Positions 1 through 64,000 of a stretch of DNA of 64,000 nucleotides are shown here, piece after piece; position 1 is the stretch's first letter, and the number at the start of each line of letters is the position of its first letter. The position numbers and the translations under genes were made by a program. The notes beneath the pieces were generated by a model, which saw only the letters and a list, made by a program, of their open reading frames with translations, searched no databases and had not been told where the DNA came from. Source of the DNA: Bacillota bacterium (lineage in GTDB: Bacteria > Bacillota > Sulfobacillia > JAJZYS01 > JAJYTV01); the NCBI GenBank assembly GCA_021793645.1, contig JAJYSJ010000011.1:22515-86514 (forward strand). Reading direction: 5' to 3'.

Positions 1-441
1 CGCGAGGCCCCACGTAGCCGCGAGTCGGGGTTCTTCCTCGGCGCCTCGCTCCTCGACCGCGTAACGCCCGAGATGGACTGCTACCGTGACGAGATCTTCG
101 GGCCGGTGCTCACCGTCGTGCGCACGGAGACTTACGAGGACGCCGTGCGCCTGGTCGAGGAGAACCCGTGGGGCAACGGCGCCGCCATCTTCACCCGCGA
201 CGGAGGCGTAGCCCGCCGCTTCCAGTTCGAGGTGGAGGCCGGCATGGTCGGGATCAACGTCCCGATCCCCGTGCCGGTCGGCTACTACTCCTTCGGCGGT
301 TGGAAGAACTCGCTCTTCGGCGACGCGCACATGTACGGACCGGACGGCGTCAGCTTCTATACCCGCCAGAAGGTCGTGACGAGCCGCTGGCCGGATCCCT
401 CGACGAGCGCCGTCGACCTCGGCTTCCCAAGCATGCGGTAG
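1..441 (+). CDS. mmsA: Methylmalonate-semialdehyde dehydrogenase (CoA-acylating), 3' partial. The frame is open from base 1, so the gene starts upstream of the window.
   Basis: Frame-1 translation from base 1 gives ...FFLGASLLDRVTPEMDCYRDEIFGPVL...GINVPIPVPVGYYSFGGWKNSLFGDAHMYGPDGVSFYTRQKVVTSRWP. This is the hallmark C-terminus of MmsA-type aldehyde dehydrogenases. Confidence 0.8.
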   Translation, partial: REAPRSRESGFFLGASLLDRVTPEMDCYRDEIFGPVLTVVRTETYEDAVRLVEENPWGNGAAIFTRDGGVARRFQFEVEAGMVGINVPIPVPVGYYSFGGWKNSLFGDAHMYGPDGVSFYTRQKVVTSRWPDPSTSAVDLGFPSMR

Positions 442-516
442 CGCGCTGCCGAAAAGTCTGCGATGCGCGAAGGAGAGGCGGCTCGCCCGCCTCTCCTTCA
501 GTGGGGACCCGACCGT

Positions 517-1589
517 TCAGGCGCTGCGGCTCCCCTCAGCGCCCAGGGTGGCAATCTCCTGGGCGACCCGCCGGGCCACCTCCTCGGTCAAGGCGGAGCC
601 GCGAAGGTCGACGGTGGTGACGCCGGCGGCAAGGGTGCGGGAGATCGCGCTGAGGATCCTCTCCGCCCACTCCCTATGCCGGAGGTGCTCGAGCAGCAGC
701 GCCGCGGACCAAACGGCGGCCATCGGATTCGCGATGCCTTTGCCTGCGATGTCCGGGGCCGAACCGTGCACTCGAAGAGCGAGGGGTGACGCCGCGTCGG
801 ATCGATGTTCGCGCTGGGGGCGAGTCCCATACCGCCAGCGATGCCGACGCCGAGGTCGGTAAGGATGTCGCCATGGAGGTTCGAGGTGACGACGACCCCG
901 AAGCGCGCCGGGTCGCGGACGAAGAGCATCGCTGCCGCGTCGACGAGCAGGTTCCAGGTGGCGACGTCCGGGTAGTCCTCCGCCACCTGGTTGAAGATCT
1001 CGTCCCAGAAGACGCCGCTGTAGTTCATCGCGTTCCCTTTCGAGATACTCGTGAGACTGCGGCCCGTCCTGCAGGCGAGCTCGAAGCCGTAGCGTATGAT
1101 GCGCTCGCAGACGACCCGCGAGAACACAGACGTCTGCAGGGCCATCGCGCGGCCAGGATCGCCGTGGAAGAGGAAGTCACCCCTGCCGCTATACTCCCCC
1201 TCCGTGTTCTCGCGTAGGATGATCATGTCGATGTCCTCTGGCCCACGTTCCGCGAGCGGCGTCGGCGGGCCGGGAAGAAGGCGCACGGCCGCAGGTTGAC
1301 ATACTGATCGAAGCCCTGGCGGATCGGCAGGAGCAATCCCCAGAGCGAGATGTGGTCCAGGACTTTCGGATCCTCGACGGCCCCGAGCTGGATCGCGTCG
1401 AACTCTTCGAGGATCTGGAGGCCGGCCCTCGGCATCATCTCGCCCTCGGCAAGGTAGCGCTCCATGCTCCTCGAAGTCGAAGGAGATCCCCGGGTCGAGC
1501 ACCGCCACCTGCCGAAGCGAGCGCAGCGCTTCCAACGTTACCTCCTACCCGATCCCGTCTCCCGGAATCACCGCGATGCAGTGGGCCAT
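517..1589 (-). pseudogene. Tartrate dehydrogenase/decarboxylase-like gene (isocitrate/isopropylmalate dehydrogenase family), disrupted by 1 nonsense codon and about 3 frameshifts.
   Basis: The start reads MAHCIAVIPGDGIG followed by TAG at codon 15, where Lys/Pro is expected. The rest is split over three frames: 588..1535, 1223..1465 (LEEFDAIQLGAVEDPKVLDHISLWGLLLPIRQGFDQYVNLRP) and 517..771 (HGSAPDIAGKGIANPMA). The middle carries IILRENTEGEYSG and NLHGDILTDLGVGIAGGMGLAPSANI. Confidence 0.75.
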
Positions 1590-1651
1590 GCAGGTTCCAC
1601 CTCCACCCGCTTTCACTGACGGCTGGTCCTCGCACCCCGTCTAGGCCAAGT

Positions 1652-2398
1652 TTACATGTAGGCGCCGCCGTTCGGTCCGAGCACTTGACCGGTGACGAAC
1701 GAGCTCGCAGGCGCCAACAGGAAGGCAACCGCTTGGGCAATGTCTACGGGCTCCCCGATGCGTGGCAGCAGGACGAGTTGGCTCTGGTGGTCGATGCCGC
1801 GCCGGCGGGACATCTCTGTGTCGATCAGGCCCGGCGCCACGACGTTCACCCGAATGCCCTGCGGTGCGAGTTCCCTCGCGAGCGACTTGCTGAACCCGAT
1901 CACCCCAGCCTTCGCTGCGGCGTAGTGCGTGCTGCCCGCGACCCCCATCAGCGCGGTGATCGAGGAGATATTGACGATCGCGCCGCCCTCCCGCAAGTGG
2001 CGAAGCGCCCCACGGCACATCAGGAAGACGCTCGTCAGGTCGGCCGCAAGCATCGCCTGCCATTCCACGAGCTCGATCTCCGAGAGCGGACTGCCGGTCC
2101 CGCCGATGCCCGCGTTGTTCACCAGTCCGTCGAGGCCGCCGCCCCACGCGGCGACCTCGTCGACCAAGCGCTCGACCGCCTGCGGGTCGGTCACGTCCGT
2201 CGGAAACGCCCGCACCCCGAGGTTCTCCCGCTCCATCTCCTCGGCCGCCTGCCCGACGTCGTCGGCGCGAAGGTCGTTCATCGCGACCTTCGCCCCCCGG
2301 CGGGCCAGCAGCTCGGCGATCGCGCGCCCGATGCCACGCGCCGCCCCACTGACTAGGAGAACCTTTCCGTCAAGCCCGAGTCCCTCGAAGCCGTTCAT
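1652..2398 (-). CDS. SDR-family oxidoreductase (FabG-like 3-oxoacyl reductase).
   Basis: GKVLLVSGAARGIGRAIA Rossmann motif, NNAG motif and YAAAKAG catalytic motif. 248 aa. Confidence 0.85.
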   Translation of the reverse strand: MNGFEGLGLDGKVLLVSGAARGIGRAIAELLARRGAKVAMNDLRADDVGQAAEEMERENLGVRAFPTDVTDPQAVERLVDEVAAWGGGLDGLVNNAGIGGTGSPLSEIELVEWQAMLAADLTSVFLMCRGALRHLREGGAIVNISSITALMGVAGSTHYAAAKAGVIGFSKSLARELAPQGIRVNVVAPGLIDTEMSRRRGIDHQSQLVLLPRIGEPVDIAQAVAFLLAPASSFVTGQVLGPNGGAYM

Positions 2399-2775
2399 GC
2401 CGACAACTCCTCTCGGTCATCCAACGCCGCAACGCCCCGAGCAGCGTGCGTACACCGAAAATGCACTCTTCGTCTGCCGTACGCTCCCGCGAGTTATGGC
2501 TGATGCCCTGCACACCTGGAACGAAGATCATGCTAGGCGCTACGGTCGCCATCATTCGCGCATCGTGCGAGGGTCCCTCCGAGCGCCTCGTCGCCAAGCT
2601 CCGCTGCTGCCGCAGCGTCCTGCCTGCTGGAGCCACTCCACTAGCTGGTCGCGGCCCTCGCGGTCGGCTCGCTCAGCGCAAGCCAGCTGACGCCGCCCCC
2701 TTCTGTGCGGCCGGAGGACCTGTCGAGCCGCACTAGGAGGCGGGTAGCGTCGATATCCATGCCCATTCCCCGTCC

Positions 2776-3904
2776 TCACGCGAGCGCCGTAAGCAGCGCG
2801 GCGAACAGCGCAGCCCGCTCCGGCAGCCGTTCAACCACCACGTGCGCTCGCATGCGCGCCACTGCCCACGGCGCCGCGCCCATCGAGCGTCGGGACGCCC
2901 AGGGCGGCGCTAAAGTTGCCGTCCCTTACCCCTCCGCTCTCGATCTCCTCCACCGAGACGCCCATCTCCTGGGCCAGCCGTCGGGCGAGATCGTAGAGAT
3001 GTGCCGCCGCCTCCCGCGGGAAGGGCGGCCTGTTCATGCCGCCGGTGACCCGGAGCCGCACGCCGTCCCCGACCAGCAAGAGCCCCCGGATCTCGGCCAC
3101 GAACCGCTCGGCCTGCGCCGCAGTGCGAACCCTGAGGTCGACGGTCGCCTCAGCCTCGACCGGGACGACGTTTGGCGCGATCCCTCCGCGCACGACTCCT
3201 ACCGTGACGCTGACGCCCGCCTGCGGGTCGTTCATCTCCTCTAGCCGCAGGATCTGCCGGGCGATCTCCCTGATGGCGCTGCGACCGGCGAGGGGCTCCG
3301 CCCCGGCGTGGGCGCTTCTCCCCTCCACGCGCAGAGCGAAGCGCCCCCATCCCTTCCGTGATGTCTTCAGGGCACCATGCACATCGGCGGGCTCCGGCGC
3401 GAGCACGGAACTGCTGTTATGCGCCAGCGACTCGATCAGTGTCCGCGACGCCGGGCTCCCAACCTCCTCGTCGCCCGTCAGCAGGTAGGTGACCGCCAGC
3501 CCATGAGGACGCCCTCACCGTACGATCTCCTCGAGCGCGAAGACGCTCAACGAGGCGCCGGCCTTCATGTCGTAGATGCCGGGGCCATACGCCCGCCCCT
3601 CCGCTACCTTGACCGGTCTACACTCAATCTCGCCGACCGGCCAGACCGTGTCGAGGTGGCAGAGCACAAGTATGGAGCGGGGACCGCGTCCCAGGCGGGC
3701 GATGACCGGCCGCACATACCCCTCGGCGTCCGCGGTCTCGATCTCGCAACCCGCGGCTGCCAGTCGCGTCGCAAGGCATCCGATCGCTCGTTCCACGCGA
3801 TCCGGCGCAGAGGTCGGCGACTCGATCCCGACCAGCTCTGCGATCCCTGCGAGGATCTCGTCTTGGCGCCCGCTGAAGGTCGCAAGAAGTTCCCGCGGGT
3901 CCAT
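2776..3904 (-). pseudogene. M20-family metallopeptidase (carboxypeptidase G2 / ArgE-DapE-like) with an in-frame TGA and a C-terminal frameshift.
   Basis: ORFs 3515..3904 and 2831..3406 are in the same frame, separated by TGA (EIVR*GRPHGLAVTYLLTGDEEVGS). The expected C-terminus HVVVERLPERAALFAALLTALA* is only recovered in the +1 frame after about 2850. The start ATG overlaps the upstream SDR stop as ATGA. Confidence 0.7.
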
Positions 3905-4716
3905 CAGTGTTGCTCGCCGTGGCTCATCGGCAGCCCATAGCGACCGGCAGTCACGCCTCCATCGACGCCGATGACTTGGCCCGTGATGTAGTTTGCGCCG
4001 CTGCCAAGCAGCATCAGGACGGCTGCCGCTATGTCTTCCGGGACGCCGATGCGGCCCAGCGGCACGCCGCTCGTGAACGCCCGGCGGTAGTCGTCGGTGA
4101 GGCTAGGGTTCTCGATCAGCCCGGGGGCGACACTGTTGACGAGGATGCGGTAGGGTGCCAGCTCCAGCGCCATCGTGCGGGTCAACATCACCACCGCGGC
4201 CTTTGAGGCGCAGTAGTGCGCGGAGCCCACGCGGGCGAATCGGTAGCTCCCGGAAGAAATCGTGACGATCTGCCGTATGTCCTGATCCTTGGCCGCCGCC
4301 GCCGCCATGCGGCGGGCGACTGCCTGGCAGACGAGGAACGTACCCTTCGCGTTGATGTCCATCACGCGGTCCCACGCCTCTTCCGTCATCTCGAGGAAGG
4401 GGTTGTCGGGAAAGATGCCAGCGTTGCTGACGAGGAAGTCGATGCCGCCAAGGTCGTTCTCGGCCCGCTCGACCATCGCCTGAACCTCGGGGCGCCGTCG
4501 CACGTCTGCCGCGTACCCGGATACCTCTCCGAACGGAGCGAGTGCATCGACCGCATGCTGCACTCGCTCCAGGCTAAGGTCGTTGACGGCGATGCGCGCT
4601 CCCCGTTCGAGGAGCGCCCGCGCCACGGCGAATCCTATGCCCTGCCCAGCGCCGGTCACCAGTACGCGTCGACCGTGGACGGGATCGGTTGCAGTCACGT
4701 TCTCCCTACCTCCCAT
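3904..4716 (-). CDS. SDR-family oxidoreductase.
   Basis: VLVTGAGQGIGFAVARAL, NAG and YCASKAA motifs. The stop overlaps the M20 start (ATGA), suggesting translational coupling. Confidence 0.85.
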   Translation of the reverse strand: MGGRENVTATDPVHGRRVLVTGAGQGIGFAVARALLERGARIAVNDLSLERVQHAVDALAPFGEVSGYAADVRRRPEVQAMVERAENDLGGIDFLVSNAGIFPDNPFLEMTEEAWDRVMDINAKGTFLVCQAVARRMAAAAAKDQDIRQIVTISSGSYRFARVGSAHYCASKAAVVMLTRTMALELAPYRILVNSVAPGLIENPSLTDDYRRAFTSGVPLGRIGVPEDIAAAVLMLLGSGANYITGQVIGVDGGVTAGRYGLPMSHGEQH

Positions 4717-4747
4717 GAGACCCAGATGCCTTGAACGGCCGGGAAGG

Positions 4748-5863
4748 TCAGGAATTCGCCATCACCGCCGCGAGTTCGAAGCGGCGATACTCCTCCTCGC
4801 AGGGCGTTCCTCCGGAAATCCAGATCGTTCGCGCCTCGAGATCCATAACGATCGACGCCGCCGAGAGCACCTGGTCGTAGGGGGCGTCCTCGGGGTTCAC
4901 GTGCCGGCAGATGCTATAGGGATAGCCGAAGTGATCGCGGAACATCCGCATGAAGGATTGCTCGTCGATGTGGCCCGCGTCCTGACGCAACAGGCGCCGT
5001 GCACGGTCGTAGCGGATCATCGACAGGGCAGAGCCGCCCCGCCGCATGTCGCGTCCCCTGAGCTCCGGGGTCAGGAAGTGGTTCGAGTGGGTGACGATGC
5101 CGTCCGACGTCAAAAGATAGTCAAAGCCGCGCGGCGTCGCCTCGATGTCGATCACTTCGCCACCCGCGCTTCCGATCAGAAAGTTTCCAGATGACCCGCG
5201 CTGCGGCAACGTAATCGCGGACGTCGCCTCGTGCAGGTGGCGCGCGGCAAGCACCTTGCGCAGGATCACGTGGTACGGGACCCCCATCTGGCCCTGGTCG
5301 TCTGCCGAGATCAGGAGGTTCGCGAGCACCCCAATCCCGTGCTCGTTGATACCAATCTTGCCGACGAAGCCTGCCTCCGTGAAGACGATCACCCGCGGCC
5401 GACTGGGCTCGTCGATGCCGAGGATTGCCGTGCGGTCGGCGACGATCGCCTTCCAGTCCCAGTTCTGGCCGATTAGCGTGTGGCCGGAGACCGTCTCCTC
5501 CGGCAGCACGCCCGCCGACGTACACTCGTCGCCGACATCAACCTTTTTCGCTGCCGGCCGGTTCTGCAGGCCGTAGAGGATTTCCGTCCGCGCGTTCAGC
5601 GCGACGATGTCGCCGAGATCGAGGTTCGAACCCCGCGCGAGCCCACGCATCTCGTCGAGCAGGTCCGGCGCGTAGTCGCTGATGACCGGGACGATCTCCG
5701 CGGCGTACTTTCGCACCGCGTCGACGGAGACGCCAACGCCCTTCGTGAACACCTCCATGTACGCGGCGACGTTCTCGTGGATGTCCGCGCGCAGCGCCTC
5801 ACCGATCTGAGCCCCGCACGCCTCAGGGCTGCCGGACACCTTGACGAACGGAATCTCCCGCAT
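4748..5863 (-). CDS. Peptidase C45 / acyl-CoA:6-aminopenicillanic acid acyltransferase-family protein.
   Basis: GQNWDW motif and a Cys nucleophile context (DECTSAG). About 370 aa when started at MREIPFVKVSG (ATG at 5861..5863). The ORF-track N-terminal extension is Arg/Ser-rich filler. Confidence 0.7.
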   Translation of the reverse strand: MREIPFVKVSGSPEACGAQIGEALRADIHENVAAYMEVFTKGVGVSVDAVRKYAAEIVPVISDYAPDLLDEMRGLARGSNLDLGDIVALNARTEILYGLQNRPAAKKVDVGDECTSAGVLPEETVSGHTLIGQNWDWKAIVADRTAILGIDEPSRPRVIVFTEAGFVGKIGINEHGIGVLANLLISADDQGQMGVPYHVILRKVLAARHLHEATSAITLPQRGSSGNFLIGSAGGEVIDIEATPRGFDYLLTSDGIVTHSNHFLTPELRGRDMRRGGSALSMIRYDRARRLLRQDAGHIDEQSFMRMFRDHFGYPYSICRHVNPEDAPYDQVLSAASIVMDLEARTIWISGGTPCEEEYRRFELAAVMANS

Positions 5864-5879
5864 CGTGCTCGCCTCCCTC

Positions 5880-6710
5880 TCAGCCTTTGCGCGAACGGAA
5901 CTCCTCGGCGGCCTCGTCGAGCCTGACGAAGGTTGCCCCACGGCCCTTGAGCTCGACGATCAACCGCTCCAGCATCAGCATGCGGTGCCCCCGTCCGGAT
6001 ACCTGCGGGTGGAATGTGAAGCTGAGAACGCCCCAGTCGGTGTTTCGACGCATGTACTCGAAGTCGCCGAGCCAATTCGCAAGGACGTCATCCGCATTGT
6101 GCAGCCCTTGCTGCAGGTAGGTCGGCATTCGCAGGTATTCGAAGTGCGGGAAGTCGTCGAGCGACCAGTGGATCGGCATCTCCACGAGGTCGGTCTCCAC
6201 GCCGAACTGCGCGGGCATGTCGGCGGTGATCACGTCCCCCTGCCGGGCAAAGTACGGCGTGAAGTCGTTCCCCATCATGCTGCTGTCGTACTTGAAGCCG
6301 TGCTTGCGCAGGAGTTCGACCGTGTGAGGGCTGAGGTCCCACGACGGAGAGCGGTACCCGGTGGCGAGCTTTCCCGTGATGCGTTTGATCACTTCGTTGG
6401 CGCGGACGATCACCGCTTCCTCCTGTTCGCGCATCAGCGTGGCCGGCGGCTCGTGCGTATAGCCGTGGTGCGCGAGCTCGTGCCCTTCGCGGAAGATCCG
6501 CGCGGAGATCTCGGGATACGTCTCGAGAGTGTGGCCTGGCGTGAACCAGGTCCCCTTGATCTGGTAGCGCTCGAGCAGCCGGAGGATGCGGTCGGTTCCA
6601 ACGACGCCGAACTCGCCGCGGGAGATCGGTGTCGGCGACGTCATGTTGCGCACGATGTAGAGCGACATTGCGTCGAAGTCGAAGCCGAACGTGACTAGGT
6701 GCCTGGCCAT
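5880..6710 (-). CDS. Polysaccharide deacetylase (NodB-homology) family protein, possibly a PuuE-type allantoinase.
   Basis: 276 aa. TWFTPGH, HGYTHE and NodB-type His/Asp motifs. Confidence 0.75.
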   Translation of the reverse strand: MARHLVTFGFDFDAMSLYIVRNMTSPTPISRGEFGVVGTDRILRLLERYQIKGTWFTPGHTLETYPEISARIFREGHELAHHGYTHEPPATLMREQEEAVIVRANEVIKRITGKLATGYRSPSWDLSPHTVELLRKHGFKYDSSMMGNDFTPYFARQGDVITADMPAQFGVETDLVEMPIHWSLDDFPHFEYLRMPTYLQQGLHNADDVLANWLGDFEYMRRNTDWGVLSFTFHPQVSGRGHRMLMLERLIVELKGRGATFVRLDEAAEEFRSRKG

Positions 6711-6798
6711 TGAAATCCCTCCCAGCGGAGTGGTGGCTCGCCGCGCGGCGGGCTAATTGCGAGCGGGGAGAGGCAAGGCCCCTCCCCGCTCCAGACCG

Positions 6799-8160
6799 TC
6801 AGCTTGCAATCTCCTGCAGGCGCAGGTGGACGGTGCGGATACCGAGGCTGAGGATGATCACGCCCGAGAGCGCGACGATCCCGGCCAGGAGACCGAAGGT
6901 CCCCGATGCCCCGAGGGCGCTCATCGCCCAGACGACGATAAACGGCGCTACGGCGCCGCCGACATGGCCGACTCCATCGCCGATGGAGGTCGCCGTCGCC
7001 CGTGCACGGGTTGGGAACGCCTCCGCAGTGTAGACATAGGCTGCCGAGTTCGCAGCGATCATCATCGCCGAGAAGAACGAGCCGATGAACGTCAGCACCG
7101 GATTCGCGTTGATGGCCATCAGCACAAGCGCGATGGCGAAGATGAAGGCGATCGAGGAGACGGTCACCTTGCGTTCGAACTTGTCGATCAAGAGGTACAC
7201 GATCACCGCACCGAGCGGAATTGCGATGTCTCCCAGAGCACTGAAGAGGAGACCGTTCGGCGTCGACATCCCCTGCTTGATGAGGAGCGTGGGCTCGTAA
7301 CCGAGGTAGGCGTACACCGTGATGTACCAGACGAGCCAGAACGCCAGCGTAACCAGAAGTCTGCCGAGATACGGGGCTTTGAACAGAAACGCCGTCGGGA
7401 AGCCGCTTTCGCTCGCCTCCGCGACGGGTGGCGGCAGTTCCGGCAGGCTACCGAAGCGGCGCGTCGCGTTGGCTTCCATCTTCTGTACCATCTGCTCGGC
7501 CTCTTCCTCGCGGCCGTGTAGTACCAGCCAGCGGGGCGATTCCGGTAGCAGGTTCTTGCGTGCAAAGATGGAGACGAGTGCGACGAGGGCACCGAAGGCG
7601 TAGATGAGCCGCCAGCCGTCCGCGCCAGTGCCGAGGAGCCAGAGCGCGAGGAACGGCGTGACACCGAGCCCGAAGCCGCCCCAGAGGTAGTTCGCCTGCA
7701 TGTACTTGCCGCGCCGACCAGCCGGGGAAAGCTCCGTGATGATCGTTGCTGCCAAGGACAGCTCCGCACCCATCCCGAGGCCGGTGATGAAGCGGTAGAT
7801 GGTGAGCGTTGTGACGTCCGTGCTGAACGCCGCGAGCAGGCTGCCGAGGGCGAGGATCCCGACCGTCACCAGCATCGCGCGACGCCTGCCGATGATGTCG
7901 GCGACGTTGCCAAGGATGTAGGCTCCGATTACGTAGCCGAACAGGTTGGCAGTAACCGGATAGGCGATCTGATAGCCCTGCATGTGGAAGAACTTCGTGA
8001 GGGTCGGCAGGGTGAAGCTGATCGTCAGTATGTCGTAGAAAGCGAAGAAGTAAGCGACACCGACCAAGACAAGGACGCCATATGACAGTGACCAGCTGGG
8101 AAGCCGATCAATCCGCGCGTTCAGGTTCGCGATCCGCATCGCTTGCGCATCACTGTGCAT
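6799..8160 (-). CDS. MFS transporter (metabolite/sugar porter-like).
   Basis: 12-TM-like hydrophobic profile. Motif-A-like GNVADIIGRRRAM, and PESPRWLV typical of the sugar-porter family. Start placed at MHSDAQAMRI (ATG 8158..8160). Confidence 0.85.
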   Translation of the reverse strand: MHSDAQAMRIANLNARIDRLPSWSLSYGVLVLVGVAYFFAFYDILTISFTLPTLTKFFHMQGYQIAYPVTANLFGYVIGAYILGNVADIIGRRRAMLVTVGILALGSLLAAFSTDVTTLTIYRFITGLGMGAELSLAATIITELSPAGRRGKYMQANYLWGGFGLGVTPFLALWLLGTGADGWRLIYAFGALVALVSIFARKNLLPESPRWLVLHGREEEAEQMVQKMEANATRRFGSLPELPPPVAEASESGFPTAFLFKAPYLGRLLVTLAFWLVWYITVYAYLGYEPTLLIKQGMSTPNGLLFSALGDIAIPLGAVIVYLLIDKFERKVTVSSIAFIFAIALVLMAINANPVLTFIGSFFSAMMIAANSAAYVYTAEAFPTRARATATSIGDGVGHVGGAVAPFIVVWAMSALGASGTFGLLAGIVALSGVIILSLGIRTVHLRLQEIAS

Positions 8161-8299
8161 CCAGGTGCCCCCTTGCTTTCGTAAAATTGGGGGAGTGGGT
8201 TGCTGCCTCTGACCGAATGTCCAAGGCCACTGGGTTGATGCGGTACACGAGGACGCAGACAAGTGCGGGACCTCCGCGGGCGACGAGGCACCAACACCT

Positions 8300-9600
8300 C
8301 GTCGGACAAGGCGTATGCTGTGCCTGCTATCCCTCCCTTCGGCCGTATCCTGCCGGCGCCCACGGCGAGCCGTCCATGTGCCCCATCCAGATACCGCACT
8401 CTAATACTCCCACTTGGCGCATTGACATTGGTTCACCTGTGTGCATTGTGCACCAAAACGCTCCGGTAGACACCGTTCTATCTGGCCCAGAGGGACTCGT
8501 CGACGACCGCCCGCAGCCCGCTCCGCGCGACGCGGCGAATGAGCCCGAGGCGCGTGATCGAGAGTAGCGGCCAGCAGTGCGATCGAGGTCCAGGATGCCT
8601 CCATAGATCACAGCGGCTGCAATGGAGTTGCAGATCCCGAGTGCTCCGTTCCGTAGAATTCCGCAACGGCCAGGGTTACCGAGGTGATGCCGAATCCGAC
8701 AGCCCCCCCATCGCAATCGTCCCGATCGTCACCGCGACCACGCTGGACGGCAACATCAGCGCGAGAGAGCCAACCACCATACTGTAGGCGCGAGCGACGC
8801 CCGGCCGAAGCGGTTGGCAATGTGGCCGGCCAACAACGAAGTGAGGATCACGCTGAGCCGCATGAGGAGGGACGAGCGCACTCGCACGCACTCCAAGGCG
8901 CAAGTACGACGGGAACCATGCAAGAAATCCGTTGACGATCATCAGGCCCGTGACCGAGATGCCGAGAATGGCCAGAGGCTCGACCAGGTAAGCCAGTCTC
9001 CACCCAATCTGCGAACTCCGGACGCCGAGGCTAGTTCGCGGGGATCGGCGTTCCTTCCCGACACGACGAGGAGTGTAAGCGGCAACGTGAGGCACCCGAC
9101 AAGGCTGCCGATCGCTGCGCCTTCCCCAAACTACCGGGCCAGGATCAGCAGGACGCCAAACGCAGAGAAAATCTCGATGCCCTGCGCACCTTCCAGGATG
9201 CCGACGGCGAAACCGCGGTGCGCGTCCCCGAAACTGCGGGCCAGTAGCCGCACAGTGGCGGGGTAGAGCAACGAACCGCCGACGCCCATGCCGATCCTTC
9301 CCGAGAGGGCCTGCCAAAGCGTGTGCGACCCGACGAAGCCCAACGTCGCGACCGCGAGGATGGCAATGCCTAGGCCCGCCATGCGCCGGCTGCTGTATCG
9401 GTCGGCGAACACGCCGCTTGCAACGCGGCGTAGGCGATGAAGAACGCAGAGAAGAGCACCCCGCCCATGACATGGTTGACGTGGAAGCACCTATCAGAGC
9501 GCGCAGAAACGGCGAGGCGGAGAGCCGAAGGGCCTGCGAGGGGAAGATGCAGAGCACCACGGTGACGAGCACCATCAGTTCGGGACGGTACTCCGCTTTC
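8300..9600 (-). pseudogene. Remnants of a second MFS transporter, multiply frameshifted.
   Basis: The 9131..9490 frame has MFS motif A (SGVFADRYSSRRMAGLG) plus TM segments. Other frames (8676..9575, 8327..8716) carry further TM-like pieces (MIVNGFLAWFPSYL). No single frame is open across the region. Confidence 0.45.
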
Positions 9601-9623
9601 GCTCGCTGTCTTCCCTTAGGTCG

Positions 9624-11249
9624 CTACGAATCCCGCTCCCAGCCCCCGCCGCGCGACCGCAGCCTCCCGGCGAACAGGGCAACGTACAGCCGCGTCAGCG
9701 TCTCCGGGTCGTCAAGAGGCCGCCCGAGCAGGCGTTCGATGCGCGCCAGCCGCTGGCGAAGCGTGTTGCGATGGAGTCCGAGAGCCCTCGCAGTCTGGGC
9801 CTGGTTGCCACCGTTGCGCAAGAGCGTCCAGACGGTCTCGACCAGTGCGCCCCCCCGGGGCTCGCGCTCGAACCGTCCGAGCACGGCCTCCTGAAAGGAC
9901 CAGAGGTCAGATGCGCTCAGTTTGGAGAGCAGTCTCAGGAGGAGATGGTCTTCGTGAAACAACAACCTGTCGTCAGGTTCGGCGAGCGACAGCAGCTGTT
10001 CTGCCTCGTTGTAGCTGAGCGGGATGCCCGCCAGTCCTGCGTGCGCCTCCCCCACCGCGAGCAAAAGGCGCCCGCCGACGGCTGCTGCAGCGTTTCGGTA
10101 CAGCTGCTCGAGCCTTCGGCGGTCGTGCTCGCCGGGCGGCCACAGGAACACGACGCGGCTCAGCATGAGGGTTGTCAGCACCTTGATGCCCACGGATTGG
10201 CAGTGCGCTTCGATCACGCCGGCGAGCTGGCGCCGGAGCTCGAACTCGCGCCTGCTTGAGAGAGCGGGGCCTGCGAACTCGGGGCGCGCAATGACGATGC
10301 GGAAATGACCATCGGGATCCAAACCGTGCAGCCGCACCCTCTCGCGCGCCGCGCGGTCCTCTGGGGAGTACGCACTCGTCAGAAGCGCTTCGAGGAAGCT
10401 TGCGTGGATGCGGCGCTCCACTTCCGCGATCGCCTGCTGGCGCATGAGATGGAGGGCGATGACAGCTGCGGCGTGTTGGATGACCCGCGTTTCCAGTGCC
10501 CCGTGCATGCCTGTGGGCTTGCGCAGCAAAAGGTAGCCCGAACAGTCGCCTGCGACGTTCACCGGCATCAGAAGACCGTCCGCCGCACCGCTATCCAAGT
10601 GCAGCGGCAAATCCTGTACGCCAACATCTGCGATGGTCACAATCGCGTCCTCAACCCCTGCGGGCATCGCACCGCTGTCAGGGTTCTCTGACCCTGCACG
10701 CGCAAGCAGCGTATTATCGCTCTTGTAGATCGCGACCTCGAGGTGCAGCAGGTCGGCCAGCCGCTCCGCCAGCCCGGAAAGGTCCACCGCCTCGACCGCA
10801 GCCAGGGTGAGCGCGCGGTGGATCGCATCCGCGCGTTCCGTGACCTCGAAGTACTCCCCGACGATCGTTCGCTGCGCCGCCTCCGCAATGTCGGCGAAGC
10901 GAAGCTGAAACGGCGCTTCGAGCACCGGCAGATGCAACTCGTCCGCTGTGCTGCGCACGACGTCCGGTACCGACGCGAGGAAGCGGCCAGTCGCGAAGAG
11001 GACACCGGCCACTCCGCCGGCGACGATCTGCCGTACCGCCTCGCTCTGCTCCGTCGACGTTCGCGGCCAGCTGACGCCGCTCGTCAGCACTAGATCGCCC
11101 GTGCGCAGCCAGTGCGCGATATCGGGCTGCTCGACGACGTGTACCCACTGGAACTGGCGCTGGGCGGCCGTCTCACCGCCCGCAACGATCTGAAGCTCCG
11201 GAAAGAGGGTCAGGAGATCGCCGATACGCAAGTGGCAACCCTCCTCCAT
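9624..11249 (-). CDS. PucR/CdaR-family transcriptional regulator.
   Basis: 541 aa. C-terminal PucR-type HTH (TARALGLHRNTLRQRLARIERLLG) with a long N-terminal sensor region. Confidence 0.85.
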   Translation of the reverse strand: MEEGCHLRIGDLLTLFPELQIVAGGETAAQRQFQWVHVVEQPDIAHWLRTGDLVLTSGVSWPRTSTEQSEAVRQIVAGGVAGVLFATGRFLASVPDVVRSTADELHLPVLEAPFQLRFADIAEAAQRTIVGEYFEVTERADAIHRALTLAAVEAVDLSGLAERLADLLHLEVAIYKSDNTLLARAGSENPDSGAMPAGVEDAIVTIADVGVQDLPLHLDSGAADGLLMPVNVAGDCSGYLLLRKPTGMHGALETRVIQHAAAVIALHLMRQQAIAEVERRIHASFLEALLTSAYSPEDRAARERVRLHGLDPDGHFRIVIARPEFAGPALSSRREFELRRQLAGVIEAHCQSVGIKVLTTLMLSRVVFLWPPGEHDRRRLEQLYRNAAAAVGGRLLLAVGEAHAGLAGIPLSYNEAEQLLSLAEPDDRLLFHEDHLLLRLLSKLSASDLWSFQEAVLGRFEREPRGGALVETVWTLLRNGGNQAQTARALGLHRNTLRQRLARIERLLGRPLDDPETLTRLYVALFAGRLRSRGGGWERDS

Positions 11250-11442
11250 TGCCTTGTCTGTTCAACGATCGTTCGGTCAATGCTGAACGGAGAGGGCGTA
11301 CTGAAGAGCGCGAAGTGATAAATCCCAAGGAAAGTGACGACGCGTGTCGCGACCATTCTAACTCATTCCACAATCCAATTGCTTCTTACCCAAAAGTGGC
11401 TCAACCCGACGTATTCTCCGAAGCGGTTCGGTCAATAGTAGT

Positions 11443-12882
11443 TCATGCAGTCGTAGATTCGGGCCATCTCGGCCTGCGTTTTCTCCAGTCGTGCCCCTGT
11501 TCGTAGCAGTGCGCTATATTAAGGATAAGAGACTCACGCCAATGCGGTCCTACAATTTGCATACCGATAGGCAAGCCGGCCGTTGTCCATCCACACGGCA
11601 CCGAGACAGCAGGATGACCGCTCTGGTCGAAAGGGCATACTAATCGGATCAGCGCGTCTGTTACTGACTCCCGTTTGCCATAAACGCTGGCATCGATGGT
11701 GTCCGCGCCGATGGAAGGCGCTACCGTCGGTAACGTCGGCACGACAAGCGCGTCGACTTGGGTGAAGGCCTGATCGATTCGCTCAACGACGCGTTGCCGT
11801 ACCCTCTGCGCGGACAGATAGTGCAACGATGGTAGTATACCGCCTGCCTCAAGAACGGAACGTATCTCCGGGCTATACAAATGCCCCTTCTCCCGGAGAA
11901 GCGGCCAGTGCCATGATGCTGCCTCCGCCATCACGATGGCATACTGAGCGACCATGCACTCGTCCAAGCCGGGTATGGAGACCTCGACAACCTCAATCCC
12001 TTGCCCCGCCAGGTCACTGATGGCCTGTTGCACGGCAACAGCAACCTCTTCGCTGATATCTTCAAAGAAGAACTGCTTGGGAACCCCTACGCGCAATCCT
12101 TTCACGGGTGTCTGTAGACCGTCGACGTAATTGGCAACATCAACCGGCGAGCTGTAATGGTCAAGCGGATCGTATCCCGCTATCGTCGACAATGTGATCG
12201 CAACATCCTCTACAGAACGGCCCAGCACACCCACATGGTCCAACGACGGACTGAGCGGAATCACGCCATGCAAACTTACCCTGCCGTACGTCGGCTTTAG
12301 ACCCACAATCCCACAGGCTGCGGCCGGAATACGCACCGATCCGCCGGTATCCGTGCCAATTCCAACGGTACATAGTCCCGCTGCGACAGCAGCCGCGGTG
12401 CCACCACTCGATCCTCCCGGTATCGCTCCCAAACTCCAGGGATTGTGGGTGGAACCGAAATGCGTGTTGTTCGTTGTCACTCCGTACGCGAACTCGTGAG
12501 TTGCCTGCTTGCCAAGAACCACGCCATCCGCCTTACGCAGTTCGACGACGGCAGTAGCGTCAATTTCCGGAACAAACTCTTCCAGAACTCTTGATCCAGC
12601 CGTGGTCCGGATACCTTTTGTATAAAAAAGGTCCTTTACTCCAACGGGGACGCCGAAGAGCGACCCGGAGGCCTCTCCTCGTTCTAACCGATCTAAGCGA
12701 CGCGCAGTCTCAAGTGCCCCTTCCGCGCACACTGTTATATATGTGTTCAACGAAGGATCGATCTGCGAAATCCTCTGCAAAATAGACTTTGTCACTTCGT
12801 GAACCGACACAGCTCGGCGAGCATAAAGAGACTTCAATTCTGGAATCGACGCATAAGCAATATCAATTTCCTTCACTGTCAT
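11443..12882 (-). CDS. Amidase (amidase-signature family, GatA/AtzE-like).
   Basis: GGSSGGTAAAVAAG followed by GTDTGGSVRIPAA AS-signature. 479 aa. The gene lies in lower-GC DNA. Confidence 0.9.
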   Translation of the reverse strand: MTVKEIDIAYASIPELKSLYARRAVSVHEVTKSILQRISQIDPSLNTYITVCAEGALETARRLDRLERGEASGSLFGVPVGVKDLFYTKGIRTTAGSRVLEEFVPEIDATAVVELRKADGVVLGKQATHEFAYGVTTNNTHFGSTHNPWSLGAIPGGSSGGTAAAVAAGLCTVGIGTDTGGSVRIPAAACGIVGLKPTYGRVSLHGVIPLSPSLDHVGVLGRSVEDVAITLSTIAGYDPLDHYSSPVDVANYVDGLQTPVKGLRVGVPKQFFFEDISEEVAVAVQQAISDLAGQGIEVVEVSIPGLDECMVAQYAIVMAEAASWHWPLLREKGHLYSPEIRSVLEAGGILPSLHYLSAQRVRQRVVERIDQAFTQVDALVVPTLPTVAPSIGADTIDASVYGKRESVTDALIRLVCPFDQSGHPAVSVPCGWTTAGLPIGMQIVGPHWRESLILNIAHCYEQGHDWRKRRPRWPESTTA

Positions 12883-13132
12883 CAGCCTTTCCGCGAGATA
12901 ATACGAGGCAGGCGTTGCGGATCGGCCAGGAGAAGGTTACAGCAAACTGCGCCGGTTCTAATGCAGATACGGGAACCTGGGCCATGCCATTCGCAATCCA
13001 CTCCAGTGTTGAAGCGATCTCCTTCGATGACCGCTCATCCACTTCGTACCCATCAAGCATCTGCAAGAAGACATCCTGGATCAGTGTCCCACCGCGCAAG
13101 AACCGCTCCCCCTTGTCAAGGTAAAACTTCAA
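12863..13132 (-). CDS. Small protein (89 aa) overlapping the amidase start, possibly a GatC/AtzG-like (DUF4089-type) amidase partner.
   Basis: The ORF is upstream of the amidase gene on the same strand and overlaps it by 20 nt. AtzE-type amidases are known to pair with such small proteins. There is no strong motif evidence. Confidence 0.4.
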   Translation of the reverse strand: MKFYLDKGERFLRGGTLIQDVFLQMLDGYEVDERSSKEIASTLEWIANGMAQVPVSALEPAQFAVTFSWPIRNACLVLSRGKADDSEGN

Positions 13133-13827
13133 ATCGACAAGTGCTTTTCAAGTCTTGCCACGGCGACACCTTCTATAGCGCCCGTTTCGACCATTGTGCC
13201 TCTATGCATCACCACGTAACTGTCGCCAACCGCCATGGCGAATGCAAGATTCTGCTCCGCAAGAAAGATTCCTACACCGTTCTGTTTCAGTCGAGTAATC
13301 AGCTCCGTAATGAGATACACTATCGAAGGCTGCAAGCCTTCGGAGATCTCGTCGATGATCATCACCCGAGGATGGCGCACAAGCGCTCGCGCGAATACTA
13401 GCATCTTTTTTTCGCCACCGCTGAGTGTACCCGCCTTCTGCGAAAGGCGCTGTTCCAAAATAGGGAACGCCGCAAATGCTTCATCGAGAACATTCCTTGC
13501 TTGGGCTTCTGACGCTTTAAGGCCGAGTGTCAAGTTGTCTTTGACCGACAGGTCCGCGAAGACCGCCGATTCTTGAGGCGCGTATGCCACTTGCCGTGCA
13601 GCGATTTCGTAGGGCCTTTTGGTGGAGATATCCTGCCCGAACAAACGTGTAATGCCGGATCGCCTCGGTACAACACCCATAATTGTTTTGAGTAACGTCG
13701 TCTTGCCGACACCGTTTCGACCTAGGAGACATGTAACACTACCGGCATCGACATGAATGTTCATGTTACGCACAACAACCGTTTCTCCGTAGCCGGAAGT
13801 AACTCCATCCGCTTCAAGAGCTATCAT
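13129..13827 (-). CDS. Branched-chain amino acid/amide ABC transporter ATP-binding protein (LivF-like).
   Basis: Walker A GRNGVGKTT, LSGGEKKML signature. 232 aa. Confidence 0.9.
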   Translation of the reverse strand: MIALEADGVTSGYGETVVVRNMNIHVDAGSVTCLLGRNGVGKTTLLKTIMGVVPRRSGITRLFGQDISTKRPYEIAARQVAYAPQESAVFADLSVKDNLTLGLKASEAQARNVLDEAFAAFPILEQRLSQKAGTLSGGEKKMLVFARALVRHPRVMIIDEISEGLQPSIVYLITELITRLKQNGVGIFLAEQNLAFAMAVGDSYVVMHRGTMVETGAIEGVAVARLEKHLSI

Positions 13828-15566
13828 GCCTGAACTCCTCCCAAGTAGACGCTTCGAACGACTTCGTTGTCCTCCATCTCGGAGACTGATCCACTTGCAG
13901 CGACGATGCCGTCATGCAGGAGGGTGATCTCGTCCGCAATGGACTTCACGAACTCGATGTCGTGTTCAATCATCATGATGCTCACTTGACTTGTCTCGCA
14001 GAGCCGCCGCAGCAACTCGCCAATGTCCCGGCGCTCTACCACTGTCAGTCCCGCAGTGGGTTCGTCCAGCAACAACACATCCGGCTGTGTTGCCAGCACC
14101 ATAAACAATTCCAAGACCTTTCGTTCCCCGTGAGACAGAAGCTGGGCCTGTTTGTTCAGTTTTTCTGAGATTTGGCTATGATTCAAGGCCTCTTCAACAA
14201 AAATGGGCAGCGCCACATCGTGCGTCCGGCGTACCAACGAGGGAAGCCGTCCCCTCCACGCTGCCAGTTGAAGATTCTGTGCCACGGATAGTGACTCAAC
14301 CACGTTCGCAGTCTGGAATGTACGAGCCACTCCACGCCGCACGATTCTCTCCGGCTGTTCGCGCGAAACCACGGACCCCTCGACGACCACTTCTCCTGCG
14401 GACGGTCGGACTCGCCCTGTTATTGCATCGACGAGCGTCGATTTGCCGGCACCATTCGGCCCAATAAGACTGCGCAACTGCTTCGGACGTAGCTCGAAGG
14501 AAATCTCCCGCAGTACTCGGAGGGCTCCGTGGGAAACTTGCAGTTTGCGGACCGACAGGGGTACGGAAACGCGCTCGGCGTCCTTACGGGGAGCTATTAG
14601 GGCAGTGATCCGGCTGATGTCCAAGGTTTGGCCCTTGGCCCACGGAAACAGGGAGTAGAGTCCGTTTGGCACCAGCAGAACTACAATGATAAATACCAAC
14701 CCAATAGCAATGCCCCACACGAACGGCAATACCCCTTGCACTACAGGGGCAAGAATATTGACGAGGAGCGCACCCACAACTGCTCCAATCAGCTTTCCAC
14801 GCCCGCCGATGGCAACCCAAATGACGGCCTGAGTAGCTAAGGAGAAACCAATAGCGTTAGGCGACACGAACCCTTGATATGGCGCATACATTACTCCCGC
14901 CACACCCGCGATCAAAGCGGATAGGGTAAGCGCAATGGTCTTTATAGCTGGCGCGTTATACCCAAGGAACGACATGCGTTCCTCGTTGTCGCGAACAGCA
15001 ACAACTACCTTGCCGAAGTCACTTCGAGTGAATATGTAGGCAGCTGCTAACGTGAGACCGGCCACACCTAGCACGATGTAATAGTTCCCCATCGGCCCAA
15101 GCGCAAAACCCGGAACGCCCGGCAACCCATTCGCGCCTCCTGTGATGCTGGCAGCCTGAAGAACGACCTCGCTCGCAAGAACGGCCAAGGCGAGGGTGAC
15201 CACGGACACGTAGAACTGGGAACTGCGAGTAAAGAAGAGAATCCACCCAATGAGAAGGGCAGCGACTGCAGGCAGAAGTACCCCCAATCCGATAGCCACA
15301 ATCGTGTGCAGGACTCCATGCCCCGCTAGTAGCACGATCGATACCGTGTATCCTCCAAGTCCAAAGAACACACTTTGGCCTAATGACAGAATTCCTGTGT
15401 AACCCCACGCGATATCAAGACTCACCGCAAGAAGCATGTAAATGACGGCGACACCGACGAGTGACGTTACATACGCGCCCAGGAAAGGTGGAACGACAAT
15501 TAGTAGTATGAACACAATTACCAGGTCCCTGGCAACGACGCGATTCAAAAGGTTACGGACAAACAT
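13824..15566 (-). CDS. Fused LivM-type permease plus LivG-type ATPase.
   Basis: The N-terminal roughly 330 aa are polytopic membrane sequence. The C-terminal roughly 250 aa carry Walker A GPNGAGKST, the signature LSHGERKVLEL and Walker B LLLDEPTAG. The whole is a single continuous 580-aa ORF. Confidence 0.85.
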   Translation of the reverse strand: MFVRNLLNRVVARDLVIVFILLIVVPPFLGAYVTSLVGVAVIYMLLAVSLDIAWGYTGILSLGQSVFFGLGGYTVSIVLLAGHGVLHTIVAIGLGVLLPAVAALLIGWILFFTRSSQFYVSVVTLALAVLASEVVLQAASITGGANGLPGVPGFALGPMGNYYIVLGVAGLTLAAAYIFTRSDFGKVVVAVRDNEERMSFLGYNAPAIKTIALTLSALIAGVAGVMYAPYQGFVSPNAIGFSLATQAVIWVAIGGRGKLIGAVVGALLVNILAPVVQGVLPFVWGIAIGLVFIIVVLLVPNGLYSLFPWAKGQTLDISRITALIAPRKDAERVSVPLSVRKLQVSHGALRVLREISFELRPKQLRSLIGPNGAGKSTLVDAITGRVRPSAGEVVVEGSVVSREQPERIVRRGVARTFQTANVVESLSVAQNLQLAAWRGRLPSLVRRTHDVALPIFVEEALNHSQISEKLNKQAQLLSHGERKVLELFMVLATQPDVLLLDEPTAGLTVVERRDIGELLRRLCETSQVSIMMIEHDIEFVKSIADEITLLHDGIVAASGSVSEMEDNEVVRSVYLGGVQA

Positions 15567-15617
15567 ATTTTCAACCTGCCTTTACCACGGTCGTCGCAGC
15601 ACGAGGCTCCGTCGGAC

Positions 15618-16433
15618 CTAACGCATCTGCGATTGACGCAACCGCATGAGGGTGACGCTGATAAGAATGACAACAACGTACCCAAGGACAGGATTCCACA
15701 CGAAAGACGCGATACTCTCGCTGCCCCCTAGGACAGATGCTCCTAAGGCGACGGACGGAATCGCGGCGGCTCCTCCAACGAGCACGGCAAGGAACGCTCG
15801 AATGACATAGTCGAGCCCCATCACCGGCGTCACTGTAACGAGCGGAGCGATGACGGCGCCCGCAATTCCAGCCAGCATGCTCCCAACGACAAAGGTGAGT
15901 TGGTACACGCGGTTCACGTTGATCCCCGTCGCTGCGGCCGCTGTTTCCGGGGACTCGATGACCGCTCGAACGACTGCACCAAGTTGAGTTTTGCGGTCAA
16001 GCCATAAAAGCGCCAGCAGAAGAACGATGGCAAACACAATGATAAGAACTTCATAGAGTGGGTAAGTGATCCCGAAGGCTGAGACTACCTGATTTACAGG
16101 TGAAGAGACGTAACGCGGCATCGAACCGAACGCAGTGATCACCAACTGCTGCAGAAGCATTGACAACCCCCACGTCGCCAAAATGGACTCCATGATCTTG
16201 CCGTAGAGGCGACGCATTAGTACCCGTTCAATGCCCAACCCTACAATTGCCGTTACAATAGGGGCGGCAATATACGATAGCCACGGCGAGAGATTGAAGA
16301 CGCCTATGAAATATGCAGTGTATGCACCCAGCATAATGAACTCTCCGTGAGCGAGATTGACTATGCCCATGAGTCGGAACACGACAAACAAACCGCTTGC
16401 GGTCAAGAACAGTATTGCCGCAGCAAGTAGCAC
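15618..16433 (-). CDS. LivH-type ABC permease.
   Basis: Hydrophobic 271-aa ORF with a GTG start and a LivH-like NLAHGEFIMLGAY motif. Confidence 0.85.
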   Translation of the reverse strand: MLLAAAILFLTASGLFVVFRLMGIVNLAHGEFIMLGAYTAYFIGVFNLSPWLSYIAAPIVTAIVGLGIERVLMRRLYGKIMESILATWGLSMLLQQLVITAFGSMPRYVSSPVNQVVSAFGITYPLYEVLIIVFAIVLLLALLWLDRKTQLGAVVRAVIESPETAAAATGINVNRVYQLTFVVGSMLAGIAGAVIAPLVTVTPVMGLDYVIRAFLAVLVGGAAAIPSVALGASVLGGSESIASFVWNPVLGYVVVILISVTLMRLRQSQMR

Positions 16434-16560
16434 GTTCAGAAGTACTTCGCCGAAGATTATGCGAGCCGCCCCCTAAACCAATACTCTTCTGCAACCTCAC
16501 GGCCGGTGGCGGATCATGGCAGTTGCCGTGATCCGCCAGCGATACCGTGTCGATCAGCGT

Positions 16561-17754
16561 CTACTGAGGACCGGGTTGGACGTCTCCGAACGTGTGGATG
16601 ATTTTTTCCGTCCCGCCTGGCTCGAATTGCGCCAGGTAGATCGTCAGCGGCATGCCGTGGGTGCTCGACTGGTAGCGCAGCAGACCACGGGGGCTGTCGA
16701 AGGAGACCTTCGTCATCATCGCCTGGACTTTGTTGAAGTTGAGTGACTTTGCCGCGTTTGCAGCCTTGGCCCAAAGCATGATCGAGTCGTAAACAGGAAT
16801 GATGTTGAAGCTAGGAGGCGGAGCTTGAGGGAACATCTTGTTGTAGGCCTTTAGGTACTTCGTGTTCGCCGCGGACTGTACCGCCGGAAAGTAACCGGCC
16901 GGCTCCAAACTACCAACACCTGCCTGGCCCATCGCCTGAAGGGTACCGTTGTCGATCGCCAACATGACAACCTTCGTGTGGTGTTCGAGACCAAGCGCGT
17001 AGAACTGCTTCATAAAGGCAATCGCGTCGGTCCCGATCAGTTCCATGGATAGGAAATTGGGCCGTGCCGCCTGGATCTGGGTCAATACCGACGAGAAGTT
17101 AGACGTTCCCAACGGAACGTAGGAAGTGCCGACGACACTCCCTCCGGCCTTTTGCACCGTCGCCTTCACAACTGCGCTAGTCTTCGTGGGCCAGACGTAG
17201 TCGTCGCCGACGATGAACCACTTCTTCCCGTGGTACTTCTGCATGATGTAGGGGTAGACGGGAATGACCTGCTGTTGCGGCACCTCACCGTCGATGTACA
17301 TGTTCGGCAGATAGGCTCCACCCTCGTACAGCGTGTCGTAGAAGAAGAGAACCTTCTGGTTCTTAACCACTGACTCCACAGCATTCCGTACGGCACTGGT
17401 GTCACACATGAACAGAGCCGGGACGTTGACCTGTTCGATCAACTGCTTGGCTGCGATGCTTGCGGTGTTCGGGTCGGTTGCCGAGTCTTTGATCACCAGT
17501 TGCAGTTTGCGACCCATTACTCCGCCCGACGCATTGATTTGGGAGACTGCGAGCTTCGCCTGCTCCTCTTCCTGCGGGCCGTACGGTGCTCCGGGGCCGC
17601 TAAAGGCTCCAATGTAACCAATCTGAATCGGTGCATTCTTCTGAGAGGCGCTAGAAGGCGCCTGCGATCCGCATCCGGCAAGCAGGCTGAGAGCAATGAT
17701 CCCAGTCGCCGCGATGCCGGCAAGGTTCTTGCTGTGCCCCGTGGACATCAACAC
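16561..17754 (-). CDS. LivK-type periplasmic substrate-binding lipoprotein.
   Basis: Signal peptide plus lipobox LLAGCGS. Type-I periplasmic binding-protein fold signature. 397 aa. Confidence 0.85.
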   Translation of the reverse strand: MLMSTGHSKNLAGIAATGIIALSLLAGCGSQAPSSASQKNAPIQIGYIGAFSGPGAPYGPQEEEQAKLAVSQINASGGVMGRKLQLVIKDSATDPNTASIAAKQLIEQVNVPALFMCDTSAVRNAVESVVKNQKVLFFYDTLYEGGAYLPNMYIDGEVPQQQVIPVYPYIMQKYHGKKWFIVGDDYVWPTKTSAVVKATVQKAGGSVVGTSYVPLGTSNFSSVLTQIQAARPNFLSMELIGTDAIAFMKQFYALGLEHHTKVVMLAIDNGTLQAMGQAGVGSLEPAGYFPAVQSAANTKYLKAYNKMFPQAPPPSFNIIPVYDSIMLWAKAANAAKSLNFNKVQAMMTKVSFDSPRGLLRYQSSTHGMPLTIYLAQFEPGGTEKIIHTFGDVQPGPQ

Positions 17755-18244
17755 TTCACTCCTCGCGTCACGTTTGTCTCCCCCGACCGCGCTGGAAACA
17801 CAGGTCAGTCACACTCCCCTTTTCCTCAAAGACTCCAGTGTAGTGACGTAATTCTCGCACTGCGAGTGCTTGCCTATATGCAGCTAGCACAAGTTGCAAG
17901 TAGTAGACCAGTGCTGTCTGAATGCACTCGGACAACGCGGTAGTCGACCTCCCTGACTGCTCCCGGGTTGGAGGCCTGACGCAGCACCCATTCGAACGGG
18001 TGTTGGGACGCCGTACAAACTACCGTCGTATCACGTAGCCCATCGCACGTTGTGTTCGTCGAGCGCTTGTCCCAAAGGCGGAGGAAGGTCTTGACGACAT
18101 GTCGCACGGCCGCGTGAAGTGCTGCGCTGGTCGATGCCGGGCTTGGAAGCCTTCGGCGCGAAGGGCTCTACCATTCGAAACAGGTATGATGTTCCCGCAC
18201 AGAACCGCTGATACAGCAGTAGGTCGGAGTCCGGCGGCCGACTG

Positions 18245-18898
18245 CTAGCCGTTCCTACGTGCGCTACCAAGTCCCCTGAGGTAGTCGGGCACCGGTATGC
18301 CCGGTCGGATCTCAGGGTCCGGAGTCGGCGCTGAAGTCTCCAGATGCAAAGGCACAACACCCGCCCACACGTCTAGCGCATGGTCCGCTTCAGAGTCTTT
18401 GGGCGGACCTGTACGAATCTTCGCCGATGACTCTCCGATCGCAAGGCGAAGCACCCTGGTCGACGCAAGTTCGGTTCCGGTCGGTGGGCGAGCGTCCTTG
18501 GAACGACCGGGCACCACATGCTCGACAAGCGCCTCGAGAGCCATACGCTTTTCCGTCTCATCTGTGACCTCTCGCGCGACGCCGAACACAACTACCGAGC
18601 GGTAGTTCATCGAATGGTGATACACCGAACGCGCCAAGACAAGCCCGTCGAGGATGGTGGCGGTTAAGCAGATCGGCGCATCGCTGGCAGCATTGAGCAT
18701 CGCGGAAGCTGCAGCCCCGTGTAGGTAGAGCACGTCGCCGACGCGTGCGTGAGTTGTGGGCAGGACCACCGACTGTCCGCGGGACGCGAATCCCACGTGG
18801 CAATAGTAGGCCTCATCGAGGATTTGGTGGATCGTCTCGGCGGAGTAGTCCCCGCGCTCGGGATGGCGCCGTACTCGGACGCGGTCATTAGCCTCCAT
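18245..18898 (-). CDS. Pyridoxamine 5'-phosphate oxidase-like FMN-binding family protein.
   Basis: 217 aa with a split-barrel-like N-terminal region (CHVGFASRGQSVVLPTTHARVGDVLYLHG). Moderate confidence only. Confidence 0.55.
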   Translation of the reverse strand: MEANDRVRVRRHPERGDYSAETIHQILDEAYYCHVGFASRGQSVVLPTTHARVGDVLYLHGAAASAMLNAASDAPICLTATILDGLVLARSVYHHSMNYRSVVVFGVAREVTDETEKRMALEALVEHVVPGRSKDARPPTGTELASTRVLRLAIGESSAKIRTGPPKDSEADHALDVWAGVVPLHLETSAPTPDPEIRPGIPVPDYLRGLGSARRNG

Positions 18899-19166
18899 CA
18901 GCGGCTTCCCCTCTCAACCATTCAGGTCGGTAAGCCTAGCAATCAACCTTCATGACTTTACTTCTCCATGACGTGGACACCTATCCTATGTCTATTCCGC
19001 ACACAAGCATGCACTACGGACCATTCTCCATGTACACAGGGCTGCGCCTTTGGCGAGGGAACTTTAGATCGCGAACATCAGACAGCCGACCACCAGTAGG
19101 CGGTGGTGCACCGAGAACCGGCTCCAAGGGCTTGTATCCCGCCGCGCGCGCTAAGGAGGAACCGCG

Positions 19167-20513
19167 TTGCAAGCGATCCAACTGCTCACCGAGATCCCCG
19201 GCCCCCGCTCCCGCGACCTCTACGCGCGGCGCCAAAGCGCAGTCCCCGTAGGGGTCAGCCAGACGACACCGATCTTCGCGGCCCGCACCGAGGGGGCCCG
19301 GATCGTCGACGTCGACGGGAACACTTTCCTCGACTTCGCCGGCGGCATCGGCGTGCTGAACGTCGGCGCGAACCGACCGGAAGTCGTGGAGGCGGTGCGC
19401 AGCCAGGCAGGACTCGCACTGCACACCTGCTTCCACGTGACGATGAACGAACCGTACCTGGAGGTCGCGGAAGCACTCAACCGAATCACGCCGGGCGACT
19501 TCCCCAAGAAGACCCTGCTCGTCAGCACCGGCGCGGAGGGCGTCGAGAACGCCATCAAGATCGCGCGGCGCTACACCGGCCGGCAAGCGGTCATCGGCTT
19601 CAGCCACGCATTCCACGGCCGCACCCTGCTCGGCATGAGCCTGACGGCGAAGGTCGCGACCTACAAGTACGGCTTCGGCCCGTTCGCACCGGAAGTCTAC
19701 CGGCTTCCGTCCTGCGGTCTCTACCACTCTCCATTCGCGAGCGAGGAGGAGACGGTGCGCTACGCGCTCGAGGGGGTCCGTCGCGCGATCGAGGACGAGA
19801 TCGGCAAGGACAAGGTCGCTGCGATCATCATCGAGCCGGTCCAGGGAGAAGGCGGTTTCATCGTGCAGCCGCCGCAATTCCTGCGCGGGCTGTCTGATCT
19901 TGCGCGCCAGTACGGCATCGTTCTGGTGATCGACGAGATTCAGACGGGCTTCGGCCGTTGCGGGCGCCTGTTCGCGAGTGAGCTTTCCGGGGTCGTTCCG
20001 GACCTGATCCTTACAGCGAAGTCCCTCGCAGGCGGGCTCCCACTGGCGGCCGTCACCGGACGCGCGGAGATCATGGATGCGGCCCAGGTCGGTGGACTCG
20101 GCGGCACCTATGGAGGGAACCCCGTCGCCTGCGCTGCGGCGCTCGCGATCATCCGGCTGATGGAGGAGGGCGACCTCCTGGAGCGCGCACGGCTGGTCGG
20201 CGCGCGCGTCCTCGAGCGCTTCCAGCGCCTCCGGGAGGGCTACGATCTCGCCGGCGACGTGCGCGGCCTGGGAGCGATGATCGCGATCGAGTTCGTTTCG
20301 GACCGCGATACCAAGGAGCCGGCCACCCAAGCCACCGATGCGATTCACCGGCGCGCCTACGAACGCGGCCTCGTGCTAATGAAGGCGGGCGACCACAATA
20401 ACATCATCCGCTTTCTCGCTCCCCTCGTGATCGCTGACGAAGAGCTCGAGGAAGGCCTGGACATCCTCGAGCGGACGATCGCGGAGGTCGCCACCGAACT
20501 TGTGGAGGCGTAG
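19167..20513 (+). CDS. gabT: 4-aminobutyrate aminotransferase (class-III PLP aminotransferase).
   Basis: TTG start 9 nt after AAGGAGGA. GabT-type PLP-site motifs LVIDEIQTGFGRCG and LTAKSLAGGLPL (Lys). 448 aa. Confidence 0.9.
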   Translation: MQAIQLLTEIPGPRSRDLYARRQSAVPVGVSQTTPIFAARTEGARIVDVDGNTFLDFAGGIGVLNVGANRPEVVEAVRSQAGLALHTCFHVTMNEPYLEVAEALNRITPGDFPKKTLLVSTGAEGVENAIKIARRYTGRQAVIGFSHAFHGRTLLGMSLTAKVATYKYGFGPFAPEVYRLPSCGLYHSPFASEEETVRYALEGVRRAIEDEIGKDKVAAIIIEPVQGEGGFIVQPPQFLRGLSDLARQYGIVLVIDEIQTGFGRCGRLFASELSGVVPDLILTAKSLAGGLPLAAVTGRAEIMDAAQVGGLGGTYGGNPVACAAALAIIRLMEEGDLLERARLVGARVLERFQRLREGYDLAGDVRGLGAMIAIEFVSDRDTKEPATQATDAIHRRAYERGLVLMKAGDHNNIIRFLAPLVIADEELEEGLDILERTIAEVATELVEA

Positions 20514-20554
20514 GAAGGCCGGTCCAAACGAATTTCACTCAGGAGGGAACCGCG

Positions 20555-22018
20555 TTGGCTGAACCGTGGCAGGCTCCGGAAGGAATGCTGATCGCCGGCG
20601 ACTTCCAATCTGCGGAGGGCGGGCGCCGGCTCGCTGTCGAGAATCCGGCGACGGAGGAGATTCTCGCCGAGGTGGCTGATGCCGGGCCCAGCGATGCCCG
20701 CAGGGCGCTCGACGCGGCCGTGGACGCCTTTCCCGCATGGCGCGACGCTGGCGCCTACGCCCGCTCCGCGGTGCTGCGCCGCTGGTTTGACCTGATGCGT
20801 GCGGACCGCGACAACCTGGCGCGACTCATGACGCTCGAGAACGGAAAGCCGCTCAAGGAGGCCTACGCCGAAGCCGACTACGCCGCGAGCTTCGTCGAGT
20901 GGTTCTCCGAAGAGGCAAAGCGGGCCTACGGGCGCACGATTCCCGCGACGAACCCCGAGAAGCGCATCCTCGTGCTCCGCCAGCCCGTCGGTGTCGTTGC
21001 AGCGATCACACCCTGGAACTTCCCCGCCGCCATGATCACTCGAAAGGTCGCGTCGGCGCTGGCCGCAGGCTGCACCGTCGTCCTCAAACCCGCGCCCGAA
21101 ACGCCGCTCACGGCGCTGCGGCTCGGAGAGCTCCTTCTGCAGGCTGGTGCGCCGCCTGGCGTCCTGAACGTCGTGCCGACGAGCGATGCGCGAAGGGTCG
21201 CCGACGTATGGCTCGGCGACAGCCGCGTGCGCAAGATCACCTTCACCGGCTCGACTGCCGTGGGCAAGGAGCTGATGCGCAAGGCCGCGGACAACGTCCA
21301 GCGTCTATCGCTGGAACTGGGTGGCCAAGCGCCCTTCATCGTGTTCTCGGATGCCGACCTGGACGTCGCCGTCTCCGCGATCTCAACCGCCAAGTTCCGC
21401 AACGCCGGCCAGACCTGCGTCGCCGCCAACCGGGTCCTCGTCGCACGGGAGATCGAGGAGGAGTTCACGCTCCGGATCGTGGCGCAGGTCGCGGCGATGC
21501 GCGTCGGCAGCGGACTCGATCCCGAGGTCGAGGTGGGACCGATGATCAATGGCAAGGGGCGCACGAAGGTGCTCGCGCACGTCGAGGACGCAGTCTCCCT
21601 GGGCGCCGAGGTGCGGCTGGGCGGCCGCTCCGTCCCCGGGCCGGGGTACTTCGTCGAACCGACGGTCCTCTCGGGCGTCACACCGAAGATGCTGGTGATG
21701 CGCGAGGAGACGTTCGGGCCGGTGATCGCGATCGCCGCGTTCTCCTCCGAAGCCGAGGCGGTCGCTACCGCCAACGACACGGAGTATGGCCTGGCCGCCT
21801 ACTTTTTCACTCGGGATGCGGGCCGCGCGTGGCGCGTCGCGGAACACCTAGAGTACGGCATCGTCGGGCTCAACGACGGAGCCCCGTCAACCGCGCAGGC
21901 GCCGTTCGGCGGGTACAAGGAGTCGGGCGTCGGACGAGAGGGCGGTCAAGAGGGCATGGACGCCTTCCTCGAGACGAAGTACGTCTCGTGGGGTGCCGTC
22001 GGCACAGGCCTCCGGTAA
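20555..22018 (+). CDS. gabD: Succinate-semialdehyde dehydrogenase.
   Basis: ALDH motifs ELGGQAP and FRNAGQTCVAANR. Immediately downstream of gabT. 487 aa. Confidence 0.9.
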   Translation: MAEPWQAPEGMLIAGDFQSAEGGRRLAVENPATEEILAEVADAGPSDARRALDAAVDAFPAWRDAGAYARSAVLRRWFDLMRADRDNLARLMTLENGKPLKEAYAEADYAASFVEWFSEEAKRAYGRTIPATNPEKRILVLRQPVGVVAAITPWNFPAAMITRKVASALAAGCTVVLKPAPETPLTALRLGELLLQAGAPPGVLNVVPTSDARRVADVWLGDSRVRKITFTGSTAVGKELMRKAADNVQRLSLELGGQAPFIVFSDADLDVAVSAISTAKFRNAGQTCVAANRVLVAREIEEEFTLRIVAQVAAMRVGSGLDPEVEVGPMINGKGRTKVLAHVEDAVSLGAEVRLGGRSVPGPGYFVEPTVLSGVTPKMLVMREETFGPVIAIAAFSSEAEAVATANDTEYGLAAYFFTRDAGRAWRVAEHLEYGIVGLNDGAPSTAQAPFGGYKESGVGREGGQEGMDAFLETKYVSWGAVGTGLR

Positions 22019-22033
22019 ACACGTGCGCACGGA

Positions 22034-22060
22034 GGGCGGCAGGGACTGCACTGCCGCCCG
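22034..22060 (+). terminator. GC-rich hairpin downstream of gabD (no U-tract).
   Basis: gggcggcag-ggactgca-ctgccgccc starting 16 nt after the gabD stop. Confidence 0.3.
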
Positions 22061-22280
22061 TATCCTCGCGCGCCTGTAGCACAATCCGGATCAGGACCTG
22101 CGGCCGCCGCCCGAAGGCACTGGCGACGATCGGCAGGGCCGCTCTCAGCGATAAGCATAGCGTCACCCCCTGCCGCCTTCACCGAGCTCGCTGCCCTGCT
22201 GGAGGAGTACCTCGGGCCCCAGCCACAAGGGCCTGCGGTACAGGATGGGGAAATTCCCCTGTGCTAGGAGGTGCATCCGC

Positions 22281-23276
22281 TTGCGTGACACCTTTCAATC
22301 CCTCTGGGTCGACAGGGACCAAGACCAATTCCATTGCGGCTTCAAGGAGACTGCCTTCGACGACTTGTCCAAGGGCGAGCTGCTGGTGCGCGTCGCATAC
22401 TCCAGCGTGAACTACAAAGACGGCCTCGCCAGCATTCCGAGCGGCAACGTCGTGCGGCGCTACCCCTTGATCCCGGGGATCGACCTTGCGGGAACGGTCG
22501 TTTCCTCGAGTGACTCCCGGTTTTGCGAAGGAGACAGCATCCTCGCCACGGGCTATGACCTCGGCGTCTCGCACCACGGGGGCTTCGCGGAATACGCGCG
22601 GATCCCGGCCGACTGGGCCGTACCGATTCCCCCTGGCCTCGACCCGAAGCAAGCGATGTCGCTCGGCACCGCCGCTCTCACGGCCGCCCTCGCCATCCAC
22701 CGGCTGGAGGCGAACGGGCTGCGTCCAGGAAAGGGATCGGTGCTCGTCACGGGCGCGACGGGCGGCGTGGGCTCCCTTGCGGTCGCCATGCTCGCAGGCC
22801 GCGGCTACGAAGTGGAGGCGAGCACGGGCAAGGAGTCGGAGCACGGCTTCCTGCGCGCCCTTGGCGCAGCCACCGTCCTGCGGCGCGAGGATGTCTCGCC
22901 GCAGACGCTGCGCCCGCTCGATCGGCAGCGATGGGCGGCGGCGATCGACCCAGTGGGCGGACAGACGCTCGCCTACATCCTCACAAGCCTCCTCTACGGA
23001 GGATCGGTCGCCCTCGTGGGACTCACGGGCGGCGGGTCGTTCCAGGGAACCGTCTTCCCCTTCATCATCCGTGGGGGCAACCTCCTCGGCATCGACTCCG
23101 CGTACCTCGACATGGAGACGCGGCGGCTCCTCTGGGAGCAGCTTGCCGCCGAACTGAAGCCGCCGCAGCTCGGGGAGCTTGCGCAGGAGATCTCCTTCGC
23201 CGACCTGCCGGCCGCGCTCGCCCGCATCCTTGAGGGCGGTGTGCGCGGCCGCATCGTCGTCCGCGTCGCGAACTAG
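22281..23276 (+). CDS. YhdH/YhfP-family quinone oxidoreductase (acrylyl-CoA reductase AcuI-like).
   Basis: RVAYSSVNYKDGLA and LVTGATGGVGSLAV motifs. Likely TTG start after AGGAGG. The ORF-track M at 22245 is probably too far upstream. Confidence 0.8.
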   Translation: MRDTFQSLWVDRDQDQFHCGFKETAFDDLSKGELLVRVAYSSVNYKDGLASIPSGNVVRRYPLIPGIDLAGTVVSSSDSRFCEGDSILATGYDLGVSHHGGFAEYARIPADWAVPIPPGLDPKQAMSLGTAALTAALAIHRLEANGLRPGKGSVLVTGATGGVGSLAVAMLAGRGYEVEASTGKESEHGFLRALGAATVLRREDVSPQTLRPLDRQRWAAAIDPVGGQTLAYILTSLLYGGSVALVGLTGGGSFQGTVFPFIIRGGNLLGIDSAYLDMETRRLLWEQLAAELKPPQLGELAQEISFADLPAALARILEGGVRGRIVVRVAN

Positions 23277-23405
23277 CCGGTCGCCCACGACCGCTCGGTC
23301 AGGCCGGTGAACGGCGCCCCTTGAACGAAGGTCGCCCTGTGGCGTGCCGCGATACCGGCCTTGAATCAGTGCAGACGTGCATCGGCCCCAACAGTCGCAC
23401 TGCAC

Positions 23406-23423
23406 CTCGCCGACGAGTTTTTT
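23406..23423 (+). terminator. Weak hairpin plus T6, a possible terminator for the quinone oxidoreductase gene.
   Basis: ctcgccgacgag followed by tttttt. Confidence 0.3.
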
Positions 23424-23549
23424 CGGGAGACGCGCAGCGATGGCCGCCGCAAAAACGCGGCCAAGCCACAGGTCCGGTCGCCTCGGCCGCGCCTGTCCAG
23501 GAGTCGCCGCTTGGGCCGTCCGGAGGCCGCTCGCCCCCAGGGCTCCGGC

Positions 23550-24746
23550 TCACGGCATCACGCGGTCGGTCAGTAGCAGGGAGCCATCGGGTTGCGGCTG
23601 GGCCCAGGCGACGAGGTTCACGATCTTCGCGAGGTCGTCAAGGGTCAGGTAGACCTGCCCGCCCGACGTCAGCGGGCGCACAAAGATCGGCACGGTCGGC
23701 AGGACCGCACCGGAACCTGCCCGCGCCGTGACGGTCACACTGCCCGAGACCGCGTCGAGCCGGATCGTCTCGTCGCCGTTCGTGAACGACCAGACACTTC
23801 CCGCGTGCGTCGTCTGAAGCCAGGCGCCCTGCAGGAGGTCGGCTGCGCTCGCGAGCCACACGCCATTCTCCAAGAGTGTGTGCACGGGGATCTGCTGCCC
23901 CGGCGGGCCCTGCTGGAAGAGCCCCGTGACCTTGCCGTCCGCGATCGAGACGTGCAGCACCGTCTGCAGGAAGAGGCCGCCGCCGACGTACTGGAGCGGC
24001 CAGCCGGGGGGCGTGGTGTCGTACGGGACCGTCGCAAAGCCGTCCGCGTCGGTGCGCAGCTGCGTGCCCGCGAGCGTCACGTCCCGCGCCGGATTGCCCT
24101 GCGCGTCGACGAAGCGCACCCGCAGGCTGCCCTTCTCGCCGAAGGGGACCGCGGCGACCGTCAGGCCGTGCCAGGACTGCTTCGACAAGGGGAAGACCTG
24201 CGAGAGCAGGGAGCCTTTTGGCGGCTGCGCGCGGTAGGACACCTCGAAGGTCGCGCCGGGTGTATCTGGCGACCAATGGCCTGGGCCGAACGCGTACGCG
24301 CCCTGCTCGCTGAAGGTGTACTCCTGGGAGTAGCCGCCCTTCTGGTCCACGGGCAGGAGTGTTACTTGGCCGGAAGGAGCCTTGATGAAGACGTCCGAGT
24401 AGGCAGGCTTGCCGCTCGTGTAGACCCCGACGGCTCCGTGCACGTCGATCGTCTGGCCCACGACGACGTGCTGCTCCACCTGCATGGCATCCGAACCCTG
24501 CACGAGGACGTGCGGCGAGGTGGCGCAAAAGCCTTGGTAGATGCTCTGGAGGGCATCGCAGCCGTTGATCACGCCGGCGTCGGCCAGGGTCTGCGTGGTG
24601 GATGTCGGGGGCGTGGCGGTCTGCGTGGACGCCGGATGGCCATGGTGCTCGCCGGACATGGCGTGCGGGCTCTGAACGCCGCATCCGGCCGTGGCGGCGA
24701 GCAGCAGAGCGGCCAAGATCAGCGAGGTCCGGGCGTGGTGGGTCAT
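23550..24746 (-). CDS. Lipoprotein with a C-terminal copper-amine-oxidase-N-terminal-like domain.
   Basis: ATG at 24744..24746 after GGAGGGGA. Signal peptide plus lipobox LAATAGC, then a His-rich stretch (SGEHHGHPAS). C-terminus VYLTLDDLAKIVNLVAWAQPQPDGSLLLTDRV. The ORF-track 832-aa version is an artefactual N-terminal extension. Confidence 0.6.
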   Translation of the reverse strand: MTHHARTSLILAALLLAATAGCGVQSPHAMSGEHHGHPASTQTATPPTSTTQTLADAGVINGCDALQSIYQGFCATSPHVLVQGSDAMQVEQHVVVGQTIDVHGAVGVYTSGKPAYSDVFIKAPSGQVTLLPVDQKGGYSQEYTFSEQGAYAFGPGHWSPDTPGATFEVSYRAQPPKGSLLSQVFPLSKQSWHGLTVAAVPFGEKGSLRVRFVDAQGNPARDVTLAGTQLRTDADGFATVPYDTTPPGWPLQYVGGGLFLQTVLHVSIADGKVTGLFQQGPPGQQIPVHTLLENGVWLASAADLLQGAWLQTTHAGSVWSFTNGDETIRLDAVSGSVTVTARAGSGAVLPTVPIFVRPLTSGGQVYLTLDDLAKIVNLVAWAQPQPDGSLLLTDRVMP

Positions 24747-25009
24747 ACGATCCCCTCCGCGGGGCGACTTCAGCGAGCCCGGTTCGGAAGGGCCCTGGGC
24801 GTGATCCGCACGGCGGTCCACGAAAAACGCGATGGACGCCCGCAAAGGACCCGGAAGAGAAGCTGCGGTCTCGCTCCCTTGGCTATTCTTCCCTCGTCGC
24901 CTACATCCTGTGGGACGCCAGCGGGGAACCGCCTCCTTTCCCCGCAAGCGTTTGTACACGAAGCGGGCCGACCGGTTCGACCCGATCGGCCCACTCGGAC
25001 CCAGTACCC

Positions 25010-26002
25010 TTAGATCTGCGCGCTCAGCCGCCGAAGGACATCGCTCGCCACGTTGCGGCCGGTGATCAGGACGGCCGTCCGCGAGCAGGCCCTGACGCGG
25101 CCGGTGAGCAGGGCGGCAACGCCGACGGCCGCCGCTCCCTCGACCACCATGCGCTCCTCGCGCAGGAGGAAGACCATCGCCTGCTCGATCTCCTGCTCCG
25201 AGACGAGCACGATGTCGTCCACGAGCGAGCGGACCATGCGCAGGGTGTGCCGATTCTCCATGCCGATGCCCCCGCGCAGGCTGTCCGCAAGGGTGGGGCT
25301 CTCCATGAAGTCCACGGGGCGCCCTGCCCGCACGCTTTCGTACATCGCCCGCGCGCCCTCGGCGCAGACGCCGATCACCCGGGTCCCCGGGGCGTTCGCC
25401 TTCACCGCGAGGGCGACGCCGGAGAGGAGCCCGCCCCCGGAGAGCGGTACGAGCACCGTATCGATCTCCGGGTCTTCCTCCATGAGTTCCAGACCAATCG
25501 TACCCTGCCCGGCGACTACATCGACGGCGTCGAAGGGAGCGACCACGAAGAGTCCATACTCGCGCTCGAGCTCCTGCGCCCGGCGCGCCGCGTCCTCCTG
25601 CGTCGGCCCGCTCAAATCGACGATGGCGCCCAGGCGGCGCAGGCCGTCGAGTTTCGTCTGCGGCACCACGTCCGGCAGGCAGACATGCGCCGGGACACCG
25701 AGTCGGCGCGCGACATACGCGACCCCCATGCCGTGGTTGCCGGTAGAGTAGGTCACCACGCCTGGCACAGGGCCCAGCTCCGCGAGGTGCAGGAGCGTGT
25801 TGGCCGCGCCGCGCATCTTGAAGGCGCCGATCGCCTGCATCTCCTCGTGCTTCAGCAGCACCGCCTCGCCGACGGCCGCGCTCAGCGCGGACGCCTCCGT
25901 CAGAGGCGTCCGCACGGCTACCCCCACGATACGCCGGTGCGCGGCCCAGACGTCCCGGATCGTCGGGGCAGTACCCAAAGGCCCTTCTCCTCGCACTGCC
26001 AC
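25010..26002 (-). CDS. Threonine/serine dehydratase-family PLP enzyme (EutB-like).
   Basis: PLP lysine motif AFKMRGA, GNHG, glycine-rich PLP-phosphate loop. 330 aa. Confidence 0.85.
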   Translation of the reverse strand: MAVRGEGPLGTAPTIRDVWAAHRRIVGVAVRTPLTEASALSAAVGEAVLLKHEEMQAIGAFKMRGAANTLLHLAELGPVPGVVTYSTGNHGMGVAYVARRLGVPAHVCLPDVVPQTKLDGLRRLGAIVDLSGPTQEDAARRAQELEREYGLFVVAPFDAVDVVAGQGTIGLELMEEDPEIDTVLVPLSGGGLLSGVALAVKANAPGTRVIGVCAEGARAMYESVRAGRPVDFMESPTLADSLRGGIGMENRHTLRMVRSLVDDIVLVSEQEIEQAMVFLLREERMVVEGAAAVGVAALLTGRVRACSRTAVLITGRNVASDVLRRLSAQI

Positions 26003-26022
26003 AGCTGCACCCCCAGCGCCCG

Positions 26023-27201
26023 TCAGGAGTCCTTAACGACGAGGCCACGATGAAAGTCGCTCAGCGCCTCGCATCCCGTCTCCGTCACCAGGACGGTCTC
26101 GCTGATCTCGAGTCCACCCGCGTCGAGCCACATGCCGGCCATCAGGTGGAAGGTCATGCCCGGGGAGAGCACGGTCCCGTCACCCTCGCGCAGGCTCGCG
26201 GTGTGCTCACCCCAATCCGGGGGGTAGCCGATGCCGACGGCGTAGCCGACACGGGACTCCTTGACGAAGCCGTGGCGTGCGATCGTCTTGCGCCAGGCCG
26301 CCTCCACATCCGCGCATGTCGCGCCCGGACGCGCCGAGCCCAGCGCCTCGTTGACGCCTTCGGCCACGGCCACGGCAAGGGCCTCGACCTGCTTCGAGGG
26401 CCGTCCGAGCGCCATGGTGCGCGATAGCGGCGCGTGGTAGCGACGGTAACATCCGGCGAGCTCGATGTTCACCGTGTCTCCCACGGTGTAGTGGCGGTCG
26501 ACCCATGTGAGGTGCGACGCGGACGTGCGCTCCCTCGAAGGCATCAGGGGGACGATCGCCGGGTAGTCGCCGGCCTTGTCGGCAAGGCCCGCGATCTGGG
26601 ACTGGAAGATCGCCGCCGCCGCGTCGCACTCCCTTGCCCCCACCGCGATCGCCTGCGCGGCTACCCCCATCGCCTGGCTGGCGATCGCGGCCGCAGTACG
26701 CATGTACGCGATCTCCTGCGGTGACTTCACGATGCGCTGCCAGTTCACGAGGAGCGTTGCGTCCTCAAAGCGCGCATCCGGAAGGTGGCGCGTAAGGTGC
26801 GCGTGGGCCCTGGCGCTGTAGTAGTAGGCGTCCATCTCGACACCGATCGTCTTGCTTGCGCGGCCATGCCGTCGCAGGAGGTCCGCCATCACGTCCATCG
26901 GGTGGACGTCCGGCTGCTGTACATAGGCCTCCGGGTAGCTCTCGAGGTGCGCATCGTCAAGCCAGGTCGTCAGCTTCGCGCCGTTCCTGTCTTGCGCCCT
27001 GCCGATCCAGACCGGCTGGTCCTCGCCCAGCACGACGATCACCGCCTGCGGGACGTAGAACGACCAGCCGTCATAGCCAGTCAGGTAGTACATGTTCGCC
27101 GGGTCGCTGACGACGAGCGCGTCGAGGCCCCTGTCCGACATCCTGCGCTGCAGCTCGGAAAGCCTCGCCTCGTACTCCGCGCGTTCAAAGGCTGTGTGCA
27201 A
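26023..27201 (-). CDS. M24-family metallopeptidase (creatinase/prolidase fold, DoeA/EutD ectoine-hydrolase-like).
   Basis: 392 aa. N-terminal creatinase-like domain and a C-terminal pita-bread domain with conserved metal-ligand pattern (D...D...H...E...E). Confidence 0.8.
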   Translation of the reverse strand: MHTAFERAEYEARLSELQRRMSDRGLDALVVSDPANMYYLTGYDGWSFYVPQAVIVVLGEDQPVWIGRAQDRNGAKLTTWLDDAHLESYPEAYVQQPDVHPMDVMADLLRRHGRASKTIGVEMDAYYYSARAHAHLTRHLPDARFEDATLLVNWQRIVKSPQEIAYMRTAAAIASQAMGVAAQAIAVGARECDAAAAIFQSQIAGLADKAGDYPAIVPLMPSRERTSASHLTWVDRHYTVGDTVNIELAGCYRRYHAPLSRTMALGRPSKQVEALAVAVAEGVNEALGSARPGATCADVEAAWRKTIARHGFVKESRVGYAVGIGYPPDWGEHTASLREGDGTVLSPGMTFHLMAGMWLDAGGLEISETVLVTETGCEALSDFHRGLVVKDS

Positions 27202-27253
27202 GGGTACTCCTCCCAGATGATCGCATCACGAGGCCCGGGACCCGGCGATTTTG

Positions 27254-27898
27254 TCAGCGATACGCGGCCGCCTTGCGCTCGAGGTGCGCGGCGATGCGCG
27301 AGAGCGTGCCGTTCATGATCAGGTAGGCGACCGCAGCGAGGGCATAGAGCGTCCCCGGCTGCTCGGTCGCGTCCGCGCCCAGCTGCGCCTGGTACATGAT
27401 GTCGGCCACTCCGATGAAGTACACGAGCGTCGTGTTCTTGAGCTGGATGATCACGAAGTTCGTCAGGGGCGGCAGCATCAGCACGAAGGCCTGCGGCATT
27501 ACCACCTTGCGCAGCGTGCTGAGAAAGCCCATCCCGACGGCGGTCGCGGCCTCGCGCTGGCCGTCCGCAACCGCCTGGATGCCTGCGCGGAACACCTCGA
27601 TGGCGTACCCCGTGCCGTAGATCACGAGCCAGATCATGGCCGCCGTGAAGGGCGGCAGGTCGATGCCGAACTGCGTCAGGCCGAAGAAGATGATGAACAG
27701 CTGCAGGATCGGAGGCAACCCGCGGATCAGCTCGACGTAGGCGAGGATCGCCGTTCGCAGCCACGGCGGACCGTAGATGCGCCCGAGCGCCCCGAAGATC
27801 CCGAGGATGAAGGAGAGCACCGTCGAGACGACCGTCAGCTCGAGGGTGACGACCGCCCCCTGCAGGATGACGCCGGCGTAGAGCCATGCGAGATGCAT
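27254..27898 (-). CDS. Polar amino acid ABC transporter permease.
   Basis: His/Glu/Gln/Arg/opine-family permease with the EAA-like loop GMGFLSTLRKVVMPQA. 214 aa. Confidence 0.85.
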   Translation of the reverse strand: MHLAWLYAGVILQGAVVTLELTVVSTVLSFILGIFGALGRIYGPPWLRTAILAYVELIRGLPPILQLFIIFFGLTQFGIDLPPFTAAMIWLVIYGTGYAIEVFRAGIQAVADGQREAATAVGMGFLSTLRKVVMPQAFVLMLPPLTNFVIIQLKNTTLVYFIGVADIMYQAQLGADATEQPGTLYALAAVAYLIMNGTLSRIAAHLERKAAAYR

Positions 27899-28713
27899 CA
27901 GCCCTCGTCACCTCCCATCGCCGTGAGGCGCGCCTCCTCGTCCGCGTTGCGGCGCAGAACCCGCGCGAGGAAGTTCTGGGCGCGCAGCGTCCGCGGCGCC
28001 TCCAGGATCTGGCGCGCCGGACCCATCTCCGCGATCGTGTTGTCGGCCATCACGACGACGGTGTCGGCCACTTCCTTCGCGAACATCATCTCGTGCGTCA
28101 CGAGAATCATGGTCATGCCCTCTTGGGCCAGCCGCTGGATCGCCTCCAGGACATCCCCGACGAGCTCCGGGTCGAGCATGGAGGTCGGCTCGTCAAACAG
28201 CATGATCTGGGGATCCATCGCCAGCGCCCGGCAGATCGCAACCCGCTGCTGCTCGCCGCCCGAGAGGCGCCGCGGGTACATGTTGGCCCGCGCGGTGAGT
28301 CCCATCATCTCGAGGAGGCCCATCGCGCGCTCGACGGCCTGGGCCCGCGGCACCTTCTTGACATCCATCGGTCCGAGCACGATGTTCTCGAGGACGCTCA
28401 GGTGCTGGAAGAGGTTGAAGGTCTGGAAGACCATCCCGACGTGCGTGCGGATCTCCCTGAGCTGCGCCCTCGTAGGCGGGGGACCTCCCGAAGCCGTGCC
28501 GTGCAGTTCGTGGCCGAGCACCGTGATGGAACCCTCGTCGAACGGGTGCAGGTAGTTGATGCAGCGGATGAACGTGCTCTTCCCGACGCCGCTCGGCCCG
28601 ATGATGGCGACGACTTCGCTCTTGCGGACTTGAAGCGAGACGTCCTTGAAGATCACCCGATCGCCGAAGTGCTTGCTCAGGCCGCGTACGTCAACCGCGA
28701 CGTCGTTGGACAT
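27898..28713 (-). CDS. Polar amino acid ABC transporter ATP-binding protein.
   Basis: Walker A GPSGVGKST, signature LSGGEQQRVAI, Walker B MLFDEPTS. 271 aa. Confidence 0.9.
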   Translation of the reverse strand: MSNDVAVDVRGLSKHFGDRVIFKDVSLQVRKSEVVAIIGPSGVGKSTFIRCINYLHPFDEGSITVLGHELHGTASGGPPPTRAQLREIRTHVGMVFQTFNLFQHLSVLENIVLGPMDVKKVPRAQAVERAMGLLEMMGLTARANMYPRRLSGGEQQRVAICRALAMDPQIMLFDEPTSMLDPELVGDVLEAIQRLAQEGMTMILVTHEMMFAKEVADTVVVMADNTIAEMGPARQILEAPRTLRAQNFLARVLRRNADEEARLTAMGGDEG

Positions 28714-29347
28714 TGGTCTCCCACCTCGTCAAAAATTGAGAGAGAACCAGGTAGAAGACGAAGTACATGATCCCTGCCAGCAGGAACATGTCCATGGGGT
28801 GGAAGTTGGCGGCGGACGCCTGGTAGGCCTGGAACATCAGGTCCGCGACGCCGATCGTCACGACGAGCGACGTGTCCTTGATCAGGTCCGCGAGCTCGTT
28901 CGTCGCAGGCGGCAGGATCGCGAGGAAGGCCTGCGGCAGCACGATGCGGCGCATGATCGCCTGGCTCCCCATTCCGAGCGCCTCCGCCGCCTCCCGCTGG
29001 CCGTACTGGACGCCCTCGATACCGCCGCGGAAGATCTCGCCGTAGAGCGTGGCGTAGTACACCCCGAGCGTGATCACAGCCGCCGTGAAGCCCGACATCT
29101 GGATCCCGATCTGGCCCAGGGAGTAGTACGCCACGAACAGCAGGACGAGCACCGGGATGGCCCGGACTACCTCGATGTAGATTGTCGCGACCAAGCTCAG
29201 CAGGCGTAGCCTCGATAGGCGCATCAGGGCCAGTACGAAGCCGAAGGCGACCGCCAGGAGGAGCGCGAGCGCCGTCAGCTCCAGTGTCATCTCAACCCCT
29301 TGCCAGAACGCCGGCAGGTTCTGCGCCCAAAGATGCAGGAAGCTCAC
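28691..29347 (-). CDS. Polar amino acid ABC transporter permease (second subunit).
   Basis: Paralogous to the 27254..27898 permease. EAA-like loop GMGSQAIMRRIVLPQA. 218 aa. Confidence 0.85.
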   Translation of the reverse strand: MSFLHLWAQNLPAFWQGVEMTLELTALALLLAVAFGFVLALMRLSRLRLLSLVATIYIEVVRAIPVLVLLFVAYYSLGQIGIQMSGFTAAVITLGVYYATLYGEIFRGGIEGVQYGQREAAEALGMGSQAIMRRIVLPQAFLAILPPATNELADLIKDTSLVVTIGVADLMFQAYQASAANFHPMDMFLLAGIMYFVFYLVLSQFLTRWETNVQRRRG

Positions 29348-29421
29348 TATGCCACCACCTCATCCTGGGTCCGGGCGGGAGGACCCGGCTCCTGCCGGCT
29401 CCCCGCCGAAGGACCCGCCGC

Positions 29422-30294
29422 TTACGACCCGCCGCTGTAGGTGTTCGGGGCTGAGCAGATACCCGCGAGGAACACCTTGCTCGTCATCCCGTACTTGTTT
29501 AGGATCTGCTGCTCTGTGCCGTTGCAGGCGATCGTCTTCAGGTAGGCGTTGAGCTTCTGCAGGAAGCGCGCGCTGTACTTGCCCTTCGGCACGCCGTAGT
29601 AGCCCCTGAGGCTCGCGAGCGGCGGCGAGATCGATGCAGGCACTGCCCCGAGGATCTTGATGTTCAGGGATGGATTGCTGTGCTTGGCCCACGGGACATC
29701 GACACCCGGCTCGAAGTCGGCGTCGACCCTGCCGCTCGAGAGCGCGAGGAAGGATTCACCGACGGAGTTGTACTGGGTGATCTGCGCGTTCGGAACAGCA
29801 TTGGCCTCCGCAACCTCGGCGGAGCCGATGACGACGGCGATCTTCTTGCCCGTGAGGTCGGCGACCGAGGTGCCGGAGACCGTCGGGTGCGTGCTGTTCA
29901 CCGCGACGACGTCGTTGTAGTTGAGCATGGGTCGGCTGAAGCCGATCACCTTGGCGCGGTCCGCGTTCCAGTAGATGTCGATCGTCAGGGCCGCGCGCTT
30001 GTCCGCGACCGCCTGGATCGACGCCGCGAACGGCATGGATGTGATCGACAGCGTTGCGCCGAGGGACTTCGCGAAGCCGCGCAGGATGTCGACGTCGTAG
30101 CCGGTCCACTGCTTGGTGGTCGGGTCCTGGAAGTCCTCGGGCGCGAACGCCGACTCCGCGATCGTCAGTTTATGCGTGCTCTGCACCTGGGCCAGGAGAT
30201 CGTTCGGACCGCTGCTGGCCGCTGTCGTCGAGCCGCAGCCCGCTAGCAGCGCGCTGATCCCCAGTGCAGTGAGCGCCGGTGCAGCCCATCTCAT
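29422..30294 (-). CDS. Polar amino acid/compatible-solute ABC substrate-binding lipoprotein (EhuB-like).
   Basis: ATG at 30292..30294. Signal peptide with lipobox LLAGCGS, followed by a family-3 SBP fold. The ORF-track upstream extension is rejected. Confidence 0.8.
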   Translation of the reverse strand: MRWAAPALTALGISALLAGCGSTTAASSGPNDLLAQVQSTHKLTIAESAFAPEDFQDPTTKQWTGYDVDILRGFAKSLGATLSITSMPFAASIQAVADKRAALTIDIYWNADRAKVIGFSRPMLNYNDVVAVNSTHPTVSGTSVADLTGKKIAVVIGSAEVAEANAVPNAQITQYNSVGESFLALSSGRVDADFEPGVDVPWAKHSNPSLNIKILGAVPASISPPLASLRGYYGVPKGKYSARFLQKLNAYLKTIACNGTEQQILNKYGMTSKVFLAGICSAPNTYSGGS

Positions 30295-30380
30295 TCTCAA
30301 GTGACTTTCCCTCCCCCACGTCCCGGCTTGCCGGCCCTGCGCCTTCGTGAGGCGGGGCGCACGGATCGGCCGCCCGGCAA

Positions 30381-31820
30381 TCAAGCCAGATTGAGACAAA
30401 CCACCTTGGTCTCGGTCATCGCCTCGGCTGCGTAGCGGATGCCCTCTCGCCCGAGGCCGCTCCCCTTCACGCCCCCGAAGGGCATGGCGTCGACTCGGAA
30501 ATCGCTGCTGTCGTTGATCATCACCCCCCCCATCTCGAGGCCCTGCACGCAACGGAAGGCGAGGTCGATGTCCCTGGTGAAGACGCCGGCCTGCAGGCCG
30601 TATGGGGAGTCGTTCGCCTTGCGCACCGCCTCCTCCGGATCCCGCACCCGGTAGAGGGAGACGACAGGCCCGTAAATCTCCTCGCGATCCAGGCTGCAGC
30701 CCTGTGGGACGTCTCGAAGCACCGTCGGGTCGTAAAACGCCCCCTGACGGCGCCCGCCCGCGAGCAGGCGCGCGCCGAGGGAGACCGCCTCGCTTACCCG
30801 ACCCTCAACCCGCATGGCCTCGCGCCCCGAGATCATCGGCCCCATGTCCGTCTCCTCCGACCGCTTGTCCCCGACCTTGATGTCCCGCACCCGTGCGAGG
30901 AAGCGTTCGGTGAACTCGTCCGCGACCTCGTCCTCGAGGATGACGCGCTGCACCCCAAGACAGTTCTGGCCCGCGTTGCCGAAGGCGCCGCTGAGGATCG
31001 CCTCCACCGCGCGCTCGAGATCCGCGTCGCGCAGGACGATCGTCGGAGAGTTGGAGCCGAGCTCCATCGCGAGCTTCTTGATTCCGGCCCTGCGGGTGAT
31101 CGACAGCCCGGTCTCCAGTCCGCCGGTGAAGGAGATCATCGCGACGTCGGGGTGCGTCACGAGCCGGTCCCCGAGCACGCTGCCGCTTCCGGTGACGAGC
31201 GACACCACCTGCGGCGGCAGCCCCGCTTCGAGGAGGGTCTCCACCAGCAGGAGCGCGCCCAGGGGCGCGACGCTCGAGGGTTTGAGGACGACGGCGTTGC
31301 CCGTCGCGATCGCCGGCCCGAGCTTGTGCGCCACGAGGTTCAAGGGATCGTTGAACGGGGTGATCGCCCCGATGATGCCGAGCGGGAACCGATCGTAGTA
31401 GCCGATCCGCCGCTCGGCACCCGGGCGCTGGTCGAAGGGAATCGTCTCGCCGTGGCCGCGCGAGGCCTCCTCCGCGCTCAGTTGCAATGTGTCCGCGGCG
31501 CGCCGCAGCTCGGCGCGGGCCTCCCGGATCGTCTTGCTGCAGTCCCGGCTGAGGATCCCGGCGTACTGCTCCGCCCGCTCCGCGACGAGCTGGGCCGTAC
31601 GCTGGAGGATGGCCTTGCGCTGGTGCACCGGCAGCGCCCGCGCCACTTGCGCCCCCTGCTTCGCGCCCTCGATCGCGGCGTCCATCTGTGCGACGCTTGC
31701 CGCGGGCAGGCGGGTGAGGATGGAGCCGTCCTGTGGGTCCGTGACCTCGAAGGTCTCGTCGCTCAGGGTCCACTCGCCGCCGATCAGGAGCTTTCTCTCC
31801 GACGTGAAGATGTCGATCAC
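30381..31820 (-). CDS. NAD(P)-dependent aldehyde dehydrogenase.
   Basis: ELGSNSP and FGNAGQNC motifs. 479 aa. Confidence 0.9.
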   Translation of the reverse strand: MIDIFTSERKLLIGGEWTLSDETFEVTDPQDGSILTRLPAASVAQMDAAIEGAKQGAQVARALPVHQRKAILQRTAQLVAERAEQYAGILSRDCSKTIREARAELRRAADTLQLSAEEASRGHGETIPFDQRPGAERRIGYYDRFPLGIIGAITPFNDPLNLVAHKLGPAIATGNAVVLKPSSVAPLGALLLVETLLEAGLPPQVVSLVTGSGSVLGDRLVTHPDVAMISFTGGLETGLSITRRAGIKKLAMELGSNSPTIVLRDADLERAVEAILSGAFGNAGQNCLGVQRVILEDEVADEFTERFLARVRDIKVGDKRSEETDMGPMISGREAMRVEGRVSEAVSLGARLLAGGRRQGAFYDPTVLRDVPQGCSLDREEIYGPVVSLYRVRDPEEAVRKANDSPYGLQAGVFTRDIDLAFRCVQGLEMGGVMINDSSDFRVDAMPFGGVKGSGLGREGIRYAAEAMTETKVVCLNLA

Positions 31821-32872
31821 GCGGGTCGCCTCCCAACCGAGGTAGTGCTGCGTCCGATACGGATCAGGTCATGGAGGAGCGCGAACGCCGTCTCGCGCCG
31901 GCCGGCGCCAGCGCCGATCAGTGTGACGGGCCCGAGGAGGTCGCAGGTGTATGTGATCGCGTTCGTCGCGCCGCGCACGCTCCCCAGCGGGTCGTCCGCG
32001 GGCAGGAGCACCGGCCCGACGGAGGCCCTAAGGCCTGCCTCTGTGCGCTCGAGCTGCGCAATCAGCTTCCAGTGGCGCCCCTCCCGAGCGGCGGCGGCCA
32101 CCTCCGCGCGCGTCAGCTGCGAGATGCCCTCCCGCGCGACGTCCTGCGGCGCGACCTGCTCTCCGAGAACGTGCGCCGCCAGGATCACGACCTTGTAGAG
32201 GGCGTCGAAGCCCTCGACGTCGCCCGCCGGGTCCGCTTCGGCGTAACCGAGCCCCTGCGCCTCCCGGAGCGCGTCTTCGTACTCGAGGCCCTCTTCCATA
32301 CGGGTCAGGATGTAGTTCGTGGTGCCGTTCAGGATGCCGCGGACCGCAAGGATGCGATTGCCGGCGAGCGCCGCGCGGCCAAGGTCCAAGGACGGCGTGC
32401 CGCTCATCACCGTGCCCTCGATGCCGAACTCCACCCCGGCTTCTTGCGCCTTCGCGAAGAGCTCCCGGTAGCGCAGGACGACCGGGCCCTTGTTCGAGGT
32501 GATCACGTGAAGGCCGTGGGCGAAGGCCGCCTCGCAGTGCTCGATGGCCGGCTGCCCGTCCGCCAGCGTCGGCGAGAGCTCCAGGATCACGTCGGCGGAG
32601 CTCTCCCGGATCGTAGTGAGGCTGTCGAGGCCGCGCACGAGGCCGGGCTGCTCGGGATAGCCCGCAAGCAGTGCGGCGCCCTGCGCTGCGGCAACCAGCA
32701 CGGCGGGCTCGAGACCCTCGTCCCGGAAGAGCGAGCCCTTCACAGGGTCCGCGACGGCGACGATCGTGAGGTCGAGCCCGAAGCGGCGCGCAATCTCTTC
32801 CTGCCGCTCGCCGACGATCTCCGCGAAGGCTTGTCCGACGCCGCCGAATCCGATCAGTGCGAGCTTAGGCAT
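31817..32872 (-). CDS. Homoserine dehydrogenase-family protein (short form, no ACT domain).
   Basis: ATG at 32870..32872. N-terminal LALIGFGGVGQAF NAD-binding motif and a Hom-like catalytic domain. About 351 aa. Confidence 0.75.
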   Translation of the reverse strand: MPKLALIGFGGVGQAFAEIVGERQEEIARRFGLDLTIVAVADPVKGSLFRDEGLEPAVLVAAAQGAALLAGYPEQPGLVRGLDSLTTIRESSADVILELSPTLADGQPAIEHCEAAFAHGLHVITSNKGPVVLRYRELFAKAQEAGVEFGIEGTVMSGTPSLDLGRAALAGNRILAVRGILNGTTNYILTRMEEGLEYEDALREAQGLGYAEADPAGDVEGFDALYKVVILAAHVLGEQVAPQDVAREGISQLTRAEVAAAAREGRHWKLIAQLERTEAGLRASVGPVLLPADDPLGSVRGATNAITYTCDLLGPVTLIGAGAGRRETAFALLHDLIRIGRSTTSVGRRPA

Positions 32873-34109
32873 GACTGACGGCACCTCCCCTTGGGCCGGA
32901 TGGCAGTGGAAACTCCCCGGTGAGCACCTGGCGCGCAGATTCTGCGAGCAGCGCCGCGCCGATCGGCAGACAGCGCTCGTCCAGGTCGAATTCGGGCGTA
33001 TGGAGTCCCGCAGGGGGCCTCCCCTCCGGGCGGCAGCCCAGGAACGCCATCGCTGCCGGAACGGCCTCCGCGATGAAGGCGAAGTCCTCGCCGCCGAGGC
33101 CGAAAGGCGCAAGGTGGATGCGGGTCTCCTTTGGAAGGGCGGAGAGCGCCTGGACATACAGCCGGTTCACGTCGGGGGCGTTCCTGAGCGCAGGACTCTC
33201 GTGGATGAAGCGCAGGCGGTAGTCGCCCCCAAGGCTGCGCACCAGCGAGAAGGCCCGCTCCACCTCGGTCTCGAGGAGCGCGCGGATGCGTGGGTCGTAG
33301 GCGCGCATGGTCCCCTCGAGCGTCACCTCGGCCGGAATGACGTTGGGCGCCGTGCCGCCAGCAACCCTGCCGACGGTGACGACAGCGGTCTCGAGCGGCG
33401 ACACCCGCCGGGAGACAATGCCGTGCAGCGCCGTCAAGACCGGCGCAAGCAGCCAGATCGGGTCGACCGCCAGGTCAGGGTAGGCGCCGTGGCCGCCCCG
33501 CCCCACGATCACGCCCTCGAAGGTGTCGACGCTCGCCATGGCGTAGCCGTCCGCCAGCTGCACGACCCCCGTCGGCTCGTAGGGGTTTACGTGCAGCGCG
33601 AGCGCGAGGCTCACGCCCTCGAGTACCCCTTCCTCCAACATGCGGGCAGCCCCGGTGCGGCCCTGGGCGTCCGCCGCCTCCTCGGCCGGCTGGAAGATGA
33701 GGCGCACCCCGCCCGCGAGACTCCCCTCCGCGAACAGCTGCGTCAAGATGTCCGCTGCGCCCAGCAGCATCGCCATGTGTCCGTCGTGGCCACAGGCGTG
33801 CATCCTGCCCGGATGCTGGGAAGGGAACGCAACGCCGCTCCGCTCCTCGATCGGCAGGGCGTCCATGTCGGCTCGCAGGGCCACCAGCGGACCCGCGCCG
33901 CGACGGAGGTCCGCGACCACCCCGGTGCCGCCCACGCCGCGGCGGAGTTGGAAGGCTCCCAGGCGCTCCAGCTGCGCCGCGATGAAGTCCGAGGTCTCAT
34001 GCTCCTCGAATGCGACCTCGGGCCGGGCGTGGAGGTGGCGGCGCCACGCCCGCATCTCCTCCTGCAGTCCCTGCGCCGCGCTGTGCACGGCGGACTTCGG
34101 ACCCGTCAT
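32865..34109 (-). CDS. M20D-family amidohydrolase (N-acyl-amino acid / hippurate hydrolase-like).
   Basis: ATG at 34107..34109. HACGHDGH metal-binding motif. About 414 aa. Overlaps the downstream start by 8 nt. Confidence 0.85.
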   Translation of the reverse strand: MTGPKSAVHSAAQGLQEEMRAWRRHLHARPEVAFEEHETSDFIAAQLERLGAFQLRRGVGGTGVVADLRRGAGPLVALRADMDALPIEERSGVAFPSQHPGRMHACGHDGHMAMLLGAADILTQLFAEGSLAGGVRLIFQPAEEAADAQGRTGAARMLEEGVLEGVSLALALHVNPYEPTGVVQLADGYAMASVDTFEGVIVGRGGHGAYPDLAVDPIWLLAPVLTALHGIVSRRVSPLETAVVTVGRVAGGTAPNVIPAEVTLEGTMRAYDPRIRALLETEVERAFSLVRSLGGDYRLRFIHESPALRNAPDVNRLYVQALSALPKETRIHLAPFGLGGEDFAFIAEAVPAAMAFLGCRPEGRPPAGLHTPEFDLDERCLPIGAALLAESARQVLTGEFPLPSGPRGGAVSHA

Positions 34110-34123
34110 CTCGAGCCCTCCTC

Positions 34124-35356
34124 TCAGCGCGAGGCCACGCTCTTGCCGCTGCGCCTGACTTCCGCGGCGCCGCGTAGCGCCTGGTCGAGGTCTGCGATCA
34201 GGTCTTCGGTCTCCTCGATGCCCACGGAGTAGCGCACAAGGCTCTCGGGGATGCCGAGCGAGGCCCGGCCCTCTTCGGTGAGCTCCACGTGGCTCGTCGT
34301 GCGGGGCGGCCCGGCGACCGTCTCGACGCACCCGAGGTTCGCGGCGAGGTGCGCGAATCGGAGCTTCGGCAGAAAGGCCCGCACTGCGTCGAAGCCGCCC
34401 CTCAGAGAAAAGGACATCACTCCGCCGAAGCCGCGCATCTGCCGCGCCGCGACATCGTGGTGCGGGTGGCTCTCGAGCCCGGGGTAGAATACCTCGTCGA
34501 TCTCGGGGTGGGCCTCAAGGAACCGCGCGATGCGCAGGGCGCTCTGGTTCTGCTGCTTGACGCGCAGAGAGAGCGTCTTCAGGCCCCGCAGGATGAGGTA
34601 GGCCGCTTCGGGGTGCAGCGTCGCGCCGTTGATCTCGCGGAAGTGGTAGACCTCCGCCACGAGGTCCTTGCGTCCGCAGAGGAGGCCGCCCAGCGCATCG
34701 GCGTGGCCGCCGAGGAACTTCGTCGCACTGTGGACCACGAGGTCTGCACCCATGCTGAGCGGGCTCTGGTTCACCGGAGTGGCGAACGTGTTGTCGACGA
34801 TCGCGAGAGCCCCATGGCGGTGCGCGCAAGAGATGAGGCGCGGCAGGTCCAGAACCTTGAGGGTCGGGTTCGTGGGCGTCTCGAGGTAGAGGATCTTGCA
34901 GCCCTTCGCGACCTCCCGCTCGATGGCGTCGAAGTCGCCCGTGTCGCAGAGGGCCACGTCGATCTGGAAGCGCGGCAGGAATTCGAGGAAGATCTTGCTC
35001 GTCCCGCCGTAGGTGTCCTTGATCGACACGACGCGGTCGCCGGGCGAGAGCAGCGTAAAGAGGGTGCTGCTGATGGCGGCCATGCCGGTCGAGAAGCTCG
35101 TTGCGGCCTCGGCTCCCTCCAAAAGGCGCAGCTTCTCCTCCAGCACCTGGACGGTCGGGTTCGTGTTGCGCCCGTAGATATGGCCGGCCCGCTGCCCGAG
35201 CGCCACCTCGTACCACTCGTCGAGGTCGCGGTAGCCGAAGGACACGCTGTGCACGACGGGAACCTGGGTCGCTCCCTGCATGAGGTACTGTTCCTCGCCT
35301 GCCCAGACCGCCATCGTTCCCTGGTGCGCCGTAGGAAGGTCCCGCTCGTCAGCCAT
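34124..35356 (-). CDS. Cys/Met-metabolism PLP-dependent enzyme (cystathionine gamma-synthase/lyase family).
   Basis: PLP lysine motif SATKFLGGH. 410 aa. Confidence 0.85.
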   Translation of the reverse strand: MADERDLPTAHQGTMAVWAGEEQYLMQGATQVPVVHSVSFGYRDLDEWYEVALGQRAGHIYGRNTNPTVQVLEEKLRLLEGAEAATSFSTGMAAISSTLFTLLSPGDRVVSIKDTYGGTSKIFLEFLPRFQIDVALCDTGDFDAIEREVAKGCKILYLETPTNPTLKVLDLPRLISCAHRHGALAIVDNTFATPVNQSPLSMGADLVVHSATKFLGGHADALGGLLCGRKDLVAEVYHFREINGATLHPEAAYLILRGLKTLSLRVKQQNQSALRIARFLEAHPEIDEVFYPGLESHPHHDVAARQMRGFGGVMSFSLRGGFDAVRAFLPKLRFAHLAANLGCVETVAGPPRTTSHVELTEEGRASLGIPESLVRYSVGIEETEDLIADLDQALRGAAEVRRSGKSVASR

Positions 35357-35404
35357 GGATCTGCCTCCAAAAACCGATTCGGATCGTACTGATGATTAAG
35401 AGTC

Positions 35405-36394
35405 CTAGATCTGTGTCCCGGCCCCCGCCTGCAGGGCCAGACTGTACGCGAGCCGCGCGATCGCCGTGTCCTGCACTCCGGTGCCGGTGAGGTCGCAGAC
35501 CGTGACCTGCGCCGGGTCCGTTCGCCCTGGCCGCTGGCCCGCTGCGATCGTGCCCAGTTCGACGATGCGGCCTGGGGCGAGGAGACCCGCGTCTACCGCG
35601 TGGTGGCATTCCCCGAGCCGCAGGCTTTGTTCTAGGACGTCGCAGGCGACGAGGTCGGCCTCATGGAGCACAGAAGGTTCGAGTTCGCGCTTGCGCGGCG
35701 CGTCGGACCCGATGGCCGTGATATGCAGCCCCGGGTGGAGCCAGACGGCCTGGATGAGGGGTTCTTGGGAGGGCGTCGCAGTGACCAGGATGTCGCTCTC
35801 CCGGACAAGTCGCTCGAGGTCCGTAAGGACAGCAGCGGGCACGCCGAGCGTTTTCGTGATCTCTCCGGCGCAGGTCCGCGCACCCTCTGCGCTGCGGCTG
35901 AAGATGAGGACCCGCTCGAACGGGCGCACGAGGTGGAGCGCCAGCGCCTGGTAGAGGGCCTGTTCGCCGGCGCCGACAAGCCCGAGCGTTAGCGCATCTT
36001 TGCGCGCGAGGTGCTTCGCTGCCACGGCGCCGGCTGCGGCCGTCCGCAGCGTCGTGAGATGCCCTCCGTCGAGGAGGACTGCCTTTGGAACTCCTGTTCG
36101 GGAGTCGAACAACACCATGAGGCCGTTGCCGGTGGGGAGCCCCTGCGCCCGATTGCCGAAAAACCCCGAGGAGATCTTCACGGCGAAGCTGTCCCAGCCG
36201 CGCACGTACGCCGTCTTGACGTCGACCTCGCCCTGGTGCTCCGGCACGTCGAGGCGCTGAATCGGCGGCGTTTCGACGGCTCCCGCCGCGATCCGCCGAA
36301 ATCCCTCCTCCACCGCCTCCACAACCTCGTGCGACAGCGGCACGAGGCGGCGGATCTCGTCTGCCGACACCGCGAGGACTGCGATCGCGATCAC
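35405..36394 (-). CDS. Ornithine cyclodeaminase / mu-crystallin-family protein (EutC-like).
   Basis: OCD-family Rossmann motif LGLVGAGEQA. Probable GTG start at 36392..36394 after GGAAAG. The long upstream ORF extension is rejected. Confidence 0.75.
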   Translation of the reverse strand: MIAIAVLAVSADEIRRLVPLSHEVVEAVEEGFRRIAAGAVETPPIQRLDVPEHQGEVDVKTAYVRGWDSFAVKISSGFFGNRAQGLPTGNGLMVLFDSRTGVPKAVLLDGGHLTTLRTAAAGAVAAKHLARKDALTLGLVGAGEQALYQALALHLVRPFERVLIFSRSAEGARTCAGEITKTLGVPAAVLTDLERLVRESDILVTATPSQEPLIQAVWLHPGLHITAIGSDAPRKRELEPSVLHEADLVACDVLEQSLRLGECHHAVDAGLLAPGRIVELGTIAAGQRPGRTDPAQVTVCDLTGTGVQDTAIARLAYSLALQAGAGTQI

Positions 36395-36649
36395 CCGCTT
36401 TCCACCGGCAGTCCGGATGTGCCCGACCAGTTGGGCGGAGAAGCCGGATCTGCGCGATCTGGTATTTAGGGTGGCGCATCGCGGTCGCGTGCCACAACCG
36501 CAAGATTGTATGAAAATGAGTGGCCGGCTTCGGTTATCCTGTCGGATGTTCACCCGCGCACAAGCCACTTTGCGCGAGAGATGGCGCACCGCAGCAACCG
36601 CTGGCACCCGGCGGAGTGCAAAGGGAGAACGCCCTCGCGACGGAGGCGT

Positions 36650-36835
36650 TCTCCTTTTCCGTGTGGGCGAGCCCACCTCAGATGCGGGCGTGGAGATTGG
36701 CAGTGCGAATCGTGCGCCCGCCGCGTGCACGGGGAGGTGAACGGCTCCCGGCGGTGATCAGGTGGTTATCCAGGTTGCCGCCGTGATCGCCCGTTGGCCG
36801 TTCACGACCTCGCCCTCACCCGGTTCCAGCCCGAT
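36650..36835 (-). pseudogene. Fragment of an acetamidase/formamidase-family gene.
   Basis: About 85% nucleotide identity over roughly 190 bp to 42705..42846 inside the intact formamidase gene. On the minus strand it encodes GVIGLEPGEGEVVNGQ... Confidence 0.55.
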
Positions 36836-37062
36836 CACTCCCGCGGTGTCCGCCGAACGCGGCACCGCGTTGCGGGTCAGCTCGACCCCTTCGTGAAAAT
36901 TTCCTTGCCAATTCTGCGAGTGTGTGCAAGTCTACTTTCAAAGTGGACCTTGGAACCATGCCCCTCGCTCCGCTGCTCCCAATCCCTGGGGCGGGTCGCA
37001 TGAAGCCTCCTTACCAGCGCCGTGGCAGGGCCCTATGACGGACTGCATCGGAGGAATGGTTC

Positions 37063-38004
37063 GTGAAGCACTCCGAGAAGCGCTCGCCAGTACCCCCAAT
37101 CCGTCACGCGACCGAGGCGGGCGACGCCGCAATGCCGCTGACGCTTCGCAGGCTGACCGAGCAGTACGGTCGACTCAGCGCCTCCCACCGGCGCCTCGCC
37201 GCGGCAGTGCTCGGCAAGCCCCTGGAAGCGGCCTTCTGGAGCAGTGCGGAACTCGCTGCAAATGCGGGCGTCAGCGAGTCGACCGTGACGCGGTTCACGG
37301 TCGCGCTCGGCTACTCCGGCTACCCCGCGTTCGTGCGCGAGCTGCAGGCGATCGCACGCAGCCGCCTGCGCACCGGCGAGCGCCTCTCCCGAAGCCGGCA
37401 GGCGGGTGTGGACGAGTACGGCCGCGCGCTGCAGGAAGATGTCCAGAACCTCGAGCTCTTGGCCACGCAGGTGTCCTCCGATGCGCTCGAACAGGCAGCG
37501 ACGCTGATCACGGGTGCGCGGACGGTGGCTCTGGTGGCCGCGCGCAGCTCCGCGGCGATCGGGGTCTACCTCGAGACGTACCTCAACATGCTCGGCAAGC
37601 CCGTCCGCATGTTCCGCGGCGATCCCGGCACGATCGATCTCCTTGGCCGCATGGGGCCCGAGGATGTCGCCATCGGGGTCGGGTTCAGCCGCTACACGTC
37701 GTTCACGGTCAAGGCCGTCCGCTACCTGTACGGCCGCGGTGTGCCCGTCCTCGCGATCACGGACCATCTCGCCTCGCCGCTCGCGCTGTCCGCGAACCTC
37801 GTCCTCCTCACGCCGACCCAGGCGGCCTCGCCCGTCGACTCCCTGGTCGCGCCGCTGGCGATGGCGCAAGCGCTGATCCGTCTCCTGATGAACCGCCTCC
37901 CCGCCGACAGTGTCGGCGAGCTCCTGGCGATGGAGGAACTCTGGGCATCGTTCGGCGTCTACGAAAGGATGTGGGGCGAGGACACGGAGGAGCGCGGCGA
38001 GTAG
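37063..38004 (+). CDS. RpiR/MurR-family transcriptional regulator (HTH_6 + SIS).
   Basis: N-terminal HTH (LTEQYGRLSASHRRLAAAVL) and a C-terminal SIS domain. Divergent from the catabolic operon. Confidence 0.85.
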   Translation: MKHSEKRSPVPPIRHATEAGDAAMPLTLRRLTEQYGRLSASHRRLAAAVLGKPLEAAFWSSAELAANAGVSESTVTRFTVALGYSGYPAFVRELQAIARSRLRTGERLSRSRQAGVDEYGRALQEDVQNLELLATQVSSDALEQAATLITGARTVALVAARSSAAIGVYLETYLNMLGKPVRMFRGDPGTIDLLGRMGPEDVAIGVGFSRYTSFTVKAVRYLYGRGVPVLAITDHLASPLALSANLVLLTPTQAASPVDSLVAPLAMAQALIRLLMNRLPADSVGELLAMEELWASFGVYERMWGEDTEERGE

Positions 38005-38073
38005 GCCTGCCGCGCCATCGGGGCAGATGTCGCGAGGCCTGCCGATCAACGGGGCGCACGGCATTTCCAAGGG

Positions 38074-39210
38074 GTGCGTTTCGCACGATCACATCGGTTC
38101 AATATGGTCTATATGGGGGCGATCGCGATGGCGGGACGCAAACGGGCGCGCGATTACGGTTTGGCCACGTGGCGGCTGTCCAGCGGGCCGCTGGGTGCGA
38201 TCACCGACGTGCCTGGCGTACGGGTAGGACATTCCACCGTGATCCGCGGTGAGCGCATGCGCACCGGCGCCACCGCGATCTTCGCGCACGACGGCGACCC
38301 CTTCCACGAGCGCGTCTTCGCAGGAGTCGATGTGCTGAACGGGGACACGGTGAACACGGGGCAGGCAATCATCGACGAGTGGGGTCTCCTATGCTCTCCG
38401 GTCGTCTTCGCCAGCACGCGGTCACTAGGCGTCGCCTACGAGGCCGTAGTGCAACATTTCATCTCCCGCTACCCCGAGGCCAGCGCCGACGGAAACCTCA
38501 TTCCCGTCGTGATGGAATGCGACGACAACTACCTGAGCGACAACCGCTCCTTCCCCCTGCAGGTGGAAGACGTGCTGGCGTGCCTTCAGTCGGCGCAGGG
38601 CGGCCCGGTGGAGGAGGGCGGCGTGGGCGCAGGCACCGGCATGCAGCTCTTCGGTTGGAAGGGCGGCATCGGGACAGCATCCCGCGTCGTCACGGCCTAC
38701 GGCCAGACCTACACCATTGGCGTCATCCTCAACACGAACTTCGGGCAGCGCCAGCAGCTCCTCCTGCGCGGGTTCCCGATCGGGGAACACCTTGCGGACC
38801 CTCTCGCCGGGCGCTCACCGGAGGGCTCCTGCGTCGGCGTCCTGGCGACCGACGCCCCGCTCGGCCCAAGCCAGCTCCGCCGCATGGCGAAGCGCGTCGG
38901 CTTCGGGCTCGTGCGCTGCGGTTCCGTCGGCAACGACGGCAGCGGCGAGGCCTTCATCGCGTTCTCCACCGCCCACCGCGTGCGCCGGGACCACTCTTCG
39001 CCGGTAACGGTGCAGCGCCTCATCGAAGGCCAGTTCTGGCAGCGCGGGTCGCCGATCGACCTCCTCTTTGAGGCCGCGACGGAAGCCTCGGAGGAGGCCT
39101 GCCTCAACGCCCTCGTGGCCGGCACGACGACCACCGGCCGCGACGGGCACGCGCTGCACGGGTTTCCCGTCGAGGAAGCCCTCGGGGTTCTGCGGCAGAA
39201 CGCGCTGTAG
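38074..39210 (+). CDS. DmpA/S58-family (P1) aminopeptidase/amidase.
   Basis: GTGMQLFGWKGGIGTASR motif typical of DmpA-type Ntn hydrolases. The real start is probably an internal M near 38100. Confidence 0.75.
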   Translation: MRFARSHRFNMVYMGAIAMAGRKRARDYGLATWRLSSGPLGAITDVPGVRVGHSTVIRGERMRTGATAIFAHDGDPFHERVFAGVDVLNGDTVNTGQAIIDEWGLLCSPVVFASTRSLGVAYEAVVQHFISRYPEASADGNLIPVVMECDDNYLSDNRSFPLQVEDVLACLQSAQGGPVEEGGVGAGTGMQLFGWKGGIGTASRVVTAYGQTYTIGVILNTNFGQRQQLLLRGFPIGEHLADPLAGRSPEGSCVGVLATDAPLGPSQLRRMAKRVGFGLVRCGSVGNDGSGEAFIAFSTAHRVRRDHSSPVTVQRLIEGQFWQRGSPIDLLFEAATEASEEACLNALVAGTTTTGRDGHALHGFPVEEALGVLRQNAL

Positions 39211-39277
39211 GAGAGGGGGTGACGATGGAGGGAAGGCTGCGGATCCGCCACATCCCGCATCAAGAAGGAGGATTGCA

Positions 39278-40690
39278 ATGAGCCACCAGGTTCCGACGAA
39301 CGTCGATGCCTCGAGGGCCGTGGAAGGGCTTGGCTATCGGTCCCCGCTGCGGCGCGCTCTCGGCGCGGTCATCACCGTGGGCATCGCGGTCGGCTGCGTC
39401 TCCCCCATCGCTGCGACCTTCATCAACGTACCCGTCCTGATCTCGAGCCTAGGCACGTACCTCCTCCCGGAGTACATCATCAGCGCAGTGATCGCGCTGG
39501 CGCTCGCCTACATCTACAGCGAGCTCGGATCGATTTACCCCCTGGCCGGGGGGCTCTACTCGGTCGGGCTCAAGGTGCTGGGCAAGCCGATGGGATTCAT
39601 GACGCTGCTCGTCTACCTCGTGCAGGCGGTCTTCATCCCGGCGGTCGTGGCGCTCGGCGCCGCGACCTACGCGAACCTCCTCGTCCCAGCCATCCCGGTC
39701 GTCGCCTGGGCGATCATCTTCATGGCGCTGAGCGGCCTCCTTGCGATTTCGGGAATCCGTGCGAGCGGACTCTCCGCCTTCGTCTTCGTCGGGATCGAGG
39801 CCGCGGTGCTAATCGTGTTGACGGTCGCGGGGCTCGCGCACATCCAGCAGGGCACATCCCTCTTTGCGAACACCGCGGTGATAGGGAAGACCGTGGGTCC
39901 GGTCGGTTTCGGGGCGGTACTGGGTGCCGTCGCGATCGGGCTCTTCGGCTACAACGGCTTCGACTCCGCTCTGAACTTCTCCGAGGAGACCCTCGGGAGT
40001 TCGCGGCAGATCGGGCTCGGGGCGGTGCGGGCCGCGACCATCGTGATCATCCTGGAGATCCTGCCGATCGTCGGCATGCTGCTCGCGGTGCCGGCCACAG
40101 CGCTCATCCACAGCCAGAATCCGATCAATCTCTTCGGCACCACGGTGCTGGGGAACGCGGGCGTCACGATCATCGAGATCGGCGCCGTGATCGCCATCTT
40201 CAACGCGACGCTAACGGAGGTCATGCAGTTCAGCCGCATCCTCTACGCCTCCGGCCGTGACCAGGCGTGGCCCGCTGCAATCTCTAGGAGCCTCGCCTAC
40301 GTGTGGCCGTCCTCCGGCACGCCCGTCGTCTCGATCGCCGTCGTGGTGGTGCTGGGCATCATCCTCGACATCTTCTCGAGCCTCGCCAACTCGATCACCT
40401 TCATCGGCGTCGACCTCGTCTTCCTCTACCTGATCGTCGCGATCGCCACCGTCGTGAGCCGGTTCCGGGACAGAAGCCTCGAGCGGCCGTACAGGATGCC
40501 GATCTGGCCGGTAATGGTGCTCGTCAGCCTTGCCGGCAGCATCATCGTCTTGACGCAGCAGACCCCGGGAGAGATCCTCTCCATGTTGGCGATCCTCGCC
40601 GCAGGCCTGATCTACTACGCCCTCTACCTGGCGCGCAAGCCGGACTGGGGCGCAGGCGACATCAAGGCCATGGCGCGGGAGCGCGAGTAG
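39278..40690 (+). CDS. APC-family amino acid permease.
   Basis: ATG 8 nt after AAGGAGG. About 12 TM segments. 470 aa. Confidence 0.85.
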   Translation: MSHQVPTNVDASRAVEGLGYRSPLRRALGAVITVGIAVGCVSPIAATFINVPVLISSLGTYLLPEYIISAVIALALAYIYSELGSIYPLAGGLYSVGLKVLGKPMGFMTLLVYLVQAVFIPAVVALGAATYANLLVPAIPVVAWAIIFMALSGLLAISGIRASGLSAFVFVGIEAAVLIVLTVAGLAHIQQGTSLFANTAVIGKTVGPVGFGAVLGAVAIGLFGYNGFDSALNFSEETLGSSRQIGLGAVRAATIVIILEILPIVGMLLAVPATALIHSQNPINLFGTTVLGNAGVTIIEIGAVIAIFNATLTEVMQFSRILYASGRDQAWPAAISRSLAYVWPSSGTPVVSIAVVVVLGIILDIFSSLANSITFIGVDLVFLYLIVAIATVVSRFRDRSLERPYRMPIWPVMVLVSLAGSIIVLTQQTPGEILSMLAILAAGLIYYALYLARKPDWGAGDIKAMARERE

Positions 40691-40747
40691 ACGCAAGTAC
40701 AGGATGGGCCCTGCCCCCGGCAGGGCCCCCAATGCGAGGGTAAAGCG

Positions 40748-42097
40748 ATGAACGTAAGGCTGACGCAGCGGTATGAGACCCGTACGCCCGAATCGAAGCG
40801 GCTGTTCGACGATGCGCGCCGAATCATCCCAGGCGGCGTCGAAGGCAGCATCAAGCACTACAGCCCCTACCCCCTGACCTTCGACCACGCGAAGGGCCCG
40901 ATCATGCGGGACGTCGACGGCCATGAGTACATCGACTACCTGCTCTCCTTCGGCGCCCTGATGCTCGGCCACGGGCACCCCGCCGTCGTCGAGGCCACGC
41001 GGCGCGTCTGGGAGGAATTCGGCACGAGCGCCTTCGGGCTCTCGAGCCCGCTCGAGGTGCGCCTCGCGGACGTCGTCCGCTCCCTCTACCCGAGCGTCGA
41101 GGAACTCCGCTTCACCAACTCCGGCCTCGAGGCGACGCTGCTCGCGGTACGGCTCGGGCTCGCCGCCACGGGACGGGACGTCGTCGCCAAATTCGAGGGC
41201 CACTACCACGGCGGACACGAACAGGTCCTGATCAGCGTGAGTCCCAACCCCGCGCAGGCCGGCCCTGCGACGCGGCCCCGCTCCGTGCCGGGATCCCTGG
41301 GCCTTCCAGACCACTTCGCGGAGCACACGATCGTTCTGCCCTTCAACGACTACAACGCATGTGAGGCCATCCTCACCGCCAACGCGGGCCGGGTCGGGGT
41401 CGTCGTGCTCGAGCCGATGGAGGCCGGCTTTGTGCCGGCGGACCCCGTCTTCCTGCAGAGCCTGCGGGATCTCACGACGCGGCTCGGCATGGTGCTCGTC
41501 TTCGACGAGGTGAAGACGGGCTTTCGGGTGCGCCTCGGCGGCGCGCAGGAGTACTACGGCGTGCAAGCCGACCTCACGGCGCTCGGCAAGATCCTCGGCG
41601 GCGGCCTGCCGATCGGCGCAGTCGGCGGCAGGCGCGAGATCCTCGAGCTCACCTCCCCTTTGCGGGAGGGTGGGGACGCGGGCATCGTCTTCCACAGCGG
41701 CACCTTCAACGGCAACCCCATGTCCGTCGCTGCAGGTCTCGCGACGCTCGAGATCCTGCAACGGCCCGGCGTCTTCGAGGGCATCCTCCATGCGACCGAA
41801 CGCCTGCGCAGGAGCATCGAGGAGATCGGGCGGGCGGAAGGGTACGACGTGCGGACGGTGGGCGTCGGCGCTGTCTTCGATCTGCTGTTCACCACGCAGG
41901 ACGTCACGGACTACCGCTCCCGCATCAGTGCCGACAAGGAGCGGCGTCTCGCGCTCGACTTCCTCCTGATGGAGAATGGAATCTTCTCGAAGCCGCTCAA
42001 CCGCTTCTCCCTCTCCTTGGTGCACGATCAGGAGACCCTGCAGCGCACCGAGGAGGCCTTCGCGCGAAGCTTCCGGCAACTCAGGGACTTCGTCTAA
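40748..42097 (+). CDS. Class-III aminotransferase (glutamate-1-semialdehyde aminomutase-like).
   Basis: GHGHPAV, FDEVKTGFR (PLP Lys) and HSGTFNGNP motifs. 449 aa. Confidence 0.85.
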   Translation: MNVRLTQRYETRTPESKRLFDDARRIIPGGVEGSIKHYSPYPLTFDHAKGPIMRDVDGHEYIDYLLSFGALMLGHGHPAVVEATRRVWEEFGTSAFGLSSPLEVRLADVVRSLYPSVEELRFTNSGLEATLLAVRLGLAATGRDVVAKFEGHYHGGHEQVLISVSPNPAQAGPATRPRSVPGSLGLPDHFAEHTIVLPFNDYNACEAILTANAGRVGVVVLEPMEAGFVPADPVFLQSLRDLTTRLGMVLVFDEVKTGFRVRLGGAQEYYGVQADLTALGKILGGGLPIGAVGGRREILELTSPLREGGDAGIVFHSGTFNGNPMSVAAGLATLEILQRPGVFEGILHATERLRRSIEEIGRAEGYDVRTVGVGAVFDLLFTTQDVTDYRSRISADKERRLALDFLLMENGIFSKPLNRFSLSLVHDQETLQRTEEAFARSFRQLRDFV

Positions 42098-42330
42098 TAG
42101 CTGCGTTTCTATGCCGGCGGGCACGGGACTGCGTTGTCCTTTGGGCCCCTCCTGAGGCCGAGTTGAACGAGACCCTACCAGAAGCTCCTCGATGCCGGAG
42201 CGATCAACCTTCTTGCCGCGCTGGCGGCGTAGTACAGCGAAGTTACCTGCTTGAACCCAAGGGGAAGGCCGCCTTACATGAGGCGGCCTTCCCCTTGGGC
42301 AGCGTCGAGGCTCCTTCTCTACAGCAGTCG

Positions 42331-43242
42331 TCACCGCACCGGAACGATCGGCGGGCGGCCGTTCACCTTGCGGATGCCGAAGCGCACTACCACACGGAAG
42401 GGGGACGGCTTGCAGTACTGGCAGATGTGGAGGTCACCCTGGATGGATTGGTAGAGGAAGGCGTCTACCTCGTCGAGCCCCCATGCCTGCATCAGGAGGC
42501 GCTGCATGCTGCGGCTCGCCTTCTCTATCGCCTCATCCAGCTCGTCCGCCGAGGCGACGACCCACCAGGCGTCGTCCGTCTCGACAAGCGGCAAGTCGAG
42601 CGCAGCGGGCCGTTCCCCGACATCCAGCCGCAGGCGGACGGTCCCCGCCGTCTCGACACCCGTGCCGCAGATCTCCCCATCGCCCATGCTGGCGTGGAGA
42701 TCCCCCAGCGCGAAGAGTGCGCCCGGCACCTGCACGGGGAAGTAGACGCGGCTTCCAGCCGTGATCAGGTGGTTATCCATGTTGCCGCCATGGTCGCCCG
42801 GCTGGCCGTTCACGACCTCGCCCTCAGCCGGTGCGACCCCGATCACGCCGATCATCGGCAGGCTGGGGAACTCGAAGTCCTTGAAGGTCACCTGCCCGTC
42901 CTTGATTGGAAGACGCCGCGTGCGGGCTCGCCCGTCCAGCGTGTGCTGCAGCACCCCGATCTCCGGCAGCGTGCAGACGATGCCCCAATCGCGGGTGCGG
43001 ATGTCCTCGATCGAGACCCTGAGGAGGTCGCCTGGTCTGGCGCCGTCCACATAGACCGGTCCCGTCGTCGGGTTCACCCGCCCGAGGTCGATGTCGCCGA
43101 TCGTCTGCTCTTCCGAGACGATCTGGTTCGAGAAGCAATCGAGCGTCTCGATCTCGAGGTCCTGGCCTGGATCCATGCGCATTGCTGCTTCGTGGCTCGA
43201 CCGGAAGGAGAAGACGTGGCTCTCGGGAGTGAGTGCCTTCAT
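42331..43242 (-). CDS. Acetamidase/formamidase (FmdA/AmdA) family protein.
   Basis: 303 aa. Characteristic GPVYVDGARPGDLL and GDLHASMGDGE motifs. Confidence 0.85.
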   Translation of the reverse strand: MKALTPESHVFSFRSSHEAAMRMDPGQDLEIETLDCFSNQIVSEEQTIGDIDLGRVNPTTGPVYVDGARPGDLLRVSIEDIRTRDWGIVCTLPEIGVLQHTLDGRARTRRLPIKDGQVTFKDFEFPSLPMIGVIGVAPAEGEVVNGQPGDHGGNMDNHLITAGSRVYFPVQVPGALFALGDLHASMGDGEICGTGVETAGTVRLRLDVGERPAALDLPLVETDDAWWVVASADELDEAIEKASRSMQRLLMQAWGLDEVDAFLYQSIQGDLHICQYCKPSPFRVVVRFGIRKVNGRPPIVPVR

Positions 43243-43243
43243 G

Positions 43244-44656
43244 TCAGTCCCCCTCGACGAACACCCGGCGGGCGGCCTGTACGGCCTCCGGCCGGCGTGT
43301 TTTAAGGAAGAAGTAGACGATCGTGCCGATGACGGCCCAGGCGAGAATCATCGGCGCGGCGAGGTTCGCCGGGTAGTTCGGGACCGGGTAGACGGACGCG
43401 AAGAGCGGCGGCACGAAGAAGGCAATCCCGACGATCGGCGCGACGATGTGCTTGAACACAGAGCGCTGCGCTTTGCCTTCCGTGCTGTAGTGGACGATGC
43501 AGGTGATGTTGGTGATGAGGTAGATCGCAATCATCGTCACCGTGACGAGCGTGCCCAGCATGACGTAGCCGTTCAAGGGCTGGATCGCCATGCCGAGCAG
43601 AAGCGCGACGACGATGGACACCACCGCTTGCGTCAGGACGGCCACCTTGGGGGAGCGGAACACCGGGTGCACGGTCGCCAAGGCGCGTGGCAGCGCGCCC
43701 GTGCGGCCCATGGCGAAGAGCACGCGGGTCGCGGACGTCGAGGAGGCGTTCGTGTTCGCGATAAACGAGTTCATCACGGCGAGGAAGACGATGATCCAGC
43801 CGATGCCCCAGGCATGGGACGCGAGCACGTGCCAGGGGTCCGGGTTCTGGAAGAAGCTCGACATCCTGCTAAGACCCCAGCCGACGGTACCGGCGTAGGT
43901 CGTCAAGACATAGAAGATGCCGATCAGGGCCGTCGCGGCGACGACCGCCTTCGTCACGTTGCGCGGGTCGCCGGTCTCCTCGGAGAGCGCGACGGCGGCC
44001 TCGAAGCCGACGAACGCCTGGATGCAGTAGATCATGCCTTGGAAGACGCCCGCCCAGCCGCCGCCTGTGTGCACGAGCGAGAGGTGCGGGTTGAAGACGG
44101 CAACCGTATTGGACTTCCCGGCGATCACGATCAAGGTGATCGCAAGCGCCGTGAAGACAACCACCTCGAACGCCCCGAGCCACATGCCCGTCCGCGCCGA
44201 GGTGCGCACGCTGCGGTAGGTGAGGTAGGTGACGAGCGCGACGGCGAAGACCACCCAGATCGCCCAGGAGGTGTCGATGTGCAGGTACTGCTGAATGATG
44301 TTCGACACGAAGAATCCGAAGATCAGGTAGAGCATCGGCGCGGTGAGAAGCTGGACGAACGCGTAGGACCAGCCGACGACGAAGCCTGGGCCTGTGCCGA
44401 GCGCTCGGCTCGTATAGGTGTAGAAGCTGCCGGCCGATGGGATGGCGCGCGCCAGCTCCCCGATCGAGATCGCGGTGAAGAGCGCGCCGATCAGCGCGAG
44501 AATGACGGAGAGCGAGAGCGCCGCCCCCGCATACTGCGCGGAAATATAGATGGAATAGGCCACCGCGGCGCCGGGCGCCATGAAGGTGACGCTCTGAAAG
44601 GCGACGGGCCAGATGCCAAGCGCGTTGCGGTCGAGACTCCCGGACTTCGTGCTCAA
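43244..44656 (-). CDS. APC-family amino acid permease.
   Basis: 470 aa polytopic membrane protein with APC-family signature. Confidence 0.85.
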   Translation of the reverse strand: MSTKSGSLDRNALGIWPVAFQSVTFMAPGAAVAYSIYISAQYAGAALSLSVILALIGALFTAISIGELARAIPSAGSFYTYTSRALGTGPGFVVGWSYAFVQLLTAPMLYLIFGFFVSNIIQQYLHIDTSWAIWVVFAVALVTYLTYRSVRTSARTGMWLGAFEVVVFTALAITLIVIAGKSNTVAVFNPHLSLVHTGGGWAGVFQGMIYCIQAFVGFEAAVALSEETGDPRNVTKAVVAATALIGIFYVLTTYAGTVGWGLSRMSSFFQNPDPWHVLASHAWGIGWIIVFLAVMNSFIANTNASSTSATRVLFAMGRTGALPRALATVHPVFRSPKVAVLTQAVVSIVVALLLGMAIQPLNGYVMLGTLVTVTMIAIYLITNITCIVHYSTEGKAQRSVFKHIVAPIVGIAFFVPPLFASVYPVPNYPANLAAPMILAWAVIGTIVYFFLKTRRPEAVQAARRVFVEGD

Positions 44657-44823
44657 ATAGATACCCTCCCACGGCGGAATCTTCCGCGTACCCTGGATGC
44701 CCTAACCCACAGCCTGCGGCGGCCGCGGCATACGGCCGCGTATACCAGTCCCCTGCACCACCCCCTCTCCTGGGTGCCGCATCATGCTCGGATGCCCGTT
44801 CAGCTGCGGCGCCGCGGGCGCCT

Positions 44824-46488
44824 TTAGCGCAGCACCGCTCCGTGGTCGGCAGAGGTCACGTCTCGCGCATAGCGGCGCAAGTATCCGCCCTTCGCCCGCG
44901 AGGGAGGCGCCTGCCAAGCGGCACGCCGCCGTTCAATCTCCTCTTCCGGCACTTCCAGCGTCAGCTGCCGCGACGCGATGTCCACTTCGATGATGTCCCC
45001 CGGCTCGACGAAGGCGAGGGGTCCGCCCTCCGCCGCCTCCGGCGAGATATGGCCAAGGCATATGCCGCGGGTGCCGCCGGAGAACCGCCCATCGGTAATG
45101 AGGGCGACTTCCTTGCCGAGCCCCATCCCCTGCAGTGCAGACGTCGGCGCAAGCATCTCCGGCATCCCGGGTCCGCCCCGCGGCCCCTCGTAGCGGATCA
45201 CGACGACATCTCCCGCCTTGACCATCCCCTCCTCGATCCCCCGTCCCGCCTCCTCCTGAGATTCGAAGATCACGGCGGGGCCGCGGTGGCCCTTCACCTC
45301 AGGATCGACGGCGGCCACCTTCAGGACTGCGCCCCGTGGGGCGAGGTTGCCGTAGAGGACGGCAAGGCCGCCCTCCACGTCGTGCGGATCGCTCGTAGGC
45401 CGGATCACGTCCCGGTCGAGGGTCTTTACTCCAGCGAGCGTCTCCTTCAGCGTCTTGCCGGAGACGGTCATGGCGTCCATGCACAAGAGCCCCGGGACAG
45501 CACTTAGTTCCTTTAAGATGGCGGACACACCGCCGGCGCGGTCGACATCCTCGAGGTGCCACTCGGACGCTGGACTGACGCGGCAGATGTTCGGCGTCCT
45601 CCGCGAGAGGTCGTCGATGCGGCTGAGGGGGTAGTCGATGTTGCCCTCCTTGGCGATCGCCATCCCGTGCAGCACCGTGTTCGTCGACCCGCCCATCGCC
45701 ATGTCAAGCGCAAACGCGTTGTCGAGGGCCTCCTGGGTAACGATGCGGGAGGGTCTGAGGTCGTTTTTCACCAGTTCGATGACGGCCTGCGCCGTACGCC
45801 GCGCGAGGTCTTCGCGCCGCTCTGTCTTCGCAAGGATCGTGCCGTTTCCGGGGAGTGCGAGGCCGAGGGCCTCCGTGAGGCAGTTCATCGAATTGGCGGT
45901 GAACATCCCGGAGCACGATCCGCAGGTCGGGCACGCGATCGCCTCGAGTTCCTCCAGCTGCTCCTCGGCCATGCGGCCGCTGCGGTACGCCCCGACCCCC
46001 TCGAAGACCGAGATCAGGTCCACCGCCTTGCCCTGCGCCGTGCGCCCGGCGGCCATCGGACCGCCGGAGACGAAGATGGTCGGGATGTCGAGGCGCATCG
46101 TCGCCATCAGCATGCCGGGGGTGATCTTGTCGCAGTTCGGGATACAGATCATGCCGTCGAACCAGTGGGCCATCACCATCGTCTCCACGGAATCCGCGAT
46201 CAGTTCACGGCTGGGGAGCGAGTAGCGCATTCCGATGTGCCCCATCGCGATGCCGTCGTCCACCCCGATCGTGTTGAACTCGAAGGGGACCCCGCCCGCG
46301 GCCCGCACCGCCTCCTTGACGATGCGGCCGAACTCCTGCAGGTGGACGTGGCCCGGGACGATGTCGACGTAGGAGTTCGCGATGGCGATGAAGGGTTTGC
46401 CGAAGTCGACGGGTTTCACGCCCGCGGCGCGCAGGAGCGCACGATGCGGTGCGCGGTCGGCGCCCTGCTTGATCATGTCTGAACGCAT
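44824..46488 (-). CDS. ilvD: Dihydroxy-acid dehydratase.
   Basis: [11 protein letters not shown] and Fe-S cysteine motifs. 554 aa. Confidence 0.95.
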
Positions 46489-46491
46489 GGA

Positions 46492-48231
46492 TTAGCTCCT
46501 CTCGGCGGGCTGCGGCTTCTCTAGGAGGACGTCCGCCAGGCTCGCGCCTGCCGGCACCATCGGGAAGACGTTCTCCTGCGGCTCGACGACGACGTCGAGG
46601 ATGACAGGTCCTGGTTCCGACGCGCAGTCCAAAAGGGCCTCGCGCAGGCCCTGGGCGGTCTCGACGCGCATGCCCTTCCAGCCGTAGGCCTCGGCGAGCA
46701 GGCGGTAGTCCGGAAGGTCCGTCATGTGCACCGCGCTGTAGCGTTCCTGATGGAAGAGCTCCTGCCACTGACGGACCATGCCAAGCTGGTGGTTGTTGAT
46801 GACGACCACCCGCACGGGGAGACCGTAGTTCGTCGCCGTCGCCATCTCCTGGATGTTCATCTGGATGCTGCCGTCGCCGGAGACGAGCCAGACGCTGGCG
46901 TCCGGCCTCGCCATCTGCGCCCCCAGCGCAGCCGGCAGGCCGAAGCCCATCGTACCGAGTCCCCCTGACGTGACGAACTGGCGCGCCCTCGCAAAGGGGT
47001 AGAGCAGCGCCGTCCACATCTGGTGCTGGCCGACGTCCGTGACGACGACCGCCTCGCCGTCCGTCGCCTTGTAGATCTCCTGAATGACCGCCTGCGGCCT
47101 GAGGAGGCTCCCGTTCTCCCCACCGAGCTCCATCGGGGTGAGGGCAGTCCAGCCCTGGTGAGCCTCCCACTCCCGGATCTCCTCCCACCAAGCGCTGCGC
47201 GCGGCGGCGCTGGCCGTCTGCGGGTTGCGTGCGATCGCGGCCTCGAGGGCCGGCAACGCGTAGCGGAGGTCCCCCAGGACAGGGAAGTCGACGCGGACGA
47301 TCTTCTCGATCTCCGCCTCGTCGATGTCGAAGTGGATGATCTTCGCCTTCGGTGCGAAGTGCTTGGTGGATCCCGTGACGCGGTCGTCGAAGCGCAGCCC
47401 GAGACCGATGATCAGGTCGGCGTGGGCCGTCGCTCGGTTTGCCGCGTAGGTGCCGTGCATGCCGAGTAGGCCGAGATGGCGGGGATCCGTGCCATGAACC
47501 GCTCCGAGCCCCATCAGGGTGCTCGCGGCCGGCGCGTCGAGCGCCGCCATCAGACGGCGCAGGGACTCCTCGGAACCGGAGTGGATCACCCCTCCGCCGA
47601 CGATCAGGAGCGGGCGCTCCGCAGCGGCGATCGCCTGCGCGGCCGCTTCCACCGCCGCCCCCTCCGGCTCGGTCGAAAAGCGGTAGCCGCGGCGGCCCGG
47701 TGGGGCCGCCGGGTGCTCGAACGGCCCGCGCTGCAGCGCGACATTCTTCGGGATGTCGATCAGTACGGGGCCGGGACGGCCGGTGCGGGCGATGTAATAG
47801 GCCTCGTGGACGATGCGCGGGATGTCCCGCGCATCGTCGACGAGGTAGCTGTGCTTCGTGATCGCCCGGGTGACACCGAGCGTGTCGACCTCCTGGAAGG
47901 CGTCCGTGCCGATCAGGGGCCTGGCCACCTGACCCGTGACCGCGACCAGCGGGATGGAATCCATCTGGGCCGTCGCAAGCCCCGTGACGAGGTTCGTCGC
48001 ACCTGGGCCCGACGTCGCGAGGCAGACCCCGGTCCGTCCCGAGACACGGGCGTAGCCGTCCGCGGCGTGCACCGCCCCCTGCTCATGGCGCACGAGGATA
48101 TGGCGGATGGGAGAGTCGTAGAGCGCGTCGTAGATTGGCAGCACCGCCCCGCCAGGATACCCGAAGATTACCTCGACGCCCTCCTCTTGCAGGCACTGCA
48201 AGAGTGTGCGCGCACCGCTCTCGACCATCAT
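46492..48231 (-). CDS. ilvB: Acetolactate synthase large subunit.
   Basis: ThDP-binding motifs and FGYPGGAVLPIYDAL N-terminus. 579 aa. Confidence 0.95.
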   Translation of the reverse strand: MMVESGARTLLQCLQEEGVEVIFGYPGGAVLPIYDALYDSPIRHILVRHEQGAVHAADGYARVSGRTGVCLATSGPGATNLVTGLATAQMDSIPLVAVTGQVARPLIGTDAFQEVDTLGVTRAITKHSYLVDDARDIPRIVHEAYYIARTGRPGPVLIDIPKNVALQRGPFEHPAAPPGRRGYRFSTEPEGAAVEAAAQAIAAAERPLLIVGGGVIHSGSEESLRRLMAALDAPAASTLMGLGAVHGTDPRHLGLLGMHGTYAANRATAHADLIIGLGLRFDDRVTGSTKHFAPKAKIIHFDIDEAEIEKIVRVDFPVLGDLRYALPALEAAIARNPQTASAAARSAWWEEIREWEAHQGWTALTPMELGGENGSLLRPQAVIQEIYKATDGEAVVVTDVGQHQMWTALLYPFARARQFVTSGGLGTMGFGLPAALGAQMARPDASVWLVSGDGSIQMNIQEMATATNYGLPVRVVVINNHQLGMVRQWQELFHQERYSAVHMTDLPDYRLLAEAYGWKGMRVETAQGLREALLDCASEPGPVILDVVVEPQENVFPMVPAGASLADVLLEKPQPAERS

Positions 48232-48257
48232 CGTCCGCCTCCTCTCGAATATGGGGC

Positions 48258-49403
48258 TCAGAAGTAGGTCGCGTTGAGCGCCTGGCGCGAGTGCAGGTTC
48301 TGCGCGAGGGCGTCCGCGACGCGCTCGCCCATCTCGCGCGTCCCGATCACCTTCTCGCCCTGGCTGCCGTCCGAGATGTCCTTGGTGCGCAGCCCCTGCC
48401 GCAGGACCTCCTTCACGGCCCCCTCGATCGACCGCGCCAAGAGCGGCAGGTCGAGACTGTGCTCGGCGAGCATCGCAAGGGAGAGGATCGCACCCAAGGG
48501 GTTCGCCATGTCCTTGCCTGCGATATCGGGCGCCGAGCCGTGCACCGGTTCGTAGAGACCGGGACCGTCGTCCCCAAGGCTCGCCGACGCCATCACGCCG
48601 AGGCTCCCCACGACGCCGCCCAGTTCGTCGCTGAGGATGTCGCCGAACATGTTCTCCGTGAGCACCACGTCGAACATGTGGGGCTTCAGGACGAGGAGCA
48701 TCGCCATGCTGTCGACGAGCTGGTGCTCGACCGTGACGTCCGGGTACTCCTTCGCGACGTCTTCCACCACCTCACGCCAGAGGCGCGAGGTCTCGAGCAC
48801 GTTGCGCTTGTCGACGGACGTCACCCGTCCTTGGCGCCTCTGCGCCGAGCGGAAGGCGACGTGCGCGACCCGGCGGATCTCCCCTTCCTCGTAGGCCATC
48901 GTGTCGATGGCGCTCCGCGATGGACTCTCCCCGCTGCGGCCACGGGGCTCCCCGAAGTACACGCCGCCCGTGAGCTCGCGCACGAGGAGGACATCGAGGC
49001 CCTGGATCGCTGAAGGCCGCAGCGGCGACTGGCCTTCGAGGCCCGGCAGGAGCGCCGCAGGGCGCAGATTCGCGTAGACGGAGAGCGCGCGGCGCAGGCC
49101 GAGGAGGCCTGCCTCTGGCCGCTCATGGGGTGCCAGGCGGTCCCATTGCGGACCGCCGACGGCACCGAGCAGCACCGCCTTCGCGGCCTGGGCCGCAGAG
49201 AGTGTCTCTTCCGGCAGGGGCTTCCCCGCCTCCTCGATCGCGGCGCCGCCGATCGGCTTCGCCTCCCAGGAGAGCTCGATGCCTTCGCGGTGCAGGTACT
49301 CCCGGGCGGTGCGCATCACGGTCTCGGCTGCCTTGATCACCTCGGGGCCGATCCCGTCCCCAGGCAGGAGGACGAGCTGATGCGTCTCGCTTTGATCCTT
49401 CAC
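48258..49403 (-). CDS. leuB: 3-isopropylmalate dehydrogenase.
   Basis: LLPGDGIGPEV and NMFGDILSDELGGVVGSLGVMASASL motifs. GTG start overlaps the leuD stop (GTGA). Confidence 0.95.
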   Translation of the reverse strand: MKDQSETHQLVLLPGDGIGPEVIKAAETVMRTAREYLHREGIELSWEAKPIGGAAIEEAGKPLPEETLSAAQAAKAVLLGAVGGPQWDRLAPHERPEAGLLGLRRALSVYANLRPAALLPGLEGQSPLRPSAIQGLDVLLVRELTGGVYFGEPRGRSGESPSRSAIDTMAYEEGEIRRVAHVAFRSAQRRQGRVTSVDKRNVLETSRLWREVVEDVAKEYPDVTVEHQLVDSMAMLLVLKPHMFDVVLTENMFGDILSDELGGVVGSLGVMASASLGDDGPGLYEPVHGSAPDIAGKDMANPLGAILSLAMLAEHSLDLPLLARSIEGAVKEVLRQGLRTKDISDGSQGEKVIGTREMGERVADALAQNLHSRQALNATYF

Positions 49404-49897
49404 GGCGCCGCCCCCTCTGCGAGTTCCTTCCTGAGCTTCGCCATGAGGCCACCGGACGCCACGATCTCCTGCACGAATGGGGAGAGCGGGATGATCTCAT
49501 AGCGCTCGCCGCGCGTGCGGTTGAAGATGGCCGCCTGCCCTTCGTCGACCTCGACCTCGTCGCCCATCTGGATCCCCTTCGCCGCCGCAGGCGACTCGTA
49601 GACCCGCAGGCCGATGTTGATTGCGTTGCGGAAGAAGATGCGGGCGAAGGACTCCGCGATCACGCACGGGACGCCTGCCCCCTTGATCGCGATGGGGGCG
49701 TGCTCGCGCGAACTGCCGCAGCCAAAGTTGCGCCCGCCGACGATGACGTCGCCCTGCGACTTCTTCTCCAGAAACTCCGGGTCCAGGTTCTCGAGGCAGT
49801 GCTTTCCGAGCGCCACAGGGTCACCGGTCACGAGGTAGCGGGCGGGGATGATGACGTCCGTGTCGACGTTGTCGCCGTACTTCCAGGCCCTCGCCAT
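49400..49897 (-). CDS. leuD: 3-isopropylmalate dehydratase small subunit.
   Basis: Starts at [25 protein letters not shown] overlaps the leuC stop (ATGA). The ORF-track N-terminal extension is rejected. Confidence 0.9.
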
Positions 49898-51177
49898 CAG
49901 ACCGCCTCCTCGTGCGGGGAGAATTCGCGCGGGTCCGTGATCCGTCCGCGCACGGCGGTCGCCGCGGCGACGGCGGGTCCCGCGAGGAACACCTCGGCCT
50001 CGCGGTCGCCCATGCGGCCGACATAGTTGCGGTTCGACGTGGAAAGGCAGCGCTCTCCCTTCCCCAGCACCCCCATGTGGCCGCCGAGGCACGGCCCGCA
50101 GGTGGAGGTGCTGACAGACGCCCCGGCCTCGACGAAGACCTCGATCAGACCCTCGCGCAGCGCCGCCTTGTAGACGTCCTGCGTGGCCGGGATGACGATG
50201 AGGCGGGTCTCTGGGTGGACCTTCTTGCCGCGCAGGATGGCCGCCGCCGTGCGCAGGTCCGACAGGCGCCCGTTGGTGCACGAGCCGATGAAGACCTGAT
50301 CGATCGTGACGTCCCCGACATCGCTGATGCCCCGCGTGAGGGACGGCAGCGATGGGAACGCAACCTGCGGCTCGAGCTGCGAGACGTCGATCTCGTACTC
50401 CTCGACGTAGGTCGCGCCGGGGTCCGCTTGGTAGACGCGCCAGGGGCGCTGGGCCCTCCCCTCCTCATAGCGCAGGGTGAGGTCGTCGGTGGCGCAGATG
50501 CCAACTTTCCCGCCCGCCTCGATCGTCATGTTGGACATCGTCAGGCGGTCCTCCATCGGGAGGTCCGAGATGACCTCGCCCGTGAACTCCATGGCCCGGT
50601 AGAGGGCGCCGTCGTCGCCGATCAGGCGGATCGTGTGCAGGATGAGGTCTTTGCCTGTGACATAGGCGCGGCGCTTGCCGTAGTAGGTGAAGCGCATCGA
50701 CTCCGGCACCTTGAACCAGGTGCGGCCGGTCGCCATGGCGTAGGCGAGGTCGGTGGAGCCGACGCCGGTCGCGAATGCGCCGAGGCCACCGTAGGTGCAG
50801 GTGTGGGAGTCCGCCCCGATCACGATGTCTCCGGGGACGACGATGCCGCGCTCGGGAAGGAGTGTGTGCTCGATGCCGCCCGTGCCCTCCGGGTAGTAGT
50901 GCTTGATCGCCTGCTCGCGGGCGAAGCGGCGCATGATCTGGGTCTGGTCGGCGGAGTTGATGTCCTTCGCCGGGACGAAGTGGCTCATCACGAGCGCTAC
51001 GCGTTCCGCATCGAAGACCCGGGTCGCACCGGCGGCCTCGAACTCGCGGATGGCGATCGGGGCAGTGATGTCGTTGCCCATCACGAGGTCGACTGGCGTC
51101 TCGACGATCTCTCCGTGATGCACCCGCGCAAGGCTGGAGCGGTCTGCGAGCATCTTCTCCGCAAGGGTCATCGCCAC
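49897..51177 (-). CDS. leuC: 3-isopropylmalate dehydratase large subunit (short, archaeal/LeuC2-type length).
   Basis: Aconitase-family Fe-S Cys motifs (GSCTNGR, TCGPCLG). 426 aa. Confidence 0.95.
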   Translation of the reverse strand: MAMTLAEKMLADRSSLARVHHGEIVETPVDLVMGNDITAPIAIREFEAAGATRVFDAERVALVMSHFVPAKDINSADQTQIMRRFAREQAIKHYYPEGTGGIEHTLLPERGIVVPGDIVIGADSHTCTYGGLGAFATGVGSTDLAYAMATGRTWFKVPESMRFTYYGKRRAYVTGKDLILHTIRLIGDDGALYRAMEFTGEVISDLPMEDRLTMSNMTIEAGGKVGICATDDLTLRYEEGRAQRPWRVYQADPGATYVEEYEIDVSQLEPQVAFPSLPSLTRGISDVGDVTIDQVFIGSCTNGRLSDLRTAAAILRGKKVHPETRLIVIPATQDVYKAALREGLIEVFVEAGASVSTSTCGPCLGGHMGVLGKGERCLSTSNRNYVGRMGDREAEVFLAGPAVAAATAVRGRITDPREFSPHEEAV

Positions 51178-52740
51178 TTAGATCGCCTCCCTTCCGGTGG
51201 GGTGCTGGCGTGCGGCCTGCGCGCGTACGGCGGCTGCCTTGTTGAGGGCGTGGAGGTACGCGAGCGCGCTCGCCTCGAGGATGTCTGTGGAGACGCCGCT
51301 GCCGACGAAGGTCTGCCCCACGTACGCGATGCTGCAGCGCACCTCGCCCTGGGCGTCCGAGCCGCCGCCGACCGACTGGATCGCGTAGTCCTTGAGATCC
51401 GCCTCGAGGCCCGTCGCGCGCTGGAGCGCCCGATAGAGCGCCTCGACCGGCCCCTGGCCGACGGCGGCCTCGCGCGTCACCTTGCCGGATGCCGCGCCGC
51501 TCTGCGTCGAAACGCCCACGGTGGCCGTGGAAGGCGCCCCGCCCGCGCTCGATACGTGGTAGTGGACGAGTTCGTAGGAGTCGTCGAAGCGGTAGATCTC
51601 GTCCTCGACGAGCGACTGGACATCCTGGTCCGTCACCTGCTTCTTCTTGTCGGTGAGGGCCTTGAAGCGGCGGAACAGTTCGTGCTGCTCCGCTTCCGGC
51701 AGCTCGTAGCCGAGTGCCTGGAGCTTCTTCTGGAAGGCGTGTCGGCCGGAGTGCTTGCCCATCACGAGCTGCGTCTCGCCCTGCCCGATGTCCTGGGGGT
51801 TCATGATCTCGTAGGTGGTGCGCTCCTTGATGACGCCGTCCTGGTGGATGCCGGCCTCGTGGGCGAAGGCGTTCGCCCCGACCACGGCCTTGTTGGGCTG
51901 CACCGGCATGCCGGTGAGGCGGCTGACGAGCCGGCTCGTGCGCCCGATCTCCTTGGCATCGATGCCGGTCTCCATCTGGAAGAAGTCCTTGCGGGTGGCG
52001 ATCGCCATCGCGACCTCCTCGAGGGAGGTGTTGCCGGCGCGCTCCCCGATCCCGTTCACCGCCACCTCGCACTGGTCTGCGCCGGCCGCGAGGCCCGCGA
52101 GGGTGTTCGCGACCGCGAGGCCGAGGTCGTCGTGGCAGTGCACCGAGATGTGCACCTTGTCGCCGCCAGGCACCTTTTCGCGCACGCCGCGCACTAGTGC
52201 GGCGAACTCCTCGGGCGTCGTGTAGCCGACTGTGTCCGGGATGTTGATCGTCGTGGCGCCGGCCGCGATCGCTGCGGCGATCGCCCGGAAAACGAACGCC
52301 GGGTCCGAACGCATCGCGTCCTGGCCGGAGAATTCCACGTCGTCGACGTACCTGCGCGCCGCCTCGATCGAGGCGACGCTCATCGCGATCACCTCGTCCT
52401 CGGACTTTCGCAGCATGTACTGGAGGTGTACGGCTGAGAACGAGGTGAAGACGTGGATGCGGGGCTTCGCCGCGGCCTCCAGTGCCTTCGCCGCGGCCTC
52501 GATGTCTGCGGTGTGGGTGCGCGCGAGGGCAGCGATCACAGGCGTGCGCACCTCGCGCGCGATCGCCCGCACGGCCGAGAGGTCGCCTTCGGAGGTGATC
52601 GGGAAGCCCGCCTCGATGATGTCGACGCCGAGGCGCTCGAGCTGCCTCGCGATCTCGATCTTCTCCTGGCCCATCAGGTTGACGCCCGGGGACTGCTCCC
52701 CGTCGCGCAGCGTCGTGTCGAAGATCCGGATGCGGCGCAT
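51178..52740 (-). CDS. leuA: 2-isopropylmalate synthase.
   Basis: RIFDTTLRDGEQSPG N-terminus and HCHDDLGLAVANTLAG. 520 aa. Confidence 0.95.
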   Translation of the reverse strand: MRRIRIFDTTLRDGEQSPGVNLMGQEKIEIARQLERLGVDIIEAGFPITSEGDLSAVRAIAREVRTPVIAALARTHTADIEAAAKALEAAAKPRIHVFTSFSAVHLQYMLRKSEDEVIAMSVASIEAARRYVDDVEFSGQDAMRSDPAFVFRAIAAAIAAGATTINIPDTVGYTTPEEFAALVRGVREKVPGGDKVHISVHCHDDLGLAVANTLAGLAAGADQCEVAVNGIGERAGNTSLEEVAMAIATRKDFFQMETGIDAKEIGRTSRLVSRLTGMPVQPNKAVVGANAFAHEAGIHQDGVIKERTTYEIMNPQDIGQGETQLVMGKHSGRHAFQKKLQALGYELPEAEQHELFRRFKALTDKKKQVTDQDVQSLVEDEIYRFDDSYELVHYHVSSAGGAPSTATVGVSTQSGAASGKVTREAAVGQGPVEALYRALQRATGLEADLKDYAIQSVGGGSDAQGEVRCSIAYVGQTFVGSGVSTDILEASALAYLHALNKAAAVRAQAARQHPTGREAI

Positions 52741-52768
52741 CGCTTGCCCTCCTCTCTCGGTTCGAAAC

Positions 52769-53806
52769 CTAGCGGCTGGCCTTCTCTGCCTTGGGCTCTT
52801 CCATGTCGGGCGGCGTCTTGCTGCCGAGCCACGGCATCATGGCGCGCAGCTCGCGTCCGACGGTCTCCAGGGGATGATGGCGCTCTTCATTCCTGCGCGC
52901 CTGGTAGACGGGCCGGCCAGCCTGGTTCTCGAGGATCCAGTCGCGGGCGAAACTGCCGTCCTGGATCGCGCGCAGGACCCTTTGCATGTTCTCCTTGACG
53001 TGCGCGTCCACGACCTGGGGGCCGCGGGTCATGTCGCCGTACTCGGCGGTGTCCGAGATGGAGTAGCGCATCCAGCTGAGACCGCCCTCGTACATCAGGT
53101 CGACGATCAGCTTCATTTCGTTCATCACTTCGAAGAAGGCGATCTCCGGCTGGTAGCCGGCCTCTGTGAGGGTCTCGAAACCGCTCTTGATCAGCTGCGT
53201 CACACCGCCGCAGAGCACGGCCTGCTCCCCGAAGAGGTCCGACTCGGTCTCCTCCTGGAAGGTCGTCTCGATCACGCCGGCGCCGGTGCAGCCGATGCCC
53301 CAGGCGAAGGCGAGGCCCCTCTGGTACGCGTTGCCGGTCGCGTCCTGGGCGACGGCGAGCAGACCCGGCACGGAGGCTCCCTCGGTGAAGCGGCGGCGGA
53401 ACTGGTGGCCGGGCGCCTTCGGTGCGACCATAAAGACGTCGACGTCCTTCGGCGGCTGCACCTGGCCGTAGTGGATGTTGAAGCCGTGCGAGAAGCTGAT
53501 CGCCATTTGGGGCCGCAGGTTCGGCGCGATCGACTCCTGGAAGACGGCGCGCTGCGTCTCGTCCGGAAGGAGGATGTGTACGACGTCGGCGCGGCGGGTC
53601 GCCTCCGCGACGTCGTACACTTCGAAGCCGTCCGCCTTCGCCTGCTCCGCCGTGCGGCCGGGCCGGATCCCGATGATCACCTTGAAGCCGCGGTCCCTGA
53701 GATTCTGCGCCTGCGCGTGGCCCTGGCTGCCGTAGCCAACCACCGCGATCGTCTGTCCCGCGAGGGCACCCCTGTCTGCGTCGTGGTCGTAGTAGATCTT
53801 CGCCAT
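52769..53806 (-). CDS. ilvC: Ketol-acid reductoisomerase.
   Basis: [15 protein letters not shown] Rossmann motif. 345 aa. Confidence 0.95.
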
Positions 53807-53824
53807 CTGCGCTGCCTCCTTCGA

Positions 53825-54376
53825 TTATCGGGCTTGGATCTGCGCGAGATCGTCCGGTGGCGATCTCCCGTCCTCCCCGTCCTCGCGGAAGACGCCTGGG
53901 CCACGCAGCATCGCGACGGCCCCGGTGCGGGCGACCTCGAGGACGCCGAACTCGTGCATCACCTCGATCAGCGCGTTGACCTTGCCGCTGTCTCCGGTCG
54001 TTTCGAGGACGACGGAGCTGGGACTCACGTCGATCACGGCGGCGCGGAAGGTCTGGGCGATCTGCATCACCTCGGCGCGGTGTCCGGTGTCTGTGCGGAC
54101 CTTGATGAGGGCGAGCTCGCGTTCGACGGAGGTGCCCTCCGCCATGTGGTAGACCCCGACCACCTCGATGAGCTTGCCGAGCTGGCGCTGCATCTGGACG
54201 CGGACCGCGTCCTCCCCCTCCGCCCGCAGCGTGATCCAGGAGGTGCCCGGATCGTCGGTCGGTCCGACGGCGAGGCTTTGGATGTTGTAGCCGCGCCGGC
54301 TGAACAGGCTCGCGACCCGCGCCAGGACGCCGGCCTCGTTGTCGACCAGGATGCCAAGGGTGAACTCCATCGCCAT
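53825..54376 (-). CDS. ilvN: Acetolactate synthase small (regulatory) subunit.
   Basis: ACT-domain sequence MEFTLGILVDNEAGVLARVASLFSRRGYNIQSLAVG. Start at MAMEF (ATG 54374..54376), 6 nt after GGGAGG. Confidence 0.9.
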   Translation of the reverse strand: MAMEFTLGILVDNEAGVLARVASLFSRRGYNIQSLAVGPTDDPGTSWITLRAEGEDAVRVQMQRQLGKLIEVVGVYHMAEGTSVERELALIKVRTDTGHRAEVMQIAQTFRAAVIDVSPSSVVLETTGDSGKVNALIEVMHEFGVLEVARTGAVAMLRGPGVFREDGEDGRSPPDDLAQIQAR

Positions 54377-54401
54377 CGCCTCCCAGCGGGAATTGGGAAA
54401 C

Positions 54402-54443
54402 AAAAAAGACATCGTCCTCGCCCCTCAAGGGCGACACGATGTC
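54402..54443 (-). terminator. Intrinsic terminator of the T-box leader.
   Basis: The minus-strand RNA reads GACAUCGUGUCGCCC-UUGA-GGGGCGAGGACGAUGUC followed by UUUUUUG. Confidence 0.8.
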
Positions 54444-54720
54444 GCGGTACCACCTTGTTCGCCTCCCGGGCCCGCACGCAGCGGTGTCCCAGGAAGCCTC
54501 AATTACGGATAACGGCTTTTGTTCGCCGGCCCGCCTATTTGTCCCGGAAATCACTAACCGGGGTGTTCAGCGGGCTGCTCTGGGAGGAGTGCTGTCTTGC
54601 CCTGCAGGACCGGCTTTCAGCCGTGGCCGGCTCTCTATTGCCCTTGGGCGAAGGCGCGCGTCCCATCATCGCGTCGGGACTTTCAGTTGTCAAAGGTCTC
54701 TGGGCCAATGAAATCGCCCG
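54402..54720 (-). promoter_or_regulatory. T-box riboswitch leader of the ilvN-ilvC-leuACDB-ilvBD operon. The 5' boundary is approximate.
   Basis: T-box consensus AGGGUGGNACCGCG is matched by AAGGUGGUACCGCG (rc of 54444..54457) immediately 5' of the terminator. The sequence can form an alternative antiterminator. The specifier codon was not resolved. Confidence 0.7.
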
Positions 54721-55486
54721 GGGGCGCGCTCCGCGCAAGCAGAGCTTGCGTGGAACTTGCCGCCAGGCGTTTTGTGCCAGCGGTGTACCCGGAAGTCCCG
54801 GGCCTGTACTGCTCGGTCCAGCCCACCCGATGAGGAGTGCGGAACCCTAAGTACACTTCCACCCTCTATGGCCTTGCCACTTCTCGCCTTACGGGAAGTG
54901 GAAGGTTGTTAGGCGAGACTATACAGGAGCGGCGAGCGATCCGTCAACGGGGTCCGTGCAGATCTTAACGCATTCGGTCTGCACGATCTGCCGTCCAAAC
55001 CGTTCACCTTGGTCGGGCGCATGCCGCAAAGGCGTCTCTCGTTCGCTAAACCGATTACAAATTGCCCATCATTGCTTCTATTACCATTCCGTGGTACATT
55101 TGGCAAAACGACAAAGGCAAACCCGGCGAAAGCCGGGGACGCAAAGCTACGGGCCTATGCCCCGCATTGGGGCACGGCCGCCGGGCTGCCGAATGACGTA
55201 ACGGGGGCCCTTCGCTTCGGCGCAGGGCCCTTGTCTATTTGCCGAAATGGGGATTGAGCCGTGCGCAGAGGATCCGAGTTCGTTCACTGCCGCCGTATGC
55301 CCGGATCAGCCATTGCGACCTGCGGCACCGTCGCCGACAGTAGACTCGCAGAGATCAGGGTCGCGATCGCCACCCATGCTTTGCCCGCCAGCGCGTTCAC
55401 CTCGTTCACGAGCGCTAGGGCATAGCGTCTGTCTCAGCAACCATCTTCTTGCGGGATGCCCAATACATGCCCGCTTCCTGGGAGGG

Positions 55487-56044
55487 ATGAGGCCAGTGCG
55501 TAGAAAGACCAGCGTGGCCCGCCTTCCGCCTTCCGACCGTTGGGCGCTCGCTTCGATCTGGCTCGTCTTCGCTGCGACCCTAGTGTTCTCCGCCTGGAGC
55601 TATGCGGTGGATGGGTGGTCTGCGGCGGCGTTCTGGCTGGCCGGGCAGGTGCTGGGATGGGCACTCGAATTCATCACGCTCGCTGCCTTCTTCGCGGCGC
55701 TCCTCCTGATCCTCCACGCTTGGCCTGGCAGAAGGCCTTACTGGCGCAGCGTCCTTGTGACGGCGGTGCTCGGCACGGTCCCGTCGAGTGTCGTAACGGC
55801 CGACTTCGACGCCCACTCCTTCGCAAGCATCGCCTGCTGCACAGCGCCAACCTTCTGGAACTGCCTGATCCTGCACTCCAGGCCGGAACTCGTGGTCTTC
55901 GACCTTCTCACCCTTGCACTTTCTGTCTGGGTCGCCCTGCTCTACTTCCCCGCCGTTCGCGGTTGGCGGTTCGGCATGTACCTGGTGCTGTCAGCGATCG
56001 TGCTACTCGCGCTGCCTGTGTCATTCCCATTGCATACCCCTTGA
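55487..56044 (+). CDS. Small polytopic membrane protein, array copy A (apparently intact).
   Basis: About 4-5 predicted TM helices. Conserved SDRWA...W...YFP.(V/L)RGWR... motifs shared with copies B-D. GGGAGG sits directly before the ATG. A conserved GTG 9 nt downstream (55496) may be the true start. Confidence 0.6.
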   Translation: MRPVRRKTSVARLPPSDRWALASIWLVFAATLVFSAWSYAVDGWSAAAFWLAGQVLGWALEFITLAAFFAALLLILHAWPGRRPYWRSVLVTAVLGTVPSSVVTADFDAHSFASIACCTAPTFWNCLILHSRPELVVFDLLTLALSVWVALLYFPAVRGWRFGMYLVLSAIVLLALPVSFPLHTP

Positions 56045-56229
56045 TACCCTGCCCTGACGCGGCAGCGCCCTGCGATTCTCCCTGCGTCGAGTTTCGTGAG
56101 CCGCGTCCTGCTTCGCCGCTCGCTCAGCGGGAGGTGTCAGGAGGCGCCGAGGTCGTCCAGGATCTCCTAGCGGATGCGCAGGACCTCCTCGATCACGCGC
56201 GCCTCGCTGCCGTAGAAGCGCTACGCCGC

Positions 56230-56724
56230 CACCGTCGGAGCCCGTCCCCTTCACGGTCACTCGGTCGCTCGCCCAGTTGTTCGGCGACCGACAGCCTCTC
56301 GGGCGTCGACACGGTGGAAGCGAGCGTCTACGCTCAGGCCGCCACGAACGGCGAAGCCATCCAGCTGTGGCAGCTCCCTCTCGGACCGGTTCCGTTCACG
56401 GTGACGACCATTGACAACGCGGGCAACATCGGCAACCAGACGGTCACCTTCACCATGACGGCGAGCATCGCGAGCATGGAAGACCTCGTCGGACGGTTCG
56501 TATCCACGGGGCTGATCGCGAACCGGGGCCTGGCGAAGAGCCTGACCGCAAAGCTGCGCGCAGCCGAGGCATCTCAGTCGCGGGGCGACCAGGCGGCAGC
56601 AGCGAACGAACTCGGGGCGTTCGTGAACGAGGTGAACGCGCAGGCGGGCAAGGGCGTCGCACCCGTCGCCGCAGCGGTGCTCCTGCGTGACGCCCAGTAC
56701 ATACTCGCCTCCTGGGAGGGATGA
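56230..56724 (+). pseudogene. Fragmentary ORF: Ig-like surface-protein repeat plus helical C-terminal domain (FIMAH-like, tentative), ending at the cassette junction.
   Basis: SATDSLSGVDTVEASVYAQA...PFTVTTIDNAGNIGNQTVTFT then ...LAKSLTAKLRAAEASQSRGDQAAAANELGAFVNEVNAQAGKGVAPVAAAVLLRDAQYILASWEG*. No start codon and no full-length upstream body. Confidence 0.55.
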
Positions 56725-57270
56725 ACCTCGTGGACGTCACAGCAGACGGCTGCCCCCCGAAGCGATCCGACCGGTGGGCAGTTCGCGTACTTTGGATCGT
56801 CCTGGTCGCCTCGGTAGGGTTCGGCGCATGGAGCTACGTGGAGGGCGGTCTGCCCTATGCCGTTACGTAACGGCGGGACCGAACTGGTCCTCTGGGGCTG
56901 GGAAATCCTCGTGATCGCTGTCATCTTCGCCGCCCTCTCGTTGGGGCTTTCGGCCTGGCCGGGAAAGCGCGCGTTCTGGCTCGGCGTTACGGTGATGACC
57001 GTCCTCACCGACGTCCCTGCAAGCATCAGCACCGCCGTTCACCTGGCCCAGTTCTTCCCGCACCCGGCTCCTGCATCCACCCTCGTGGGCAACTACCTGC
57101 TCGTGCACAACTGGCCGGAACTTACCGCCTACGACCTCTTGGTCTTGGGCGTCACCGCTTGGGTTGGGCTGCTGTATTTCCCTCGCCTGCGGGGCTGGCG
57201 CCTCGCCGTCTTCTGGACAGTGACCGTCGTTTGGTGTACAGCGCTCGGATTCCTCTTTCCCGTGCACTAA
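56721..57270 (+). pseudogene. Small membrane protein, array copy B (frameshifted near 56860-56880).
   Basis: MNLVDVTADGCPPKRSDRWAVRVLWIVLVASVGFGAWSYVEGGLPYAVT* then continues in another frame as ...GTELVLWGWEILVIAVIFAALSLGLSAWPG...LGFLFPVH*. Confidence 0.6.
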
Positions 57271-57313
57271 GGACTCGGTTCACACCGAACCCGTCACTTG
57301 GTTCTCTCCAGGC

Positions 57314-57820
57314 GTGATGGCGCTCATCGTCCTGTCGCTCCCGACGCGGTCACAATGGATCCGCAGAACGCCTTGTCCCCATCCTCAGTTCTGCAGGACG
57401 CGGTTCATCGCAGCGCAGGAGGCGACGGCGCTCTCGATCGCCACGGAGGGCTACCACACCCTCACCTACTGGAGCGAGGACAACGCGGGCAACGTCGAAA
57501 CGCCGCACCGCGTCATCGTGCCGATCGATCTGACGCCGCCGGTCGTACAGGGAACGACCAACGTCGCGCCGAACGCGAAGGGCTGGTTCCGCACGGATGT
57601 GACCGTTCAGTGGAGCGCGTCCGACCCGCCCTTGATCGACGGGCACCCTGGCTCGGGCGGGGCCGAGGTCTCTCCACCGGTGACGGTCACCCAGGAGGGG
57701 AAGGGCATCGCGCCCGCCGCGGCGGTGGGGCTCCTGCGTGACGCCCAATATCTGCTCGCCTCCTGGGAGGAACGAACCTCGTGGACATGGCGCGAGAGAC
57801 AGCCCCCCGAAGCGATCTGA
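57314..57820 (+). pseudogene. Fragmentary ORF: Ig-like repeats (GYHTLTYWSEDNAGNVE...APNAKGWFRTDVTVQWSASDP) plus helical C-terminal domain.
   Basis: No start codon and no N-terminal body. The ORF ends ...LLRDAQYLLASWEE at the conserved junction, where the ATG of the downstream gene has been lost. Confidence 0.55.
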
Positions 57821-58240
57821 CCGGTGGGCGGTCCGAGTGCTTTGGATCGTCCTGCTCGCCACGGCGGGCTTCGTCGCATGGGCTTACGCGGTGGGTGGAC
57901 CGCTATCCGCATTGGTGTTCGCACTGACTGATCTGATCCTGTGGGGCTGGGGCATCGTCAAGGTCGGCATGATCTTCGCCGTCCTCTCGCTGGGGCTTTC
58001 GGCGTGGCCTGGAGCGCGTTCCCTCTGGCTCGGCGCCACGGTGGTATCGGTCCTCGTTTCCGTCCCCGCAAGCATCGTGCAGGCCCCTCAGGTCACCGCC
58101 TACGACCTCTCGGTCTTGGCCGTCCCCACCTAGGTTGCCCTACGCTATTTCCCCAACCTGCGGGGCTGGCGCTTCGCGCCTTCTGGACGGTGACCGTCGC
58201 TTGGTGTCTGGCGATTCCTGGCCTGCTACCCGTGCACTAG
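57781..58240 (+). pseudogene. Small membrane protein, array copy C (lost ATG, internal roughly 80-nt deletion, stop and frameshift).
   Basis: Alignable to copy B at the nucleotide level. Carries TGA in place of the cgatccgaccgg block. The frame breaks at ...LAVPT* before ...AFWTVTVAWCLAIPGLLPVH*. Confidence 0.55.
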
Positions 58241-58399
58241 CGCCTGCGGCTCCAAACCTACATCATCGTGTGATTCTTCACGCTCCTGCCGCTGCACGAA
58301 GCCGCACAGCGAATCCGCAGAACGCCCTGTTCGAACTTCGGTGCTGCACTGCGCGGTCGTTGCCGCGCTTGTGGGAGGCATCAGGTCGGTAGACAAGAC

Positions 58400-58520
58400 A
58401 ACCAGCACGGATCCTCACCGGCCGTCCGACCGTTGGGCACTTGTTGCGCTTTGGCTCGTCTTCGTCGGAGTCTACGAACGAGATCGCGACGGGGGATTTG
58501 AAGGGGGTCATGTACACCGC
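58400..58520 (+). pseudogene. Array copy D, a truncated remnant of the membrane protein gene.
   Basis: Encodes ...PSDRWALVALWLVFVGVYERDRDGG... then degenerates. It is preceded by the conserved spacer block. Confidence 0.4.
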
Positions 58521-58698
58521 GGCGCCTTCCTGAACGCGCTCGGCGGGGTCTCCAGGCAAAGCTCCATCCCCAGAGCGTCTACCTCTGGACGCTGCCGATG
58601 GTTCTCTGCAACGACAACTCGTGGGTCGCAGGTCTTCGTCCGGTCGTCCGGTTGAGCAAGAAGGATGTGCGGGCAGATGGCCTCCTTGGAAACGCCTC

Positions 58699-59613
58699 TC
58701 ACGCGATAAAGACTTGGCTCCGATGCCATTCCAGATGCTCTTGAGAGGGCTGTTCCGTCGCCGAAGACGGCACGACGATCCGGTGGCCGTGCCGCGCATA
58801 GTAGTCCCGGCCGTTGTGATAGTCGTCCTTCAGGCGCGGGCTTACGACGAACCGATAACCTTCGTCCACTGTGACGTAGCCGCGATCGAAGAGGATGTGC
58901 AGGTCCGCACGAAGCAGAAGCCCGTTGGCGACGTCGTGCGGTCCTCCATCCGCGAACGGCTTGATATGCGCCGCCTCGAGCACCGGCAACGTATGCTCTT
59001 TTGTCACGGCACATTGGCGCCCGTAGGCATCGGTGACCGCCACACGGAAGGCCCCCTGTCCCACGCGACGAAAGCCGATGCCCCAGTAGCCCCGCTCTCC
59101 GTACTCGGCCTGCTGCGCGCCAACCGGCACCGGCAAGGCCTCGAGCCTCTGTTCAACCTGCTCCCAGAGGTCTCTGCCAACCGCTTCGGATAATTCGTAG
59201 CCCTTGCCGCGGACGATGTTCGGGCTCCAGTCGGGCGGGGCAGGGATCCAGTCTGGTTCTGCGAAGAAAAAAGGCCTCTCCAGGATGATGCACCCGATCT
59301 CCGGGTCTAGGGAGGCCGTCCCGTGGCGGTAATGCTGGACCCGCGCCTGACACTCCGCACGGGACGCCGCACCGTTCTTGTCCCCGAAGGCTAGCCAAGC
59401 CATCGAGAGCGGCAACACGGAATACTTCGTGAAAAACCCGCCGCCGACGATGAAGTTCCGGGGCGCGTGCAGCTTGAAGAGAAACGGCTCACCGGGCGTG
59501 AGCGCCCGAAACCCGGTGCTCGACGAAGGCGTCCAGAAGTTGACCTCATCGGGCTGACGCTGGCTAAGGAACGTGTACCAATCGTGGTCCGTTATCCCCA
59601 CGAAGGTCTTCAT
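58699..59613 (-). CDS. HNH_2-family endonuclease-like protein.
   Basis: Start MKTFVGITDHDWYTFLS (ATG 59611..59613 after GAGGAG). C-terminal HNH_2 signature LEAAHIKPFADGGPHDVANGLLLRADLHILFDRGYVTV. Confidence 0.7.
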   Translation of the reverse strand: MKTFVGITDHDWYTFLSQRQPDEVNFWTPSSSTGFRALTPGEPFLFKLHAPRNFIVGGGFFTKYSVLPLSMAWLAFGDKNGAASRAECQARVQHYRHGTASLDPEIGCIILERPFFFAEPDWIPAPPDWSPNIVRGKGYELSEAVGRDLWEQVEQRLEALPVPVGAQQAEYGERGYWGIGFRRVGQGAFRVAVTDAYGRQCAVTKEHTLPVLEAAHIKPFADGGPHDVANGLLLRADLHILFDRGYVTVDEGYRFVVSPRLKDDYHNGRDYYARHGHRIVVPSSATEQPSQEHLEWHRSQVFIA

Positions 59614-59777
59614 CCGGCTCCTCACCCTTCCAGTCTTCCGCGACGCTGCAGACTTCCTGCGAACCGCGATGCGTGCGCCGACAGTTGGCATGTCCTATTC
59701 CATGGGCATACTGGAATCCCCTGTGCCAGGATGGACCCTTTTGGCCAGCCGCCGCACGGGCGGTCTCAACGGCGCCG

Positions 59778-61145
59778 TCAGGTGTGGACGTGCGGCGTCC
59801 CGATCTGAGAGAACCACTGCGCCACTGGGTTTACGCCCTGCTGGACGTCGCTCGCGGTGAGGGGCACGGGGATCCTCGGCATGAGCGCAGGGGTCACCTT
59901 GCCATTCAGGGCCTGGACGAACTCCATCGAGACCTGGTAGCCCATGATGCCGTCCGGCGTATCGAAGCCCTGCACGTTGCCCCACCCCCCGCTCGGCCAG
60001 CCGGTCGGCTGACCGACGAGGACTCCGTCGCTCGCCTCGCTGAGGGTTTCCGCGACGTCGACGCCAGAGCTGAAGGTGCTTGCGTTCGTGAGGACGTAGA
60101 CCGGGCCGGCAAAGGTGTCGGCGATCGGCGCCTGCGGACCGAAGTCGCCCGCATACTTCGGACGGATCGGCAGATGGGCGAGCAGCGCATCGGCAACGGC
60201 GGAGTTGCCACCGGGGTTATTCTGCAGGTCGATCACCACGTAATGGACGTGCGCAGCCCGCACCGCCTTGAAGAAGGCGTCGACCGCAGCCTTGTAGGCG
60301 GGCGTGTCGTTGCACTCCGTGAGCCAGAAGACGCCGTAGTCCGGCGTCAAGCGCCACGCGAAGAAGCTGCTTCCTTCCGGCTCCGGGAGGCCCGGCGGCG
60401 CCTCGAAGCGGTCGTCGAATGCCGCCTGCCCCAGGTAGTAGGCCTGGTACGTCTGCAGGTCGACGGGCACGAGCGCCATGGTCAGGCGATAGCGCGCGCC
60501 CGACGGACGCTCCAGCAGGAGCTGCACCTGCCCCTGGTGCACGAAGCCGAGCCAGCGCAGGATGGTGCCGAACGGGAGGTCCTCGCCGACGAGCGTCTTG
60601 ATCCACACAGCGCTGCCGCCGAAGAAGCGCTCGAATCTGCGCACGAGGTGTCCCTCTGGCACACCGCCGACCGCCAGGACGCGGTCACCCGTGTGCACTG
60701 CGGCGGGCGTTCCGCGCTCCCGGTAGACGATGAGGCCGCCCTTCGCCCAGTAGAAGCCCACCGGCAGGAGGTCCGCGTCGTAGTTCGGGCTGTAGTCGGC
60801 CCATAGCGTCGTGTGCGGGTCGTGCAGGTAATTGAGCACGAGGTCCTCGTCCTCGGCCAGCCGCCAGTACGGCAGAGGCTTCCGCACTCGTTTGGCGATG
60901 CTGCGGGCATAGGCCAGGTATTTCGATCGCAGCGCATTGTCGCCGATGAAGGCCGGATGGGTCGTGATGACCCGCCGGGCCGTCGCGATGAGATCCCTCT
61001 TCGACCACGGCACCGGCACCTGTTGGTCTGTATAAGAGACGTGCGGCACGCTCGCGCCCGCGACGACCACGAGCATCAACACGGCGAGCCAGGATCTGCT
61101 GCCCAAGCCGACCCCTCCCGTCGCCGTGCTCTGTCCGGCTGGCAT
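59778..61145 (-). CDS. S41-family peptidase (C-terminal processing protease-like), secreted.
   Basis: ATG at 61143..61145 followed by a signal-peptide-like WLAVLMLVVVAGAS. Core motif VVIDLQNNPGGNS. Confidence 0.75.
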   Translation of the reverse strand: MPAGQSTATGGVGLGSRSWLAVLMLVVVAGASVPHVSYTDQQVPVPWSKRDLIATARRVITTHPAFIGDNALRSKYLAYARSIAKRVRKPLPYWRLAEDEDLVLNYLHDPHTTLWADYSPNYDADLLPVGFYWAKGGLIVYRERGTPAAVHTGDRVLAVGGVPEGHLVRRFERFFGGSAVWIKTLVGEDLPFGTILRWLGFVHQGQVQLLLERPSGARYRLTMALVPVDLQTYQAYYLGQAAFDDRFEAPPGLPEPEGSSFFAWRLTPDYGVFWLTECNDTPAYKAAVDAFFKAVRAAHVHYVVIDLQNNPGGNSAVADALLAHLPIRPKYAGDFGPQAPIADTFAGPVYVLTNASTFSSGVDVAETLSEASDGVLVGQPTGWPSGGWGNVQGFDTPDGIMGYQVSMEFVQALNGKVTPALMPRIPVPLTASDVQQGVNPVAQWFSQIGTPHVHT

Positions 61146-61500
61146 TCTAGCCCAGCGGCAAGCCGTCGACAACGGCCGAGTGGTCGGACTTCCTGAAGTC
61201 TGGGGCGTAAGAACGCTCAAGCTCAGCTCGGACTGAGACCCAGATGCGAGACGCCCGCTCTGCCTCGACGCGACTGAGCGCCCTAGTACCGCGTCGCCGC
61301 GACCAACGGAGCGCCTCACGCTCCTGCGATAACGCCACAGGCAAAACCTCGTTCTCATTTCAGCGTTGCCGTAGCGTCTTGCTGCATCCAAACAATATTC
61401 CGTCAGAAGGATGCATCTCACGAAGTTGTCCCGCCGGCACGACGAAAGCGTGAAGGCAGGCCTGGGGCAGAAGCGAGGGCGCAAGGCAGCAGACCCTCTC

Positions 61501-62937
61501 TCAGGCGTCGATCCCTGCCATGCGCCGCGCGAGCGCCTTCTTGCCCTCGAAGTCGAAGTGTCGTGCGGCCGCCAGCTTCTCGGCCTCGAGCGAACCCTCG
61601 GCGTGCACCGCCAGCACGGCGTGATAGCCGGCGAGATCGGAGACCGCTAGATCCGTGACGAGGTAGAACGCCCGCAGCCTGTCGTCCGCGCTGCCTTGGG
61701 CGCCCCGCAGGTACTTGCGCAGCGCTGGCCCGACGTCCTCGCTCTGCAAATCGTCCCAACTCGGCGCCGTCACGAGCAGACCGCCCGCGACATCCTGCAC
61801 ATCCCGCAGTGCCTCGTGGAAGCCGTGGGCAAAATGGTATTTTGCCGTATTGACGGTCAGGGTATCCGGCACGAACACCCCAGGAGAGTCCGTACGGCCG
61901 GTGAGCGCCGAGGCCTCGAGGAGCTTTCGCACCGTTGCGGCGTACATCGCGAGCTGCGCGAGCTTGTCGCGGACGTGACCCGCCGTCTCGATGCCGTTCA
62001 GTTCCGCTAGGAGACTCGCCGACCCGACGAGGAGATCAAGAAGCGGCAGTTTGTACGCGACGGCCGTGAAGCGGTGAAAGTCTACGAACGAGAGCGCGAG
62101 GGGCCCAGCGAATTCCACCTCCCCCGCAAGGAAGACCTGCTCCCACGGCACAAAGACGTCGTCGAACCAGGTGAACGTCTCGACCATCTTGTGGCTGGCG
62201 CTTAGCGGGTGCTCGATCTCGCTGCGGCGTGATGAGAGGTAGGGGCTCGCGACGAGGCTTAGCCCCTCCACGTCGATCGGGACCCAGAAGCTCAGGGCAT
62301 AGTCCTCCTCGCCCGGCCGCATCGCCCGCGTCGGCACGACGATGAGGGCGTTCGCGTTCATTGAGACCGAGGTGTGGACTTTGGCGCCACGGACGACGAT
62401 GCCGTCTGGGCGCCGCTCGACTATGCGCAGGTACTGGTCGGGGTCTGGCTGGTCCTTCGGCCCGAGGCTGCGGTCACCCTTGGTGTCGGTCTGGGCCACC
62501 GCGAGCGCCCAGTCCTCGTGGCGAGCGCGCTCGAGCAGCGCCCGCACCCGCCCGAGGTACCCGGTACCCTTCGCTCCATCGCAAGCGCTCGCCACGCGCA
62601 GGAGGGCGAAGATGGCGTCCGTACCGATCTCATGGATCAGCGTGACGACGGTGCGCCCTTCGGTCGTCGCCGCCTCGATCGCCCGCATGCGCAAGAGGAG
62701 GTCCTCCGGGCCCTGCGGTACGCGGTAGAATCGGCTGATCGGCTCGCCGCCCTCCTCGGTTGTGAAGAGATCGCGATACCGCGGGTCCTCGGCGAGCTGG
62801 TAGTCGATGGCCGCGTGGTCGATCGCCTTGCGCAGTACCGGGTGCTCCGTGACGTCCGCGACCCAACTCCCGCGGAACATCACCCTACGTCCGTCGCGCA
62901 GGCTTCTCCTGTACTCGTCTGCTGTCCTGAGTCCCAT
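61501..62937 (-). CDS. 4-hydroxyphenylacetate 3-monooxygenase oxygenase component (HpaB) / 4-hydroxybutyryl-CoA dehydratase-family protein.
   Basis: 478 aa. Acyl-CoA-dehydrogenase-like HpaB/AbfD family length and N-terminus (GLRTADEYRRSLRDGRRVMFRG). Confidence 0.7.
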   Translation of the reverse strand: MGLRTADEYRRSLRDGRRVMFRGSWVADVTEHPVLRKAIDHAAIDYQLAEDPRYRDLFTTEEGGEPISRFYRVPQGPEDLLLRMRAIEAATTEGRTVVTLIHEIGTDAIFALLRVASACDGAKGTGYLGRVRALLERARHEDWALAVAQTDTKGDRSLGPKDQPDPDQYLRIVERRPDGIVVRGAKVHTSVSMNANALIVVPTRAMRPGEEDYALSFWVPIDVEGLSLVASPYLSSRRSEIEHPLSASHKMVETFTWFDDVFVPWEQVFLAGEVEFAGPLALSFVDFHRFTAVAYKLPLLDLLVGSASLLAELNGIETAGHVRDKLAQLAMYAATVRKLLEASALTGRTDSPGVFVPDTLTVNTAKYHFAHGFHEALRDVQDVAGGLLVTAPSWDDLQSEDVGPALRKYLRGAQGSADDRLRAFYLVTDLAVSDLAGYHAVLAVHAEGSLEAEKLAAARHFDFEGKKALARRMAGIDA

Positions 62938-62983
62938 GAGATTCCCCTCCTACCCCAAGATGCGCGCAATGATCGCGGTTCCC

Positions 62984-63409
62984 TCAGCGTGCGCCGAAGT
63001 GGTTTTGCGGTTCGCCGTCCGCACGGCGGATGGCAAACGTGCCCCGTGCCTGCCCGACGAGGCGGCCCGCGGCATCCCAGACATCCCCCGACACAAAATG
63101 CAAGCGTTGACCTCTACGCGTCGTCCAGCCTTGCGCGTGCAACGTGCCCGGTATGGACACGGCTTCAAGAAAGTCGATCTGCATGCTTACGGTCGCGACG
63201 CTGCGTACGCCCTCGACCGACCAGGACGCGTAGGCCATCGCGATGTCGAGCAGGGTGGCTATGACGCCACCGTGCAGATAGCAATCCGGATTGGCGTACG
63301 CCTGCTCCAACTCCAAGAGGAAGTGCGATTCGCCTGGCTGTGACTCGAGCGCCTGAATCCCCAGCAGATCCCGGAAGGGATTCGGCAGCGAGATGCTCCC
63401 TTCGGACAA
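62984..63409 (-). CDS. Hotdog-fold thioesterase (PaaI/4HBT family).
   Basis: 141 aa. HGGVIATLLDIAMAY motif. Confidence 0.8.
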   Translation of the reverse strand: MSEGSISLPNPFRDLLGIQALESQPGESHFLLELEQAYANPDCYLHGGVIATLLDIAMAYASWSVEGVRSVATVSMQIDFLEAVSIPGTLHAQGWTTRRGQRLHFVSGDVWDAAGRLVGQARGTFAIRRADGEPQNHFGAR

Positions 63410-63430
63410 CCATGATCCTCCTTCCAGCGG

Positions 63431-64000
63431 TCAGCCCTTGCCGGCCGTACTCCCCTGCGCAAGCCTCCGCAGCTCGTCCTTGCGTACTTTTCCGGTTCCG
63501 GTCTTCGGGAGTTCCTCGAGCAGGTAGATCTTCTTGGGCTGCTTGAAGCGAGCCAGCTTCCCCTGCAAAAAGGCGTGGATCTCCTCCACCTTCAGAGCCG
63601 CCCGAGGAACGACGAAGGCGACGGGGACCTCGTTCCAGCGCGGATCGGGAACACCGACCACCCCGACGTCCAGCACCCCAGGATGCGACAGGATCGCATT
63701 CTCGACCTCGACTGGTGCGATGTTCTCGCCGCCGCTGATGATCAGGTCCTTCTTGCGATCAACCACACGTATCGCGCCCGACCGAGCTACGACGCCGAGG
63801 TCGCCGGTGTGCAGCCATCCGCCAACCATGGCGGCCTCCGTATCCGCCGGACGCCGCCAGTACCCTGCCATGACCGAATTCCCGCGCGCGACGATCTCGC
63901 CAAGCGTCGCACCGTCCCGCGGCACCGGTTGCCCGCTGTTGTCGACCACGCGAAGCTCTGCCGAAGGCACCGGCAGACCCCAATCGACTCCTTGCGGCAC
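63431..64000 (-). CDS. AMP-dependent acyl-CoA synthetase/ligase, C-terminal part. The gene continues beyond the window end.
   Basis: GWLHTGDLG, GENIAPVEVE and PKTGTGKVRK C-terminal AMP-binding motifs. Confidence 0.85.
   Translation of the reverse strand: MPQGVDWGLPVPSAELRVVDNSGQPVPRDGATLGEIVARGNSVMAGYWRRPADTEAAMVGGWLHTGDLGVVARSGAIRVVDRKKDLIISGGENIAPVEVENAILSHPGVLDVGVVGVPDPRWNEVPVAFVVPRAALKVEEIHAFLQGKLARFKQPKKIYLLEELPKTGTGKVRKDELRRLAQGSTAGKG

Follow-up and report, generated by a model that had tools for sequence, protein, structure and literature searches.

The eleven genes at positions 25010-36394 (minus strand) of the window, i.e. the whole 64,000-nucleotide stretch analysed, are a real operon, and we propose, with a probability of about 0.55, that it imports ectoine or hydroxyectoine and degrades them to aspartate via homoserine, in a "Gram-positive" architecture. 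Most of the support for ectoine comes from sequence homology and from gene neighbourhoods in other genomes. The operon belongs to an already described, putative Gram-positive cluster type, with a CGS-like enzyme and a homoserine dehydrogenase (Hom) standing where the usual transaminase would be.

The ORF listing and the public gene calls on the same contig (DAHVQY010000125.1, Thermaerobacter sp. MAG) give exactly eleven minus-strand genes in this interval. The intergenic distances computed from the coordinates are, in transcription order, 48, 14, -8, -4, ~80, 74, -23, -1, 52 and 44 bp, i.e. the genes overlap or are separated by at most ~80 bp. The tight minus-strand run with a divergent RpiR gene described in the original prediction is confirmed, and Pfam assignments bear out the gene families named there. 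The arrangement is not due to chance, because the identical gene set is found elsewhere: all eleven genes recur in a Bacillota MAG (L041) with their order unchanged, in locus L050 with the order permuted, and also in Alicyclobacillus sp. SO9, a cultured strain (L090). A consensus scan placed a terminator-like hairpin with a T-run just past the last gene (24828-24844, minus strand) and none inside the operon on the coding strand. The scan is weak, as its total of 3 sites does not exceed the 4 expected by chance from shuffled sequence. On the other side, a 668 bp spacer separates the operon from a divergent gene for a RpiR/MurR-family protein (37063-38004, plus strand; HTH_6 and SIS domains by Pfam), which presents weak NCBIfam matches to HexR and MurR. 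This protein is, by its position alone, a candidate regulator of the operon; relatives' loci present PucR in its place. DoeB/EutE, DoeD/Atf, EutA, EnuR and PucR are absent from the operon.

The gene at 26023-27201 (minus strand) encodes a DoeA/EutD-like M24 creatinase-fold hydrolase of 392 aa (PF01321, Creatinase_N, and PF00557, M24). Its best NCBIfam match is DoeA/EutD (TIGR02993), with 472 bits for a cut-off of 613. Compared with H. elongata DoeA (PDB 6TWK) it scored 394.7 bits at 48% identity, against 94 bits for prolidase and 60 bits for creatinase, and it is 50% identical to the DoeA of Klebsiella plasmids. The alignments with characterised or equivalog DoeA run over the full length at 48-50% identity, with short indels only. 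The protein thus resembles DoeA/EutD and stands away from prolidases and creatinases, as originally predicted, and we infer that it is the ectoine/hydroxyectoine ring hydrolase.

The last gene (25010-25978, minus strand, with an alternative start at 26002) encodes a EutB-like PLP enzyme of threonine-dehydratase fold, 322 aa long (PF00291, PALP). It scored 381 and 359 bits with the NCBIfam EutB models, both below 413, and is 44% identical to the protein in the eutB position of the Klebsiella cluster; it would be the dehydratase of a 3-hydroxy intermediate. The first gene (35405-36394, minus strand) encodes a EutC-like NAD(P)H enzyme of the OCD/mu-crystallin family (329 aa, PF02423), presumably an imine reductase. 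This protein passes the NF006141 "cyclodeaminase" model (PRK08291; 424 > 408 bits), scores 379 bits with NCBIfam EutC (cut-off 471.65) and 128 bits with the true ornithine cyclodeaminase model, and is 40% identical to the EutC of the Klebsiella plasmids. In the PDB it comes nearest, with 179-154 bits, to alanine dehydrogenase, Pyr2C reductase and iminosuccinate reductase, the true ornithine cyclodeaminase reaching 89 bits; the predicted separation from true ornithine cyclodeaminases therefore holds. Judged by NCBIfam and by the Klebsiella cluster, EutB and EutC are the nearest relatives of these two proteins. The original proposal of ectoine catabolism is in this way favoured by the M24, PALP and OCD-like proteins, but every Eut/Doe-like protein of the operon scores under its NCBI equivalog cut-off, and the binding protein of the importer is not EhuB.

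The M20D amidohydrolase (32865-34109, minus strand; 414 aa; PF01546 and PF07687, M20 and M20_dimer) passes TIGR01891 (345 > 154 bits), and its nearest PDB entries are N-acyl-amino-acid hydrolases, namely ILL2, YxeP and N-acyl-Gln aminoacylase. It may act as the N-alpha-acetyl-DABA deacetylase in place of DoeB/EutE. The suggestion that an M20D enzyme substitutes for DoeB has a precedent in the NCBIfam DoeB2 model, but the protein falls under the cut-off of that model (242 < 550 bits). The short homoserine dehydrogenase (31817-32872, minus strand; 351 aa; PF00742 and PF03447) lacks an ACT domain, passes NF004912 (404 > 373 bits) and overlaps by 4 bp the gene of the aldehyde dehydrogenase (30381-31820, minus strand; 479 aa; PF00171, Aldedh, 519 bits), which passes no NCBIfam equivalog cut-off. 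Hom is 44% identical to RlHSD (WP_011654697.1) of plasmid pRL8, and the aldehyde dehydrogenase (ALDH) is 48% identical to the one overlapping RlHSD. The pair resembles, by sequence, the rhizobial homoserine-catabolism pair, which points to a catabolic Hom forming aspartate semialdehyde from homoserine and to an ALDH oxidizing it to aspartate in the DoeC/Ssd role. A point against the proposed route is that Hom carries the motif GFGGVG, unlike the GxGxxN reported for the oxidation-only HSD family (bioRxiv 10.1101/2021.02.09.430557).

The CGS/MGL-family PLP enzyme (34124-35356, minus strand; 410 aa; PF01053, Cys_Met_Meta_PP, 433 bits) passes NCBIfam NF006097 (PRK08249; 698 > 600 bits), and its top PDB match is a methionine gamma-lyase (332 bits). 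No member of the subfamily varies at the PLP lysine K213 or at Y116, R375, Y61 and R63, positions that, by analogy with P. putida MGL, alpha,gamma-chemistry requires. The enzyme would use DABA as its substrate, in a gamma-elimination or a gamma-replacement. To our knowledge, gamma-elimination of the amino group of DABA has no biochemical precedent. By its sequence, the gene called "atf" in the Gram-positive clusters described in 2026 is this same PRK08249 CGS/MGL-family enzyme, an identification that is new here.

The importer is of the polar-amino-acid ABC type. Its genes, all on the minus strand, encode in order a SBP_bac_3 lipoprotein (SBP) of 290-292 aa (29422-30300; PF00497; lipobox LLAGCGS), a permease of 218 aa (28691-29347; NCBIfam cystine permease 158 bits, EhuC 157 bits, below 197), an ATPase of 271 aa (27898-28713; TcyN 290 bits, EhuA 272 bits, below 345) and a second permease of 214 aa (27254-27898; EhuC 152 bits, below 197, cystine permease 144 bits); this SBP-permease-ATPase-permease order corrects the one first given. 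The predicted Ehu layout is valid at the level of the ABC family only, because the SBP is not of the EhuB type: it scored 32 bits for an EhuB cut-off of 190.9 and is 23% identical to bona fide EhuB. EhuB is not among the PDB sequence or fold matches of the SBP, whose AlphaFold2 model (pLDDT 86) has glutamine, arginine and cystine binding proteins as fold neighbours. The SBP family is narrow, with ~100 homologues, and the importer's family occurs in Thermaerobacter, Alicyclobacillus and Sulfobacillus; in Alicyclobacillus ferrooxydans the SBP orthologue lies in a stand-alone transporter operon.

Considering these assignments together, the following scheme is proposed. Family membership, conserved gene order and linkage to bona fide ectoine genes in other genomes are shown, and the substrates and reactions of all steps, above all the CGS-like one, are inferred. 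After uptake, presumably by the lipoprotein-dependent ABC importer, the tetrahydropyrimidine ring would be opened by the DoeA-like M24 enzyme, which gives N-alpha-acetyl-(3-hydroxy-)2,4-diaminobutyrate, and the M20D amidohydrolase, replacing DoeB/EutE, would take off the acetyl group. In the hydroxylated branch, the EutB-like dehydratase would strip water from 3-hydroxy-DABA and the EutC-like enzyme would reduce the resulting 2-imine to DABA, as BhcB/BhcD do on beta-hydroxyaspartate. The CGS/MGL-family enzyme, in place of the DABA transaminase DoeD/Atf, would then eliminate the gamma-amino group and add water, yielding homoserine and ammonium, a step modelled on canavanine gamma-lyase acting on canavanine. 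Hom would convert homoserine to aspartate semialdehyde and the ALDH would oxidize this to aspartate, the overall route being ectoine, N-acetyl-DABA, DABA, homoserine, aspartate semialdehyde and aspartate.

Keeping ectoine or hydroxyectoine as the substrate, the CGS-like enzyme could instead be a DABA transaminase, or carry out alpha,gamma-elimination of DABA to 2-oxobutyrate and two ammonium, with Hom and ALDH serving a side reaction or the aspartate semialdehyde/homoserine balance. We consider this unlikely. On Klebsiella plasmids, a PRK08249 CGS-like gene lies directly 3' of bona fide doeA-doeB, in clusters that also hold EnuR-like, ehuBCDA, eutB-like and eutC genes; neither doeC nor doeD occurs within 12 kb. 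Hom and ALDH are missing from this cluster, and for that reason a 2-oxobutyrate product fits it equally well as homoserine. The nearest solved relatives, the methionine gamma-lyases, also end in 2-oxobutyrate, and the name atf in PMC13188858 speaks for a transaminase, but the gene belongs to PF01053/PRK08249 and not to the class-III aminotransferases. Of the loci that hold the ectoine-type genes as a block, just L015 and the window itself have a class-III aminotransferase inside 10 kb. Moreover, CGS-Hom(-ALDH) stand side by side, in many cases with overlap, at 17-19 of ~27 cluster loci from three phyla (Bacillota, Trueperaceae and Chloroflexota), which is hard to explain without homoserine formation, and the likeness of Hom-ALDH to a homoserine-catabolic pair argues in the same direction.

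The operon might also degrade another compound from which homoserine or a gamma-substituted 2-aminobutyrate arises, be it an O- or N-substituted derivative of homoserine or DABA, an N-acyl amino acid, or some other cyclic amidine or guanidine, with the M24 protein as an amidino- or amidohydrolase. This reading is doubtful and ranks below the preceding alternative. It would account for the scores under the equivalog cut-offs, for a SBP closest to glutamine, arginine and cystine binders, for the second M24 paralogue and arginase-family gene of the close relatives L002 and L003, and for the canavanine-like logic of CGS, Hom and ALDH (PMC9533460). The proposed scheme itself is weakened by a CGS-like gene, ~70% identical, that stands without nearby ectoine genes or a conserved neighbour in about 50 of the 80 genomes, for the most part Acidobacteriota together with most of the Anaerolineae, so that the subfamily substrate may be a commoner metabolite. 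On the side of ectoine, orthologous blocks contain EhuB above the 190.9 cut-off in Marinithermofilum (301 bits), Trueperaceae (294) and Sulfomarinibacteraceae (281), while ProP, BCCT and TRAP osmolyte transporters adjoin others; in Trueperaceae and Chloroflexota the PRK08249 gene lies beside EhuB-, DoeB- and DoeA-type genes with Hom and ALDH. The Klebsiella gene order and the full-length resemblance of the M24 protein to DoeA also weigh against another substrate, and by Pfam none of the operon genes is a guanidine exporter or a urea-handling gene. That Hom and the CGS-like gene are ordinary threonine/methionine biosynthesis genes beside an amino-acid transporter and peptidases, with no single pathway, is very improbable: the solitary Acidobacteriota and Anaerolineae genes and the passing of a generic homoserine dehydrogenase model fit it, but the eleven genes are tightly packed or overlapping, Hom has no ACT regulatory domain, the block is conserved over genera and phyla and present on a P. 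megaterium plasmid, and the CGS-like gene falls inside the cluster in all sampled Bacillota loci. Least probable of all is a hydroxyproline/pipecolate-type route with an OCD-like reductase, which the original prediction had raised. The OCD-like protein does match the Pyr2C reductase structure (169 bits), but the LhpI and Pyr2C/Pip2C reductase models give 75-174 bits against 379-424 for EutC and PRK08291, and the epimerase, D-amino-acid dehydrogenase and deaminase of those routes are not among the eleven genes.

The proposed ectoine operon shares with the known eut/doe systems the M24 ring hydrolase, the EutB- and EutC-like proteins, the ALDH, a SBP-dependent importer within the operon and, presumably, aspartate as end product. 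It differs from them in having M20D and not a DoeB/EutE-type deacetylase, CGS/MGL enzyme plus Hom and not a class-III DABA transaminase, a RpiR regulator without EutA, EnuR or AsnC, and a SBP that is neither EhuB nor UehA; the shared proteins lie under the equivalog cut-offs. Closer are the putative Bacillota ectoine clusters pucR-eutBCD-atf plus abgB-thrA-adh, a provisional, bioinformatic description (Boas Lichty et al., AEM 2026, PMC13188858), in which "atf" is treated as an aminotransferase and thrA is given no explanation. They have in common with the window eutB, eutC, eutD, "atf" (CGS-like), abgB (M20D), thrA (Hom) and adh (ALDH), and a lineage-specific transporter is attached in both. 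We recovered the published block in Bacillales loci (L073, L079, L080), on the P. megaterium plasmid (L086) and in Alicyclobacillus sp. SO9, and the core order M24-OCD-CGS-M20D-Hom-ALDH matches between the Bacillales loci and the window. In contrast to those clusters, the window has RpiR and not PucR, a single M24 copy, M24 and eutB-like genes that come after the transporter, and a narrow-family ABC importer and not MFS, BCCT, Ueh or Ehu.

Pseudomonas canavaninivorans and Rhizobiales degrade canavanine by a gamma-lyase pathway, of which the CGS-family lyase, Hom and ALDH have been reconstituted, leading from canavanine to homoserine, aspartate semialdehyde and aspartate (PMC9533460). The common logic is a PLP gamma-lyase forming homoserine, a NAD-dependent Hom, an ALDH yielding aspartate and an ABC importer, CanγL and the window enzyme being likened by pathway logic and family, not by sequence. 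The substrate differs, the leaving group is hydroxyguanidine there and would be ammonia here, and the window lacks the Gdx exporter and aspartase. The pRL8 gene RlHSD (pRL80071) belongs to a homoserine-catabolism region of Rhizobium johnstonii 3841, according to Vanderlinde 2014 as cited in PMC10228743; this region shares with the window a short Hom that lacks ACT and whose gene runs 4 bp into that of the ALDH downstream, but RlHSD has GFGGVN, the surrounding genes differ, and homoserine is imported there and probably generated here. Finally, BhcB/BhcD of the beta-hydroxyaspartate cycle likewise combine a dehydratase of the PALP type with an imine reductase of the OCD/mu-crystallin family. The window proteins score 223 bits with NCBIfam BhcB (cut-off 550), 210 bits with BhcD (cut-off 500) and 154 bits with PDB 6RQA; these scores are far under the cut-offs, so that the substrate must differ, and the likeness would be a mechanistic analogy only.

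The ORF list and the public gene calls concur on eleven genes of the minus strand between 36394 and 25010, in a window of ~68% G+C (base composition), and the operon is confirmed at exactly the coordinates originally predicted. In transcription order, the products exhibit the Pfam domains OCD_Mu_crystall (OCD-like protein, 35405-36394), Cys_Met_Meta_PP (CGS-like PLP enzyme, 34124-35356), Peptidase_M20 with M20_dimer (M20D amidohydrolase, 32865-34109), NAD_binding_3 with Homoserine_dh (the homoserine dehydrogenase Hom, 351 aa, without ACT domain, 31817-32872), Aldedh (ALDH, 30381-31820), SBP_bac_3 (the lipoprotein substrate-binding protein, SBP, with the lipobox LLAGCGS, 29422-30300), BPD_transp_1, ABC_tran, BPD_transp_1, Creatinase_N with Peptidase_M24 (M24, 26023-27201) and PALP (25010-25978). 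The intergenic spacings, in the same order, are 48, 14, -8, -4, ~80, 74, -23, -1, 52 and 44 bp. The predicted SBP, two permeases and ATPase are all present, in the order SBP-permease-ATPase-permease, the sole correction to the observation. A terminator scan, which is weak evidence, showed no terminator-like site on the coding strand inside the operon and one directly 3' of its last gene. Upstream, after a 668-bp spacer, lies a divergent gene of the RpiR family (HTH_6 and SIS domains in Pfam; 37063-38004, plus strand), and the Rfam scan gave no match in the operon or upstream of it. The spacer holds a hairpin with a 14-bp stem, 93% complementary (36620-36658, ~230 nt upstream of the first operon gene); its T-run is on the plus strand, so that neither of the flanking genes has an obvious terminator in it.

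The key M24, PALP and OCD-like proteins fall beside the ectoine enzymes, each under the curated NCBIfam cut-off. The best NCBIfam match of the M24 protein is by far DoeA/EutD (TIGR02993, 472 bits, cut-off 613), with PepQ next among unrelated families at 96 bits. It is 48% identical to Halomonas elongata DoeA (PDB 6TWK, 394.7 bits) and 50% to Klebsiella DoeA; among solved structures, prolidase and creatinase reached only 94 and 60 bits compared to 395 for DoeA, which rules out either identity. The PALP protein scored 381 and 359 bits with the EutB models TIGR02991 and NF005680 (cut-off ~413), and the OCD-like protein 379 bits with EutC (TIGR02992, cut-off 471.65). The latter passes the NCBIfam model NF006141 'cyclodeaminase' (424 > 408), also the NCBI name of its orthologue on a Priestia megaterium plasmid. 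Its nearest PDB entries are archaeal alanine dehydrogenase, Pyr2C reductase and the iminosuccinate reductase BhcD (179-154 bits); true ornithine/lysine cyclodeaminase structures gave only 89-96 bits, and that assignment was rejected. As the M24 and OCD-like proteins group with DoeA and EutC, and not with prolidases, creatinases or true ornithine cyclodeaminases, the ectoine reading of the original prediction stands on this point.

Strictly taken, the operon is not a canonical doe/eut member; DoeB/EutE, DoeD/Atf, EutA, EnuR and EhuB were all tested for and none was found. The DoeB/EutE-type deacetylase (TIGR02994) is absent among the eleven products (Pfam, NCBIfam), and Klebsiella DoeB used as tblastn query had no match in the window's locus. 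The M20D enzyme stands in this place; its nearest solved structures are the N-acyl-amino-acid hydrolases ILL2, YxeP and N-acyl-glutamine aminoacylase, and it falls below an NCBIfam M20D deacetylase model named 'DoeB2' (242 < 550). Literature searches on 'DoeB2' and on an M20-type deacetylase found no relevant paper. The operon contains no DoeD/Atf-type class-III aminotransferase (Aminotran_3, Pfam), and the nearest one, gabT, passes the GABA-AT model and is part of a gabT-gabD unit on the opposite strand, at a distance of ~4.5 kb. The ALDH, a candidate for the DoeC/Ssd role, passes no NCBIfam equivalog model. The EutA racemase-like family is absent among the operon products and their immediate flanks, and no EnuR (MocR/GabR) was found: the divergent regulator is of the RpiR family, and tblastn with the Klebsiella EnuR-like protein gave no match.

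The binding protein speaks largely against the EhuB-type importer that had been predicted. EhuB orthology of the SBP is excluded by the model score (32 bits with TIGR02995, cut-off 190.9), by an identity of 23% to bona fide EhuB (E = 0.045), and by the absence of EhuB both from the PDB sequence matches at E <= 1e-3 and from the top 50 fold matches of the AlphaFold model (pLDDT 86), whose fold neighbours are Gln, Arg and cystine binding proteins. Arg113, Tyr108 and Phe89 align with Arg85 and with the aromatic residues at 80 and 60 in EhuB; the N-terminal EEPF motif is not conserved in the multiple alignment. The other components fell below the Ehu models as well: the permeases scored 157/146 and 152/118 bits with the EhuC/EhuD models (cut-offs 197/205) and the ATPase 272 bits with EhuA (cut-off 345), and NCBIfam cystine-transporter models match permeases and ATPase as strongly. 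The SBP family is narrow, with ~100 homologues in Thermaerobacter, Alicyclobacillus, Sulfobacillus and Ferrimicrobium. Inside the cluster it occurs in the window and five other loci (L041, L050, L002, L003 and L090), and in A. ferrooxydans it forms a stand-alone four-gene transporter.

We compared 80 genome loci in a synteny matrix, retrieved with the CGS-like protein as query. A 2026 study describes 'putative ectoine catabolism clusters' in Bacillota, pucR-eutBCD-atf with abgB-thrA-adh, having variable transporters and neither eutE nor EnuR, and calls them provisional until tested (PMC13188858). The eutB, eutC, eutD, 'atf', abgB, thrA and adh genes are all within the window operon, and the same seven-gene set is found in Bacillales loci, on the P. 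megaterium plasmid and in Alicyclobacillus sp. SO9. Since the Bacillales loci read M24-OCD-CGS-M20D-Hom-ALDH, the 'atf' of that study is the CGS-family gene. The P. megaterium plasmid (74.8 kb, strain ATCC 14581, L086), in the NCBI annotation, carries PucR, EutB, PdxS, M24, cyclodeaminase, a CGS-family protein, M20, homoserine dehydrogenase, ALDH and ProP. The operon adds a further member, with another regulator and another, uncharacterised transporter, to the cluster type that comparative genomics had brought to light in 2026. PucR was found in 15 related loci; the window's locus has RpiR and no PucR. All eleven operon genes occur in identical order in a Bacillota metagenome-assembled genome (L041), permuted in L050, and also in a cultured strain with a complete genome, Alicyclobacillus sp. 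SO9 (CP066339.1, L090).

The close genomes L002 and L003 have no OCD gene, two M24 copies, and an arginase-family gene and others added. In L002 (10001-12438 and 16077-20582), and likewise in L003, the M24 genes are tandem DoeA-like paralogues, and the transporter is followed by genes for an arginase-family protein, a Glu/Leu/Phe/Val-type dehydrogenase, an SDR and an acyl-CoA dehydrogenase. A smaller M24 and M20 architecture is seen in Zhaonella formicivorans (CP085524.1, 34-40 kb), with a DoeA-like M24 gene (56% identical), TRAP DctQM/DctP, an M20 amidohydrolase and an SHMT-family gene, and no CGS, Hom, ALDH or EutBC. The Trueperaceae and Chloroflexota versions lack the M20D gene in the loci compared and pair an M24 of the NCBIfam 'DoeA_2' type with a DoeB-type deacetylase (342-356 bits). 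The transporters joined to orthologous blocks are osmolyte systems: EhuB above cut-off in Marinithermofilum abyssi (301 bits), a Trueperaceae genome (294 bits) and a Sulfomarinibacteraceae genome (281 bits), and ProP-like, BCCT or TRAP systems in others.

The CGS-like protein passes the NCBIfam model PRK08249 (698 > 600) and is unusually conserved, with 63-85% identity across phyla. It keeps the PLP lysine K213 and the Tyr/Arg residues that serve alpha,gamma chemistry in methionine gamma-lyase, and has Gly at the position of the characteristic Cys of these lyases. Its most telling context is that of Klebsiella IncFIB plasmids, where it lies directly 3' of doeA and doeB, both NCBI-equivalog-named, beside an EnuR-like regulator and with ehuBCDA, eutB-like and eutC genes opposite; no doeC or doeD was found within 12 kb of it. 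The cluster is at 6.8-18.3 kb on the K. pneumoniae plasmid NZ_CP031815.1, and ~28 similar plasmids exist; hosts are clinical, animal-associated and environmental, and a literature search on Klebsiella ectoine plasmids found no relevant paper. Of the loci with an ectoine-type block, just L015 and the window have a class-III aminotransferase gene within 10 kb, and that of the window belongs to the separate convergent gabT-gabD operon; for this reason, the CGS-like gene fills the slot of the 2,4-diaminobutyrate (DABA) transaminase. Directly after it come Hom and ALDH in 17-19 loci, which belong to Bacillota, Trueperaceae and Chloroflexota; in Bacillota, M20D intervenes. A caution comes from ~50 of the 80 loci, chiefly in Acidobacteriota and Anaerolineae: they carry a ~70% identical gene without ectoine genes nearby, no conserved partner was found in them, and so they give no functional clue. 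Lone PRK08249 genes (e.g. L017, L019, L020, L025, L033 and L062, within L006-L085) are seen in Acidobacteriota, Gemmatimonadota, Anaerolineae, Bacteroidota and Verrucomicrobiota. The tree tracks taxonomy and not context, which excludes a separate clade of cluster-associated genes; whole lineages share the association, namely every sampled member of the Bacillota and of the Trueperaceae. In L018 and L030, what looked like a CGS-Hom fusion ORF was an artefact of crude ORF calling on high-GC DNA.

The Hom and ALDH genes overlap by 4 bp, and their products are 44% and 48% identical to the Hom and ALDH of plasmid pRL8 (Rhizobium johnstonii 3841), whose genes likewise overlap. The pRL8 Hom (WP_011654697.1, pRL80071) is assigned to a family of NAD-specific enzymes, short and ACT-less, with a preference for homoserine oxidation (bioRxiv 10.1101/2021.02.09.430557), and PMC10228743, citing Vanderlinde 2014, locates it near a homoserine-catabolism cluster. 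The window Hom exhibits the motif GFGGVG in contrast with the GxGxxN of that oxidation-favouring family (bioRxiv 10.1101/2021.02.09.430557), and retains the Asp after the second strand (VAVAD).

Considered together, we regard the operon as probably an ectoine-type catabolic system, with a probability of about 0.65-0.7. From the family assignments and the synteny, we infer every substrate and reaction of the following route. The solute would be imported through the ABC system, the DoeA-like M24 would open the ring and M20D would deacetylate the product; for hydroxyectoine, EutB-like dehydration followed by EutC-like imine reduction may take place, by analogy with BhcB and BhcD. The CGS-like enzyme would then eliminate the gamma-ammonia from DABA and add water, giving homoserine, which Hom and then ALDH would oxidise to aspartate. 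The activities of EutABC are described as unknown (PMC8739950), and for ectoine itself H. elongata needs neither eutB nor eutC (PMC3187862). That the branch runs via homoserine is a tentative proposal, to which we give somewhat less than even odds. More tentative still is the full scheme, in which the PRK08249 enzyme would be an L-2,4-diaminobutyrate gamma-lyase (releasing homoserine and ammonium) that forms, with the catabolic Hom and ALDH, a transaminase-independent ectoine branch from DABA through homoserine and aspartate semialdehyde to aspartate, present in Bacillota, Trueperaceae and Chloroflexota and truncated on the Klebsiella plasmids; if so, the window SBP would be a new binding-protein type for ectoine or an ectoine-derived solute. 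We know of no description of a PLP gamma-lyase reaction on DABA to homoserine.

On the same substrate, the CGS-like enzyme could instead give 2-oxobutyrate or act as a transaminase, a reading that the Klebsiella cluster, devoid of Hom and ALDH, fits; the homoserine branch draws on the recurrent Hom-ALDH pair of the other lineages. The system might also act on a different substrate, yielding a gamma-substituted aminobutyrate. In the canavanine pathway reconstituted with purified enzymes (PMC9533460), a CGS-family gamma-lyase forms homoserine, which a NAD-dependent Hom converts to aspartate semialdehyde and an ALDH to aspartate. The operon and this canavanine/homoserine module (CanγL-HD-ALDH) have in common a short Hom of catabolic type with an adjacent ALDH, and no SMR/Gdx-type gene, the guanidine exporter of the module, was detected among the eleven operon genes (Pfam). 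A hydroxyproline or pipecolate route, put forward originally on account of the OCD-like protein, is poorly supported and was rejected along with opine routes, since the other enzymes of these routes are absent from the operon (Pfam); opine import was likewise discarded, nopaline-binding proteins reaching only ~24 bits with the SBP (PDB sequence search). Coincidental biosynthetic genes are also poorly supported as an explanation.

Ectoines are abundant nitrogen-rich osmolytes, and to our knowledge experiments have demonstrated their turnover in no more than a few Proteobacteria. Three points are new here: 'atf' is read as a gamma-lyase-family enzyme, it pairs recurrently with a Hom-ALDH module of catabolic type, and on Klebsiella plasmids it comes after bona fide doeAB. 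Jointly, they form a specific, testable biochemical hypothesis, for which cultured strains exist. If the cluster works as proposed, ectoine consumption would extend to thermophilic and acidophilic Bacillota, Deinococcota and Chloroflexota. There would also be an explanation for the deacetylase and the transaminase that are 'missing' from the Gram-positive clusters, and the CGS family would gain a new gamma-lyase activity in a route that frees ammonium directly, without 2-oxoglutarate. The PRK08249 subfamily also adjoins doeAB on clinical Klebsiella plasmids. If the cluster does not work in this way, the operon is still a well-conserved catabolic island.

Downstream of the operon, gabT (which passes TIGR00700), a gabD-like SSADH gene and a YhdH/acrylyl-CoA-reductase-family gene (19167-23276, plus strand) form a separate convergent operon, which looks like a GABA-type unit and was kept out of the system; gabT, the sole class-III aminotransferase close to the operon, could in principle also take DABA. 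Between 38074 and 44656, the plus strand downstream of the RpiR gene carries genes for an S58/DmpA-family aminopeptidase, an APC amino-acid permease and a HemL-like class-III aminotransferase, and the minus strand an acetamidase/formamidase-family gene and a second APC permease. Aminopeptidase and aminotransferase genes adjoin archaeal EutD homologues (PMC13188858). The segment at ~12000-18000 has a G+C of 0.53-0.56 compared to 0.62-0.71 in the rest of the window and may have been horizontally acquired; its genes encode an amidase-like protein (11443-12882) and, at 13129-17754, an ABC transporter of the branched-chain-amino-acid type together with its lipoprotein binding protein. Finally, a full-length match to the c-di-GMP-I-GGC riboswitch variant (Rfam RF03167) is located at 55107-55194 on the plus strand, with 79.6 bits against a gathering score of 59.

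Follow-up and report, generated by a model that had tools for sequence, protein, structure and literature searches.

Four partial gene copies lie in tandem

Within the 64,000-nucleotide stretch of DNA that we analyzed (the window), we found four homologous units at 55.3-58.5 kb. In each, a 3' fragment from an Ig-repeat/FIMAH gene leads through a conserved SD/stop/start junction into the gene for a membrane protein of about 180 aa with five predicted transmembrane (TM) helices. The features of the array are as follows; residues refer to the 914-aa parent protein encoded at the intact locus L094.

55419..55490, plus strand: fragment 1, the last 22-23 parent codons GIASVSATIFLRDAQYMPASWEG and TGA (residues 892-914 by tblastn)
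55487..56044, plus strand: memA, intact ORF, 185 aa with an ATG as start or 182 aa with the GTG at 55496, the likelier start
56045..56268, no strand: spacer between units 1 and 2, unrelated sequence with no homology to other cassette loci in blastn
56269..56724, plus strand: fragment 2, residues 764-914, ending LLRDAQYILASWEG and then TGA
56721..57270, plus strand: memB pseudogene, full length except for a +1 nt insertion that leads to a TAA at 56868-56870
57271..57406, no strand: spacer 3' of memB, with a stretch in common with the spacer 3' of memC (repeat family D15 and local alignment)
57407..57769, plus strand: fragment 3, residues 621-718 fused directly to 888-913
57781..58240, plus strand: memC pseudogene with at least five lesions
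58341..58465, plus strand: unit 4, a tail of about 15 codons and a junction GGGAGGCATCAGGTCGGTAGAC, both degenerate, then the memD stub (..HRPSDRWALVALWLVFV)
58487..58613, plus strand: fragment of an AMP-binding (acyl-CoA ligase-type) gene, matching that of locus L097 at 81% identity over 132 nt

An earlier note on this DNA had described four successive fragment-plus-membrane-gene units with a conserved junction, and repeat families, string matches and tblastn all bore this out. The junction string CCTGGGAGGGATGAACCTCGTGGAC occurs exactly at 56711 and with 2 mismatches at 57762 (chance expectation, 0 matches); its leading 14 nt recur at 55475, and a degenerate form lies near 58370. Repeat families gave start-to-start spacings of 1234 and 1051 nt, and tblastn of every piece against the whole window returned no matches beyond the four units. 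The units are not, however, all 1.0-1.1 kb long as the note had stated: the first three measure about 1.24, 1.05 and 0.6 kb, and of the fourth only a stub is left. The spacers behind memB and memC have a weakly similar stretch of about 48 nt in common, including ATCCGCAGAACGCC, and the AMP-binding gene fragment, which adjoins the memD stub, forms the distal end of the scrambled region. A weak tblastn match also disclosed a tiny PVPFTVT-coding duplicate at about 56232-56262, in the first spacer. The array copies are mutually just 50-85% identical, and the same contig of about 94.5 kb is on record in three assemblies; as far as can be told from MAG and metagenome contigs, the array is real and no assembly artefact.

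The helical end of the fragments, earlier likened to a FIMAH domain, is indeed one: fragment 2 matches Pfam PF22888 over profile positions 1-81 of 81 (E=2e-15). The domain is whole in unit 2 only, while about 22 tail codons are left in unit 1. Ig-like repeats had been ascribed to each unit; the segment EGYHTLTYWSEDNAGNVE/DVTVQWSASD turned out to be confined to unit 3. Fragment 2 carries one Ig-like module ahead of its FIMAH domain. The frame of fragment 2 is open, without a start codon or N-terminal body, and its best score to the NCBIfam OmpL47-type barrel (27.5 bits) lies under the cutoff of 40. In fragment 3 the Ig-like modules show 88% aa identity to L094; residues 719-887 of the parent are gone, between two Q-x-GKGI microhomologies, and the stop and ATG of the following junction are both mutated (GGGATGA to GGAACGA).

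An intact operon at L094 represents the parent

Mapping to L094 supported the earlier view that each fragment is what 5' truncation has left of the 3' end of a larger gene. L094 occurs in three metagenomes, in assemblies from JGI, ENA and Logan, and is an intact operon with a riboswitch at 744-831, a 914-aa ORF at 904-3648 and an overlapping membrane gene at 3645-4190. A full-length parent followed by a homologue of the membrane gene, for which the note had proposed to search, was found here, so the fragments do match a full-length gene elsewhere. In the 914-aa protein, a hydrophobic N-terminus resembling a signal peptide and a 500-aa N-terminal head devoid of known domains precede Ig-like repeats and, at the C-terminus, FIMAH. 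No intact parent with >45% identity was found among 5.8 billion proteins in a search of imperfect sensitivity, which missed the L094 protein as well; because the MAG is incomplete, an intact copy may lie elsewhere in this genome.

Distant FIMAH-terminated homologues (Paenibacillus, Bacillus and others) are ordinary secreted proteins of 600-2400 aa. Like the parent, those of Paenibacillaceae and Bacillaceae carry Ig-like modules and then FIMAH (PF22888), at 35-46% identity, and end a few residues past LLRDAQYLL. They differ in being encoded by intact genes without a coupled membrane gene alongside, a riboswitch or cassette arrays; none of twelve distant FIMAH-gene loci checked had a riboswitch.

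A riboswitch and a relic start precede the array

Upstream of fragment 1 we distinguished the following features.

55072..55100, plus strand: promoter-like site, hexamers TTGCTT and TACATT separated by a 17-nt spacer, TG two bases 5' of the -10 hexamer
55107..55194, plus strand: c-di-GMP-I-type riboswitch aptamer (Rfam; best model the GGC variant RF03167)
55201..55243, plus strand: expression platform, a G+C-rich hairpin CGGGGGCCCUUCGC...GCGCAGGGCCCUUG, then UCUAUUUGCC
55247..55272, plus strand: relic translation start of the deleted parent gene, a G-rich SD, GTG at 55261 and about four codons
55274..55415, minus strand: scrambled inverted FIMAH-coding scraps, minus-strand translation AAVNELG... 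and ALVNEVNALAGK...

The aptamer scored 79.6 bits against RF03167 (gathering score 59, E=2.7e-17, full model 1-80) and its orthologue in L094 scored 77.3 bits against RF01051, the two being about 80% identical; c-di-GMP is the putative ligand of the GGC-variant window aptamer. In the minimum-free-energy fold the following hairpin has an 11-bp-plus stem. Hairpin and tail are conserved in L094, and the hairpin looks like a terminator, although a simple terminator scan did not call it. The promoter-like site was spotted by eye in a region partly conserved in L094 and was not reported by a consensus promoter scan; it would tentatively place the transcription start at about the first riboswitch base. 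The earlier note had overlooked the riboswitch and terminator hairpin (55107-55243), which lie directly upstream of the array on the same strand.

Positions 731-914 of L094 match window positions 55093-55271 at 79.6%, and homology to the parent ends after the relic start, where the window has GTG (V-R-R-G) and L094 has ATG (M-R-K-G). The window therefore keeps the parent's riboswitch, SD, start and about four codons, after which the inverted FIMAH scraps lead into the last 22 codons and memA. Inverted repeats pair 55381-55415 with 56617-56651 (94% complementary) and 55274-55295 with 56594-56615 (91%). Since a c-di-GMP-type riboswitch lies immediately upstream, the array site appears to be the operon's former expression site. 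What is left is the wreck of an operon that encoded a secreted surface protein with Ig repeats together with its small membrane partner; the locus is curious and largely dead.

Adhesins controlled by c-di-GMP riboswitches are known from Firmicutes, among them CD2831/CD3246 of Clostridioides difficile and the collagen-adhesin leaders of the Bacillus cereus group. As in these, a GEMM-I aptamer and terminator platform occupy the 5' UTR, and the gene behind it encodes a large surface protein with Ig repeats and an N-terminus resembling a signal peptide. In contrast to them, the parent ends in FIMAH and not in a sortase signal, its translation is coupled to that of a novel 5-TM protein, and in the window the adhesin gene itself is gone. 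GEMM stands for 'genes for the environment, membranes and motility' (PMC7266159).

The membrane genes form a small, novel family

The states that the note had assigned to the membrane-gene copies (A intact, B frameshifted, C with start lost, a deletion and a stop, D a stub) were confirmed, and the lesion count climbs from A to D (0, 1, at least 5, stub). memA, identical to P0001 but for start choice, has five predicted TM helices (hydropathy and positive-inside analysis) and an AlphaFold2 model with a pLDDT of 79.9; some 250 nt separate it from the riboswitch terminator upstream, and it is the sole copy still producible. With its frame repaired, memB is 67% identical to its L007 homologue. memC has lost its ATG and carries a -1 frameshift, a deletion of about 26 codons, a TAG at 58131 and a second frameshift near 58178; it is most closely related to the membrane gene at locus L011 (86% nt). 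memD is a 28-codon stub.

The junction was said to supply GGGAGG, an ATG and a GTG. The string is present as described; the ATG lies just 1 nt after GGAGG and the GTG 10 nt after it, and homologues with TAG or TAA stops lack the ATG and keep the GTG, which is the likely start. Every family member keeps the junction, including the 'solo' copies L001, L013 and L097.

The coupling of the fragments to a paralogous, polytopic membrane gene of unrecognised family also held: the protein matched nothing in Pfam, NCBIfam, PADLOC or PHROG, no PDB fold, and no phage or plasmid sequence, and the family makes up eight 50% clusters among 1.84 billion representative proteins. Its conserved motifs AWPGRR and YFPxxRGWR have a predicted cytoplasmic location; residues 104-132, the most variable part, form a predicted outer loop.

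The conserved tail argues against a toxin/immunity locus

Orphan CT/immunity arrays exist at polymorphic toxin loci (CdiA-CT/CdiI, Rhs-CT/RhsI), and the note was right that the layout resembles them. In both, tandem 5'-truncated 3' fragments are stacked behind the main-gene site, each retaining a conserved stretch of coding sequence upstream and followed by a small, variable partner gene of its own; extra copies lie in variable islands, and the arrays were likely generated by recombination within the conserved part. If the locus belonged to such a system, the fragments would represent orphan toxin tips to which the membrane proteins confer immunity, in keeping with paralogues that are strongly diverged inside one genome and with dispersed copies in variable or defence-rich islands (BREX, Dnd, TA and HEPN genes, transposases). 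We consider this barely credible. Beyond its head, the intact parent has only its signal-peptide-like N-terminus, Ig-like repeats and FIMAH; it lacks a toxin domain and any domain dedicated to secretion or delivery (no TPS/FHA, RHS/YD, LXG or PT-type domain), and FIMAH ends are common to ordinary secreted proteins. It is the tail that is conserved (63-78% aa identity from cassette to cassette); similarity breaks after the stop codon and not within the ORF, falling to 34-80% in the membrane gene, which alone is the variable element. Furthermore, the main gene is under a c-di-GMP-type riboswitch, and L094 has no orphan cassettes. CdiA/Rhs membership was rejected on account of the domain content of the parent and its conserved, non-polymorphic tail, and the same distribution of variation contradicts the proposed hypervariable surface-protein tip.

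Dispersed cassettes bear marks of selection and recombination

The window's own MAG (Thermaerobacter) holds at least eight cassettes at at least four loci, and further ones occur elsewhere. All the other cassettes map only to parent residues ≥504; none has the head domain or a riboswitch. With dN/dS values of 0.22-0.48 for fragments and 0.19-0.63 for membrane genes, both have diverged under purifying selection, and memB therefore died recently. Identity between the window and L011 is 92% for an Ig piece of unit 3 (57599-57700, inverted in L011), 86% for the adjoining tail and membrane gene and 72-78% for other parts, a mosaic indicating probable recombination between cassettes. A breakpoint at the QEGKGI site is common to the window's inverted scraps and the inverted L011 piece. 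Moreover, in A-type versus B-type comparisons synonymous divergence is two- to three-fold lower in FIMAH tails (0.3-0.75) than in the adjoining membrane genes (about 1.5).

Surface variation from silent cassettes is known from Neisseria pilE/pilS and Borrelia vlsE. By analogy, the promoterless 3' cassettes could be donors recombining into one riboswitch-controlled expression site, switching the distal half of the surface protein together with its partner, and this MAG or strain would merely have lost its expression gene. One riboswitch and 5' end per genome against many 3' cassettes, start-less fragments with selected open frames of 120-410 codons, truncation points that differ within the conserved repeat region, mosaic identities and breakpoints common to several loci would all suit this reading. 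We nevertheless judge it rather unlikely: the expression gene is destroyed in the window, three of the four local cassettes are dead, the L009 fragment has an in-frame stop, no recombinase or invertase gene adjoins the array, and no switched arrangement was seen in a second strain. Unlike those systems, the cassettes carry a complete second gene, and their tails are so nearly alike that little but the membrane gene could vary.

The membrane proteins could instead be stand-alone selected genes, serving for example immunity, exclusion or another envelope function and spread as partial copies, with the upstream fragments as inert fossils kept only for the SD and promoter-proximal sequence. Intact, purifying-selected membrane genes do stand behind truncated, untranslatable fragments at L009, L011, L012 and L001, the 'solo' copies keep just the junction, the predicted topology puts the conserved motifs inside and the most variable loop outside, and the neighbourhoods resemble defence islands. 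This explanation is very unlikely, however, given the lack of PADLOC, PHROG, phage or plasmid matches, the pseudogenes within the family (B, C, D and L097), its tiny size and the place of the membrane gene inside a two-gene operon at the sole intact locus.

Proposed history of the operon

We conclude that a lineage-specific operon of two genes was probably once expressed from this region, which is now largely dead. As in L094, a c-di-GMP-I riboswitch and terminator-type platform would have controlled transcription of the ancestral operon. Gene 1 would have encoded a surface protein of about 914 aa with the domain order of the L094 protein, and gene 2 a five-TM protein of about 180 aa, with its SD in the last codons of gene 1 and its start within 10 nt of the gene 1 stop. 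A deletion/inversion then probably took out the big gene between codon 4 and codon 892, leaving riboswitch, terminator and a short junk leader ahead of memA alone. The three further partial 3'-end copies downstream, whose decay grows with distance, and those at at least three other loci of the same genome would have arisen by recombination in conserved Ig/FIMAH coding sequence and not by independent decay of complete operons. The route we infer is partial duplication or module replacement, pushing older 3' ends downstream, together with inter-locus exchange.

In the living operon, the c-di-GMP level would have set terminator read-through and thereby co-production of the adhesin-like protein and its membrane partner, whose most likely role would be to dock or handle the FIMAH end at the membrane. 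In other lineages, proteins ending in FIMAH have no such partner, which speaks against docking, and the selected-looking membrane genes behind truncated fragments are easier to reconcile with a stand-alone role than with a partnership. At present, the window could produce only c-di-GMP-dependent memA.

The array is real and its anatomy is largely explained

The tandem repeat array proposed in the earlier note was borne out by direct-repeat families with spacings of 1234 and 1051 nt, by a 25-nt junction string that occurs exactly at 56711 and with two mismatches at 57762 (chance expectation, none), and by tblastn comparison of each array piece with the whole window, in which matches were confined to the four units. 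The feature is thus real, and its anatomy is largely explained. Over positions 45496-64000, the window matches a segment of contig DAHVQY010000125.1 (GCA_027322755.1, from a Thermaerobacter sp. MAG) at 100% identity, and three assemblies on record carry the same contig of about 94.5 kb. Because these assemblies agree and the copies are 50-85% identical, an assembly artefact is unlikely.

Each unit consists of a 3' fragment of an Ig-repeat/FIMAH gene, a junction, and a gene for a membrane protein of about 180 aa (memA to memD in units 1 to 4). Fragments are numbered here along the parent, a 914-aa protein encoded at another locus, L094.

Units of the array: parent residues retained and state of the membrane gene
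Unit 1: residues 892-914 (last 22-23 codons); memA, intact, 55487-56044
Unit 2: residues 764-914, complete FIMAH (Pfam E=2e-15); memB, one +1 insertion leading to a TAA at 56868
Unit 3: residues 621-718 fused to 888-913; memC, at least five lesions
Unit 4: about 15 tail codons; memD, a 28-codon stub

This mapping reproduced the copy states first described (A intact, B frameshifted, C multiply damaged, D a stub). The units are less uniform than had been claimed, measuring 1.24, 1.05 and 0.6 kb rather than 1.0-1.1 kb throughout, and in place of one repeated architecture their Ig and FIMAH content varies. The suspicion that the helical C-terminal domain is of FIMAH type proved correct: fragment 2 matched FIMAH (PF22888) at 57.5 bits (gathering 24.8) over profile positions 1-81 of 81, and in fragments 1, 3 and 4 the domain is reduced to its last 15-26 residues. 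Scores against the OmpL47-type NCBIfam model NF047446 (27.5 and 30.4 bits) fell below its curated cutoff of 40, so that membership in that family is not established; by their Big_13 match in the parent, the segments are Ig-like. The deletion in unit 3 is bounded by two Q-x-GKGI sites. As for the junction, the string supplying GGGAGG, an ATG and a GTG was found as described; the functional start of the membrane gene, however, is probably the GTG 10 nt past GGAGG rather than the ATG, because relatives with TAG or TAA stops lack the ATG yet retain the GTG.

Other sequences adjoin the array. At 56130-56210, inside the spacer that separates units 1 and 2, the minus strand reads RFYGSEARVIEEVLRIR, a stop and then EILDDLGAS, which resembles a scrap of another gene and had no match among the fetched loci. 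Adjoining the memD stub is a 130-nt piece of a gene for an AMP-binding protein (acyl-CoA ligase-type; 58487-58613, plus strand). It shows 81% identity to the AMP-binding gene at locus L097, whose neighbourhood also holds a frameshifted A-type (memA-like) membrane gene. Convergent with the array is an HNH_2 endonuclease gene (58699-59691, minus strand; PADLOC HNH/type II restriction-enzyme models, E=1.5e-18). The cassette at locus L009 also has an HNH_2 gene at a distance of 5 kb, but there is no DNA similarity between that region and the one in the window.

An intact operon encodes the parent protein

The earlier note had called for a full-length gene followed by a homologue of the membrane protein, and such a pair exists in L094 (JGI 3300005861), the contig of membrane-protein representative P0020; the same arrangement is present in one ENA and one Logan assembly. 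L094 contains a c-di-GMP-I riboswitch, the 914-aa open reading frame and a membrane gene that overlaps it by 4 nt. Read by eye, the N-terminus of the parent is hydrophobic and signal-peptide-like (MRKGLWTVTATLVSVSLLLPAAPRIALA). The protein has a 500-aa head without known domain, Ig-like repeats (Big_13, 47.7 bits) and, at its C-terminus, a FIMAH domain (45.1 bits) ending LLRDAQYVLTSWEG; the Pfam scan returned nothing beyond Big_13, FIMAH and some weakly matching Ig-like families. No further cassettes (Ig/FIMAH tail plus membrane gene) lie downstream of the operon. After its membrane gene, L094 encodes an unrelated 179-aa protein without Pfam match (4245-4784, plus strand), in which a hydrophobic stretch resembles a pair of TM helices and the tail is helical and charged.

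Protein searches with fragment 2 or a 387-aa composite query gave no close full-length parent. This negative is misleading: the word-indexed search of 5.8 billion proteins missed the L094 parent, which is 73% identical to a 411-codon fragment at L009, although the 387-aa query begins with the first 138 residues of that fragment. Its lack of a full-length homologue should therefore not be equated with absence. The parent was recovered only through the contig of a membrane-protein representative.

A predicted c-di-GMP riboswitch marks a former expression site

The upstream side of the array, as first described, lacked a riboswitch that we found at 55107-55194. The following elements precede the array on its own strand.

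Upstream elements
55072-55100, plus strand: promoter-like site with a plausible extended -10, read by eye
55107-55194, plus strand: c-di-GMP-I-type riboswitch aptamer, Rfam covariance model
55201-55243, plus strand: stable hairpin, rich in G+C, followed by a tail that contains U, fold prediction

The promoter-like site was not reported by a consensus scan. The aptamer scored best against RF03167, the GGC variant (79.6 bits, gathering 59, full model matched), and the orthologous aptamer of L094 scored 77.3 bits against RF01051 (gathering 35). The window aptamer is accordingly classed as c-di-GMP-I (GEMM-I) type (Rfam clan CL00126), with c-di-GMP as its predicted ligand. The hairpin, the predicted expression platform between aptamer and gene, is conserved in L094 directly ahead of the SD and start codon; between it and fragment 1 of the window lie inverted scraps of FIMAH-coding DNA. 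A GEMM-I riboswitch ahead of a large surface-protein gene is a familiar kind of regulation. The scope of GEMM riboswitches has been described (PMC7266159); our search of the literature on FIMAH and on c-di-GMP-I-GGC returned nothing usable. Rfam detected no riboswitch at the other cassette loci or at 12 distant FIMAH loci, and a scan of all loci for the core motif was also negative.

L094 731-914 and window 55093-55271 are 79.6% identical in an alignment that spans aptamer, hairpin, SD, start codon (ATG in L094, GTG at 55261 in the window) and about four codons; beyond these the two are no longer homologous. This shows that the window is the former expression site of the operon and that codons 5-891 of its parent gene were lost by deletion/inversion.

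On the minus strand, the leader of a divergent ilvH-ilvC-leuA... operon (54424-54947) contains three elements: a promoter-like site (TTGACG-18-TATAGT, 54947-54918), a ykkC/Guanidine-I-like aptamer (54861-54759; 53.8 bits, below gathering 63) and a T-box (54678-54424; 57 bits, below gathering 93). A ppGpp riboswitch/T-box(Leu) tandem acting as an 'AND gate' is known upstream of branched-chain amino-acid genes (PMC9481103), and the leader elements would fit such a tandem, the aptamer subtype being putative.

Partial 3' copies are stacked in the window and scattered elsewhere

An Ig/FIMAH gene tail precedes every member of the membrane family with readable upstream DNA.

Cassettes at other loci
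L006: open FIMAH tail, 85 codons up to the contig end; membrane gene next
L007: open FIMAH tail, at least 63 codons; membrane gene next
L012: open FIMAH tail, 162 codons; membrane gene next
L009: 411-codon fragment with one in-frame stop; intact 179-aa membrane gene
L011: inverted Ig piece and 173-codon fragment; intact 181-aa membrane gene
L001, L013, L097: at least the junction retained

In L011, another membrane gene is present 9.5 kb upstream. Counting the window, L009, L011 and search hit P0009, this MAG or its M0Z66_ assembly accounts for at least eight cassettes, and neighbours of the dispersed copies include BREX, Dnd, restriction, TA and HEPN genes and transposases. All cassettes at all loci contain parent residues from 504 onwards only, which suggests that they are partial 3' copies and not whole operons that decayed separately. 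Selected, intact membrane genes persist behind shortened fragments at several loci; that these are stand-alone membrane genes has a low probability.

Amino-acid identity among copies was 62-78% for FIMAH tails and 33-80% for membrane genes, with dN/dS of 0.22-0.48 and 0.19-0.63, respectively; in comparisons of A-type with B-type (memB-like) copies, dS was 0.45-0.75 for the tails and about 1.5-1.7 for the membrane genes. Similarity between copies drops at the gene junction, past the stop codon. The copies diverged as functional sequence, so memB, with its one lesion, died recently. Furthermore, the nearest relative of memC is the membrane gene of L011 (86% nt), the window Ig piece at 57599-57700 is 92% identical to the inverted piece in L011, and one breakpoint, at the QEGKGI site, is common to the deletion in unit 3 and the inversion in L011. 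Together, these indicate that cassettes have probably recombined and undergone gene conversion, both inside single loci and from one locus to another. Decay grows from A to D, a weak pattern of four copies that would be expected if modules were older the greater their distance from the expression site.

The locus is probably a burnt-out operon under predicted c-di-GMP control that encoded a surface protein together with its membrane partner, and partial 3' copies of it are both stacked here and scattered over other loci. It offers a clear example of the decay of such an operon and of the dispersal of its partial copies. A reading of the array as silent cassettes for surface variation has a low probability: it calls for an intact expression locus alongside the silent copies, and in this incomplete MAG none was found, the only 5' end and riboswitch located being the deleted one in the window.

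The membrane proteins form a small family

The claim of a polytopic protein with 4-5 TM helices from an unrecognised family held up: hydropathy and the positive-inside rule predict five helices with the N-terminus inside, and memA had no match in Pfam, NCBIfam, PADLOC or PHROGs. The family comprised four clusters in the 5.8-billion-protein search, and a profile search of 1.84 billion proteins gave eight representatives at the 50% identity level; a profile search of genome contigs returned nothing. AWPG(R/K)R and YFPxxRGWR are conserved, both in predicted cytoplasmic loops, and variation is greatest in the predicted outer loop (residues 104-132). Since no polar residue is invariant, the protein is unlikely to be an enzyme. 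An AlphaFold2 model from 6 sequences was unusable (pLDDT 58); with 11 sequences pLDDT rose to 80, and that model had no specific match among solved structures.

We considered an integron-like cassette reading in a comparison of spacers, in which those after memB and memC shared a weakly similar stretch of about 48 nt. We also considered a phage tail-fibre and exclusion-gene pair and dropped it, because the phage, plasmid, PADLOC and PHROGs searches were nearly empty: tblastn of the membrane protein against phage and plasmid sequences gave nothing, and P0009 matched one unannotated 'Bacteriophage sp.' contig and otherwise large Actinobacteria/Paenibacillus replicons only.

The layout resembles toxin/immunity arrays without their hallmarks

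The array had been likened to orphan toxin/immunity cassettes (CdiA/CdiI, Rhs). In layout there is a resemblance: 5'-truncated orphan modules lie downstream of the main gene in polymorphic toxin systems, and units 2-4, all mapping to parent residues from 621 onwards, lie downstream of the relic main-gene start. In those systems a small gene directly downstream confers immunity by neutralising the toxin; here a coupled, variable gene of putative partner function lies downstream in every case. However, the large protein of polymorphic toxins (CdiA/CdiI, Rhs, LXG-type) carries a delivery region (TPS/FHA, RHS/YD, LXG), whereas the parent has none, and their C-terminal domain varies past an in-ORF motif, whereas here FIMAH is conserved and similarity drops after the stop codon. 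Since the parent lacks a delivery or toxin domain and ends in a conserved FIMAH, membership in that class fails and the toxin/immunity reading is not supported. The locus is a warning that genes laid out as in a toxin system need not form one.

What can be stated firmly is a previously undescribed operon type of Thermaerobacter-like bacteria, combining a predicted c-di-GMP riboswitch, an Ig/FIMAH surface protein and a coupled 5-TM protein. We consider it improbable that the 5-TM proteins are a new, lineage-restricted family of polymorphic envelope partners, exchanged with the conserved Ig/FIMAH tail of a surface protein under c-di-GMP control as recombining 3' cassettes. The core of such an orphan- or silent-cassette system would be an adhesin that is not a toxin, with a membrane dock or immunity-like partner, and the window would hold one of its expression sites, now burnt out. 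If so, orphan-module architecture would reach beyond toxin/immunity systems to second-messenger-controlled surface proteins with a membrane partner, and there would be a first clue to what the widespread, uncharacterised FIMAH domain does.

Ordinary secreted proteins of 600-2400 aa from Paenibacillus, Bacillus, Cohnella and others end in the same FIMAH module; no coupled TM gene lies beside these, and the 12 loci checked had no riboswitch. A genome-contig search with the Ig/FIMAH profile returned only homologues of at most 46% identity from other lineages, all ordinary long genes, and the corresponding PDB sequence search returned only an Ig-domain adhesin fragment (2yn3, E=0.0016). Short FIMAH matches also occur in open frames of 13-41 codons (ending ILLRDAQYVLTQK and a stop) at three Bacillus/Neobacillus loci (L074, L076, L089), and further short ORFs with nothing but FIMAH came from several sources, among them a plasmid of Bacillus sp. 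F19 (P0013, P0017, P0018). FIMAH genes reduced to 3' fragments may thus be common outside Thermaerobacter too.
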